Source of the DNA: Macrostomum lignano
Lineage: Eukaryota
Direction: 5' to 3'
Assembly (NCBI GenBank): GCA_002269645.1
Contig: NIVC01002400.1
Span: forward strand, 56,945-120,944
DNA: 64,000 nt
Below, piece by piece: positions 1 to 64,000 of the stretch; the first letter of the stretch is position 1; each line of letters opens with the position of its first letter. The position numbers were made by a program, and so were the translations under genes. The notes below the pieces were generated by a model. That model had not been told where the DNA came from and made no database searches. It saw only the letters and a program-made list of their open reading frames with translations.

Positions 1-330
1 CTGCTGTCTACCTTGTACCTCTCTACCTCTTACCACTCCGTTCTACCACTCCCCTCTACCACTCCCCTCTACGCTTCCTCTCTACCCCTCACCTCTACCT
101 CTCCCCCCTAACCTTTCCCTCTACCCTTCCCCTCTACATCTCTCCTCTACCCCTCCCTTCTACCTCTCCCCTATCTCATGATCTCCATGCCTAATTTTCT
201 TTCCTTCTACTCGCTCTCCAACTCTTTCCTCTCTTCTCCATCCCTCCTCTCTCCCCTCTATCTCCATATCTCCCTCTCCCTGACTCCCTCTCTTCCTCGC
301 CACTCTCCCTTTCATTCCGACTGTCACGTC
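1..330. repeat. Pyrimidine-rich (CT) low-complexity tract, intronic, upstream of the Tubby exon acceptor
   Basis: Almost only C/T with ctctac/ccct motifs. It ends shortly before the ttttgcag acceptor at 359-366. Confidence 0.85.
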
Positions 331-366
331 CAGTCCAGATATGTTTTTTCATGCTCCGTTTTGCAG

Positions 367-1019
367 CCTACGACGGTCCGCAGTCCTACCAGATGGCCAA
401 CCCGGACGGCGTCACCACCCGGGTGCACGTGCTGAAAATCGACGCCTCGCCGCAGGGCGAATCCAAAGACTACGACTCGTCCGATAGCGACAGCAAAGAC
501 CGCGGACGAAGCGGCGGCGGCAGCGGCGGCAAAAGCAGAGGCGACAGAGGCGCTTCCAGCGATCGGCGCAACAAGAAACGACCGGAAGAGACTCGAATTT
601 CGTCGGCTTCACCGTCAAGGGGGCCGCCAAGAAGGTCCGGCGGCGGCGGCAGACGAAGCGACGACGACGACGATGACGATGATGAAGATCGTCGAGACAG
701 TCGCCAGGCGCCGCGTCGCCGCGGTCCCGATCGACTGACTGTCGACGGCCGCGACGACAGACGCCGGCAGAGATCGTCGAGTCCGCAGGACGCTGGCGGC
801 AAGCAGCGGCAGGCTCGACGGCGTCAAGATGACGAGGATGACAACGACGAAGATGATGATGAAGATGAAGGCGCCGCCGGCGGTGGTCGCCGGGGCAATC
901 TGGACGACGATGTGAGCGACGTGAGCGACGAGGACGAGACCCAGGTTGGGCCGATCCCGCGGAACAAATCCATGGACAGCATCCGGAATCACGGCGTGCG
1001 GCTGGACTCCGCGACAGAT
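367..1019 (+). CDS. tub: Tubby-family gene, internal exon encoding a low-complexity D/R/S/G-rich N-terminal region (earlier exons lie outside the window)
   Basis: Acceptor ttttgcag|CC (phase 1), donor GAT|gtgagt at 1020 (phase 0). GC-rich open frame. Phase-compatible with the Tubby-domain exon at 3642. Confidence 0.75.
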
Positions 1020-1029
1020 GTGAGTTGGC

Positions 1030-1700
1030 GGGCTGCTCCCTGTTCTACTCAGTGGTCCCGGGTTCGAATCCTCTTTGAGGATCTTGACTTAGCTGCAGGG
1101 GGGGCTCCGTGCATCCGGATGCAGCGAGGAGGCGTTGCCGCCCATTTCGCTAACCCCTGGCGACCACTGGCAGCTGGTGCTGCGGTGTTGCGCAGTGAGA
1201 TCCCCCCTTCGGAGAGTCCAGGAGGTGGATGGTCGCTCGCCCGGTAGCCCGAGCTGGCATAGATTCTCGGGCCTGAAAACGTCGCAGAGGTCGGGGTTTG
1301 AGCCGAGGTAGGTGAGCCTGTCATTAGTAAAGGCGGGGCATTCACAGATAAAGTGCTCCGCATTCTCGACACCGGAGGGGCAGAATGGGCATTCCTCACT
1401 GCAGATTTTTCCCTGGAGGTGACGATGCCTGGCAAAACAGCCATGATTCGAGGGGGCCATGGTCACCGCCCTGATGTCCCTGCGGTTGAGTCCAAGCAGG
1501 GCCCTGCGCAGGGCGGAGGAAGGACAGGGGACAGCTGCGCGGGTTTGCCGGCAGTCTGGGGCGTTAGCCGACCTCTCCCTGTGCTTTGAAGCCACCCACT
1601 AGTTGATCGAGAAGAGGAGAAGAGGAGGAAGTTCGAGAGGGAATTTAGATATTGCGGGTTAGGACTGTAAGATAGGATTGTTTGAAATTTTGGAGCAAAA
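1030..1700 (-). mobile_element. 3' fragment of a non-LTR retrotransposon (R1/LOA/I-like C-terminal CCHC region plus 3' UTR) in the Tubby intron
   Basis: Minus ORF 1089-1595 reads CRQTR...[13 protein letters not shown]...HG.F.RH...[19 protein letters not shown]...R...LG, the typical C-x2-C-x8-H-x4-C tail of LINE ORF2. Confidence 0.75.
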
Positions 1701-2377
1701 GTTACAAAGTTAACCAAGCTTCTGGGTTCGAATTCAAGAGTACTTTAATAGATGGTAGATCCTACCAAGGTAAAGTCCACATCTTTAGCAGTGCGTTGCA
1801 AGTGTATATGGGCTATATGTTTCTATTTTTAGATATTTCTCTGCAATTCTTTATTACATACACGATCGGTTGATTCTAAGTAAGGGACGTAAGCCCAGTT
1901 GTCTAGGCACAGTGAAGTGTACATGCCTAACGATAAATAAAGTTAGGACCGCTGTACACTCCTGCATGCGTTCATTGGATTCTTGAGATCTACGAGCTAG
2001 TAATATAAATTTGTGTAAATTATTCTATTTATAAGCCATATTACTATATATGATAGTAATTTATAAATTCGTACAGTATGTAGTGTTCTATATCTGAAAG
2101 ACTTCCTACAGTGCCGACACTGCATTGTACTTATTTAGTACTTTAAAAATGTCATAAAAAGAGCTTTAGCAGTTTAGCAGACACTCTTCACTACTCCCCT
2201 CTCTGTCTGTGTTGGCAGATCTGGTAGAGCCGAGGTCCACAAGAGCTCACCTTTGTCTATTAAACCTTTGTTTGCCAATGCCTTTGTTAACTCTGCTGCT
2301 GCAGTCTGTGGGAGGAGAGGAGAATTCGGGGTTAAGGTAGGATTAGCAATTCACTGTAACTGCCGACTGGATGACCA

Positions 2378-2995
2378 TTCATGGAGTTCTAGATGTGCGA
2401 TCTGGAATAGGACTGATCAGTCATTCATGGAGTTCTAGATGCAGTGCAATCTAGAATAGGACTGACCAGTCATTCATGGAGTTCTAGATGCAGTGCAATC
2501 TAGAATAGGACTGATCAGTCATTCATGGAGTTCTAGATGCAGTGCAATCTAGAATAGGACTGATCAGTCATTCATTGAGTTCTAGATGCAGTGCAATCTG
2601 GAATAGGACTGACCAGTCATTCATGGAGTTCTAGATGCAGTGCAATCTAGAATAGGACTGACCAGTCATTCATGGAGTTCTAGATGTGCAATCTGGAATA
2701 GGACTGACCAGTCATTCATGGAGTTCTAGATGTGCAATCTGGAATAGGACTGACCAGTCATTCATGGAGTTCTAGATGTGCAATCTGGAATAGGACTGAC
2801 CAGTCATTCATGGAGTTCTAGATGTGCAATCTGGAATAGGACTGACCAGTCATTCATGGAGTTCTAGATGTGCAATCTAGAATAGGACTGACCAGTCATT
2901 CATGGAGTTCTAGATGTGCAATCTGGAATAGGACTGACTAGTAATTCATGGAGTTCTAGATGTGCAATCTGGAATAGGACTCACCATTCATGGAG
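2378..2995. repeat. Minisatellite, 46/49-bp unit, about 13 copies
   Basis: Unit ggaataggactgaccagtcattcatggagttctagatg(cag)tgcaatct repeated in tandem. Confidence 0.95.
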
Positions 2996-3285
2996 TTCTT
3001 TATAAAGCCTTCAAAGGCTGTCTTTGTTAATTAAATAATTCTTTGATGAAGTTAAAGCACGTCATTTCCGATCAGATTTAACTGTCAAATTTCGTGACCG
3101 AATGCTGGACTGACTAATAGGAATTGAATAATTAATTTCCTTTTCAATTTTCTATGCACGTAAATCTCTTAGGAATTGGATTTCTTTGAATTTCACTGAG
3201 CTAAAAAGATTAAAATAATGTACATATTTTGAATCGTTTTCTTGTCTTACACATGTCTGTTGCTAAGGCGTCTCGCGTCTCGTAA

Positions 3286-3598
3286 TATGACTGAGATCAT
3301 AAACTGTGTGAGGTTGCAATAAAAGCATCTATGACTGAGATCATAAACTGTGTGAGGTTGCAATAAAAGCATCTATGACTGAGATCATAAACTGTGTGAG
3401 GTTGCAATAAAAGCATCTATGACTGAGATCATAAACTGTGTGAGGTTGCAATAAAAGCATCTATGACTGAGATCATAAACTGTGTGAGGTTGCAATAAAA
3501 GCATCTATGACTGAGATCATAAACTGTGTGAGGTTGCAATAAAAGCATCTATGACTGAGATCATAAACTGTGTGAGGTTGCAATAAAAGCATCTATGA
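3286..3598. repeat. Minisatellite, 44-bp unit, about 7 identical copies
   Basis: Unit atgactgagatcataaactgtgtgaggttgcaataaaagcatct. Confidence 0.95.
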
Positions 3599-3641
3599 CC
3601 CCAGCAACAATGTGCAAATGGCGAACACAACCCCACCTTAG

Positions 3642-4251
3642 GAGTCACGCCGCAGCCAACAGAAGCTGGGCACCGCTTCCCGTCTGGCCAATCTGATCCC
3701 GGATCCAACCGAAGATCTGGAAGAGTTCGTGCTTCGACCGGCACCTCAGGGTTGCGTAATCAAAGGCCGCATCACTCGAGACACGCGGGGCATCGAGCGG
3801 ACCCGCTACCCGACTTACTACCTGCACATGGAACGCGATGATGGCAAGAAAATCTTTCTGCTGGCCGCTAGGAAACGCCGCCACTCGTCCACCGCGAACT
3901 ACCTGATCTCCTGCGACCCGACAGATCTGAAACGTGCCGGCGAAAGTTTCGTTGGCAAATTGCGCGGCAATTTTTTTGGCACTGGTTTCACCGTGTTTGA
4001 CAACGGCGAGGCGCCTAAGAAAAGCGGCGAGTTGGCGCGTAGAGAGTTGACGGCGATCGCCTACGAGACCAACGTGCTGGGGTTCCGGGGCCCGAGGAAG
4101 ATGACCGTCCTGTTGCCGGGCATGAACGCTGATTCGGAGAGGATCGAACTCCGTCCGAAGTCGGACGATGACGGCCTGCTGGCCAGGTACAAGAGAAAGG
4201 AAATGAACAACTTGCTAGAGTTGCACAATAAAACTCCTGTCTGGAATGAAG
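3642..4251 (+). CDS. tub: Tubby-family gene, exon encoding most of the Tubby C-terminal domain
   Basis: Acceptor ccccaccttag|GAG, donor GAAG|gtaagt. Translation [13 protein letters not shown]...[25 protein letters not shown]...[11 protein letters not shown]...[18 protein letters not shown]...[16 protein letters not shown]...[10 protein letters not shown] matches TUB/TULP. Confidence 0.95.
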
Positions 4252-4339
4252 GTAAGTGCGACTCTCTACAATACTGTCAATTCACTGCATCGAGAATATT
4301 TTTGCCACCTCTATTTACAGTGCCTATATAAGTCACTCT

Positions 4340-5037
4340 GTCTGCAGTATCACAGAGTCAATGTCACTCTGTCTATACAGTATCACAGAATCAATGTCAC
4401 TCTGTCTATACAGTATCACAGAATCAATGTCACTCTGTCTATACAGTATCACAGAGTCAATGTCACTCTGTCTATACAGTATCACAGAGTCAATGTCACT
4501 CTGTCTATACAGTATCACAGAGTCAATGTCACTCTGTCTATACAGTATCACAGAGTCAATGTCACTCTGTCTATACAGTATCACAGAGTCAATGTCACTC
4601 TGTCTATACAGTATCACAGAGTCAATGTCACTCTGTCTATACAGTATCACAGAGTCAATGTCACTCTGTCTATACAGTATCACAGAGTCAATGTCACTCT
4701 GTCTATACAGTATCACAGAGTCAATGTCACTCTGTCTATACAGTATCACAGAGTCAATGTCACTCTGTGTATACAGTATCACAGAGTCAATGTCACTCTG
4801 TCTATACAGTATCACAGAGTCAATGTCACTCTGTCTATACAGTATCACAGAGTCAATGTCACTCTGTCTATACAGTATCACAGAGTCAATGTCACTCTGT
4901 CTATACAGTATCACAGAGTCAATGTCACTCTGTCTATACAGTATCACAGAGTCAATGTCACTCTGTCTATACAGTATCACAGAGTCAATGTCACTCTGTC
5001 TATACAGTATCACAGAGTCAATGTCACTCTGTCTATA
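4340..5037. repeat. Intronic minisatellite, 33-bp unit, about 21 copies, each with an internal inverted repeat
   Basis: Unit cagtatcacagagtcaatgtcactctgtctata. acagagt and actctgt are reverse complements. Confidence 0.95.
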
Positions 5038-5119
5038 AGTACATGTAGCCCTAACAACTCCTTCATTGCCATTTAAAACTTAGAAAAACCTTTCGCAAAA
5101 CATCTCGATCTATTCATAG

Positions 5120-5203
5120 ACACGCAATCCTATGTGCTCAACTTTCACGGTCGAGTTACTCAAGCTTCGGTGAAAAATTTTCAAGTCGTTCACGACAACG
5201 ATG
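5120..5203 (+). CDS. tub: Tubby-family gene, penultimate exon
   Basis: cattcatag-type acceptor ending 5119, donor G|gtgagt at 5204. Encodes (D)[27 protein letters not shown]. Confidence 0.95.
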
Positions 5204-5288
5204 GTGAGTAACGAAAGTTTGACTTTCTAATAGTTTTTAGGCATGTACACTCTCTGTATCTAAAAAACCGCTCCCTGCACTTTCACAG

Positions 5289-5422
5289 TCGACTACATCG
5301 TGATGCAGTTCGGTCGCATTTCCGATGACATTTTCACCATGGACTTCGCCTATCCAATGTGCGCTCTGCAGGCCTTTGGTGTGGCCCTGTCATCGTTTGA
5401 TGGCAAACTGGCTTGCGAGTGA
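5289..5422 (+). CDS. tub: Tubby-family gene, last exon
   Basis: Acceptor tttcacag|. Encodes (V)[43 protein letters not shown], the canonical Tubby C-terminus. Confidence 0.96.
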
Positions 5423-6849
5423 TGCAGATCTGCAGCTGCTCTGATGGAGTCTGACAGGCTGTTGGTTGTCTTTGTAACACAGTTTTATTGCTTACTGAGT
5501 CTTTGTTTCATTTTATAATTGTTGTTGTAATTTATACTGCGTATATAGCTAGTGTGCAGTTAATGTGCAGTCAAACACACTCACACACACACACACACTT
5601 GGATATCTGGTTTTAATCACCTATAGATACATATTACACTTATACTCGTAAATTATATATAAATTTTCAGTCAGTGAATTTATAGAACAGAAGAGCAGAT
5701 TTGAGCTAATAATGGATTTTTTAGTTTCTTGTATTTTTGCTGTTTTTCAGTCTGAAGTTATTGTAAGCCGTCCAAATGTTTTTTTGATATAACTATTTTT
5801 TTCTGGTATCGCACAATAAAAACCAAGTTTTAAACTTTTTTAAACAATATTTCTAACTTTACACATTACTCATATGTAGTATCATGTGATAAAGTTTTCT
5901 TTTCCGTACCAAACACAATACCCGTCCGATTTTTACTTATATAACACTTTATTCACACCGTCCGTTGTTGAAAAGTATTTAATTCTGTGTTTACAAACGC
6001 AAATGTTTGTTTTATTTTAGACACAATTCAAATATTTTAAGATATGCTATCCAGTCCTGCTATTATAAAAAAAAGTAAAAATTTACCTGTTAATAAATTT
6101 ATTTATTTTTATTTATTTTATTTTAACTCTTAAAGACCTAAATAACTACGAGTAAAATTCACGAATAAAAATATACCTACTCGTTAAAAGAGTTGCATTA
6201 TTTTCTTAAAATTTCTATTCTTTTTGAAATAAATTACCTAACAAAACTGCAGGAGTTTACTATTGAGCCTTGGTTAACATTCTTATTGTGAATTTTTGAA
6301 ATATATATGATGCAAATATTGAAATGATTTTTTTCTCTGTTCTGGAGACTCCGTTGTTTAGTCCAAGACGATCTACTCCAGATAGAATAATTTGTCTCTG
6401 TCAGTATATGGTAGATTGACGATCTTATTTTAAATCATGTACTCCTGTTTTTCTGTCTTTGATCTCATTTTACTTATTTCTGCATATTTATTTCTGATTC
6501 CTATCAGATGCGCTGCTTACCTACTTGCGAGTAGTTGATATAAAATAGTTAGGAACGCTCTCTTGCTGCACAAACTTGTTATTGCTATTTTAAACATGCA
6601 TGTTTTGTCTATGCGCCAAACTTTCTTTCATTGACAAAGATTCAAATTGGTAATTCGTTTGTTTAATAGCGGAAAAGAAGAAAAATCTTATTGAAAGACA
6701 CTGCACATTGCTAAAATATATCTTATCAAATAATCGCGATTAGTTTTTCGTCTCTTGCTTCACCGCTTATGACACAAAATGGGTACCCATGTGAAATGAG
6801 TTGATGTTTGACTCTTTTAATTCATTGATAATGGCCGGGGTGCCACATG

Positions 6850-6899
6850 TAGTTAGTTAGTTAGTCAGTTTGTTTGTTAGTTTGCTTGTTTGTTTGTTC

Positions 6900-6940
<41 letters not shown>

Positions 6941-6965
6941 CTAGTTAGTTAGTCAGTTAGTTAGA
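6850..6965. repeat. (GTTA)n/(GTTT)n microsatellite
   Basis: Directly visible tetranucleotide run. Confidence 0.9.
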
Positions 6966-7563
6966 CCCAATAAAGAACAAAAAGTTTGTTAATTCACGCC
7001 AATTTTACTGCCAAATCGATGTCACGCGGCAGTAACCGATTTAAGAACTGCTATCCAAAAAGGCTTTCGTATTGCGTTAGTCGCAAAATATTTATTCTCA
7101 TTTTTTTATATTACAAAGCCTCAGTCGAAACAGATTTTCTAGTTTTAGATAAGAAAAAAATAGATAGGAAAATCAAGCAGCTGAATCGCAAAGCCAAAAT
7201 ACCTGTATGAGATATTACGCAATGGTTATAATTGAGTTAATTTGCACAAAGTTTTCTAGGAAATGGTGTTATTCATATTAATCAAAGGTTTCTCAAACAA
7301 ATGGAGATTTCTATGAAGTGGCTCGTCTGATTATTAAAGACGAGATATTAAAAAATAAACGGCAGTACCCGTCTGCATACAAACGATATTAGGAAATGAT
7401 ATTAGTTAAAAGTGCAAAAATGGTAAGACAATCATATACGCATAAGTGCAAATATTATTTGAAAGAATCTGATGAAAACCGACATCAAGTCTATCTCGGG
7501 TCGTTTTTGTTTTAACTCGTCTGCGTAAAAATTCCGTAAAAATGACGCTTTTAAAAAAATCGG

Positions 7564-8341
7564 TCATCCTCGTCGACACGAGTGGTAGCGACCGCGCATC
7601 AGGTCGATTCGGTCGGCCAGAAGTCGACAACTGTTCAGGTAGACTGCGTCTAAACACCTGGCGTAGTCTTGCAGCGAGTCGACTGGCCAGCATCGCAGAC
7701 TGCAGCAGCCACCGTGCTGCACGGGCTCCGGCAGTTGCGAGCACCTGGTCATTGTGATTGTCGACTCGTCCGAGTCCACCGTGAGAATCGTTCGCCGGCC
7801 AATCGTAGCCGCGTCGCCGATTCGCCATTGTAAATTTTCAGCGCCTCCTTGACGATCGGCAGCGTCCAGACGGCGGACCACGCGGATCTCGTGTTCCAAC
7901 TCGGGATAGAACGGGTCCTCGAGAATGCTCGAGGCTGCGTCACTCTGTCGGCTTAAGTAGTCAACTAGGTCGGGTGCGGCAGCTCGCAGAAGGTAGCGCC
8001 AGGTGTCCGAATGACGCGACTGTCCGGCCAGCAGCTCGAACAGGCGCAGGACGAGAGGCACAGAGTTGCTCAAATTTTCGGACGATGTGGACAAACTCGA
8101 CGACGTGTCCTCGACCAGACTCAACGCCGAGTTTGCTGAATTGGCGCTAGCGGAGGAAACTGATGATGACGTGGACAAGGAAGCTGAGACGCTGTCTTCA
8201 TCGAGGTTGACCTCGTGCTGCTCATCGACTTGCATTGCCGCCTGTTCTATAGCCTCTCTTAGCAGTTGCATCTGGATGGCCTGGTGGTGCTGTCGCGCTG
8301 TGTGCTGTGGAATTGCAATGAGTAGCTGCGCTGGCTTCGGG
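7564..8341 (-). CDS. Hypothetical protein, main exon (Ser-rich linker plus an unidentified globular region); probable short first exon at 9113-9126
   Basis: GC-rich 235-aa ORF that extends upstream to the acceptor cctaactacag| at about 8341 (phase 2). A matching ATG GCA TGC AAA CT|gtgagt lies at 9126-9113. No family recognised. Confidence 0.55.
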
Positions 8342-8759
8342 CTGTAGTTAGGTTGTTTTTATTGTTACGGCCTAACTGGGAGGGACAGAATGTACATTGC
8401 CCAGGCGTACATTTTAACTACCCAACCCCTGACCCGTTCCTCAATTCTGATTGGATGAGAGATGTGATCAAAGCGACATTCATTTTGGTATGTTAGCAAC
8501 TTGCTGAGTCTATCGCAAACGATCTAAATATAACACTTTTTATGTCAATAGAAGGCTCGCTCCTATCAATTGAGCCGTCAAGTCGCACAATGAATGTACA
8601 CAGTAAACAAAATTTTAAAGCCCACGACTGAAATAAAATACAATGTTGGTTCAAAAAACTTTGGGCTCACCGCTGTTATATTTCGAAAACTAAATTGCAC
8701 AATAATTTTTCCAGTACATCATTTGGACTAAATTTATGTAAAGTAAGTATCTATTGAAC

Positions 8760-8905
8760 TAATGTCGAGGCTTACGGTGGGAATTGCTGAGATGTCAAGG
8801 CTTACTGGGGGAATTGCTGAGATATCAAGGCTCACTGCGGGAATTGCTGAGATGTCAAGGCTTACTGAGGGAATTGCTGAGATGTCAAGGCTTACGGGGG
8901 AATTG
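8760..8905. repeat. Minisatellite, 30-bp unit, about 5 copies
   Basis: ggaattgctgagatgtcaaggcttactggg variants. Confidence 0.9.
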
Positions 8906-10120
8906 CTATGATGTGAAGGCAGAGATATCAGAAGCTTATTCAAAAAAGTCATTCCACTCTTTGTTGCCTACCGAACGGATGGTGCTGATTGCTAGCATTG
9001 AACTAAATATTAGCTGTTTAACACGAAACATTATTAAAGGGTTTCAAAAGATTGAATGAAATCTACGAGTACATAAATACGCTCGTACTTATGTAGTAGC
9101 TAAACCACTCACAGTTTGCATGCCATTGGTGATTCATAAACGTTTCGAAGGTTGCCTCCGCAAGAAGCCAGCACAATGTAAGTAATGAGGAAATTGGACG
9201 ATGGGTTGATTCAACGAAACTCGTTGGCGTCGTTGCTGCGCAATGGTAAACTTTGGCGGCTTGCCGAACTGCATTCTTCAAGACAACAGCACATGTATGG
9301 GACATCGTCAGGGTTGCATCGAAATAATGAGAGACTAAGGTGATGATGCTGAAATGCTGTAGAATGTTTACTGTGGTTTTTCTCTGACTGGAAACATATC
9401 AAATAATCAGAACTCAAATTTGATTGACTCTGCTCTGCATACAATCTGATCAATTCAAATCGCACCTCAGAAGCTTGGAAAAATCCTACTCAATTTACAA
9501 CATACGGTACGTCAGCTACTCCAGCGAAGTCAACCCAGCTCAATCCAAGTCAAATTTCACTTCTGATTGTCTTGAAACAGGTCTTAACCGCATGTACTTT
9601 GTCCTATCAAATTCCTTGATCATCTATAGCTAAACGGTTGTGTAGAGCTTGTGTACAACTTGACGGTTGTGTAGATCTTCAGAGCTTTGAAAACAAAACA
9701 AATGACACGATTTAGAAAAAAGTTACAGGTGCAGAAGCACCGCACTGCAATGTCTAGTCACCGTAGGTATTGATACAACGACGTTAGACAAATAAACAAA
9801 CTTGCAATGGTTCACAGAAAGTTTGCAAATAGTTTGAGAGTTTACAGGCACTAATAATACTTTTTTATGAAATGCTCCTACTACTTAAGTAGAGATCCAG
9901 AGCACTTCTAGAGATCCAGGTGCTTCGAACAGATCACTAAGAATTCGAGGAATGCCTGAAGCCATGAGTGCAGAAAAACAAGTCGACATTTATAAATTGG
10001 AACCACCTCGAGCTCGAAAAAATGATCAAATTAGTCTCAAGACAAAGGCAGTAGAGATCCGTTACAGAACTTTACTACAGAGAATTTAGCAAAACCAAAT
10101 CTATATCGAATTGCTTAACG

Positions 10121-10205
10121 ATGAGCGCCATGAAGTTTCTGGCTTGCTGGATCGTTCTGATTATCGCCCAGGTAGTCAGAAGCGAACCAGAATTCGCTTT
10201 TCTTG
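10121..10205 (+). CDS. Secreted protein, exon 1 (signal peptide)
   Basis: MSAMKFLACWIVLIIAQVVRSEPEFAFL, donor G|gtaagc (phase 1). An upstream acceptor-like ctttactacag ends at 10080. Confidence 0.75.
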
Positions 10206-10395
10206 GTAAGCTTTCATCTACGATAAGGTACGGTAAAGCACTATATAGTCTTGATCTCGTCGCGCTATTGCCGTAAGCGAAATGTAACCACCGCATTTGA
10301 TAGTAACTGATCAACCTACGGTGAGGTGTGATCTAGTAGAGTACAGCTTGTGATCTCTCTATTGAACGTATAATTCGCGCCCAATCCTTCAACAG

Positions 10396-10932
10396 GCGAC
10401 AAGAACGTCCTGCTGTTCTCCATCAAAGCCGGCTCCGGCTTGGACGTTGCCAAAGAGTTTAACCGAGCGACCCAGCAGGGTCTGCCATCAACGTCCGAGG
10501 TCCCCGCCCTGTTCCGATCCAGCATGCTGGACGTGAGCGGCATGGCCGCCTACTTTGACAACTCCAAGAAGCTCGTTGTCGAGCTGCGTCACGCCGGCGA
10601 GCGATTGGCCAGAGCTTCCTTCTCCATGGAACTGGGAATGAACTCAACTAACTGGTTCACCGAGGCCAACCTGCTGAGAGTGTCACCGCGGGTTTCTACG
10701 AGCAATCTGGTGACCGAGTTTCAGAAGTCGAACCAGATGGCTTTGATTCGCGAGGACGGCAACGCCGATTGCGACAACTACTCCGGCTTCATGGGCGTGT
10801 CCTGGGCGGCCAACCCGCCCTGCGACTGGCTCAGGTGGGGCGGCCCGTCGCCACAGATTTTCTTCTCCCCGAATGGCGGCAAGTTCAAGGACACAGCGAA
10901 ATTTGCCGACCAGTTGATCATCTATCTGGAAG
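10396..10932 (+). CDS. Secreted protein, exon 2 (uncharacterised extracellular domain); the alternative unspliced end is the stop at 10973
   Basis: Acceptor ccttcaacag|GC (phase 1). GC-rich open frame DKNVLLFSIKAGSG...NWF...DC..YSGFMGV...PCDW...IFFSP...ADQLIIYLE. Confidence 0.75.
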
Positions 10933-11021
10933 GCAAGTTGTTGGTTTCGGAGTTGCATACTCTACGTTACTAAATTCTATGATTAGTGAATTCAATTTCC
11001 ACACTTTTAATCACATTCCAG

Positions 11022-11044
11022 GCCGCAAACTTCCAGTCAGTTAA
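11022..11044 (+). CDS. Secreted protein, probable exon 3 after an 89-nt GC-AG intron
   Basis: Donor AAG|gcaagt at 10933, branch-like ttttaat, acceptor cacattccag|. Phase-compatible, giving (G)RKLPVS*. Confidence 0.55.
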
Positions 11045-11477
11045 CAGGTGATCTGCGACATGCGTTTGACCGCGAAATTGACAACTAGGAACATTGTGAA
11101 CTAAAACCAAATTTTTCCGTTTTAATACTTTTCAGTTCCGTGTTAAAATCCACGAGGATTTGTCGTAAATGTTGCTGATTCATACTTTGTTATAGTCAAA
11201 TAAATTGTTTTCGACTCACGGAAATAAACAACAATACATTTTGAGTCATTGACGTTTTCTGGAGCTTTCTTTCACTTTTATTTGTTTTACTGTCTTAAAC
11301 TTCAAAAATACTGTCATTACCAGAGGCTGTGTACAACGATAAATTTTTGTCATTCGTGTCGAAAAATCACGCCGTTTAGCTATTTGACGATCATTATTCG
11401 AATTTTTATGCAGAACAATACATAACTACAAACAATGCATTGTTTTTAGGATCGTCAAACAGAAAAACAATGCAAAG

Positions 11478-11572
11478 AATCAGCGGTTGCAGCACGTGAC
11501 AACGATTTGTCTATGGCTCGCGCCTGCCGGAGCTCGCCAGACAATCGTTGTCACGCACTGGGACCGCTGATT
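11478..11572. other. Long imperfect hairpin (about 35-bp arms)
   Basis: The left arm aatcagcggttgcagcacgtgacaacgatttgtct pairs with the right arm agacaatcgttgtcacgcactgggaccgctgatt. Confidence 0.85.
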
Positions 11573-11583
11573 ATCTATCCATT

Positions 11584-11778
11584 GGGCCGTATGCAGAAAG
11601 CTCTGTCTAGGGTAGTCCGGTCTTGAAAAGCTAGTCTGGACTTGGATTTGGTATGCAGAAACACAAAAGTTAGACCGGTCTACTATAGACAGAACTAGGG
11701 TAGCTAGACCATAGACTATAGACTGAACTACCCAAGTCCGGACTAGCTAGTCTGGACTAAGCTTTCTGCATACGGCCC
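11584..11778. mobile_element. PIF/Harbinger (Tourist)-like MITE, 195 bp
   Basis: Perfect TIRs gggccgtatgcagaaagct / agctttctgcatacggccc, with a 3-bp duplication ATT on both sides (11581-83 and 11779-81). Confidence 0.85.
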
Positions 11779-12197
11779 ATTGTTTGCTTCGAAAACCATT
11801 GCCACGTACAATCTACCATTGCCTTTGAGATAATAAAACTGTCTACGGTAAAACCTCAGGAAAATTCATTAATTTCCTTTACTAATGCCCTAGGCCCTAC
11901 AGATTTCGATTGATAAAGTGCAATTTTTTATCATAAATACACTCCGGCCAAATCAGACAGGCGCACCACATCACAATAAAAGCTCTGGATACTGATATCA
12001 GCAGACTTTGCTCATTTTTAGGGGCTCGCAGATCGATAGGCCGAGTTCGACGCATAGGACACTTGTATCATCAATTCCAGGTCAACCTGCTGACTGCTGA
12101 ACAATTCGCAATTCACTAAACCACTTTTTGGATTTAATTAACTCCAGATTATCTCTTCCATGCTCTCGTTGACCGTACATTAGATAGATTCTATGGT

Positions 12198-12205
12198 TCA
12201 ACAGC

Positions 12206-12258
<53 letters not shown>

Positions 12259-13309
12259 AAATACTTCTCCCGCCAGCCACACAGTGGCCAGAAAAGGGGA
12301 AGAGGAGTCAGAGAGCGCGTCTCCGGGCCAAAGATCTCAAAAAGCCACACCCCTGCTTGGTCCTGGGCGCCAGCATCGGTCAGGGTATCTCGGTCAGGGT
12401 ATCTCGCCGTTCGCCCTAGGCCTCGCCTGCGCGGTCCCTGCAGCTTGAGCAGCAGCACTTTTGTGTAGCGGCTCAGGGTAGCGGGCCTACGACAGGATGA
12501 CGTGGCCAGCCAATCGAAGTCATCGCCCGCGCAGCAGGTCAGAAGGCTGCATCAGGCGCGCACTTGGATAGAGAGCGGAATTGGTCTCGCTGCCTGGACC
12601 GCTGCGAACTCCGAACGCCGCACGCAGCATGGCCGCAGCGTCCAGCTACCTCTCCAAGGCGTCTGTCAGGGTCCAGGTCTTGGCGTTGTACAACAAGACA
12701 GTCTCAACGACTGCCTGAAACAGCCGAGCCCTGAGCCCGTCATTGAGGGCCTCAGATTGGAGCACGGAGCGCACAGATCAAAGCACGGCCCATGCCAGTC
12801 CTCGTCGTCTCACCAGGTCATCGGCAACGTCCGGCACGAGGCCGCCGAGGTACAGGAACCGCTGGTAGCGGGTAAGCATGATTGCCTCCCCGGCAGCGTC
12901 TCGGTAGTTGATCTCGGCAGGCAGGTCGAATTGCACCGTGAAGACTACCGTCTTTCGCTCGTCCAGCAGCCGCTGGGCGCCTTCAGCCGTTGATGACAGC
13001 AGCGCGAGGTCGTCCACGTAGTCGATAACGGAGAGCCGCTTCCCCGAGTGTCACCGCCGACTCGTGCGTCTTCTCAGCAGGAAGCCGTCGTCCAAGAAAT
13101 GCGCCAGTGTCACCCTGCAGCACGCCTGACGACATGCTGAATTTGTCCGACAGTCCATCTGGCGTCATCACCGAAGCGGTCGTGTCCTGGTACATCATCA
13201 TGATGGCGGAAATCAGTTGCTCCGGTACCTTGTACGCGCGAATCACGAGAGGCAGCGCGCCGCGAACCGACAAGTCGAAAGCCTTGAGGAAGTCAATGAG
13301 GAAGTCAAT
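12198..13309 (-). mobile_element. 5'-truncated, internally deleted RTE-clade LINE with a (TTG)n tail
   Basis: Minus-strand RT motifs IDFLKAFD, GVLQGDT, YVDDLALL, FLYLG, RLFQAVVETVLLY spread over shifted frames. The (CAA)~19 run at about 12200-12258 is its 3' tail. Confidence 0.85.
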
Positions 13310-14105
13310 GTTTCAAACACCAGTAACCTCCTCACTTTTTGCGTGGCCTTCTATGTATATGGCCTCGACTAAAGTCAGACAATTTGACTGCAATCTTTCT
13401 GGAGAAATTTCAGAAGCGCGAAACTTGACAACGCCTAGAGACAGAATCTTATCACAAGCTCAAAATTTTACGTTGTTGAAGAGACTTTTTGCTAGCCAAT
13501 TCTGCAAGTGCACAACTTAAACGATTTCGACGTAAAATTCGAGCTTGTAAAGTTTCTTGTCTTCGAAGATGTGATATTTTGAGCCAGTGAAAGCGAACCT
13601 AGTTTCACATTGTACCAACTAAGCGATTCTTTAACACAAAACTTCAGACTGTATTTTTATTGCCATTTCATTTTGACTTCTTCCAGTCCAAATTGCGGGA
13701 GTTATAGTGGTCCATGCGTGTCATTCGGTGCAGCGAGTTGCACTGTATAAGGTAAGCCTCAACCTTACCAGTGCTTACCACCTCACTGACAATGGCACAC
13801 ACTGTGAAAACTAGGGCAAAATGTACATTATTTAATTTAGAGTCTTCACTCCACAGAGCCTAAAGCTGTATTTTCCGCAGGCGAATTTTGCGGGCAATGT
13901 ACAATTTCTCAGAACATAGTTCTCTTCGCCTCACAGTTTTTCTATCTCTCAATTGTTTGTCCTGGTAACCTGGAGTAGAAATAGCCAGGTGATGAGACAG
14001 AAAAACAACAGACATTAACGTCTAAAAACTAAAAAATAAGACGTCAAACTATCTTAGACGTTCTCATCACTGCAAAGAAAGACGCAGAAATACAAAGACA
14101 AAATC

Positions 14106-14693
14106 ATGCCGCTAGTTCATTGCCACCATCTCAATCCTTGCTTTCCTCATCGAGTGGTACGACAAATGTCCCTTAGAGACCGACGACTGTACGTGTTCTT
14201 CCACGTGTGCCTGTGGACTGGCGTCCTCTCGTTCGCAATCGGCACAGCTCTCTACGTCGCGACGAGAACCTACGTGTTCTTCATCATGGCCCTACCCTGC
14301 GTGTGCGTGATGTTTGTTGGCCAGTTCGGTTTCCGCTGGTTGGCGCTCAAAAATGAGGACAAATTCGATGTGTACTATCCAAACGACGCGTCCCTACAGG
14401 TAGGCGGCGACTTCAACCGACTCCAGCAGCTGAACCAGGGACTTGCGCCAGTGGCGCCGCCGCCTCCAGCCTACACGGAGACGTACGACGGGCCGATTTT
14501 TACCATAGACGGTAGCCTCGCCCCGCCGCCGAGCTACGAAGCTACTGCGGGCGGTCAATCGAACACTGTTCAACAAGTCAACAAGGAAGCTATCGAGCTG
14601 CAGAGTCGAGACGCTTCTGCTGCACATGTAAGCGGATCTGCAGCTACTTCTGGTGCAGGAGAGCAGCAGCAGCAACTGCGAATAGGGGTCTAA
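14106..14693 (+). CDS. Single-exon membrane protein with 2 TM helices and a cytoplasmic tail containing PPAY and PPSY motifs (start may be the Met at 14167)
   Basis: 195-aa GC-rich ORF. Hydrophobic segments YVFFHVCLWTGVLSFAIGTALYVA and YVFFIMALPCVCVMFVGQFGF, plus PPPPAY and PPPSY. Confidence 0.8.
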   Translation: MPLVHCHHLNPCFPHRVVRQMSLRDRRLYVFFHVCLWTGVLSFAIGTALYVATRTYVFFIMALPCVCVMFVGQFGFRWLALKNEDKFDVYYPNDASLQVGGDFNRLQQLNQGLAPVAPPPPAYTETYDGPIFTIDGSLAPPPSYEATAGGQSNTVQQVNKEAIELQSRDASAAHVSGSAATSGAGEQQQQLRIGV

Positions 14694-15334
14694 TGATTCA
14701 GGGAAGAATTATTCTGGTACATAAATAGTTCGATCGCTCGAGAGATGCTCATAAACTGGTATTTGCACGTTCTTCAGATTTTTTATTGCATAATTCGTCT
14801 GTTAATTAATATGTTTTTTTGAAGCTATTTATCTATAGTATAATTAAACTTTGTTCGCATCCGGTTTAACATTTCCAGTACCAGAAAATTGTTTCCGATG
14901 TAAATTCAAGTGAGAAAAACAACTAATGTGCATGCCTGTTGACAGACGGTAAAACATCCACCTCACCCCCACGTTTATGTAATTTTTTGTAAAAAGAGTA
15001 CATCTGTATGTACATCTTTCAGCATGTATTTATGTAGCGTCAAGGTGTTTAGCGCACAGTAAACCAGCTTATTTTCATGTAAAACGCATCGATGTCCAAT
15101 CGATTACCAATTGAACGCATGCTAATCATATTTGAAGACACCAGTTCGCATAACCTTATTGCACAGTCAGGATGCTTATAAATTTACCTTCGTGATCAAC
15201 TTTCATTGAAAGTACCAGACAGTAAGAAACAAAAAAATATAATGCTTTTTATGTAAATTATCGACCAAATTATGTAATTATTATCATCGATTTAAATCTA
15301 AGGAACTTTGATGTTAGAATTATTTATTTTGTCT

Positions 15335-16895
15335 GTCTCTTTATGGGTACCCTGTCTCTTTATGGGTACCCCTGTCTCTTTATGGGTACCCTGTCTCTTT
15401 ATGGGCGCCCCTGTCTCTTTATGGGCGCCCCTGTCTCTTTATGGGCGCCCCTGTCTCTTTATGGGTACCCTGTCTCTTTATGCGTACCCCTGTCTCTTTA
15501 TGGGTACCCTGTCTCTTTATGGGCGCCCCTGTCTCTTTATGGGTACCCTGTCTCTTTATGGGTACCCTGTCTCTTTATGGGTACCCCTGTCTCTTTATGG
15601 GTACCCTGTCTCTTTATGGGCGCCCCTGTCTCTTTATGGGTACCCTGTCTCTTTATGCGTACCCCTGTCTCTTTATGGGTACCCTGTCTCTTTATGCGTA
15701 CCCCTGTCTCTTTATGGGTACCCCTGTCTCTTTATGGGTACCCTGTCTCTTTATGGGTACCCCTGTCTCTTTATGGGTACCCTGTCTCTTTATGGGCGCT
15801 TCTGTCTCTTGGTGGGCGCCCTGTCTCTTTATGGGTACCCCTGTCTCTTTATGGGTACCCTGTCTCTTTATGGGCGCTTCTGTCTCTTGGTGAGCGCCCC
15901 TGTCTCTTTATGGGTACCCTGTCTCTTTATGGGTACCCCTGTCTCTTATGGGTACCCTGTCTCTTTATGGGCGCTTCTGTCTCTTGGTGATCGCCCCTGT
16001 CTCTTTATGGGTACCCTGTCTCTTTATGGGTACCCCTGTCTCTTTATGGGTACCCTGTCTCTTTATGGGCGCTTCTGTCTCTTGGTGGGCGCCCTGTCTC
16101 TTTATGGGTACCCCTGTCTCTTTATGGGTACCCTGTCTCTTTATGGGCGCTTCTGTCTCTTGGTGAGCGCCCCTGTCTCTTTATGGGTACCCTGTCTCTT
16201 TATGGGTACCCCTGTCTCTTATGGGTACCCTGTCTCTTTATGGGCACCCCTGTCTCTTTATGGGTACCCTGTCTCTTTATGCGTACCCCTGTCTCTTTAT
16301 GGGTACCCTGTCTCTTTATGCGTACCCCTGTCTCTTTATGGGTACCCCTGTCTCTTTATGGGTACCCTGTCTCTTTATGGGTACCCCTGTCTCTTTATGG
16401 GTACCCTGTCTCTTTATGGGCGCTTCTGTCTCTTGGTGGGCGCCCTGTCTCTTTATGGGTACCCCTGTCTCTTTATGGGTACCCTGTCTCTTTATGGGCG
16501 CTTCTGTCTCTTGGTGAGCGCCCCTGTCTCTTTATGGGTACCCTGTCTCTTTATGGGTACCCCTGTCTCTTATGGGTACCCTGTCTCTTTATGGGCGCTT
16601 CTGTCTCTTGGTGATCGCCCCTGTCTCTTTATGGGTACCCTGTCTCTTTATGGGTACCCCTGTCTCTTTATGGGTACCCTGTCTCTTTATGGGCGCTTCT
16701 GTCTCTTGGTGGGCGCCCTGTCTCTTTATGGGTACCCCTGTCTCTTTATGGGTACCCTGTCTCTTTATGGGCGCTTCTGTCTCTTGGTGAGCGCCCCTGT
16801 CTCTTTATGGGTACCCTGTCTCTTTATGGGTACCCCTGTCTCTTATGGGTACCCTGTCTCTTTATGGGCACCCCTGTCTCTTTATGGACGCCCCT
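15335..16895. repeat. Minisatellite, 19/20-bp unit (ccctgtctctttatgggta), with a 624-bp higher-order duplication
   Basis: Tandem units. Identical ORF translations at 15948 and 16572. Confidence 0.95.
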
Positions 16896-16948
16896 GTCTT
16901 TTTGGTGGGCGTTACTTTTCCAGCCTCGTAGGTCGGTAGATGCCGAGT

Positions 16949-17083
16949 CCAAGGGGTGACAAAAGTTAAGCTTTTCTGTCATTTATCAAGGTTTGTTGCC
17001 CTTTTCATTTAGTTTTTTTTTGAGGAGTTCAACTTACTTTTGTGAAGACCTTTTGGGGAGGGGTCTGCCCCTGTCCCCCTTGG
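16949..17083. mobile_element. Possible small MITE remnant
   Basis: ccaaggggtgaca and tgtcccccttgg are near-inverted ends. No clear TSD. Confidence 0.3.
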
Positions 17084-17211
17084 GATGGATATAGATGGAT
17101 ATAGACAGGCATGTATATAGAAGTTTTGTGAAAAGTTTATGGCTTTGATTTCTTAATATAATTACAATATAGCTACTCATATTTCTAATCAGGATCTTAA
17201 AGTTCGTGGTC

Positions 17212-17238
17212 ATGAAACTTTGTCTTACTTGCACTCTC
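17212..17238 (+). CDS. Candidate neuropeptide precursor, putative exon 1 (start of the signal peptide)
   Basis: Acceptor tttctaatcag| at 17192, then ATG AAA CTT TGT CTT ACT TGC ACT CTC|gtaaaa (MKLCLTCTL, phase 0). Confidence 0.35.
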
Positions 17239-17479
17239 GTAAAACGCATACGATTGTCCCTCAAGATTACAGTGCATTTATGGGAACTGAGGGCTTTTGT
17301 AATCAGCATTTAATTTCCTTCGTTTAATTAGCAGTTAAGGATTAACTTTACGATCGCGCAACAGTTCTCAATGCAGATTATAAATGAAAATGTGCTGAGC
17401 ATTACTTTCTAATAGCTTCATTATATAATTCTACCGAGAATGGGTACTTTCATCATAAGCAAAGATAGTTAGATAAGAG

Positions 17480-18915
17480 CGCCACCTGTACAGTATAGGT
17501 ATAACCTGTTAGATTTGAGAATAACTGTTGGATATGAGCGTTACCTGTTAGGTGAGGAGGTCACCTGTTAGAAAAGGGTCTCATCTGTTAGATGAGAAGG
17601 TCATCTTTTAGATAAAGTCATCACCTGTTAGATAATGTTGTTATTTTTTAGATATGAAAATAACCTGTTACATAAGGTTATCAATTGTTAGATAAGGGTG
17701 TCCCCCTTGTCCTCCTTATTTGTTAGACAAAGTCTTTACCTGTTTGATAAAGTTGTTACCTGATAGATATGGGTAGAGCTTGTTAGATAAGGGCGTCACC
17801 TGTTAGATATTGCTGCCACCTGTTAGATATTGCTGTCACCTGTTAGATATTGCTGTCACCTGTTAGATAAAGATGTTATCTGTTAGATAAGGGTGTCACC
17901 TGTTAGATGGAGAAGGTCATCTGTTAGTTAAAGGTATCATCTGTTAGATAAAGTCTTCACCAGTTAGATATGGGTATAACAAAAAATATAAGGGCGCCAC
18001 CTGTTAGATAAGGGTGTTATCTGTTAAATAATTTTGTTACCTGTTAGATAAGGGTGTCACTTGTTAGATAAAGTCGTGACCTGCTAGATACGGGTAAAAC
18101 TTGTTAGATAAGTGTGTTATCTGTTAGATATGGGTGTCACTTGTTAGATAAAGTCGTGACCTGCTAGACATGGGTAAAACTTGTTAGATAAGTGTGTTAT
18201 CTGTTAGATATGGGTAAAACTTATTAGATAAGTGTGTTATCTGTTAGATAAGGGTGTCACCTGTTAGATGGAGAAGGTCATCTGTTAGTTAAAGGTATCA
18301 TCTGTTAGATAAAGTCTTCACCAGTTAGATATGGGTATAACAAAAAATATAAGGGCGCCACCTGTTAGATAAGGGTGTTATCTGTTAAATAATTTTGTTA
18401 CCTGTTAGATAAGGGTGTCACTTGTTAGATAAAGTCGTGACCTGCTAGATACGGGTAAAACTTGTTAGATAAGTGTGTTATCTGTTAGATACGGGTAAAA
18501 CTTGTTAGATAAGTGTGTTATCTGTTAGATATGGGTGTCACTTGTTAGATAAAGTCGTGACCTGCTAGACATGGGTAAAACTTGTTAGATAAGTGTGTTA
18601 TCTGTTAGATATGGGTAAAACTTGTTAGATAAGTGTGTTATCTGTTAGATATGGGTAAAACTTGTTAGATAAGTGTGTTATCTGTTAGATACGGGTAAAA
18701 CTTGTTAGATAAGTGTGTTATCTGTTAGATATGGGTGTCACTTGTTAGATAAAGTCGTGACCTGCTAGACATAGGTAAAACTTGTTAGATAAGTGTGTTA
18801 TCTGTTAGATATGGGTAAAACTTGTTAGATAAGTGTGTTATCTGTTAGATATGGGTAAAACTTGTTAGATAAGTGTGTTATCTGTTAGATATGGGTGTCA
18901 CCTGTTAGATAAGTA
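17480..18915. repeat. Diverged 20-21-bp array built on ctgttagata, with a ~361-bp higher-order copy
   Basis: Recurrent (c)tgttagata. The block at 17880 recurs at 18241. Confidence 0.9.
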
Positions 18916-19358
18916 TGTCCCGATGTATATTGGAATGTTACATGTTAGGTAGGCCTTGATGCAGCTCAGCAAGCATTCTACAGAGGAGTGTTACATGACT
19001 TGGATAACTATAGGGACCAGGACGAGTGCTTCACCATCAGCACATTGGACAAGGACACGTCAGAAGCGCCGCTCTCCCTCCTGAACCAATCAGCAGCTGA
19101 CTGGATTGGCACACCAACATCCTGTTTGACCGGCAGTTTCTCATTGCTTGAACAATATTAATAAATTCGTCCTCTTCAACTTTGGCGCGTAGCTTCTCTG
19201 CCGGGATATTTCCAAATTCAGATATCAAAAAAATATTTAAAAGAATATCATCAAATTTTCGAGCATAAAATGTCGAAGTACGCTCTACTGCCAGTTTTCT
19301 GCTCTTTGGGTGAGTTGCGAAAAATAGATTTAAAAAAGGAATCGAACCTATGATATAG

Positions 19359-19471
19359 TTGGTAAACTTCATTTCAGTTATTGTGCTGGCTGTGATGGAC
19401 CTGGTCACTGCATTGCCTGCATCGCAGGAGGAACTGGACAAACGATCTGGGCATGAGGAGGCCGACGGAAG
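19359..19471 (+). CDS. Candidate neuropeptide precursor, exon 2 (alternative acceptor at 19378)
   Basis: LVNFISVIVLAVMDLVTA-LPASQEELDKRSGHEEADG(R). Acceptors gatatag| and catttcag|, donor AG|gtctgt (phase 2). Confidence 0.55.
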
Positions 19472-19669
19472 GTCTGTTTTGTTGACTCTTCTGTTTACCA
19501 TACAGGTATCTATCAATCAGTTAAACCTTACCTTGAAGAATGACAGTCTATTGGGTTTACCAGAGTCACTGCGGTTGTGACAGTCTACCATGATATTTGT
19601 CTCATTTTTCGCATTTTAGTGCTTAAGTCTCGACACTATAGAGTCTTGTGGCTGTAGTGGTATCTGAAT

Positions 19670-21350
19670 TAGTGTCTGACTTAGTGCCTGACTTAGTGCC
19701 TGACTCAGTGTCTGACTTAGTGCCTGACTTAGTGCCTGACTTAGTGTCTGACTTAGTGCCTGACTTAGTGCCTGACTTAGCGTCTGACTTAGTGCCTGAC
19801 TTAGTGCCTGACTTAGTGCCTGACTTAGTGCCTGACTTAGTGCCTGACTTAGTGCCTGACTTAGTGCCTGACTTAGTGCCTGACTTAGTGCCTGACTTAG
19901 TGTCTGACTTAGTGCCTGACTTAGTGCCTGACTTAGTGCCTGACTTAGTGCCTGACTTAGTGCCTGACTTAGTGCCTGACTTAGTGTCTGACTTAGTGCC
20001 TGACTTAGTGCCTGACTTAGTGCCTGACTTAGTGCCTGACTTAGTGCCTGACTTAGTGCCTGACTTAGTGCCTGACTTAGTGCCTGACTTAGTGCCTGAC
20101 TTAGTGCCTGACTTAGTGCCTGACTTAGTGTCTGACTTAGTGCCTGACTTAGTGCCTGACTTAGTGCCTGACTTAGTGTCTGTCTTAGTGCCTGACTTAG
20201 TGCCTGACTTAGTGCCTGACTTAGTGCCTGACTTAGTGTCTGTCTTAGTGTCTGACTTAGTGCCTGACTTAGTGCCTGACTTAATGTCTGACTTAGTGTC
20301 TGACTTAGTGTCTGACTTAGTGCCTGACTTAGTGCCTGACTTAGTGCCTGACTTAGTGCCTGACTTAGTGCCTGACTTAGTGTCTGTCTTAGTGTCTGAC
20401 TTAGTGCCTGACTTAGTGCCTGACTTAATGTCTGACTTAGTGTCTGACTTAGTGTCTGACTTAGTGCCTGACTTAGTGCCTGACTTAGTGCCTGACTTAG
20501 TGCCTGTCTTAGTGCCTGACTTAGTGCCTGACTTAGTGCCTGACTTAGTGCCTGACTTAGTGCCTGACTTAGTGCCTGACTTAGTGTCTGACTTAGTGTC
20601 TGACTTAGTGCCTGACTTAGTGCCTGACTCAGTGTCTGACTTAGTGCCTGACTTAGTGCCTGACTTAGTGTCTGACTTAGTGCCTGACTTAGTGCCTGAC
20701 TTAGCGTCTGACTTAGTGCCTGACTTAGTGCCTGACTTAGTGCCTGACTTAGTGCCTGACTTAGTGCCTGACTTAGTGCCTGACTTAGTGCCTGACTTAG
20801 TGCCTGACTTAGTGCCTGACTTAGTGTCTGACTTAGTGCCTGACTTAGTGCCTGACTTAGTGCCTGACTTAGTGTCTGTCTTAGTGCCTGACTTAGTGCC
20901 TGACTTAGTGCCTGACTTAGTGCCTGACTTAGTGTCTGTCTTAGTGTCTGACTTAGTGCCTGACTTAGTGCCTGACTTAATGTCTGACTTAGTGTCTTAC
21001 TTAGTGTCTGACTTAGTGCCTGACTTAGTGCCTGACTTAGTGCCTGACTTAGTGCCTGACTTAGTGCCTGACTTAGTGCCTGACTTAGTGCCTGACTTAG
21101 TGCCTGACTTAGTGCCTGACTTAGTGCCTGACTTAGTGCCTGACTTAGTGCCTGACTTAGTGCCTGACTTAGCGTCTGACTTAGTGCCTGACTTAGTGCC
21201 TGACTTAGTGCCTGACTTAGTGTCTGACTTAGTGCCTGACTTAGTGTCTGACTTAGTGTCTGACTTAGTGACTTCGTGTCCGTCTTAAGTGCCTGTCTTA
21301 GTGCCTGTCTTAGTGCCTGTCTTAGTGTCTGTCTAAGTGCCTGACTTAGT
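19670..21350. repeat. 12-bp minisatellite (gacttagtgcct)n, about 140 copies
   Basis: Tandem 12-mers with cct/tct variants. Confidence 0.97.
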
Positions 21351-21369
21351 GTTTAGTAAGTTTGCAGCA

Positions 21370-21576
21370 TTTGGGTAAGCTAACAGTCAGGCTCATTCCG
21401 CTAACCCCTGAGCACGCAGGCGCACGCAGACAAGAACGCGCAGGTACACGCTTGCACAGGATGTACAGCCGCCCAGACTTTCTCTCACCGTCTCGGGGGG
21501 GGGGTTGAGTTTTTTTGCTCTCGCACAGAAAGGAATGTGGCCGCGCAGGAATCGAACCTTCAACCGCTAAGCTACC
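21370..21576 (-). mobile_element. tRNA-derived SINE-like element with collapsed A/B-box spacing
   Basis: The minus strand reads ggTAGCTTAGCGGttgaaGGTTCGATTCCtgcgcggcca, followed by a GC-rich body. Confidence 0.5.
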
Positions 21577-23154
21577 CGTATAACTGTTTATTTTTCTCTA
21601 TTTCTGCATCGCTTGAAGCAGTTACCAGCAAAGTATCAGGGAATCCATTTATTTTCATTCTTGGGGCCCCACCCACGCAGCATCTATAGACCTGCTCAGG
21701 TATTAATGGCTTTCTGCATCAGGGCACCAGGAGAACAATGCCACTCCACATACAGAAATTCAACTCGCATCAGCTTCATAAAACAGCATGAAATTTATTA
21801 TTTTCCCATTCTGCAGAAATCGCTTTCCCTACAGCGAATGGCGGAACACTCGCCACAATAAAACCGCCGCCCCAATCAAATAACAAAAAAAAACATATTG
21901 AAAAGTTTTCTTTTTGAGTCTTTTAACTTTTTTTGAGTAAACTGGCTTTACGTGCTGTGTAGATGGCGTGACAGTATTGAGAGGCAGTAGCCATTGAATC
22001 TTTGCATGAACAGCTTCAGGCTATTATAGCCCATAGTGGCCTGCGCAGAGTTTAAGCGGCTTACTGCCCACCCGGATTCCAACGCAGCAGCTGTCGATAC
22101 GACAGTGATGTCGAAAGGAAAAAACCGATAGAGAGGGAGAGAACAGACCAGCAGAAGCAACAAGCCAAGCAACTCAGTAGAGACAAAGGATAATTTATTA
22201 ATGAGTAAGCTGCTTCAGCTGACAGGATCTAGCGCTTCAGCTTCTAGGTGATTGATTGGAGCTCCCAGCTGTTGGACTGCGAGGGATTTCTCTCTATTGA
22301 AATTGAAATGCATTGGTTGGCTGGATAGTTTGTCTCTTGCCTCCAACACCAACTGACTTGTCTCACATTGGTGTCCCTTTTGAGCTATAAAAGCTCTGGT
22401 TTTGAAAAAGATTTAGATGATGGCTGTTGTGTAGGGTTATAGCTATAGTTCCATTGTCGTGCTGTCACTTGAAATGGAAACACGGTCGATGCTTAGGGCC
22501 TTCTCTGAGATACAACGTCTGTTTTTTAAATTGCTAATCAATTTAACACAAGATTTAGAAGCATTTTCTCTGAGTGGCATTCACCTGCGTGTTGCAACTT
22601 CTTAAAGAGATATTTACCACATGGTAAACCCACATTATAGGCATTCATTTAGATCATAGCCAATAAAGTCAATCAAGTAAATAATACAATTAAAAATCAG
22701 CATAAAGGGTAAAAATGAAGGTCTGTAGCCAAGATAACTGGGTTTGAAATACTCTACTAGATTGTCTTTAAAGCAGAGAGCAGAGCCTTGCAGTCTGCGT
22801 CAGCTTGACTGGCTTAATTGTCTATGGCCGAGACCTGTTCTGTGGTAGTGGCTGCTGTTTTGTTTTAATCAAATGAAAGTGTCTATGGTTGAAATGGGAG
22901 CCCCCACACCCCCAGCACCCCCTCCCCCCCGACTTTTCCCCGGTCTTTTGTTCTTTCTCTCAGTCTATGTCTATGGCACAATAACAGTAATTATACCCAT
23001 GCTTCAAGGGGTGTAAATGGGAAATCAGAGGGCGACGTAAAAAGACAGCCAAGTTGACAGTTCGGCCACATAGACTCTTTCTCTCTCTCTCTCTTTTTCT
23101 CCAAGTGTTCAAATTAACTACTATTGAATTTTCGAGCTCTTTTCCCGCCTACAG

Positions 23155-23332
23155 AAGATCAGCTGTCAGCAGGCGCGGCTGGCCAGTCCGCTACATGGCT
23201 GGCGGCGGTCTCATGGAGATCAAACGCGCCGCCGATGATGCCACCTTGTCAGCTGAATCGGAGCGCGAGCGGCTGCAACGACGGCTGCAGGAATTCTACG
23301 AAGAGAAATTGCGACGCCTTGGTCAGGAGTGA
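23155..23332 (+). CDS. Candidate neuropeptide precursor, last exon
   Basis: Acceptor ttttcccgcctacag| (phase 2, matching exon 2). Encodes RSAVSRRGWPVRYMAGGGLMEIKRAADDATLSAESERERLQRRLQEFYEEKLRRLGQE*. AATAAA at 23401. Confidence 0.65.
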
Positions 23333-23574
23333 TGCGGACTGCCAGGAGAAATATTTTGAAGCATCCATCAAAGTTAAAAAGGAATTATTAATGTTTTTCT
23401 AATAAATATATTACTGAAGATGTTTAACCGGACATGATGAACTTAAGCAAAGTGAAATACAAAATATATTGAAGCATCCAAAATGAGCAAGCTAACAAGC
23501 AAAAAATTATATACTGCGCTAAATGCTTTCATTGATTTTTATAAATTCTAGCTTACTCCCTACTAACAATGGCA

Positions 23575-26500
23575 AAGACACTCCCATGAGCGTAGACACT
23601 CCCATGAGCATAGACACTCCCATGAGCATAGACACTCCCATGAGCATAGACACTCCCATGAGCATAGACACTCCCATGAGCATAGACACTCCCATGAGCA
23701 TAGACACTCCCATGAGCAAAGACACTCCCATGAGCATAGACACTCCTATGAGCAAAGACACTCCCATGAGCATAGACACTCCCATGAGCAAAGACACTCC
23801 TATGAGCAAAGACACTCCCATGAGCAAAGACACTCCCATGAGCATAGGCACTCCCATGAGCATAGGCACTCCCATGAGCATAGGCACTCCCATGAGCAAA
23901 GACACTCCCATGAGCATAGACACTCATATGAGCAAAGACACTCCTATGAGCATAGACACTCCTATGAGCAAAGACACTCCTATGAGCATAGACACTCCCA
24001 TGAGCAAAGACACTCCCATGAGCAAAGACACTCTTATGAGCATAGGCACTCCCATGAGCATAGGCACTCCCATGAGCATAGACACTCCCATGAGCATAGA
24101 CACTCCCATGAGCATAGACACTCCCATGAGCAAAGACACTCCTATGAGCAAAGACACTCCCATGAGCAAAGACACTCCCATGAGCATAGACACTCCTATG
24201 AGCAAAGACACTCCTATGAGCATAGACACTCCTATGAGCAAAGACACTCCTATGAGCATAGACACTCCCATGAGCAAAGACACTCCCATGAGCAAAGACA
24301 CTCCTATGAGCATAGGCACTCCCATGAGCATAGGCACTCCCATGAGCATAGACACTCCCATGAGCATAGACACTCCTATGAGCAAAGACACTCCTATGAG
24401 CAAAGACACTCCCATGAGCATAGACACTCCTATGAGCAAAGACACTCCCATGAGCATAGACACTCCTATGAGCATAGACACTCCCATGAGCAAAGACACT
24501 CCCATGAGCAAAGACACTCCCATGAGCATAGGCACTCCTATGGGCAAAGACACTCCTATGAGCATAGACACTCCCATGAGCATAGACACTCCTATGAGCA
24601 TAAGCACTCCCATGAGCATAGACACTCCTATGAGCAAAGACACTCGTATCAGCATAGACACTCCCATGAGTAAAGACACTCCTATGAGCAAAGACACTCC
24701 TATGAGCAAAGACACTCCTATGAGCATAGACACTCCCATGAGCATAGGCACTCCCATGAGCATAGGCACTCCCATGAGCATAGACACTCCTATGAGCAAA
24801 GACACTCCTATGAGCAAAGACACTCCCATGAGCATAGACACTCCTATGAGCAAAGACACTCCCATGAGCATAGACACTCCCATGAGCAAAGACACTCCTA
24901 TGAGCAAAGACACTCCCATGAGCAAAGACACTCCCATGAGCATAGGCACTCCCATGAGCATAGACACTCCCATGAGCAAAGACACTCCTATGGGCAAAGA
25001 CACTCCCATGAGCAAAGACACTCCCATGAGCATAGGCACTCCCATGAGCATAGACACTCACATGAGCATAGACACTCCTATGAGCAAAGACACTCCTATG
25101 AGCAAAGACACTCCCATGAGCATAGGCACTCCCATGAGCATAGGCACTCCCATGAGCATAGACACTCCTATGAGCAAAGACACTCCTATGAGCATAGACA
25201 CTCCCATGAGCAAAGACACTCCATGAGCAAAGACACTCCCATGAGTATAGGCACTCCCATGAGCATAGGCACTCCCATGAGCATAGACACTCACATGAGC
25301 ATAGACACTCCTATGAGCAAAGACACTCCTATGAGCAAAGACACTCCCATGAGCATAGACACTCCCATGAGCATAGACACTCCCATGAGCAAAGACACTC
25401 CCATGAGCAAAGACACTCCCATGAGCATAGGCACTCCTATGGGCAAAGACACTCCTATGAGCATAGACACTCCCATGAGCATAGACACTCCTATGAGCAT
25501 AAGCACTCCCATGAGCATAGACACTCTTATGAGCAAAGACACTCCCATGAGCATAGACACTCCTATGAGCAAAGACACTCCCATGAGCATAGACACTCCC
25601 ATGAGCAAAGACACTCCTATGAGCAAAGACACTCCTATGAGCATAGACACTCCCATGAGCATAGGCACTCCCATGAGCATAGACACTTCCATGAGCATAG
25701 ACACTCCTATGAGCAAAGACACTCCTATGAGCATAGACACTCCCATGAGCAAAGACACTCCTATGAGCATAGACACTCCCATGAGCAAAGACACTCCTAT
25801 GAGCATAGACACTCCTATGAGCAAAGACACTCCTATGGGCAAAGACACTCCCATGAGCAAAGACACTCCTATGGGCAAAGACACTCCTATGAGCAAAGAC
25901 ACTCCTATGGGCAAAGACACTCCCATGAGCAAAGACACTCCTATGAGCAAAGACACTCCTATGAGCAAAGACACTCCCATGAGCAAAGACACTCCCATGA
26001 GCATAGACACTCCCATGAGCATAGACACTCCTATGAGCAAAGACACTCCTATGGGCAAAGACACTCCTATGAGCAAAGACACTCCCATGAGCATAGGCAC
26101 TCCCATGAGCATAGGCACTCCCATGAGCATAGGCACTCCCATGAGCAAAGACACTCCTATGAGCATAGACACTCCCATGAGCAATGACACTCCCATGAGC
26201 AAAGACACTCCCATGAGCATAGGCACTCCCATGAGCATAGGCACTCCCATGAGCATAGACACTCACATGAGCATAGACACTCCTATGAGCAAAGACACTC
26301 CTATGAGCAAAGACACTCCCATGAGCATAGACACTCCTATGAGCATAGACACTCCCATGAGCAAAGACACTCCCATGAGCAAAGACACTCCCATGAGCAT
26401 AGGCACTCCTATGGGCAAAGACACTCCTATGAGCATAGACACTCCTATGAGCAAAGACACTCCTATGAGCATAGACACTCCCATGAGCAAAGACACTCCC

Positions 26501-29500
26501 ATGAGCAAAGACACTCCTATGAGCATAGGCACTCCCATGAGCATAGGCACTCCCATGAGCATAGACACTCCCATGAGCATAGACACTCCTATGAGCAAAG
26601 ACACTCCTATGAGCAAAGACACTCCCATGAGCATAGACACTCCTATGAGCAAAGACACTCCCATGAGCATAGACACTCCTATGAGCATAGACACTCCCAT
26701 GAGCAAAGACACTCCCATGAGCAAAGACACTCCCATGAGCATAGGCACTCCTATGGGCAAAGACACTCCTATGAGCATAGACACTCCCATGAGCATAGAC
26801 ACTCCTATGAGCATAAGCACTCCCATGAGCATAGACACTCCTATGAGCAAAGACACTCGTATCAGCATAGACACTCCCATGAGTAAAGACACTCCTATGA
26901 GCAAAGACACTCCTATGAGCAAAGACACTCCTATGAGCATAGACACTCCCATGAGCATAGGCACTCCCATGAGCATAGGCACTCCCATGAGCATAGACAC
27001 TCCTATGAGCAAAGACACTCCTATGAGCAAAGACACTCCCATGAGCATAGACACTCCTATGAGCAAAGACACTCCCATGAGCATAGACACTCCATGAGCA
27101 AAGACACTCCTATGAGCAAAGACACTCCCATGAGCAAAGACACTCCCATGAGCATAGGCACTCCCATGAGCATAGACACTCCCATGAGCAAAGACACTCC
27201 TATGGCAAAGACACTCCCATGAGCAAAGACACTCCCATGAGCATAGGCACTCCCATGAGCATAGGCACTCCCATGAGCATAGACACTCCTATGAGCATAG
27301 ACACTCCCATGAGCAAAGACACTCCCATGAGCATAGACACTCCTATGAGCATAGACACTCCCATGAGCAAAGACACTCCTATGAGCATAGACACTCCCAT
27401 GAGCATAGGCACTCCCATGAGCATAGGCACTCCCATGAGCATAGACACTCCTATGAGCAAAGACACTCCTATGAGCAAAGACACTCCCATGAGCATAGAC
27501 ACTCCTATGAGCAAAGACACTCCCATGAGCATAGACACTCCCATGAGCAAAAACACTCCTATGAGCAAAGACACTCCCATGAGCAAAGACACTCCCATGA
27601 GCATAGACACTCCCATGAGCATAGACACTCCCATGAGCAAAGACACTCCCATGGGCAAAGACACTCCCATGAGCAAAGACACTCCCATGAGCATAGACAC
27701 TCATATGAGCAAAGACACTCCTATGAGCAAAGACACTCCCATGAGCATAGACACTCCTATGAGCAAAGACACTCCCATGAGCATAGACACTCCCATGAGC
27801 AAAGACACTCCTATGAGCAAAGACACTCCCATGAGCATAGACACTTCCATGAGCATAGACACTCCCATGAGCATAGACACTCCTATGAGCAAAGACCCTC
27901 CTATGGGCAAAGACACTCCCATGAGCAAAGACACTCCCATGAGCATAGGCACTCCCATGAGCATAGGCACTCCCATGAGCATAGACACTCCTATGAGCAA
28001 AGACACTCCTATGAGCATAGACACTCCCATGAGCAATGACACTCCCATGAGCAAAGACACTCCCATGAGCATAGGCACTCCCATGAGCATAGGCACTCCC
28101 ATGAGCATAGACACTCACATGAGCATAGACACTCCTATGAGCAAAGACACTCCTATGAGCAAAGACACTCCCATGAGCATAGACACTCCTATGAGCATAG
28201 ACACTCCCATGAGCAAAGACACTCCCATGAGCAAAGACACTCCCATGAGCATAGGCACTCCTATGGGCAAAGACACTCCTATGAGCATAGACACTCCCAT
28301 GAGCATAGACACTCCTATGAGCATAAGCACTCCCATGAGCATAGACACTCTTATGAGCAAAGACACTCCCATGAGCATAGACACTCCTATGAGCAAAGAC
28401 ACTCCCATGAGCATAGACACTCCCATGAGCAAAGACACTCCTATGAGCAAAGACACTCCTATGAGCATAGACACTCCCATGAGCATAGGCACTCCCATGA
28501 GCATAGACACTTCCATGAGCATAGACACTCCTATGAGCAAAGACACTCCTATGGGCAAAGACACTCCCATGAGCAAAGACACTCCTATGAGCATAGACAC
28601 TCCCATGAGCAAAGACACTCCTATGAGCATAGACACTCCTATGAGCAAAGACACTCCTATGGGCAAAGACACTCCCATGAGCAAAGACACTCCTATGGGC
28701 AAAGACACTCCTATGAGCAAAGACACTCCTATGGGCAAAGACACTCCCATGAGCAAAGACACTCCTATGAGCAAAGACACTCCTATGAGCATAGACACTC
28801 CTATGAGCAAAGACACTCCTATGAGCATAGACACTCCCATGAGCAAAGACACTCCCATGAGCAAAGACACTCCTATGAGCATAGACACTCCCATGAGCAT
28901 AGGCACTCCCATGAGCATAGACACTCCCATGAGCATAGACACTCCTATGAGCAAAGACACTCCTATGAGCAAAGACACTCCCATGAGCATAGACACTCCT
29001 ATGAGCAAAGACACTCCCATGAGCATAGACACTCCTATGAGCATAGACACTCCCATGAGCAAAGACACTCCCATGAGCAAAGACACTCCCATGAGCATAG
29101 ACACTCCTATGGGCAAAGACACTCCTATGAGCATAGACACTCCCATGAGCATAGACACTCCTATGAGCATAAGCACTCCCATGAGCATAGACACTCCTAT
29201 GAGCAAAGACACTCGTATCAGCATAGACACTCCCATGAGTAAAGACACTCCTATGAGCAAAGACACTCCTATGAGCAAAGACACTCCTATGAGCATAGAC
29301 ACTCCCATGAGCATAGGCACTCCCATGAGCATAGGCACTCCCATGAGCATAGACACTCCTATGAGCAAAGACACTCCTATGAGCAAAGACACTCCCATGA
29401 GCATAGACACTCCTATGAGCAAAGACACTCCCATGAGCATAGACACTCCCATGAGCAAAGACACTCCTATGAGCAAAGACACTCCCATGAGCAAAGACAC

Positions 29501-32500
29501 TCCCATGAGCATAGGCACTCCCATGAGCATAGACACTCCCATGAGCAAAGACACTCCTATGGGCAAAGACACTCCCATGAGCAAAGACACTCCCATGAGC
29601 ATAGGCACTCCCATGAGCATAGGCACTCCCATGAGCATAGGCACTCTCATGAGCAAAGACACTCCTATGAGCATAGACACTCCCATGAGCAAAGACACTC
29701 CCATGAGCATAGACACTCCTATGAGCATAGACACTCCCATGAGCAAAGACACTCCTATGAGCATAGACACTCCCATGAGCATAGACACTCCCATGAGCAT
29801 AGACACTCCCATGAGCATAGACACTCCTATGAGCAAAGACACTCCTATGAGCAAAGACACTCCCATGAGCATAGACACTCCTATGAGCAAAGACACTCCC
29901 ATGAGCATAGACACTCCCATGAGCAAAAACACTCCTATGAGCAAAGACACTCCCATGAGCAAAGACACTCCCATGAGCATAGACACTCCCATGAGCATAG
30001 ACACTCCCATGAGCAAAGACACTCCCATGGGCAAAGACACTCCCATGAGCAAAGACACTCCCATGAGCATAGACACTCATATGAGCAAAGACACTCCTAT
30101 GAGCAAAGACACTCCCATGAGCATAGACACTCCTATGAGCAAAGACACTCCCATGAGCATAGACACTCCCATGAGCAAAGACACTCCTATGAGCAAAGAC
30201 ACTCCCATGAGCATAGACACTTCCATGAGCATAGACACTCCCATGAGCATAGACACTCCTATGAGCAAAGACCCTCCTATGGGCAAAGACACTCCCATGA
30301 GCAAAGACACTCCCATGAGCATAGGCACTCCCATGAGCATAGGCACTCCCATGAGCATAGACACTCCTATGAGCAAAGACACTCCTATGAGCATAGACAC
30401 TCCCATGAGCAATGACACTCCCATGAGCAAAGACACTCCCATGAGCATAGGCACTCCCATGAGCATAGGCACTCCCATGAGCATAGACACTCACATGAGC
30501 ATAGACACTCCTATGAGCAAAGACACTCCTATGAGCAAAGACACTCCCATGAGCATAGACACTCCTATGAGCATAGACACTCCCATGAGCAAAGACACTC
30601 CCATGAGCAAAGACACTCCCATGAGCATAGGCACTCCTATGGGCAAAGACACTCCTATGAGCATAGACACTCCCATGAGCATAGACACTCCTATGAGCAT
30701 AAGCACTCCCATGAGCATAGACACTCTTATGAGCAAAGACACTCCCATGAGCATAGACACTCCTATGAGCAAAGACACTCCCATGAGCATAGACACTCCC
30801 ATGAGCAAAGACACTCCTATGAGCAAAGACACTCCTATGAGCATAGACACTCCCATGAGCATAGACACTCCATGAGCATAGACACTCCATGAGCATAGAC
30901 ACTCCTATGAGCAAAGACACTCCTATGGCAAAGACACTCCCATGAGCAAAGACACTCCTATGAGCAAAGACACTCCTATGAGCAAAGACACTCCTATGAG
31001 CAAAGACACTCCTATGAGCAAAGACACTCCTATGAGCAAAGACACTCCCATGAGCAAAGACACTCCTATGAGCAAAGACACTCCTATGAGCAAAGACACT
31101 CCTATGAGCAAAGACACTCCATGAGCAAAGACACTCCTATGAGCAAAGACACTCCTATGAGCAAAGACACTCCCATGAGCAAAGACACTCCCATGAGCAT
31201 AGACACTCCCATGAGCATAGACACTCCTATGAGCAAAGACACTCCTATGGGCAAAGACACTCCTATGAGCAAGACACTCCCATGAGCATAGACACTCCCA
31301 TGAGCATAGGCACTCCCATGAGCATAGGCACTCCCATGAGCAAGACACTCCTATGAGCATAGACACTCCATGAGCAAGACACTCCTATGAGCAAAGACAC
31401 TCCCATGAGCATAGACACTCCCATGAGCATAGACACTCCCATGAGCATAGACACTCCATGAGCATAGACACTCCCATGAGCAAAGACACTCCTATGAGCA
31501 TAAGACACTCCCATGAGCATAGACACTCCTATGAGCATAGACACTCCCATGAGCATAGACACTCCTATGAGCAAAGACACTCCCATGAGCATAGACACTC
31601 CTATGAGCAAAGACACTCCTATGAGCATAGACACTCCTATGAGCATAGACACTCCTATGAGCATAGACACTCCCATGAGCATAGACACTCTATGAGCATA
31701 GACACTCCCATGAGCATAGACACTCCTATGAGCAAAGACACTCTATGAGCAAGACACTCCTATGAGCATAGACACTCCCATGAGCATAGACACTCCCATG
31801 AGCATAGACACTCCATGAGCATAGACACTCCTATGAGCAAAGACACTCCTATGGGCAAAGACACTCCCATGAGCAAAGACACTCCTATGGGCAAAGACAC
31901 TCCTATGAGCAAAGACACTCCTATGAGCAAAGACACTCCCATATGAGCAAAGACACTCCTATGAGCATAGACACTCCTATGAGCATAGACACTCCCATGA
32001 GCATAAGCACTCCCATGAGCATAGACACTCCCATGAGCATAGACACTCCCATGAGCATAAGACACTCCTATGAGCATAGACACTCCCATGAGCATAGACA
32101 CTCCCATGAGCATAAGCACTCCCATGAGCATAGACACTCCCATGAGCAAAGACACTCCCATGAGCAAAGACACTCCCATGAGCAAAGACACTCCCATGAG
32201 CAAAGACACTCCTATGGGCAAAGACACTCCCATGAGCAAAGACACTCCTATGGGCAAAGACACTCCTATGAGCAAAGACACTCCTATGGGCAAAGACACT
32301 CCCATGAGCAAAGACACTCCTATGGGCAAAGACACTCCTATGAGCAAAGACACTCCTATGGGCAAAGACACTCCCATGAGCAAAGACACTCCTATGAGCA
32401 AAGACACTCCTATGAGCAAAGACACTCCCATGAGCATAGACACTCCTATGAGCAAAGACACTCGTATGAGCATAGACACTCCTATGAGCAAAGACACTCG

Positions 32501-32850
32501 TATGAGCATAGACACTCCTATGAGCAAAGACACTCCCATGAGCAAAGACACTCGTATGAGCATAGACACTCCCATGAGCAAAGACACTCCTATGAGCAAA
32601 GACACTCCTATGGGCAAAGACACTCCCATGAGCAAAGACACTCCTATGGGCAAAGACACTCCTATGAGCATAAGCACTCCCATGAGCATAGACACTCCTA
32701 TGAGCAAAGACACTCCCATGAGCATAGACACTCCTATGAGCAAAGACACTCCTATGAGCATAGACACTCCTATGAGCAAAGACACTCCTATGAGCATAGA
32801 CACTCCCATGAGCATAGACACTCCCATGAGCAAAGACACTCCCATGAGCA
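23575..32850. repeat. 9.3-kb 18-bp satellite (gacactcc[c/t]atgagca[t/a]a), about 515 units, with higher-order duplications
   Basis: Tandem 18-mers. Identical variant order at 27701 and 30077 (offset 2376 = 132 units). Confidence 0.98.
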
Positions 32851-33436
32851 TAGAAGACTGCCATGATGGCACTCCATAAGCAAAGGCACTCCAGCAATGA
32901 CACTTACATGACGACTATGGCACTTCAAAAATGCCCTATGAAACTGCCCTCTCATTATGGAGCAAGGTTGCAAAATATTTAAATTTACTCGTACATTCGT
33001 CTACTCATTTCAAATAAAAAAGGTCATTTGTAGATCTCTTTTTTATCGATTTTTCTTCACCAGTTTCACGCGCCGAATTTCAATTATTCTTGCAGCGCGT
33101 CGAAGGAATACAAATTACATTTATGTACATGCCGCATGTAGTTCAGCATTACTATGTAAATAATTACTGATTTGTTGTCGAATAAACTGATGGGGTGTAA
33201 AGCCAATTGCCTACAGCAGCAAACTGAAATTAACACTGATCAATAAGCTGACTAAGTCCTATACGCCATTCGCCCGTCAAGCTGTCAATGAGAGTTTTCT
33301 ACGAAACAGTAAGTTAGGTCAGAACTCGTGCTCGTAGCTTAAGGCTGGGACCTTCTCACGTATACCTATTTGCGAACAGCTCAACAAGGCTCGTTCTCAG
33401 TTTTTGAATTTGTCTAGTTATGTCATTCATCCTTTT

Positions 33437-33862
<426 letters not shown>

Positions 33863-35862
33863 GTCTTCATCTATGTGATGTGTATGTGTCTTTGTGTCCG
33901 TATGAGTGTCTTGTGTGTGTGTCTGTATGTGCCTGTCTTTACGTCTGCAGCTCTCAAGGATACCACAGTCGTGACGAACTAGTTGTTCTGTATTCCTTTA
34001 CTCCAGTGACATACACGCTCGTACACCTCTCGTACTATTTCGCATGTGCCTGCGCGTATCTTATTCGCAATTTGGTCAATAATGTACTTCGCTCTTGCAC
34101 TTACTAGTTTAATGCTTATTGTGATGGACCACCTAGCTGTCAAAGGGAATTTAAGCCATTGATTTTGATAGTATTGCAATTAGGTCGATGGATACTACAT
34201 TGAAATGTGATAGTTTTGCTCAGCAAATGCATAAAGTACATCAATATATGCCTTCAATATTGAGGTGGAGTAAATCATTACCCTTACTATCAATAGTATA
34301 GTTTTGACATCTTACATTCGACACGTTCGTGCACATGTGCATAAATGATTTATAGCAGTACTATGTACATGTATGTTTGAATCTCTGTAGAACAGCTGCT
34401 ATATTTCGGTGTGAAATGTGAGCTCCCACTGCTTCATTATCACCTTATCTTCATCTGACATACATGTTCATGTACTGTAGCTTTCAGGAAAAAATTTAGA
34501 TGCTTCGATCGTAGCTTGAGGTAAAGTGGGGTTTTCAAGATTGCTCGTAGAGGACCGATCGAGACGATGCGCGGTAGCTGCAATTGTTAGAACGCGAAGA
34601 TAGACCGGAAGAAATGCAAAGTGCTAAAGCGAAGGGGGTGTTGAGAAGCACTGTATGGAAAGTGATGTGGGGTTGGAGAATTATGGAAGAAGAAAAGGAT
34701 AATTATAGTCTGATCAGGATCGAGTAGACGAGTGTGAGAACACTACCTGGTATAAGTAAGCTCCAGCTTAGGTAATCTATTTGTCTACTAGAATAAACAA
34801 CTCGATCAGAGCAACTATCGCTTTTTACGATCAATATAAAAGTACGTTTTAATTGGAAAGTGGAATACATGTACTTCTCGATATGCTCTAAAAATCGGCA
34901 TTTACATGTGTAATGTACGAGGTTTGACATGAAAACTTGACCCCAAGTTGATATACATTTGGGCAGACAGTTAACAAAATTTTAATTAAGCTCTTTTGTA
35001 CAGTATGTATTTTACAGACTGCGTTTAGAGCGATGCTGGTGACGCAGCAGTTAGGACCCGGATACTTTCAATTGCGGCTGTGGCTAAACCACGGCCTGGT
35101 GTACATGCACCGGTCTTGAAGTAGCTGAAATTTTTTTCATGATGATGGATCTGATCCAATCCAGACTGTTTGCGAGCTTCTTATTGCCCTCTACAGTTAA
35201 CTATTAATTGTTTAAAGTTTTGTTTTTAGTTACAGCGGCTTACTTTCATAAATGCTTTCCAACTATCAGCACCGATCGATCGCAAAGCTGCCCAAATCCT
35301 ATATACTAAAATGATTTCCCTTCCTGAGGATATCTTATGGCCCAGAGACCAATCCTGATAGGCTGCAGAATTTTACTTTTACGAATTTTCTTCAGAAAGA
35401 ATTAGGATACTATAATTTTCAGGTTACATATGTATGCTCCATGTCCTTGAAATTATGTTGCAGAACTACTTAGAACAGTTTAAACGTCTTATTTTCTATA
35501 TGGTTTGTAATCCGTTCAGTTTAGTGCACGTTGCAAAGAGCCCAGCAGAATTCATATTCACCATAGACTGAGAACTTAAATCACTAGGCAATTTTGGTTT
35601 ATTTTACGAATATGAAGCGCAATAGAAAACAAAAAAGTTTTTTAATTGGTACAATATTATAAACTTGCAAAAGCTAGTTTATACAATGATGAATTTTGTT
35701 TTAACATCAGAGCACAATATACTAATACAAATTGTTCTATTTCGAAGAAACCATTTGAAAATCATGTGGTAGGTGGGCTACCACCGGTGTTTTTTGCTTT
35801 GTCCCCGGGTTAGGCCCACTTTGTCCACCATGAGGTGCGAAATGACGTGTCCCGCCATCCCG

Positions 35863-35905
35863 CCGCGGGACCAACCAAAGTTTGCCCCTTTGGTTGGTCC
35901 CGCGG
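35863..35905. other. Perfect 18-bp GC-rich hairpin with a 7-nt loop
   Basis: ccgcgggaccaaccaaag-tttgccc-ctttggttggtcccgcgg. Confidence 0.95.
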
Positions 35906-36729
35906 TTGCGCCCTTGTGTGGTTTGTCCCTTTCCCGGCTGTGGTCCCTTCTGTTGCCCCACCCTCGTGCCTAACATACTTTGCTTATTTTCGGTTCAATA
36001 TTTTTTGTTTTCCAATCGATGCACCACCGCTGGATCCCGTAACTGATCTCAGCGTTGGCCTTGTTCACCCCAACTTGTGTCCTAACTTCTCCGTGTAATA
36101 TTTAATCAATGCGAAATCGCAGCGTTTTACAAAAACCTTTTCCTCCTCTCCTCCTCCAACCCCTCCGCCTCTTTGCTATCTCTTTTGCCTGTTCCTTACC
36201 TTGTGTTTAACTTTTAATTAGCTGTTTAGTCTATCAATAAAGTTTAAGAATCATAAGTTAGTTTAGCACCCCGGCACGCCGGATCCACTTCATCGATCGT
36301 ATCTCGCTCTCTGTCGCATCAATATTTAATCACTATCGTTTGTCGACTTAATAAAACAGTAAACAGTCTGCTATTAATTTTCTTATCAATTAACTGAAGC
36401 CTCGTTAGTCTATATTAAGTCATTTGCCCGTGGGGCGTAAAACAACAAGTCCTCAACTCAAAGAAAGTCTGAGACTTCAAAGTTCCGTAATACGTAAATT
36501 ACGGTGGTGGCAGCTCTACCCTACTGAAAGTAAGCAGTTCAGCACATTCAACGCGTAAATTCTACGGTGTCAAAATCTACGGTGTCTACCATCTGAACGA
36601 CCGTGCCGCTCTAACGACCGCTCTGCTACGATTACGACTACCCTCCCCCCGGACCTGAGGAACCCGGCAGTCGGAGTAAAACAGGAGAAAAGCGTCCGAA
36701 TTATTCTGCAAATTTTTCCGGCTTTACAA

Positions 36730-38736
36730 ATGCCGAAGATCACGAAGGCGGCAGTTCAAAGTTTAAAGAAAACCGCCCCAAACCTTCCCTACTCCCAACA
36801 ACCTCTCAAGCAAAATGCAACTCAAAAAAACATACGAAAAAAGCTCACTTCATGGAAATTTGAAACAACTCTCTGTGCAGACAACATGATCAACCAGGCC
36901 TTTATTCAAAACGATACAAAACAACTTTGGAACCTATTAAAAACACCAAATCCCTCAAACAACAGAGTAACAATTGACGAAAAATTTGTCATACACTTTC
37001 AAAATCTTGTAACTGAACAAGACAGCAACATTAGGCTATCATACAATCTTCACCTTGACAACCCTATTCTGGCTGATTTAGAGGATTTCAATGCCCCATT
37101 CACCAAAGAAGAAGTTATAAAACATATCAAAAAGCTCAAAACCGACAAAGCACCTGGACACGATAAAGTACATGTAGAAACACTCAAATACCTCGAGAAC
37201 GAACTTGCTGACCTCCTATGCTCACTTTTCAACGAAGCGCTCAAACAAGGAACCTTCCCGACTAGTTGGATAACAAATACACTTCATCCGATTTATAAAA
37301 ACAAAGGCAGCAGTGCCGACCCCAACAATTACAGAGGAATCTGCATTCAACCAATTCTTGGCAAGCTCTTTTGCCAAATTATTAAATCCAGACTCGAAAA
37401 CCTAGCATACGCAAACAATCTTATATCAAAATACCAATATGGTTTCAAGCCCAATCACAGCACAATCGACCAATGTTTTAATCTTTACAACATTATAAAC
37501 CAATCCATTTACAACAAAGAAGAACTCTTTATTGGATTTGTTGACTATGAAAAAGCCTTCGATAGCTTAAACCAACCGACCCTCTGGCACAAAACAGACA
37601 ACCAGGGTATTAAAGGTCAAATGACAAAACTTATCAAGAACATGCATAAAAATGCCTGCTTCATTCTAAAAAAAGATGATGATGATGATGAAACCCAGCC
37701 AATCCCAATATCTAAAGGTGTTCTCCAAGGCAATCCTCTCTCTACCATCCTTTTTGAGCTATATATTGACGACATTGTTGAATATCTTGAACTCTCTAGC
37801 GCTAGACGCTCTCTTACGAGATCTGCTTTCCCACTCATCCTACTCTTTGCGGACGATCAAGCCATTCTAGCTAAAAACAAAGACGAATTTCAAGACACAT
37901 TTACGACTATGGAAAATTACTGCAAGCAAAATTACTTGAAAGTAAACGCAAGCAAAACAAAGTTTATGCAGGGCAACACCAGACAAAAAAACGATACAGA
38001 AAGCATTGCTACAAAAATATACTACGACAACCAAGAAATAGAGGAAGTAAATGAATTTAAATACCTAGGAATTATTTTTGAACCAAAAAACAGCTTTAAA
38101 AAATGTATTGAACACCAAACTAAGCAGGGATATACAGCCATGTTTTCCCTACTCCACAAGGTAAAAAATACGTCCCTGGACATCACACTCATTCGCAGAC
38201 TATTCGACGCGCTTGTTACCCCCGTTATCACGTACGGCTGTGAGCTCTGGGGCCCTCTGGCAACCATGTCTGATACAAAAGCTATTGATAACATCCAGCT
38301 GAAATTCTATAAATACCTCCTCAATCTACCAAAATTTGCTAGCAACAGTGTGATATCATCAGAACTTGAGCTTACTCCAATCTCTCAACGAATCGCTAAA
38401 ACCTACCTCATCTATTGGCTGAAGATTAGACACAAAAAACTCTGCCAAACGACTCTAGAAATTTTCTACTCAAACACCGGCCAGAAAAATCCATGGAAAA
38501 TGAATGTACTAAAGAAACTGGAAAGTATAGACCTAAAAGCACTAACTGAAGATAAACTTTCCCAAAGCTTTAGTAACGAGAAATACCTAGTGAAAAAGCA
38601 CCTCAAGATACACAGAGAAAGAGAACTTAGCCAAAAGCTAGAGAATCAGCAACATATTAAACTCTACAAAAACGCCTATCTCTACAAAAAAATCTGCAGG
38701 CCCGACCTTTCAGATTACTTTCCATGCGTGCACATT
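36730..38736 (+). mobile_element. Non-LTR retrotransposon ORF2 (RT domain, no AP endonuclease), 5' part; interrupted by an insertion
   Basis: 669-aa uninterrupted ORF with KAPGHD, NYRGICI, QYGF, FVDYEKAFDSL, GVLQGNPLS, LLFADD and FKYLG. Confidence 0.92.
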
Positions 38737-38989
38737 TAGAAACAAAACTAGCAATCTAGTGCGGCCCCCCTTCGGGGCGCCCAATAAGAAAGGAGCAAAA
38801 ATAGTTCATGGAAAACAATAAAAAAACACATTTTCTTAAACACTAATTCCTTCTTCACATTTTAAAAATCACCTTATTCGTGTAAAATTGTCACGGACTA
38901 AGATGTTTGCAAAATTAAAAAATCACTTTTTCTCTAAAATTAACAAACAGTCAACAAAATATCGTTTCACTAAATAGAAAATATTCCCA

Positions 38990-39380
38990 AGACAGCAAGC
39001 AACCCCTCCAAAAGTGAACAATCGCAGATAGCAAGCATCCTCTAATGCTCATAGCAAGAATCACCACAGATAGCAAGCATCTGCAGATTAGCAAGCACCC
39101 CCAGATATTATAGAAGCATCCTGCAGATAGCAAGCACCCCCCAGATATTATAGAAGCATCCTGCAGATAGCAAGCACCCCCCAGATATTATAGAAGCATC
39201 CACCCAGATAGCAAGCATCCTGCAGATAGCAAGAATCCCTAAATAGCAAGCATCCTGCAGATAGCAAGAATCCCTGAATAGCAAGCATCCCTGGATAGAA
39301 AGAATCCCATGCATGTAGCCAGTACCCCCTCTCCCAAATAGCAAGTATCCCCCCTCGAGAGCAAGCATCCACGAGACAGC
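38990..39380. repeat. Diverged minisatellite (gatagcaagcatcc core) inside the Helitron-like element
   Basis: Repeated gcaagcatcctgcagatagcaagcaccccccagatattataga variants. Confidence 0.85.
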
Positions 39381-39504
39381 AAGTAGCTAGTGCAAATGTT
39401 ACTTCCGCTAATGCAATAATCGCTTTCTCAGGTTGTGCAACAATCCACGTCTCAGCGAGCGCAATAATCTCTTTTTTAGACAGCGCAGTAATCAGCTTCT
39501 CAGC

Positions 39505-41910
39505 TAGTGCAATAATCCTTGGTTTATTAATAGCAATAATCCTTGATTAATCAAGTGCAATAATCCTTGGTTTATCAAGTGCAATAATCCTTGGTTTATC
39601 AAGTGCAGTAATCTTTGGCTTATAAAGTGCAATAATCCTTGGTTTATCAAGTGCAATAATCCTTTGTTTATCAAGTGCAATAATCCTTGGTTTATCAAGT
39701 GCAATAATCCTTGGTTTATTAAGTGCAATAATCCTTGGTTTATTAAGTGCAATAATCCTTGGTTTATCTAGCGCAGTAATCCTTGGCTTATCAGGTGCAA
39801 TAATCCTTGGTTTATCAAGTGCAATATTTGTTTATCAAGTGCAATAATCCTTGGTTTATCAAGTGAAATAATCCTTGGTTTATCAAGTGCAATAATCCTT
39901 GGCTTATCAACTGCAATAATCCTTGGTTTATCAAGCGCAGTAATCTTTGGCCTATCAAGTGCAATAATCCTTGGTTTATCAAGTGCAGTAATCCTTGGCC
40001 TATCAAGTGCAATAATCCTTGGTTTATCAAGTGCAATAATCCTTGGTTTATCAAGTGTAATAATCCTTGGTTTATCAAGTGCAATAATCCTTGGCTTATC
40101 AACTGCAATAATCCTTGGTTTATCAAGTGCAATAATCCTTGGTTTATCAAGCGCAGTAATCCTTGGCCTATCAAGTGCAATAATCCTTGGCTTATCAAGT
40201 GCAATAATCCTTGGCTTATCAAGTGCAATAATCCTTGGTTTATCAAGTGCAATAATCCTTAGTTTATCGAGTGCAGTAATCCTTAGTTTTCCAAGTGCAG
40301 TAATCCTTGGTTTATTAAGAGCAATAATCCTTGGCTTATCGAGTGCAGTAATCCTTGGTTTGCCAAGAGCAATAATCCTTGGTTTATCAAGTGCAATAAT
40401 CCTTGGTTTATCAAGTGCAATAATCCTTGGTTTATCAGATGCAATAATCCTTGGCTTATCAACTGCAATAATCCTTGGTTTATCAAGTGCAATAATCCTT
40501 GGCTTATCAAGTGCAATAATCCTTGATTTATCAAGTGCAATAATCCTTGGTTTATCAAGCGCAGTAATCTTTGGCCTATCAAGTGCAATAATCCTTTGTT
40601 TATCAAGTGCAATAATCCTTGGTTTATCAAGTGCAATAATCTTTGGTTTATCAGATGCAATAATCCTTGGCTTATCAACTGCAATAATCATTTGTTTATC
40701 AAGTACAATAATCCTTGGCTTATCAAGTGCAATAATCCTTGGTTTATCAAGTGCAATAATCCTTGGTTTATCAAGCGCAGTAATTTTTGGCCTATCAAGT
40801 GCAATAATCCTTGGTTTATCAAGTGCAGTAATCCTTGGCCTATCAAGTGCAATGATCCTTGGTTTATCAAGTGCAATAGTCTTTGGTTTATCGAGTGCAG
40901 TAATCCTTAGTTTTCCAAGTGCAGTAATCCTTGGTTTATTAAGAGCAATAATCCTTGGTTTATCGAGTGGAGTAGTCCTTGGTTTATTAATATCAATAAT
41001 CCTTGAATAATCCAGTGCATTAATCCTTGGCTTATCAAGTGCAACATTCTTTACTATCAAGTGCAATAATCCATGGCTTATCAAGTGCAATAATCCTTGG
41101 CTTATCAAGTGCAATAATCCTTGGTTTATCAAGTGCAATAATCCTTTGTTTATCAAGTGCAATAATCCTTTGTTTATCAAGTGCAATAATCCTTTGTTTA
41201 TCAAGTGCAATAATCCTTGGTTTATCAAGCGCAGTAATCCTTGGCTTATCAAGTGCAATAATCCTTGGTTTATCAAGTGCAATAATCCTTGGTTTATCAA
41301 GCGCAGTAATCTTTGGCCTATCAAGTGCAATAATCCTTGGTTTATCAAGTGCAGTAATCCTTGGCCTATCAAGTGCAATATTCCTTGGTTTATCAAGTGC
41401 AATAGTCCTTGGTTTATCGAGTGCAGTAATCCTTGGTTTTCCAAGTGCAATAATCCTTGGCTTCTTGAGTGCAGTAATCCTTGGTTTGCCAAGAGCAATA
41501 GTCTTTGGTTTATCGAGTGCAGTAATCCTTGGTTTTCCAAGTGCAGTAATCCTTGGTTTATTAATAGCAATAATCCTTGGCTTCTTGAGTGCAGTAATCC
41601 TTGGTTTGCCAAGAGCAATAGTCCTTGGTTTATCGAGTGCAGTAATCCTTGGTTTTCCAAGTGCAATAATCCTTGGCTTCTTGAGTGCAGTAATCCTTGG
41701 TTTGCCAAGAGCAATAGTCCTTGGTTTATCGAGTGCAGTAATCCTTGGTTTTCCAAGTGCAGTAATCCTTGGTTTATTAATAGCAATAATCCTTGGCTTC
41801 TTGAGTGCAGTAATCCTTGGTTTGCCAAGAGCAATAGTCCTTGGTTTATCGAGTGCAGTAGTCCTTGGTTTATTAATAGCAATAATCCTTGGCTTATCGA
41901 GTGCAGTAAT
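39505..41910. repeat. 21-bp minisatellite (caagtgcaataatccttggtttat-type) inside the Helitron-like element
   Basis: More than 100 tandem variant units. Confidence 0.96.
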
Positions 41911-41981
41911 CTAAGTGTTTTTATTTAGTCCTTTAATAAAACCTTTTAATAAAAAAATTTACACTACTACTTTTAAACTAC

Positions 41982-42040
41982 TTAGATTCGAACCTAGGTC
42001 GCTGCATTAGCAGTCTGGTCTGTTCAGCTCTAGGCTAGCT
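41982..42040 (-). pseudogene. tRNA-derived fragment (tRNA-Ser GCT-like or SINE head) inside the Helitron-like element
   Basis: The minus strand reads TAGCCTAGAGC...gaCTGCTAAtgc...GGTTCGAATC. No complete acceptor stem. Confidence 0.45.
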
Positions 42041-42591
42041 CTCATCGAAGTTATCAGTGATGTTGTACCACTTATATAATTCAACACTCACACCAAGTCA
42101 GGTAGAGTAAAAAGTCTCACGAAGCAGTTATGACATAATCAATTTCTTAGGCAAGTCAGTACCAGTGTCTATGAAAGTTTACAATATGGTTACGTAATAT
42201 AAATTCAGTACTGCGCTATGCTTTCACACTCAAAGCTGTGACGCAATTCAATTGAGTGTCAAATTCAGCCAGTACACAGACGATAAATAAAGTGTATTGT
42301 GATGCAATCTATTTCAGAATCAGAATTCAACCAGTCAGTTTTTCTGCTAGCATTCTTACGATGCATTTCAAGTCGAAAGAGCTGCTTGACCTTTGCAAAA
42401 AAGCATGTTTTTCGAATATTTAATCCCTTTAGCATCAAGCAATTTCTTAGCCACGATGCATGTACTGTCACGGGAAAATTTCTGATCGAACAGTGCAAGT
42501 TCGAAGAAAATCGGTTGAGCCGTTTTTGCTAAAATCGATCACACACACACACATACACACACACACATACCGACAGACCATTTTTAGTATA

Positions 42592-42867
42592 TGGAAATTC
42601 TTAACAACCCTCCTAAAACTGAAATGCGAGATTACACCCAACTTTTTTTCTCAAGAACCATGTAAAATGTGTGGAGCGCAAAATGGTTCTGGCATCCTGC
42701 ACTACTTGACCGAATGTCCACAAACTGAAGAGATCAGGAAAAAATACTTATGCCAATACCTCTTAAATGGCAATCAAATACACAAGATAGGATATACTAC
42801 AAATGAAAAAAGAGTCAGAAAAGAACTAACTGGTGTAGCTAAAATATTTGAAGTCATGAATAGCTAA
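42592..42867 (+). mobile_element. 3' part of the same LINE ORF2 (CCHC zinc-knuckle tail)
   Basis: WKFLTTLLKLKC...CKMC...HYLTECP.TEEIR...*, continuing the 36730 frame once 38737-42591 is removed. Confidence 0.8.
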
Positions 42868-44064
42868 AACAGTTAAACAAACTGACTCAGATACATCAGC
42901 AGTGTAACAAACCCGCTTTCAGTCATTTATTCATTTACTGTCTTTTTTAATTTCCTATTTAAATCGTCGTTAATCGTTAGACGTTAAGTTCGTTCGAAGT
43001 ATGTTTATGTTCGTTTTTCACGCTTTGATATATTACGCGCTTTCAAAAATACTACATGTCCTTTTACAAAAATCGCATAGTATTGAGAGCAATCCTTAAT
43101 TATACTATGATTATTTGTTATATTTGTTAAGATCTAACTACCTTTCCTGAATCGCATTCTAGAAGAATCGTTTTGCTTTAAGGTCATATATATACATGTA
43201 AGACATTGATTTTTTATTTTTCCCTGCTTTGAATCTTGTTATTCTGTCGTTAGTCGTGACTCGTTAATGGGCTGGAAAACCGTTTAAAAAAAAAATTCTA
43301 GACGCTCTTTCAAATACCTTACTTTTACAAATATCGTAATCTTGCAATCAAAGCTATACCTCGTAATTCGTACTCATTTCTGTATTAATATTTATACTCG
43401 TTGTTAGTTGTTAGTTGTCACTTTTCGTACAAAAATACCGTAAAAATATTCTGGCGCGCTTTCAAATACTTCATCCTTTACAATAACGAGTTCGTCAAGT
43501 CGTCTTTATAAACTTCTATTTCGAAAATCCTTCCAAATACATAGCTCTTTACTATATTGGCCAAACAGGCTAATTGCCTGAGCCAAATTCTTACTACTAC
43601 TACTACCTACCAAAGCTCCCAAGTCCAAAATTTTTCTTTTCTCCACCCCACCTCAATCAAATCAAATCGATCGAAACTTGAGGGCTTGAAAGGGCTTGAG
43701 ACGTTGAGTGAGTCTACTTTTTAAGCATAGCTGTTGCTTGACATAGTTTGAATTTTTTTCAAGTGTCTTTAAGAACAAAATTCTTACAACTTAGTGGAAA
43801 TGTGTATTCTTATGCATTGTAGGCCCTATAATAAACCAAAAGTCAAGGACTAGCTACTTTAACTTAATACTTTGCCTGAGTAGACAGTAGTCCATGCCAA
43901 AACTTAAAAAAATTTCACTAGACATTAATTAATATTTTATGGATGTCACATGATATCTATCACGATGATGCATTGCAGGAAAAACCTTTTTGCAGTCTGT
44001 GCCAAGAGATGGCCCACCTAATTGATACCCTTCACCCTCTGCACTGTACTGAAAGTGAAAGAAA

Positions 44065-44717
44065 CGGTTTCCATGCATTTCGGTGCCCATGCTTTTTGGT
44101 GCCAGGCATTTCGGTGCCCTAGTTTGCTTTTCGGTGCCAAACTTGAATATGACGCCAAATCAGTAATTGATAATTTATATTAAGATATAAGGTATTATTT
44201 TCTCTGAAATCTGCTTGGGGTCAGCTAGACGACAAGTTAATCACACCTACCCAGCTTTTAGCTATCTGCAGTCGCTTTGTGGGATATTAACCAATACGAC
44301 AATTTCATTCGATCAGCAACGATTTTAGCAGTTCTTTTAGGAATTTTATGACTTAATTTTATCATTACGATATGTTTGTTTCGATATCGATTAGTTGGAC
44401 GATATGTTATTCAACTTAAATCATCCTTCTTTGTGATCATTATACGTGTTTTTCAAATCAATCCTCGATTTGTTCTTTAAAACAAATTCATTGAAAAAAA
44501 TAATTTGGAAGACAAAAAATAAACTTGTTCAGTTATTCGTAATTGCCTTCGATTGAATCTGGAATAACATGATTGACTTTTAGCTTCATTCCATGTATTT
44601 GTTAAGCTGGGACCGAAAAGCAAAATGAGGCACCAAAAAGTAAACTGGGACACCGAAATGCCTGGCACCGAAAAGCAAAGCACAGGCACCGAAAAGCGTG
44701 GATACCAAAGAAACTGG
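44065..44717. mobile_element. Non-autonomous DNA element with long modular inverted termini (ggcaccgaaa repeats)
   Basis: The left arm gctttttggtgccaggcatttcggtgccctagtttgcttttcggtgcc matches the reverse complement of the right arm at about 44629-44676. Confidence 0.7.
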
Positions 44718-45209
44718 CTCACTTAGGCCCTAGTCTTAGGCTAGGCAGGCTTTAGAGAATAGGCCTATTATATAATAATATGAATTTTGAAAGTTTTCCT
44801 ATTCCTTGTGCTTTTAGTAGGCTACTAGAAGTTAGATTTATAAATCCATTTGTACTAATGCAGGCCTATGGGAAAATTTCCTTTAAAATAGCATCATCCT
44901 TCTAACTTCTAAGTTCTAACTATTGATATAGTAAAATATCTAGGCTTATAAGTTTGATTTTGGGTAGTGATTGTTTTGCTTGTTTTGCTTGTGAAATTTT
45001 GAGTTTATAAAAAACACTCCCTGATTGTGCTGTAAGTATAATAAGCTACAATTTTAGGATTTTTGCATAGCTATGTCTAATTCTTATTATTCTGAGTATT
45101 CTCCCTTATTTTTGTCTCCCCTCTCACTTTTAGTTTCATTTTATAATGCATTGTTAACAACAATGGTATCATATTATACCATTATCAACAGGGTATCATA
45201 TTATAAAAG

Positions 45210-46018
45210 CTAGGTTTTTTGTGTCATAGGCATGTCATTACCATGATATCAAAATTAAAAATGGCATAATGATTTTGATGCTAGTATGCCAAAATGGCAT
45301 AGGCCGGCAATCTTTTACTTTACTGCGTTTAATTATTTTTCATTAATTTTCATTTTTATTTTTCTTTCTCATTTCAGCCAATTTACTAATGGCTGGAAAG
45401 CCCTCTACGCCTACTACAATTATGCCTAAGGCCAATCTAGGCCAGCAGCCGAGCTGTATGACAATGACATTGATGTCACACTATGCAAGCTTGTGCTGCT
45501 GACGTCTAACAGCTAGCAAACTATTCACTGGCTGGCCACCTACGGGCTACTGCGAAATTCTCAGGCATGTGAACAATGCCCTGAGGCTCTAGCCATGTGG
45601 CTACAGAGGCAGGATGGAGCCCAATTTGTTGATGGCTATGCCTGGGCATGTCCAACCTGCAGGACACAGAAAAGCATCACTTAGAAAAGCAGCAATTAAA
45701 AAAACAGTTAAATTAATTAAACACAGTAAAGTAAAAGATTGCCCATAGGCCTAATAACTTTTTTGCCATTATGCCATTGCCAATGCTGAATTCCCAGTTC
45801 TAAATTTCAGTTTGCTTTTAAATTTGCCAAATTGACAAGCTATTATCATTCCTATTTGAATCTGAAAAGAAACCCTTTAATATAGGCTAGGCTCATAAAG
45901 TGCTATTTTATATTTTATGCCAATGCCAATGGCATGTCAAAATTGAAAATGGCATAACAATTTTGATGCCATTATGCCAATGCCAAATGGCATAACAATT
46001 TTGAGGAAAAAACCCTAG
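45210..46018 (+). mobile_element. DNA-transposon deletion derivative carrying a Merlin/ISXO2-like transposase N-terminal Zn-finger fragment
   Basis: Ends ctagg(g)tttttt / aaaaaaccctag. 8-bp TSD tataaaag / aataaaag (7/8). Subterminal tggcat repeats. Internal WLATYGLL...CEQC...DGYAWACPTC...SI with an upstream in-frame stop. Confidence 0.65.
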
Positions 46019-46928
46019 AATAAAAGTGAATATAGGCATTGTGCTCTAATATGCTAAAATGAAGATTTTTGCAATTTGCTCATCTGTTTCATTTCAATTT
46101 CAATTTCAATTACTTTTCTCCATTCACCATTGGGTCCTGTATAATGAAATTGATGCAAGTAATCAATTAGGCTATGGATATTGTAAGACAAAATAATACC
46201 AAAATTTTGTCTATATTTATAATACATAACTTTAACTTTAGACTATAGAATATAAATGGGATGGGAGATATATATTATCTATATTATAGTATACTTTACT
46301 TATAGTTATACAAGTAATATTATTCATTTACTATAAATAATTATGTATATGTTATAATGTAATTAAATTCCAAATAAGTGCACATATAGCATATAGTTCA
46401 TAATCTTATAGAATGACATTTTTATTTAGGCCTGTACATATATTTATACATTTATTCATTTTATTTATATTTTTATACATATATTATAATTGAACCAATG
46501 ATTTAGATAGAAAAATTTGACCATGCATATAATAATTAATGTTGTAAATTGTCAAGTAAATACAAGAATAAGTAAATAGGCTTATTTGGAGACTTCATAT
46601 ACAAATTATAATATAAAAATGTTGAATATTTTGACATAGTAAATGCACTGTTGCTAAAAGTTTGCATACAGTTAATAATAGTATTTATTTATATTTTTCC
46701 ATTTTTTAGATATCAGTTATATTTTCAATTAGTATAAAATATCTATCTTTATCATTTCTAGTATAATAAAAAGCAAACATATAGTCGATATACATACCTT
46801 TGTAAACTGTAAATGTATATAATTATTAATTTTTCTATGTATTACTTTCTAAGTAGTAGTATTATTAACTATTTCTGTAAACATTCCAGATAATCTAAAT
46901 AGAAAATATAATCTTCAAGTAGATCACA

Positions 46929-47172
46929 ATGTCAGGTCACATTAAGGAAAATTCTACAACTCAGGATGGTAAGATAATATCTTTATGATTTATTATTTAT
47001 AAATAATTGTTTATTTAATAACATGGCTCTGGCTAGCTAAAAAAATTTCTTTTTTTTCTTGGTCAGGTGAAAATATTGTTGATGCTCTGCTAAATGATCC
47101 AAGTGTGCTAGCTCAATACCAGAAGGAGCTGCCATTCGATTCAAAATTACAAGCCATGGCTAACTATAAACA
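46929..47172 (+). CDS. Two small exons (46929-46968 and 47067-47172), possibly an alternative NAP1 N-terminus
   Basis: MSGHIKENSTTQD G|gtaaga, then ttcttggtcag|GENIVDALLNDPSVLAQYQKELPFDSKLQAMANYK CA|gtaagt. The phase-2 end fits the NAP1 exon at 51879. Confidence 0.45.
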
Positions 47173-47291
47173 GTAAGTTTTATCTTGATTTTGTATTCTT
47201 CTTTAGGGTGTTAACTCACTGGATCTAAAAATTAAATCATTTAAGTATGGAGTGAATAATTATAGTTTATCCTTGGGCCTTGGGTAGCCTT

Positions 47292-47582
47292 GGGAGTAGC
47301 CTAGTGGTTAGAGCCTTGGGCTTATGACTGAAAGGTCGGGGGTTCGAATCTCGACCCAGTTGGGAACAACTGTGTCCTTGAGCAAGACACTTAACCCTGC
47401 ATTGCTTCAGTTCACCCAGCTGTAAAATGGGTGCCAGCATTAGCTGGGGTAATTGAGGCTGTGTTTGGCGACCCCCCCAGTCCTTGTACTGAACAGCCGT
47501 ACACAGCCTTCAGATGCGCCGCGCAATAGCTGCGGCTGAGCTGTCGGTTGCACATCTGCACATTGGGGCGGTGTAATAATAC
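47292..47582 (+). mobile_element. tRNA-headed SINE with a MIR-like CORE domain, full length
   Basis: A box tagcctagtgg, B box ggttcgaatc, CORE ctgtgtccttgagcaagacacttaacc...cttcagttcacccagctgtaaaatggg, short (TAA) tail. Confidence 0.85.
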
Positions 47583-48700
47583 CACTCTTGCCTTCATAAT
47601 TGGCCTTTATTGGTGAAAAATGAAAATGATTGTATAGTAAATAGTTGATTTAAGAATGATTTTCTTGAGATTGAAGTTGAAGGTAAGAATTAGGTTTTTA
47701 TTTTTGAAAGAAAGATTCTTGATCTATACAGAATTCTACTGAAATTAATTCTCTTTCATCAGTCGAATGTGTAAAAAGGCATAGCTTAGCACTTAACACA
47801 ATTTGCATTTACGCTACTAATAGTAGTTTCCGGTGTGAAACTGTCAGTAGTTAGGCTTGTTAAAGCTTTGCAGGATTCACTATAATTAAAGAGCAGTTGG
47901 GCTTTCAGGGAAGTATGCATTTCTTCTCCATCAAATCTGGAATGGAAATGGCCTGGAAAATGCTGAAGCGCTACACACATTTCAACTCAGATCAGGGAAG
48001 CATGCGCTTCTTCTTTCGTACGCTTAGCAAATTTTGAGCTAAAGAGGGAGTTCATGAAATAGGAATTTAGGTTGTACAACAAAGAGGACTGAAGAATCAT
48101 GCCTCAATAGTCGCCATCGAAAAACTTTGATCCCGTAAATCTCTTAATTAAGATTTACTAAGCATTGCAGGCTAAGTTTCGGACTTTATTTTTCACGGCT
48201 ACGTTGATTCCACGACACACTCCGGCTGTCACCTTCTAGCAACTCCCCTGCCCCACCCATACAGCAATGCATGCAACTTGCATACGTAGTGCTGTCGTTG
48301 CCTAGCTATTTGATTCAAAAATTTAGTAAACTATATCGACTTTGAAACTGTTTTTTAGAAAGCGCGTCGTCACACTTCTCGCACTTGGTGACTCATGGGA
48401 ATTTCCTTCAGTCGGACTTGAAGGTTCGATTTTCTTTCTATCCAAGACAGTCCTAGGGTGAGAGTTTGAGACCACCTGGAATCCCGAAGAGAAGTTTTCT
48501 AACCGCGTCACAGCTGAGCTGAGTTACCCTTGCCTAGCTGGCGTATCTGACGTTTGCAGGCGGCGGGAGGTGGGGTGGGGCTTGAGCAAAGTTGAGCCAA
48601 AGAGACCGAGGGGAAACGCATGGTCTGGACTTTGGAGTATTTCCCCTAAACACCCGAATTTATGATTAAATCTTTTAAACTTAAATTTTCATTTTCAAGT

Positions 48701-48927
48701 GGGTTGCAGCCAAGTGGTTTGAGCGTCGAACTCACGACAGAAAGGTCGGTGGTTCGATTCTCTAACTAATCGGAACAATCTGTGTCCTTGAGCAAGACAC
48801 TTTAACTCTGCATTGCTTCAGTTCACCCAGCTGTAAAATGGGTGTCAGCATCACCTGGGGTAATTGAGGCTGTGTGTGTGGTGGCCCCCCAGTCCTTGGA
48901 CTGAACAGCCGTACGCAGCCTTCAGAT
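48701..48927 (+). mobile_element. Second copy of the CORE-SINE, 3'-truncated
   Basis: Same head, CORE and body as 47292, ending at ccttcagat. Confidence 0.85.
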
Positions 48928-49348
48928 TATTGGGATTTTTGAGATGTCAAGACATTCCTTGAAATCCAGGATTTCTGCAACTTTAAATGGTCCTATTATG
49001 GTCGGGTAGAGAGGCTGGGGTATTTCATTTGATTTTGACCTCAAGTATTCAACTGTTGTTGAACAGAAGGCTTTCCACTATCCAGATCCTGTTTCAGTGG
49101 TTTCCATGACTACGGCGGCTGTTTTTTATTGAAACTAAGCCTGGCTGTATGTATGAGGGGTGATTCTCCCGAATCTTGCGACGTGGGGCTGACTTCTCAA
49201 GTTAGAGAGAGTGGAGTTGCTGCTATATATATATGAGTGCCTTCGCATGCATATTCTTGCAAGTGTGTGCTTATATTGCATAGAAATTCAACGACCCCAA
49301 GCCGAGCTGTAAAGCTGTAATAAGCAAATTTTGATCGGTTAAAAAACT

Positions 49349-49413
49349 ATGTCTGACACAGACGAGTCTACGGTGGCAGAGAAACGCCTGGATGCCTTTG
49401 GCAGTTATCAAAG
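49349..49413 (+). CDS. nap1: NAP1 gene, probable first coding exon
   Basis: MSDTDESTVAEKRLDAFGSYQ AG|gtaaga (phase 2), joining to (R)LPEPVKRRV. Confidence 0.65.
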
Positions 49414-49574
49414 GTAAGAGGCACAAATATGTCACGAGGTTCTTTGTGAGGAAGTGCATGTTTTGGGTATTTTCTATAAATTAAGCGAATTTATGAGCTT
49501 CTTGGTTGGGCAAGGAGTTTTGGCAATAATTGTTTTTAACTTGAGAAACAAACAAAGCATCCAGCTCATGGCTG

Positions 49575-50505
49575 AATGAGAGAGGAGAGATAAGAGAAGA
49601 GAGGAGTAGGGAGAGGAGAGAAAAGAGAAGGGAGTGAGGAGAGAAGAGAGGAGAGTGATGAGAGAAGAGAGAAGGGAGTGAGGAGAGAAAAGAGGAGAGT
49701 GAGGAGAGAAGAGAGAAGGGAATGATGAGAGAAGAGAGAAGGGAGTGAGGAGAGAAGAGAGAAGGGAGTGAGGAGAGAAGAGAGAAGGGAGTGATGAGAG
49801 AAAAGAGGAGAGTGAGGAGAGAAGGGAGAAGGGAGTGAGGAGAGAAGAGAGAAGGGAGTGATGAGAGAAAAGAGGAGAGTGAGGAGAGAAGAGAGAAGGG
49901 AATGATGAGAGAAGAGAGAAGGGAGTGAGGAGAGAAGAGAGAAGGGAGTGAGGAGAGAAGAGAGAAGGGAGTGATGAGAGAAGGGAGAAGGGAGTGAGGA
50001 AAGAAGAGAGAAGGGAGTGATGAGAGAAGGGAGAAGGGAGTGAGGAGAGAAGAGAGAAGGGAGTGATGAGAGAAAAGAGGAGAGTGAGGAGAGAAGGGAG
50101 AAGGGAGTGAGGAGAGAAGAGAGAAGGGAGTGATGAGAGAAAAGAGGAGAGTGAGGAGAGAAGAGAGAAGGGAATGATGAGAGAAGAGAGAAGGGAGTGA
50201 GGAGAGAAGAGAGAAGGGAGTGAGGAGAGAAGAGAGAAGGGAGTGATGAGAGAAGGGAGAAGGGAGTGAGGAAAGAAGAGAGAAGGGAGTGATGAGAGAA
50301 GGGAGAAGGGAGTGAGGAGAGAAGAGAGAAGGGAGTGAGGAGAGAAGAGAGAAGGGAGTGAGGAGAGAAGAGAGAAGGGAGTGATGAGAGAAGGGAGAAG
50401 GGAGTGAGGAAAGAAGAGAGAAGGGAGTGATGAGAGAAGGGAGAAGGGAGTGAGGAGAGAAGAGAGAAGGGAGTGATGAGAGAAGGGAGTGAGGAGAGAA
50501 GAGAG
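49575..50505. repeat. Purine-rich intronic minisatellite (gagagaagagagaagggagtga variants)
   Basis: Almost only A/G tandem units. Confidence 0.95.
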
Positions 50506-51309
50506 CTGAGAAGAGACGTAAATCTTAAGCGGGCCGTATTGCTATTGTGAAATTTCAAAAGATTCGAGCTGGTCCGGATAGAGGAGCTTCGCGGGCCGAA
50601 GGTTGCCGGCCCCTATTCTGGGGTATAAAATTTCTAGCACGTAAAATTTTTGCTGGTGAAACTATATTATGTAGATTATGAAATTTCTACTTTCATGAAG
50701 CGACTTGGGACCCTTCTATGGACTTACTTTATCTCAGTCGTATCATTCTGATTTCAGCGGGTCCCTTATCTCGTGACACTCTGAGGACTCTCTAAGTACT
50801 TTTAATCTCCAACGACAAATATACATGAATTCTTTGTGTAGAATGTAAACCTTCTAAATATGGCCTGGCCTAGCTGGCTTTCACATGAAAAAAGAATAAA
50901 AATGATTGATGGATTTAGAATTTTTCTTTCGGAAGTCAAGAAATAAGAAAAAAATCTAAGACGGATATTAGGGATGTTTGGGATTAATCTTGCCCTGCCC
51001 TGTATTTCCCATGGGAGAATATTATTCGAGCTGTTCTAAAATTATCGCATCCTTATTATATCTTCCTTTTTGATTTACTTGATATCTTATAACCGTCATC
51101 TATCACTTGGGCTGGATTTTTTATTATAATCCCTGCTCTATGCTCCTCTATTGTACTAATCCAGTCTGGGCTGCTATCTGTATCATTTTCATTCGTTATT
51201 AACAAACAAAAAATATTTTTGTTATACATTTTGTGTGTTTTTGCATCTTAAACATCTCACACTATTGCAATTCAAACTATTCTTTAAAAAATTGCCTTTT
51301 AAAATAATC

Positions 51310-51855
51310 TTATAAAATCTCCTCTCAAATAAATCCCCATAAAAATCGCCGCTTTAATTAATCCCATAAAAATCCCCTCTCAAAGTAATCTCCATAAAAA
51401 ATCGCCTCTCAAATCAATCCCCAAAAAATGCCTCTCAAATGAATCCCATAAAAATCGCCCCTCAAATTAATCCCCATAAAAAATCGCCTCTCAAATTAAT
51501 CCCTATGAAAATCGCCCCTTAAATTAATCCCTATAAAAATCGCCCCTCAAATTAATCCCCATAAAAATCGCCCCTCAAATTAATCCCCATAAAAAATCGC
51601 CCCTCAAATTAATCCCCATAAAAATCGCCCTCAAATTAATCCCCATAAAAAATCGCCCCTCAAATTAATCCCCATAAAAAATCGCCCCTCAAATTAATCC
51701 CCATAAAAATCGCCCTCAAATTAATCCCCATAAAAAATCGCCCCTCAAATTAATCCCCATAAAAATCGCCCTCAAATTAATCCCCATAAAAAATCGCCCC
51801 TCAAATTAATCCCCATAAAAATCGCCCTCAAATTAATCCCTATGAAAATCGCCCC
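51310..51855. repeat. Intronic 24-26-bp minisatellite (aaaaatcgcccctcaaattaatccccat) abutting the NAP1 acceptor
   Basis: Tandem units ending about 20 nt before the AG at 51877-78. Confidence 0.93.
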
Positions 51856-51878
51856 CAACCATTGATGTCGCACCGCAG

Positions 51879-52125
51879 GCTGCCGGAGCCGGTGAAGCGC
51901 CGGGTTCGCGCCCTCAAGAAGTTGCAGTTCCGCTCGCTGGAAATTGAGTCCGAGTTCTACCGCGAGCTGCACGATTTGGAGATGCGCTACGCCGATCGAT
52001 TTGCCGAGCAGTTGAATCGGCGACAGCAAATTGTTCTGGGCAGCGTTGAGCCAACGGATGAGGAGGCTGACTGGCCGGAGACCACGGAGTCTGAGGTTGA
52101 ACTGGCAAATCTGCTGAGGGAGAAG
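51879..52125 (+). CDS. nap1: NAP1 nucleosome assembly protein exon
   Basis: LPEPVKRRVRALKKLQ...IESEFYRELHDLEMRY...RRQQIVLGSVEPTDEEADW matches the NAP family. Donor AAG|gtgagg. Confidence 0.93.
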
Positions 52126-52159
52126 GTGAGGGCGATTGTTTAGCTATCATATTCCCACT

Positions 52160-52705
52160 AAAAATCCCTATTAGAAATCCCCACTAGAAATCCCCACTAG
52201 AAATCCCCACTAGAAATCCCCACTAGAAATCCCCACTAGAAATCCCCACTAGAAATCCCCACTAGAAATCCCCACTAGAAATCCCCACTAGAAATCCCCA
52301 CTAGAAATCCCCACTAGAAATCCCCACTAGAAATCCTCACTGGAAATCCTCATTAGAGATCTTCACCAGAAATCCCCATTAGAAATCTCATTAGAAATCT
52401 CCATTAGAAATCCCAATTAAAAATCCCAACTAGAAATCTTAATTAAAAATCCCCAATTGGAAATCCCAATTAGAAATCCAAACTAGAAATTCCAATCAGA
52501 AATCCCAATTAGAAATCCCCACTTAAAATCCCAATTAGAAATCCCAATTGGAAATTTAATTAGAAATAAAAAATTATAAATCCCCACTTTAAATCCTATT
52601 TAGAAATCTGAATTTAAAATCCCAATTTGAAATCTCAATTAGAAATCGCAATTAGAAATCCCAATTTAAAATCTCAATTAGAAATCCCAATTAGAAATCC
52701 CAATC
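52160..52705. repeat. Intronic 14-bp minisatellite (tagaaatccccac) decaying into diverged units
   Basis: Tandem units fill the intron. Confidence 0.9.
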
Positions 52706-52747
52706 AGATATCCTAATTAGAGCCATTATCACCCCTTCCCTCGCCAG

Positions 52748-53240
52748 ACGGCTCTGACCAACGGAGCCGGAGGTCAGGCCGGTGACGCACCTCAGTCGCA
52801 GCAGCAGCCCGCAGGCCCAGGCGTGCCGGGGTTCTGGCTGACGGCGCTCAAGAACGTCGACCTGCTGAGCCAGATGATTCGCGATCAAGACGAGCCGATA
52901 CTGCGCCACCTGACCGACATCAAGGTGATCACGTTCAGCGGAGAGCAGAACGGTTTCGTATTGGAGTTTCATTTCTCGCCAAACGAATACTTCTCTAATA
53001 GTATGCTTACTAAGCATTATTATTTGAGAATGGTGCCGGATCCTGAGCACCCGTGGGACTATGAAGGCCCCGAAATTGTTCGCTGCAGCGGCTGCGAGAT
53101 CCTGTGGAAGGCTGGCAAAAATGCCACGGTTAAAGTGGTGCGCAAAGTGCAGAAGCACCGGGGCAGCGGGCAGAAGCGAACTGTCACGAAGACTGTTGAG
53201 GCTGATTCGTTCTTCAACTTCTTCAATCCGCCAACGCAGG
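52748..53240 (+). CDS. nap1: NAP1 exon (core NAP domain)
   Basis: GVPGFWLTALKN...DEPILRHLTDIKV...FVLEFHFSPNEYFSNSMLTKHY...GCEILWKAGKNATVK...SFFNFFNPP. Acceptor cctcgccag|, donor G|gtgagt. Confidence 0.95.
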
Positions 53241-53282
53241 GTGAGTGGCTTATTGGCTTGTTTTACTATTAGATTGTAGGTT

Positions 53283-54750
53283 TAATAGATTGACTTGTTG
53301 ATTTGATAGATTGACTTGTTGATTTCTGATAGATTGACTTGTTGATTTCTGATAGATTGACTTGTTGATTTCTGATCGATTGACTTGTTGATTTGATAGA
53401 TTGACTTGTTGATTTCTGATAGATTGACTTGTTGATTTCTAATGGATTGACTTGTTGATTTCTAATAGATTGACTTGTTGATTTGATAGATTGACTTGTT
53501 GATTTCTGATAGATTGACTTGTTGATTTCTGATAGATTGACTTGTTGATTTCTGATGGATTGACTTGTTGATTTCTAATAGATTGACTTGTTGATTTCTG
53601 ATAGATTGACTTGTTGATTTCTGATAGATTGACTTGTTGATTTCTGATAGATTGACTTGTTGATTTCTAATAGATTGACTTGTTGATTTCTGATAGATTG
53701 ACTTGTTGATTTGATAGATTGACTTGTTGATTTGATAGATTGACTTGTTGATTTCTGATAGATTGACTTGTTGATTTCTGATAGATTGACTTGTTGATTT
53801 CTGATAGATTGACTTGTTGATTTCTGATCGATTGACTTGTTGATTTGATAGATTGACTTGTTGATTTCTGATAGATTGACTTGTTGATTTCTAATGGATT
53901 GACTTGTTGATTTGATAGATTGACTTGTTGATTTCTGATAGATTGACTTGTTGATTTCTGATAGATTGACTTGTTGATTTCTGATAGATTGACTTGTTGA
54001 TTTGATAGATTTACTTTTTGATTTGATAGATTGACTTGTTGATTTCTAATAGATTGACTTGTTGATTTCTAATAGATTGACTTGTTGATTTCTAATAGAT
54101 TGACTTGTTGATTTCTGATAGATTGACTTGTTGATTTGATAGATTTACTTTTTGATTTGATAGATTGACTTGTTGATTTCTGATAGATTGACTTGTTGAT
54201 TTCTGGTAGATTGACTTGTTGATTTCTGATAGATTGACTTGTTGACTTCTAATAGGTTGACTTGTTGATTTCTGATAGATTGACTTGTTGATTTCTGATA
54301 GATTGACTTGTTGATTTGATAGATTGACTTGTTGATTTGATAGATTTACTTGTTGATTTGATAGATTGACTTGTTGATTTCTGATAGATTGACTTGTTGA
54401 TTTCTGATCGATTGACTTGTTGATTTCTGGTAGATTGACTTGTTGACTTCTAATAGGTTGACTTGTTGATTTCTGATAGATTGACTTGTTGACTTCTAAT
54501 AGGTTGACTTGTTGATTTCTGATAGATTGACTTGTTGATTTCTAATAGATTGACTTGTTGACTTCTAATAGATTGACTTGTTGATTTCTGATAGATTGAC
54601 TTGTTGATTTCTGATAGATTGACTTGTTGATTTCTGATAGATTGACTTGTTGATTTCTGATAGATTGACTTGTTGATTTCTGATAGATTGACTTGTTGAT
54701 TTCTGATAGATTGACTCGTTGATTTGATATATTGACTGGTTGATTTGATG
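53283..54750. repeat. Intronic 21/23-bp minisatellite (gatagattgacttgttgatttct)
   Basis: Tandem units. Confidence 0.96.
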
Positions 54751-55003
54751 GACTGACTTTAATGAGAAAGTTTGGGATGTAATTATCGTGATTTGCGAAA
54801 AAATTAAATTGTTGAGAGTAAAACTAGAAGTCAAATTCATATATTTCTACTCAAAATCGGTTGTTAGTAGCAATATAAGATTTTTGTATGCTATTTTTAT
54901 CCTGTCGCAATTATTGTCTCATGGGCATCGCGTGTTTGCAACTAAGATTTTGTAAATTAATTATTTTTGTTTTTTCTCACCTTATCCTGTTTGACTGTTT
55001 CAG

Positions 55004-55026
55004 CTATTGACGAGTTGGGATCAGAT
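55004..55026 (+). CDS. nap1: NAP1 23-nt micro-exon, (A)IDELGSD
   Basis: Long pyrimidine tract, ctgtttcag| acceptor, |gtaagt donor. Phase 1 in and phase 0 out link the flanking exons. Confidence 0.75.
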
Positions 55027-55869
55027 GTAAGTGCTTATCAGCTTGTTAATTTTGTTTTTGTTTAGTTTTTAGGGATTTCAGTCTGCTTTCTCGTCTTGAG
55101 TAACTAATTGGCGTGTAAGGTTTCCAAGTATATAAATACTGCCTAGTCTATGCTATGTGTTTCCAAGGCTAGTTGGAGCACTTCAAACATGATTCAGAGA
55201 CTCTATAGAGGTTCAGTAAAAGAGGCAAGCCTATTTCACTGAACAGAGTGGTCCCTGAACCGTTAAAACTGGGTTAGTTAATTATTAGTTAAGACACATG
55301 GACACACCTAAACAGCTTTGGGTCAATAGTCTTTCTCTGAGCAGTTTCTCTAGCAGGAAGTAATCTGAGTAGGCTAAGCAGGTAAATTTCAGTTTTCCAC
55401 CAAAGTATTGATGGACTCGCACATTTTTTTCGCGTCGAACTCTTGTCTAATAGGATGCACTCGGCCTCACTAATTCAATTTAACGCTCTCAGCCTCGTCG
55501 GCTCTTTCTTGTTGGACTGAGGCAAGGGGGGGGGGGCTAAGGGTGGCCTGAGCTGAGCTGCATTCTAATGCAATTAACGCGGTTCTTCCTTCCTTTCTCT
55601 CATCATCGAGGTCGGAAGGTACTGTGTGCGCTTGCTTGAGTGTTTTATATGCCCTGTTGCCTCTGCATGCTGCTGGGCTATATATTAGGCCGCAAGGACT
55701 TCTGGAAATTCACGCCTGGAATGGAAATTATTTGTGCGTGTTTCTCCTGTTTGTTATCGAAGACTTGATGATATCTGATATCGTGCTGTAGATTATATGG
55801 GTCCTAACCTTATCTAAGTGGACACACTTTAATGCTATCTTTTCACTCTCCTGTGTTGTTTACTGTGTA

Positions 55870-57190
55870 GTTCTATCTCCTCTGTCGTTCTCCTCTCTCC
55901 TCTGTGGTTCTCCTCTCTCTCCTCTGTGGTTCTCCTCTCCTGTGGTTCTCCTCTCCTGTGGTTCTCCTCTCCTGTGGTTCTCCTCTCCTGTGGTTCTCCT
56001 CTCCTGTGGTTCTCCTCTCTCCCCTGTGGTTCTCCTCTCTCCTCTGTGCTTCTCCTCTCTCTCCTCTGTGGTTCTCCTCTCCTGTGGTTCTCCTCTCCTG
56101 TGGTTCTCCTCTCTCCCCTGTGGTTCTCCTCTCTCCTCTGTGGTTCTCCTCTCTCCTCTGTGGTTCTCCTCTCTCCTCTGTGGTTCTCCTCTCTCCTCTG
56201 TGGTTCTCCTCTCTCCTCTGTGGTTCTCCTCTCTCCTCTGTGGTTCTCCTCTCTCCCCTGTGGTTCTCCTCTCTCCTCTGTGGTTCTCCTCTCTCTCCTC
56301 TGTGGTTCTCCTCTCTCCCCTGTGGTTCTCCTCTCTCCTCTGTGGTTCTCCTCTCTCTCCTCTGTGGTTCTCCTCTCCTGTGGTTCTCCTCTCCTGTGGT
56401 TCTCCTCTCCTGTGGTTCTCCTCTCTCCCCTGTGGTTCTCCTCTCTCCTCTGTGGTTCTCCTCTCTCCTCTGTGGTTCTCCTCTCTCTCCTCTGTGGTTC
56501 TCCTCCCCTGTGGTTCTCCTCTCTCCCCTGTGGTTCTCCTCTCTCTGTGGTTCTCCTCTCTCCCCTGTGGTTCTCCTCTCCTGTGGTTCTCCTCTCTCCC
56601 CTGTGGTTCTCCTCTCTCCTCTGTGGTTCTCCTCTCTCCTCTGTGGTTCTCCTCTCTCCTCTGTGGTTCTCCTCCCCTGTGGTTCTCCTCTCTCCCCTGT
56701 GGTTCTCCTCTCTCTGTGGTTCTCCTCTCTCCCCTGTGGTTCTCCTCTCCTGTGGTTCTCCTCTCTCCCCTGTGGTTCTCCTCTCTCCTCTGTGGTTCTC
56801 CTCTTTCCCTTGTGGTTCTCCTCTCTCCTCTGTGGTTCTCCTCTCTCCTCTGTGGTTCTCCTCTCTCCTCTGTGGTTCTCCTCTCCTGTGGTTCTCCTCT
56901 CTCCCCTGTGGTTCTCCTCTCTCCCCTGTGGTTCTCCTCTCTCCTCTGTGGTTCTCCTCTCTCCTCTGTGGTTCTCCTCTCTCTCCTCTGTGGTTCTCCT
57001 CTCTCCTCTGTGGTTCTCCTCTCTCCTCTGTGGTTCTCCTCTCTCCTCTGTGGTTCTCCTCTCTCTCCTCTGTGGTTCTCCTCTCTCCTCTGTGGTTCTC
57101 CTCTCTCCCCTGTGGTTCTCCTTTCCTGTGGTTCTCCTCTCTCCCCTGTGGTTCTCCTCTCCTGTGGTTCTCCTCTCTCTCCTCTTGGGT
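55870..57190. repeat. Intronic pyrimidine-rich minisatellite (ctctcctctgtggttctc)
   Basis: 17-23-bp variant tandem units. Confidence 0.95.
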
Positions 57191-58064
57191 CTCCTCTCTC
57201 TCCTGGTTCTCCTCTAACTCTACTGTTTGGTTCTCTATTCTCTCCTCGCTCTCCCTCTTTGTCTCTCCTCTCTTCCTCTCCTCTGTCCCCCTTCTGTTTT
57301 CTTACCTCCTCTCTCATATAAACAAACACTGATTCTACCTGATCGTGTTGATTCTTGTTTTATTTACTCTTTCATTTCTTGCTTCCCATCCTAGCCAGAT
57401 GTGTTGATGCTGTGCTCCCTGGCTGATTCTGTTTCTTATCTCGTTTGTTGGAGTGCCTCATTTTTGTGCCTCCGTCTCGCTCTTTCACGCGTACCCCCCT
57501 GAGGCCATGCCTGCACGCTACGAGTACCCTGCTAATATACTGGCTAGCGTGTAATAATCATATCTACGTATATAAGTCAGTTTTGTAGAGCTCCTATCCT
57601 TGTTTGGGTCCGCTGTGTCTCTCATTATGTCTGTCTCCCTTCTCGATAAATTTTCTTGATTGATAGATAGATAGATTGATTGATGTTGGCTATGATGATT
57701 GAATTTAAGTATAGTTGATATATTCTAATGACATATAGATAGATGTAGATAAATAAATTCAGTTTCTGCAGTTTTTTATCCTTTACCTATAGATTGTATA
57801 CAAAATTGATTGATTTCCTATGCGTAATAATGGGAGCTAGGAATATTTCCTGTCTAGATGTGCGAGTGCTAATGCAATCAAGGCCGGGACTTTGAATATA
57901 ATTAATCTCCTATAAGTTTGCACCGGCAGTTCTTGGATAGATAGATAGATAGATAAAATCAGATTAACTTTTTTTCCATTTCGATAATAAGACAGTGATA
58001 TGGGTTCTGATGTTTACTCTTTTTTTGTCATTAATCAGATTGTTAGAATTTCTAGCTGGTTTAA

Positions 58065-58805
58065 TATTCTAGATAGGGTCAGTCTGTTTGGTGTGTTAGA
58101 TAGGGTCAGTCTGTTTGAGGTGTTAGATAGGGTCAGTCTGTTTGGGGTGTTAGATAGGGTCAGTCTGTTTGAGATGTTAGATAGGGTCAGTCTGTTTGAG
58201 ATGTTAGATAGGGTCAGTCTGTTTGGGGTGTTAGATAGGGTCAGTCTGTTTGAGATGTTAGATAGGGTCAGTCTGTTTGAGATGTTAGATAGGGTCAGTC
58301 TGTTTGAGGTTTTAGATAGGGTCAGTCTGTTTGGGGTGTTAGATAGGGTCAGTCTGTTTGAGATGTTAGATAGGGTCAGTCTGTTTGAGATGTTAGATAG
58401 GGTCAGTCTGTTTGAGGTGTTAGATAGGGTCAGTCTGTTTGAGATGTTAGATAGGGTCAGTCTGTTTGAGATGTTAGATAGGGTCAGTCTGTTTGAGGTG
58501 TTAGATAGGGTCAGTCTGTTTGGGGTGTTAGATAGGGTCAGTCTGTTTGGTGTGTTAAATAGGCTCAGTATTTTTGGGGTGTTAAATAGAGTCAGTCTGT
58601 TTGGGGTATTAGAAAGTTTCAGTTTGTTCGGGGTGTTAGGGTCAGTCAGTTCGAGGTGTTAGATAGGGTCAGTCAGTTCGAGGTGTTAGATATGGTCAGT
58701 CAGTTCGGGGTGTTAGATAGGGTCAGTCTGTTTGGGGTGTTACATAGGGTCAGTCTGTTTGAGGTGTTAGATAGGGTCAGTCTGTTTGAGGTGTTAGATA
58801 GGGTC
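58065..58805. repeat. Intronic 27-bp minisatellite (gttagatagggtcagtctgtttgag[g/a]t)
   Basis: Tandem units. Confidence 0.95.
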
Positions 58806-58905
58806 ATTTGTCCTTAAACAACAGCTTCCATTTGGCAGTTCAGTGCTAATGTAATTCTAGGTTACATTATAAATTCATAAAGCTTTAACATTGTTTTTTT
58901 TGCAG

Positions 58906-58914
58906 AATCGTCAG
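58906..58914 (+). CDS. nap1: Candidate NAP1 9-nt micro-exon (NRQ)
   Basis: ttgttttttttgcag|AATCGTCAG|gtaaaa, phase 0/0. Confidence 0.5.
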
Positions 58915-59138
58915 GTAAAAACCCAGTTTTCCTAAGGGACATTGATATATGATTTTTATAATACTAGGTTAGGTTGGTTGCACTTTTCATTGGTACACAG
59001 TGAATGTCTTTTAAATTAGTGTGTGGTAGATAATGGTGCAGTATTTGTTTCATATTCAAGCTGCACTTTAGGTGACAGTTAAGCACTCATCAAGATTACA
59101 ATTTAAAATGCTCAATTATATACTCAATAAAATTACAG

Positions 59139-59255
59139 GACGAAGAGATAGAAGACCTGCTTCAATCTGACTTCGAAATCGGGCACTTTCTTCGCGAAAG
59201 AGTCATACCCCGTGCGGTCCTGTACTTCACTGGCGAAGGACTCGAAGATGAAGAC
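59139..59255 (+). CDS. nap1: NAP1 exon (end of the NAP domain)
   Basis: DEEIEDLLQSDFEIGHFLRERVIPRAVLYFTGEGLEDED. Acceptor aattacag|, donor |gtaagt. Confidence 0.93.
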
Positions 59256-59474
59256 GTAAGTGCTACAGATTTTTTTACTTAGAATTTAACTGATCCTTAG
59301 TAAATAGCTTTTTAGTTAAGAAGCTTAAGCAAATGGATTTAAATGCTCCAAAGAGTAACTTTTAGACGTAAAATTTTTTAATCTGAGTTTGAGTCCAGCT
59401 GGTAAATCTGCTAAGAATCCCAACCTTAAGCTGCTCTTAAAATCTATACGTATACTAGTCTACAAAACTTCCTA

Positions 59475-60395
59475 CAACACAGTATCCTACAGCACTTCTT
59501 ACAGTATCCTACTGCACTTCTTACAGTATCCTACTGCACTTCTTACAGTATCCTACAGCACTTCTTACAGTATCCTACAGCACTTCTTACAGTATCCTAC
59601 AGCACTTCTTACAGTATCCTACAGTACTTCTTACAGTATCCTACTGCACTTCTTACAGTATCCTACTGCACTTCTTACAGTATCCTACTGCACTTCTTAC
59701 AGTATCCTACTGCACTTCTTACAGTATCCTACAGTACTTCTTACAGTATCCTACAGCACTTCTTACAGTATCCTACAGTACTTCTTACAGTATCCTACAG
59801 CACTTCTTACAGTATCCTACTGCACTTCTTACAGTATCCTACAGTACTTCTTACAGTATCCTACAGCACTTCTTACAGTATCCTACAGTACTTCTCACAG
59901 TATCCTACAGCACTTCTTACAGTATCCTACAGCACTTCTTACAGTATCCTACAGTACTTCTTACAGTATCCTACAGCACTTCTTACAGTATCCTACAGCA
60001 CTTCTTACAGTATCCTACAGTACTTCTTACAGTATCCTACAGCACTTCTTACAGTATCCTACAGCACTTCTTACAGTATCCTACAGTACTTCTTACAGTA
60101 TCCTACAGTACTTCTTACAGTATCCTACAGCACTTCTTACAGTATCCTACAGTACTTCTTACAGTATCCTACAACACTTCTTACAGTATCCTAAAGTACT
60201 TCTTACAGTATCCTACAGTACTTCTTACAGTATCCTACAGCACTTCTTACAGTATCCTACAGCACTTCTTACAGTATCCTACAGCACTTCTTACAGTATC
60301 CTACAGCACTTCTTACAGTATCCTACAGCACTTCTTACAGTATCCTACAGCACTTCTTACAGTATCGTACAGTACTTATTACAGTATCCTAAAGG
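59475..60395. repeat. 22-bp minisatellite (cagtatcctacagcacttctta)
   Basis: Tandem units. Confidence 0.96.
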
Positions 60396-60479
60396 TGTGG
60401 AATCCCATAAGGCAATTTGGAATATAACTGTCAAATAGAGAAAAAATGTATAATTGTGTTTATTCAACACAGCCAATAT

Positions 60480-61122
60480 TGCAGTTTCTCAATACAAACT
60501 ACGCCAGCTTGTGAACTCTATCCCAAAACCAGCCAACCCTCTTCACCGACTCGCCCCATTCTGCAGCTAATTCTCCCCCGTGTCGTAAATTGTCCTCACG
60601 AGAATATCCTGCAGAATTGGCACTGATCTACCGTATTATACTGCCTCCTAGGTTTCTCCCTGTTTCCTTTTTACAACTCCCCAAATCCTCTCTACGTTGC
60701 CAAGTCTCAACATCCTCCGATTCCTCTTTTGCTATTCTGTGAAATATCCCAGGGTCTTTTCGACCCTCTCTGGCTCGGATTTCCCGCCCATCTGTCCTCC
60801 CATTTCTCGTTTAGCTCGTCCCCCCTTCCTGCCCGATATATACTGTATAATCCCCTCGGTTTCCCCTGCACCTACCTCACACCGTATTTTTATTCCACTC
60901 GCTCTCTTTTGGAGATTCCCATTAGCTCGGCCTCCTCCTGAACTTTCCAGCCAGTAACCGCCACCCCTTGCTGCCACCTCGACCCTCCTTCTCTCCCCTG
61001 TCCTCCCCTCTCCTCCTCTCTTCTCTTCTCTTTTTCCACCGCTTTCACTTAAATCAGCCTCGGCTCTTCCCAGTGTGGCCTATCCGACTGCTAAGTTGCC
61101 TCTCCTCTCGGCTAAGCCGAAT

Positions 61123-61157
<35 letters not shown>
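60480..61157 (+). mobile_element. Possible degraded LINE 3' end with an (ATT)n tail
   Basis: C-rich decayed coding-like sequence (..NPLHRL..) followed by about 10 ATT units at 61125-61155. Confidence 0.3.
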
Positions 61158-61316
61158 ATATCTGCGGCTTTCTGTTTGTGTGCTTTTTTTTAAAATAAAA
61201 ATATCAGACCATACAGCAAGAACGAAGCCCTGTTTCAAAGTCAACCAACTGTCAATCTGTAGCTAAGGATAACTAACTTGTTGATCAAAAAAGCTCAGCT
61301 TAATAAATAACGTAAA

Positions 61317-64000
<2,684 letters not shown>

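Follow-up and report, generated by a model that had tools for sequence, protein, structure and literature searches.

A small spliced gene among satellites in Macrostomum lignano as a candidate precursor of an orphan peptide bracketed by dibasic sites

The question raised by this locus is whether short reading frames scattered among satellites in a 64,000-nucleotide stretch of Macrostomum lignano DNA (the window) belong to a single gene and, if so, whether its product is the precursor of a secreted peptide. A preliminary description had proposed a hidden neuropeptide precursor of three exons and had rightly assumed a flatworm source. The gene, extending at least over 19177-23406, was identified as BOX15_Mlig002456g1 (hereafter Mlig002456) on scaffold NIVC01002400.1 of assembly Mlig_3_7, positions 9177-33332 of the window being 100% identical to positions 66121-90276 of that scaffold. 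It is not hidden: it has been annotated from transcripts in GenBank, where the entry PAA58213.1 carries the product name "hypothetical protein", and it is also present in UniProt. The GenBank annotation of Mlig_3_7 was built exclusively from RNA-seq, transcript assemblies and TransDecoder (PMC5730564). Mlig002456 is a real small spliced gene, with three exons and a product of 103 aa. Its features and surroundings, in window coordinates, are as follows.

17543-18919: satellite with 20/40/120 bp periods, upstream of the gene
19177-19269, forward strand: 5'UTR, minimum extent, equal to the N-terminal extension of PAA58213.1, QLWRVASLPGYFQIQISKKYLKEYHQIFEHK
19270-19309, forward strand: coding part of exon 1, 40 nt, beginning with ATG and ending in phase 1, MSKYALLPVFCSL plus G
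19310, forward strand: exon 1 donor GTGAGT, placed by the sequence and the deposited proteins
19310-19377, forward strand: intron 1, 68 nt, GTGAGT...TTCATTTCAG
19378-19471, forward strand: exon 2, 94 nt, preceded by TTCATTTCAG, with donor GTCTGT, phase 2
19472-23154, forward strand: intron 2, 3683 nt, with about 141 copies of the 12-bp satellite CTGACTTAGTGC
19664-21351: extent of the 12-bp satellite (x 141) within intron 2
23155-23332, forward strand: coding part of exon 3, 178 nt, including the TGA stop at 23330-23332
23171-23227, forward strand: conserved core, comprising RR (23171-23176), GWPVRYMAGGGLMEI (23177-23221) and KR (23222-23227)
23401-23406, forward strand: AATAAA polyadenylation signal, 68 nt after the stop
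23572-32866: satellite, 18 bp x 517, downstream of the gene

The coding sequence (19270-19309 + 19378-19471 + 23155-23332) yields 103 aa rather than the roughly 106 aa first proposed. This corrected product is 100% identical to PAA58213.1, PAA73231.1 and UniRef A0A1I8H4U9, all from M. lignano, while two further deposited proteins of the species are 96% identical to it. The junction joining 19471 to 23155, with the acceptor TTTTCCCGCCTACAG immediately before the exon 3 start, is more than a chance pairing of splice signals, because the product so spliced is identical to deposited M. lignano proteins; both the sequence and the transcript-derived GenBank entries therefore bear out this part of the preliminary model. 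Three exons, the exon 2/3 junction, the polyadenylation signal expected about 70 nt past the stop and the satellite arrays flanking and interrupting the gene all stand, whereas exon 1 and the start of exon 2 had been misplaced. Exon 1 had been sought at 17212-17238, but the deposited proteins and the structure of a paralogue place it at 19270-19309, and the proposed 5' extension of exon 2 (19359-19377) falls within intron 1. All deposited proteins read MSKYALLPVFCSL/VIVLAV... across the exon 1/exon 2 junction. The N-terminal extensions of the entries labelled "partial" are translated 5'UTR, the label arising because 19177-19269 is open in frame; since the read-through in PAA58213.1 equals this segment, mRNA and genome are colinear ahead of the ATG, and nothing is spliced in from 17238. 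Inclusion of exon 3 in a longer protein was also considered: although its frame extends without a stop as far upstream as 22991, the splice in the annotated products falls at 23155.

The interval 17000-23700 gave no Rfam or ARAGORN match. A minus-strand ORF (19037-19516) overlapping exons 1 and 2 had no Pfam match and was treated as mechanical. The ORF listing shows nothing notable inside intron 2. A CCAAT/E-box/ATTGG palindrome upstream of Mlig002456 was not found upstream of the paralogue described below.

Two near-identical copies of the gene lie elsewhere in the genome, and the set is catalogued as BOX15_Mlig002456g1 / Mlig025753g1,g2 (PAA58213.1, PAA94507.1, PAA73231.1; UniRef A0A1I8H4U9, A0A1I8HT75), with no function attached to any of the deposited entries. 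The coding sequences are identical or 5 nt apart, the differences altering four amino acids, each within the C-terminal helix; exon 2 is identical in all three copies. Intron 1 measures 66 nt in both other copies against 68 nt in the window, and their second introns measure 3137 and 2514 nt. A selection test among the three is uninformative, as flanks and introns are also about 98-99% identical.

One much older relative exists as well. Full HMMER searching retrieved, at E 2.8e-7, the 89-aa paralogue BOX15_Mlig029116g1/g2 (hereafter Mlig029116), present at three loci unlinked to Mlig002456 (PAA69405.1, PAA75380.1, PAA89667.1; UniRef A0A1I8JFX4). Its layout matches that of Mlig002456: there are three exons, of which the first is 40 nt long, starts with MSK and ends in phase 1; exons 2 and 3 meet in phase 2, and exon 3 encodes the peptide. 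Outside the core, synonymous sites approach saturation (pS 0.74-0.90), which makes the duplication an old one. This bears on the possibility that Mlig002456 is a non-functional transcript whose spliced ORF arose by chance, which would fit its shortness, its satellite-rich surroundings and its want of a domain or of a homologue outside the species. That explanation is highly improbable: an unlinked paralogue keeps frame, intron phases, MSK and core despite saturated synonymous sites, the coding sequence is intact in 3/3 recent copies, and GC3 of the coding sequence is 0.62-0.78 against a GC content of 0.44 in non-repetitive intron.

What the two genes retain is narrowly confined. Overall identity is about 45%, but the Mlig029116 core, KR-AWPVRYMSGGGLMEI-KR, matches that of Mlig002456 at 16/19 residues when the dibasic sites are included, giving the consensus RR/KR-[G/A]WPVRYM[A/S]GGGLMEI-KR, with little else common to the pair. 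The dN is 0.07 for the core with its dibasic sites, compared with 0.69 for the signal peptide, 1.11 for the N-terminal spacer and 0.61 for the C-terminus. A conserved peptide amid diverging spacers is the pattern expected of a neuropeptide precursor, and here it would correspond to one 15-residue, non-amidated peptide. Only one pair of paralogues underlies this pattern, no orthologue having been found outside M. lignano. Synonymous divergence within the core is also low (pS 0.30), and partial gene conversion could account for this instead of selection on the peptide.

All six dibasic sites proposed in the preliminary description are found in the sequence. Exon 2 encodes the remainder of the signal peptide, with predicted cleavage between VTA and LP, and the acidic spacer LPASQEELD-KR-SGHEEADG-R; exon 3 continues with R-SAVS-RR-core-KR, followed by a charged C-terminal helix. 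Of these dibasic sites, the paralogues have in common just the one on either side of the core and one RR of the helix. The 15-mer is bracketed by RR51-52 and KR68-69 in Mlig002456 and by KR and KR in Mlig029116, so that GWPVRYMAGGGLMEI, which had been singled out earlier for homology searches, coincides with the segment kept in the old paralogue, flanking sites included. Judged from these sequences, it is the candidate mature peptide, with RR and KR as predicted convertase sites. The spacer of Mlig029116 has neither the KR nor the G-RR site, and its C-terminus reads ...NDNDGK. The SGHEEAD-amide predicted previously accordingly loses its footing: the sole G-RR site (G-RR45), which follows SGHEEAD, has no counterpart in the paralogue, and this segment and KR35 both look like spacer for that reason. 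The core itself ends in ...MEI-KR, with no Gly before the basic pair in either paralogue, and thus lacks an amidation signal. Amidation is frequent among neuropeptides but not obligatory.

A signal-peptide-like hydrophobic segment is indeed present at the N-terminus, as judged by two heuristics only, hydropathy and the -3/-1 rule. Both paralogues start with MSK and have a hydrophobic stretch some 17 residues long with small residues at -3/-1 (VTA/L in Mlig002456, CLS/R in Mlig029116), and the Kyte-Doolittle maximum in a 9-residue window is 3.2. If the segment stayed uncleaved, the product would be a type II or signal-anchored small membrane protein, its remainder forming a short luminal or extracellular tail. 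The hydrophobic stretch is fairly long (23 residues if counted past D21), and the only Pfam near-match, far below threshold, is a transmembrane segment (TMEM132_C, E 0.1-0.2). Anchoring is nonetheless improbable, given the positively charged n-region and the plausible cleavage motifs directly after the hydrophobic core in both paralogues, and given that this region diverges freely between them, as signal peptides do.

A more substantial alternative is that a non-neuronal gland (e.g., prostate/seminal fluid, adhesive or epidermal) secretes this small protein, which would act in uncleaved form or through its helix, its dibasic pairs being incidental. The AF2 model shows disorder over residues 29-60 and nothing globular; its one confidently predicted element is a helix in the C-terminal 40 residues (63-102, pLDDT ~77-88), where both paralogues share the motif ADD...RE..RRL.EL. 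Two of the six dibasic sites fall inside this Arg/Glu-rich helix, where such pairs need not be cleavage sites, and a further two lack conservation. Lineage-restricted reproductive proteins that are small and secreted are numerous in M. lignano (PMC5977470, PMC7336406). Against this, the 15-mer and its dibasic pairs are far better conserved than the helix (dN 0.07 vs 0.61), and, as a weaker argument, no gene id turned up in those supplements of a reproduction-related gene study and a germline/neoblast study that could be searched. A gland protein of this kind is therefore considered unlikely.

We regard Mlig002456 as probably a secretory preproprotein of 103 aa, a peptide-hormone-like precursor belonging to an orphan family seen only in Macrostomum. 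Its N-terminal 25 residues would direct entry into the ER and then be removed, probably at the VTA/LP boundary. In the regulated secretory pathway, a PC2-type prohormone convertase would cleave RR51-52 and KR68-69, and a carboxypeptidase would trim the basic residues, leaving a single peptide of 15 residues without amidation, GWPVRYMAGGGLMEI; the charged helix at the C-terminus and the acidic spacer at the N-terminus would belong to the propeptide. The free peptide may serve as an extracellular signal, most likely a neuropeptide or peptide hormone. M. lignano possesses a PC2 homologue, an essential gene with expression in the nervous system (PMC4490696). It is quite possible, and here proposed tentatively, that Mlig002456 and Mlig029116 constitute a new Macrostomorpha-restricted neuropeptide family, in which non-amidated [G/A]WPVRYM[A/S]GGGLMEI would be a neuronal PC2 product acting through a receptor; the neuropeptide catalogues searched contain no entry for such a family.

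Searches for relatives were consistent with an orphan status. No homologue outside M. lignano was detected by word-indexed protein search, by full HMMER against 1.84 billion representatives or with a two-paralogue profile. Pfam at E<=10, queried with all members and with the exon 3 product, returned nothing relevant, and the PDB profile search gave designed or coiled helices only. Neither the peptide strings nor the gene ids matched the literature searched, and the ids were absent from the searchable supplements of M. lignano expression and genome papers.

The names of two UniRef entries, "Promotilin" (A0A1I8H4U9) and "Adipokinetic hormone" (A0A1I8JFX4), are all that speaks for a divergent motilin/ghrelin or adipokinetic-hormone (AKH) family member. 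Motilin and AKH precursors are likewise small secreted hormone precursors of ~90-140 residues, but their hormone position, motifs and Pfam domains are missing from the M. lignano proteins. In motilin/ghrelin and AKH precursors the hormone directly follows the signal peptide, and AKH has 8-10 residues, starting with Gln and ending in W-x-x-G-K/R. The conserved peptide instead lies 27 residues past the predicted signal cleavage in Mlig002456 and 21 in Mlig029116, without an AKH motif; in the latter, the sequence after the signal peptide reads RPMKEPAGH.... No member matched Pfam motilin (Motilin_ghrelin, Motilin_assoc), ghrelin or AKH models at E<=10. Membership of either family is barely credible.

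A Gly-rich middle, a length of ~15 residues and the want of amidation recall pedal peptide/orcokinin, a resemblance which we take as a lead only. Orcokinins have an N-terminal xFDxI motif that is missing from the M. lignano peptide; no membership is claimed. The general build, comprising a signal peptide, acidic spacers that drift and a short, conserved peptide bracketed by KR/RR, is common to the neuropeptide prohormones of flatworms and lophotrochozoans, but the precursor here carries one copy of the peptide and not several. No sequence match to the planarian spp/npp prohormones, and no similar motif, occurs in the text or supplements of their catalogue (Collins et al., 2010).

Mlig002456 is a modestly interesting orphan candidate that leaves current understanding unchallenged. 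It illustrates that short prohormone genes with satellite-filled introns are caught by transcript-based annotation yet left "hypothetical", and that UniRef hormone names on such proteins are not to be read as homology. M. lignano is a transgenic flatworm model in which peptide signalling has barely been catalogued, and an orphan family of two genes whose dibasic-bracketed peptide is sharply conserved represents a well-defined and cheap candidate for experiments. If confirmed, the peptide would be a lineage-specific addition to flatworm neurobiology.

The window gene, BOX15_Mlig002456g1 of Macrostomum lignano, is already carried by GenBank as a hypothetical protein, with a public gene model, and is thus not the hidden gene that the preliminary description had proposed. 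Window positions 9177-33332 matched 66121-90276 of scaffold NIVC01002400.1 (assembly GCA_002269645.1, Mlig_3_7) with 100% identity over 24,156 bases; by coordinate offset, the window constitutes the final 64 kb of this scaffold (120,944 bases). Direct reading of the DNA confirmed the proposed end of exon 2 and start of exon 3, as well as a stop codon with AATAAA roughly 70 nt beyond it, and satellite arrays do lie on both sides of the gene and inside intron 2.

Gene model and satellites of the gene region (window coordinates)
17543-18919: satellite of 20/40/120 bp, ending ~350 bp before the ATG
19270-19309, + strand: coding exon 1 (40 nt), starting with ATG, donor GTGAGT
between 19309 and 19378, + strand: intron 1 (68 nt), acceptor TTCATTTCAG preceding 19378
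19378-19471, + strand: exon 2, donor GTCTGT directly after 19471
19664-21351: 12-bp satellite CTGACTTAGTGC, ~141 copies, within intron 2
from 23155, + strand: exon 3, preceded by a good polypyrimidine acceptor TTTTCCCGCCTACAG, frame open up to the TGA
23330-23332, + strand: stop codon TGA
23401-23406, + strand: AATAAA, 68 nt 3' of the stop
23572-32866: 18-bp satellite GCATAGACACTCCCATGA, 9.3 kb, 517 copies, 91% matches, starting ~170 bp past the poly(A) signal; source of the strong GC/AT skew plateau at 24-32 kb and of many long spurious ORFs

The 5' part of the model had to be redrawn. Exon 1, formerly placed at 17212-17238, is replaced by the ATG exon at 19270-19309, which fits the deposited proteins, the colinear mRNA and the structure of a paralogue, while the 19 nt assigned to the start of exon 2 (19359-19377) found no support. 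The product accordingly measures 103 aa rather than ~106 aa (MSKYALLPVFCSLVIVLAVMDLVTALPASQEELDKRSGHEEADGRRSAVSRRGWPVRYMAGGGLMEIKRAADDATLSAESERERLQRRLQEFYEEKLRRLGQE); 103 of 103 residues are identical to PAA58213.1 (BOX15_Mlig002456g1), PAA73231.1 (Mlig025753g2) and UniRef A0A1I8H4U9, and identity to PAA94507.1 (Mlig025753g1) and A0A1I8HT75 is 96%. The N-terminal extension of PAA58213.1, deposited as 'partial', is the in-frame translation of 19177-19269, so that the mRNA is colinear with the genome 5' of the ATG and a splice from 17238 is excluded. The 19471/23155 junction is present in the transcript-derived GenBank model, so that the refuting condition set beforehand, absence of a spliced transcript joining the two positions, does not hold; RNA-seq data (StringTie/TACO, de novo transcriptome, trans-splicing and poly(A) reads) and TransDecoder ORF calls underlie the Mlig_3_7 annotation (PMC5730564).

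Two further near-identical copies were found on scaffolds L001 and L003. Exons 1 and 2 do not differ among the three copies; exon 3 is identical in the L003 copy and carries 5 nt differences in the L001 copy, leading to four amino-acid substitutions confined to the C-terminal part. Intron 2 varies in length (3683, 3137 and 2514 nt), chiefly through its number of satellite repeats. The flanks are also ~98-99% identical, indicating that the copies are recent and uninformative on selection, in line with the redundancy already described for the DV1 assembly (PMC5730564). An exon for a nucleosome assembly protein (NAP; 52823-53272, + strand, E 5e-58) lies in the window, and the L003 copy, too, is followed downstream by a NAP gene (L003 21167-23593); the duplicated block thus keeps its gene order over tens of kb, with intervening satellites of different length.

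An old paralogue, BOX15_Mlig029116g1/g2 (89 aa, three loci; MSKTLCIQLCIVIALAAVCLSRPMKEPAGHMKAEFAEEHHLKRAWPVRYMSGGGLMEIKRSADDDREMFLRRLSELLRRELARNDNDGK), was recovered by exhaustive HMMER search. Its reconstructed exons (exon 1, 40 nt, phase 1, donor GTAAGC; exon 2, 79 nt, phase 2, donor GTGAGT; exon 3, 151 nt) equal those of the corrected window gene in number, exon-1 length and intron phases, thereby independently confirming exon 1 at 19270-19309. The two proteins share ~45% identity overall, and synonymous sites outside the core, a 15-mer in exon 3 with its flanking dibasic pairs, are saturated or close to it (pS 0.74-0.90), which makes the duplication old.

Nonsynonymous divergence (dN) between the window gene and the old paralogue
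Signal peptide: 0.69
N-terminal spacer: 1.11
19 codons RR/KR-[G/A]WPVRYM[A/S]GGGLMEI-KR: 0.07, 16 of 19 residues identical
C-terminal segment: 0.61

The gene is transcribed, spliced and duplicated, with conservation focused on one peptide between dibasic sites. Synonymous divergence, too, is lower in the core (pS 0.30); some of the conservation there could thus stem from partial gene conversion or codon bias. Of the six dibasic sites originally listed, the two flanking the 15-mer are firmly retained in the paralogue and a third is common to both C-terminal helices (LQRRLQE in the window protein, FLRRLSE in the paralogue); KR35 and G-RR45 have no counterpart in the pairwise comparison. The amidated SGHEEAD predicted from G-RR is hence most likely spacer rather than product, and what stands of the precursor reading is a prohormone-like protein with a conserved core.

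On comparative sequence evidence, we consider it moderately probable that this precursor yields a non-amidated signalling peptide. The protein would enter the ER co-translationally, and the -3/-1 rule points to VTA|LP as the probable signal cleavage site; a PC2-type convertase would cut at RR51-52 and KR68-69, and carboxypeptidase trimming would release GWPVRYMAGGGLMEI. The required machinery exists, as the M. lignano PC2 homologue shows nervous-system expression and is essential after hatching (PMC4490696). AlphaFold2, run on a four-sequence alignment, returned no globular fold (mean pLDDT 64, pTM 0.29): a hydrophobic N-terminal helix, disorder over residues 29-60 and a single helix over 63-102. 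The last helix is what the main rival builds on, a gland-secreted small protein in which the charged helix matters and the basic pairs are incidental; with the C-terminal segment at dN 0.61 and both core-flanking pairs retained, we regard it as rather unlikely. The hydrophobic N-terminus would also suit a signal-anchored membrane protein, a quite improbable reading given the plausible -3/-1 motifs of both paralogues (VTA|L and CLS|R) and the free divergence of this region between them (dN 0.69). A chance ORF is very improbable for a spliced gene with an old paralogue of matching exon structure.

Several further features were observed around the gene. An imperfect palindrome at 19086-19109 (CCAATCAGCAGCTGACTGGATTGG), ~170 bp 5' of the ATG, has an E-box (CAGCTG) enclosed by two inverted CCAAT boxes. 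The three recent copies carry it unchanged, whereas the upstream region of the old paralogue lacks it; the palindrome is a possible promoter element. In the paralogue (L004, ~5965-5975), TTTTTTGGCAG|GT, 30 nt before the ATG, resembles a splice acceptor with no equivalent in the window gene and could serve trans-splicing or a 5'UTR intron. Intron 1 (19338-19348) and intron 2 (21548-21558) each contain GGAATCGAACC, a motif that corresponds to a tRNA T-arm in reverse complement, possibly as remnants of a tRNA-derived SINE; ARAGORN and Rfam detected no tRNA at these motifs, and no tRNA or Rfam family throughout 17000-23700. Inspection of the ORFs listed in intron 2 revealed nothing notable, and an antisense ORF across exons 1-2 had no Pfam match.

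Tandem and simple repeats account for ~15% of this genome (PMC5730564). Elsewhere in the window, the following were noted.

Other genes and repeats (window coordinates)
3729-4331, + strand: Tub-family (tubby-like) exon, E 8e-47, running directly into a tandem repeat (4246-5076) that creates long artefactual ORFs in several frames
14106-14693, + strand: annotated 195-aa gene, no Pfam family; the product has hydrophobic segments and a pair of PPxY-like motifs (PPPPAY, PPPSY)
15333-16903: 39/273-bp satellite, just downstream of the 195-aa gene
36730-38739, + strand: uninterrupted 669-aa ORF with RVT_1 (reverse transcriptase, E 2e-31), probably a relatively young copy of a non-LTR retrotransposon
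61317-62522 and 62935-63723, + strand: two large ionotropic glutamate receptor exons (ANF_receptor, Lig_chan-Glu_bd, Lig_chan), from a gene heading for the scaffold end, where it is probably truncated

Database matches of the spliced product were confined to M. lignano proteins, in agreement with the flatworm origin assumed in the preliminary description. Among 5.8 billion clustered and 1.84 billion representative proteins no homologue beyond this species appeared; as most transcriptomes of other Macrostomum species are probably missing from these sets, restriction to M. lignano may be only apparent. Pfam at E<=10 gave, for any member, nothing except a sub-threshold match on the hydrophobic N-terminus, and a PDB profile search gave designed or coiled helices only. 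The peptide strings and gene identifiers were not found in the literature, nor was a similar motif in the text and supplements of the planarian prohormone catalogue.

UniRef names A0A1I8H4U9 'Promotilin' and the paralogue (A0A1I8JFX4) 'Adipokinetic hormone' (AKH). In motilin-type and AKH precursors the hormone immediately follows the signal peptide, and AKH also shows pGlu...W..G-K/R; unlike these, the window protein and its paralogue lack the defining layouts, and no domain match supports either name. True homology, which would have the names be correct, is the least probable reading of all, and the names themselves differ between paralogues. They look machine-generated, and we treat them as automatic labels reflecting a hormone-precursor look. 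The gene would work like a classical single-peptide prohormone, yet it fits into no peptide family that has a name. We rate it as a putative orphan prohormone-like family, in which hormone names attached to both paralogues could mislead annotation transfer.
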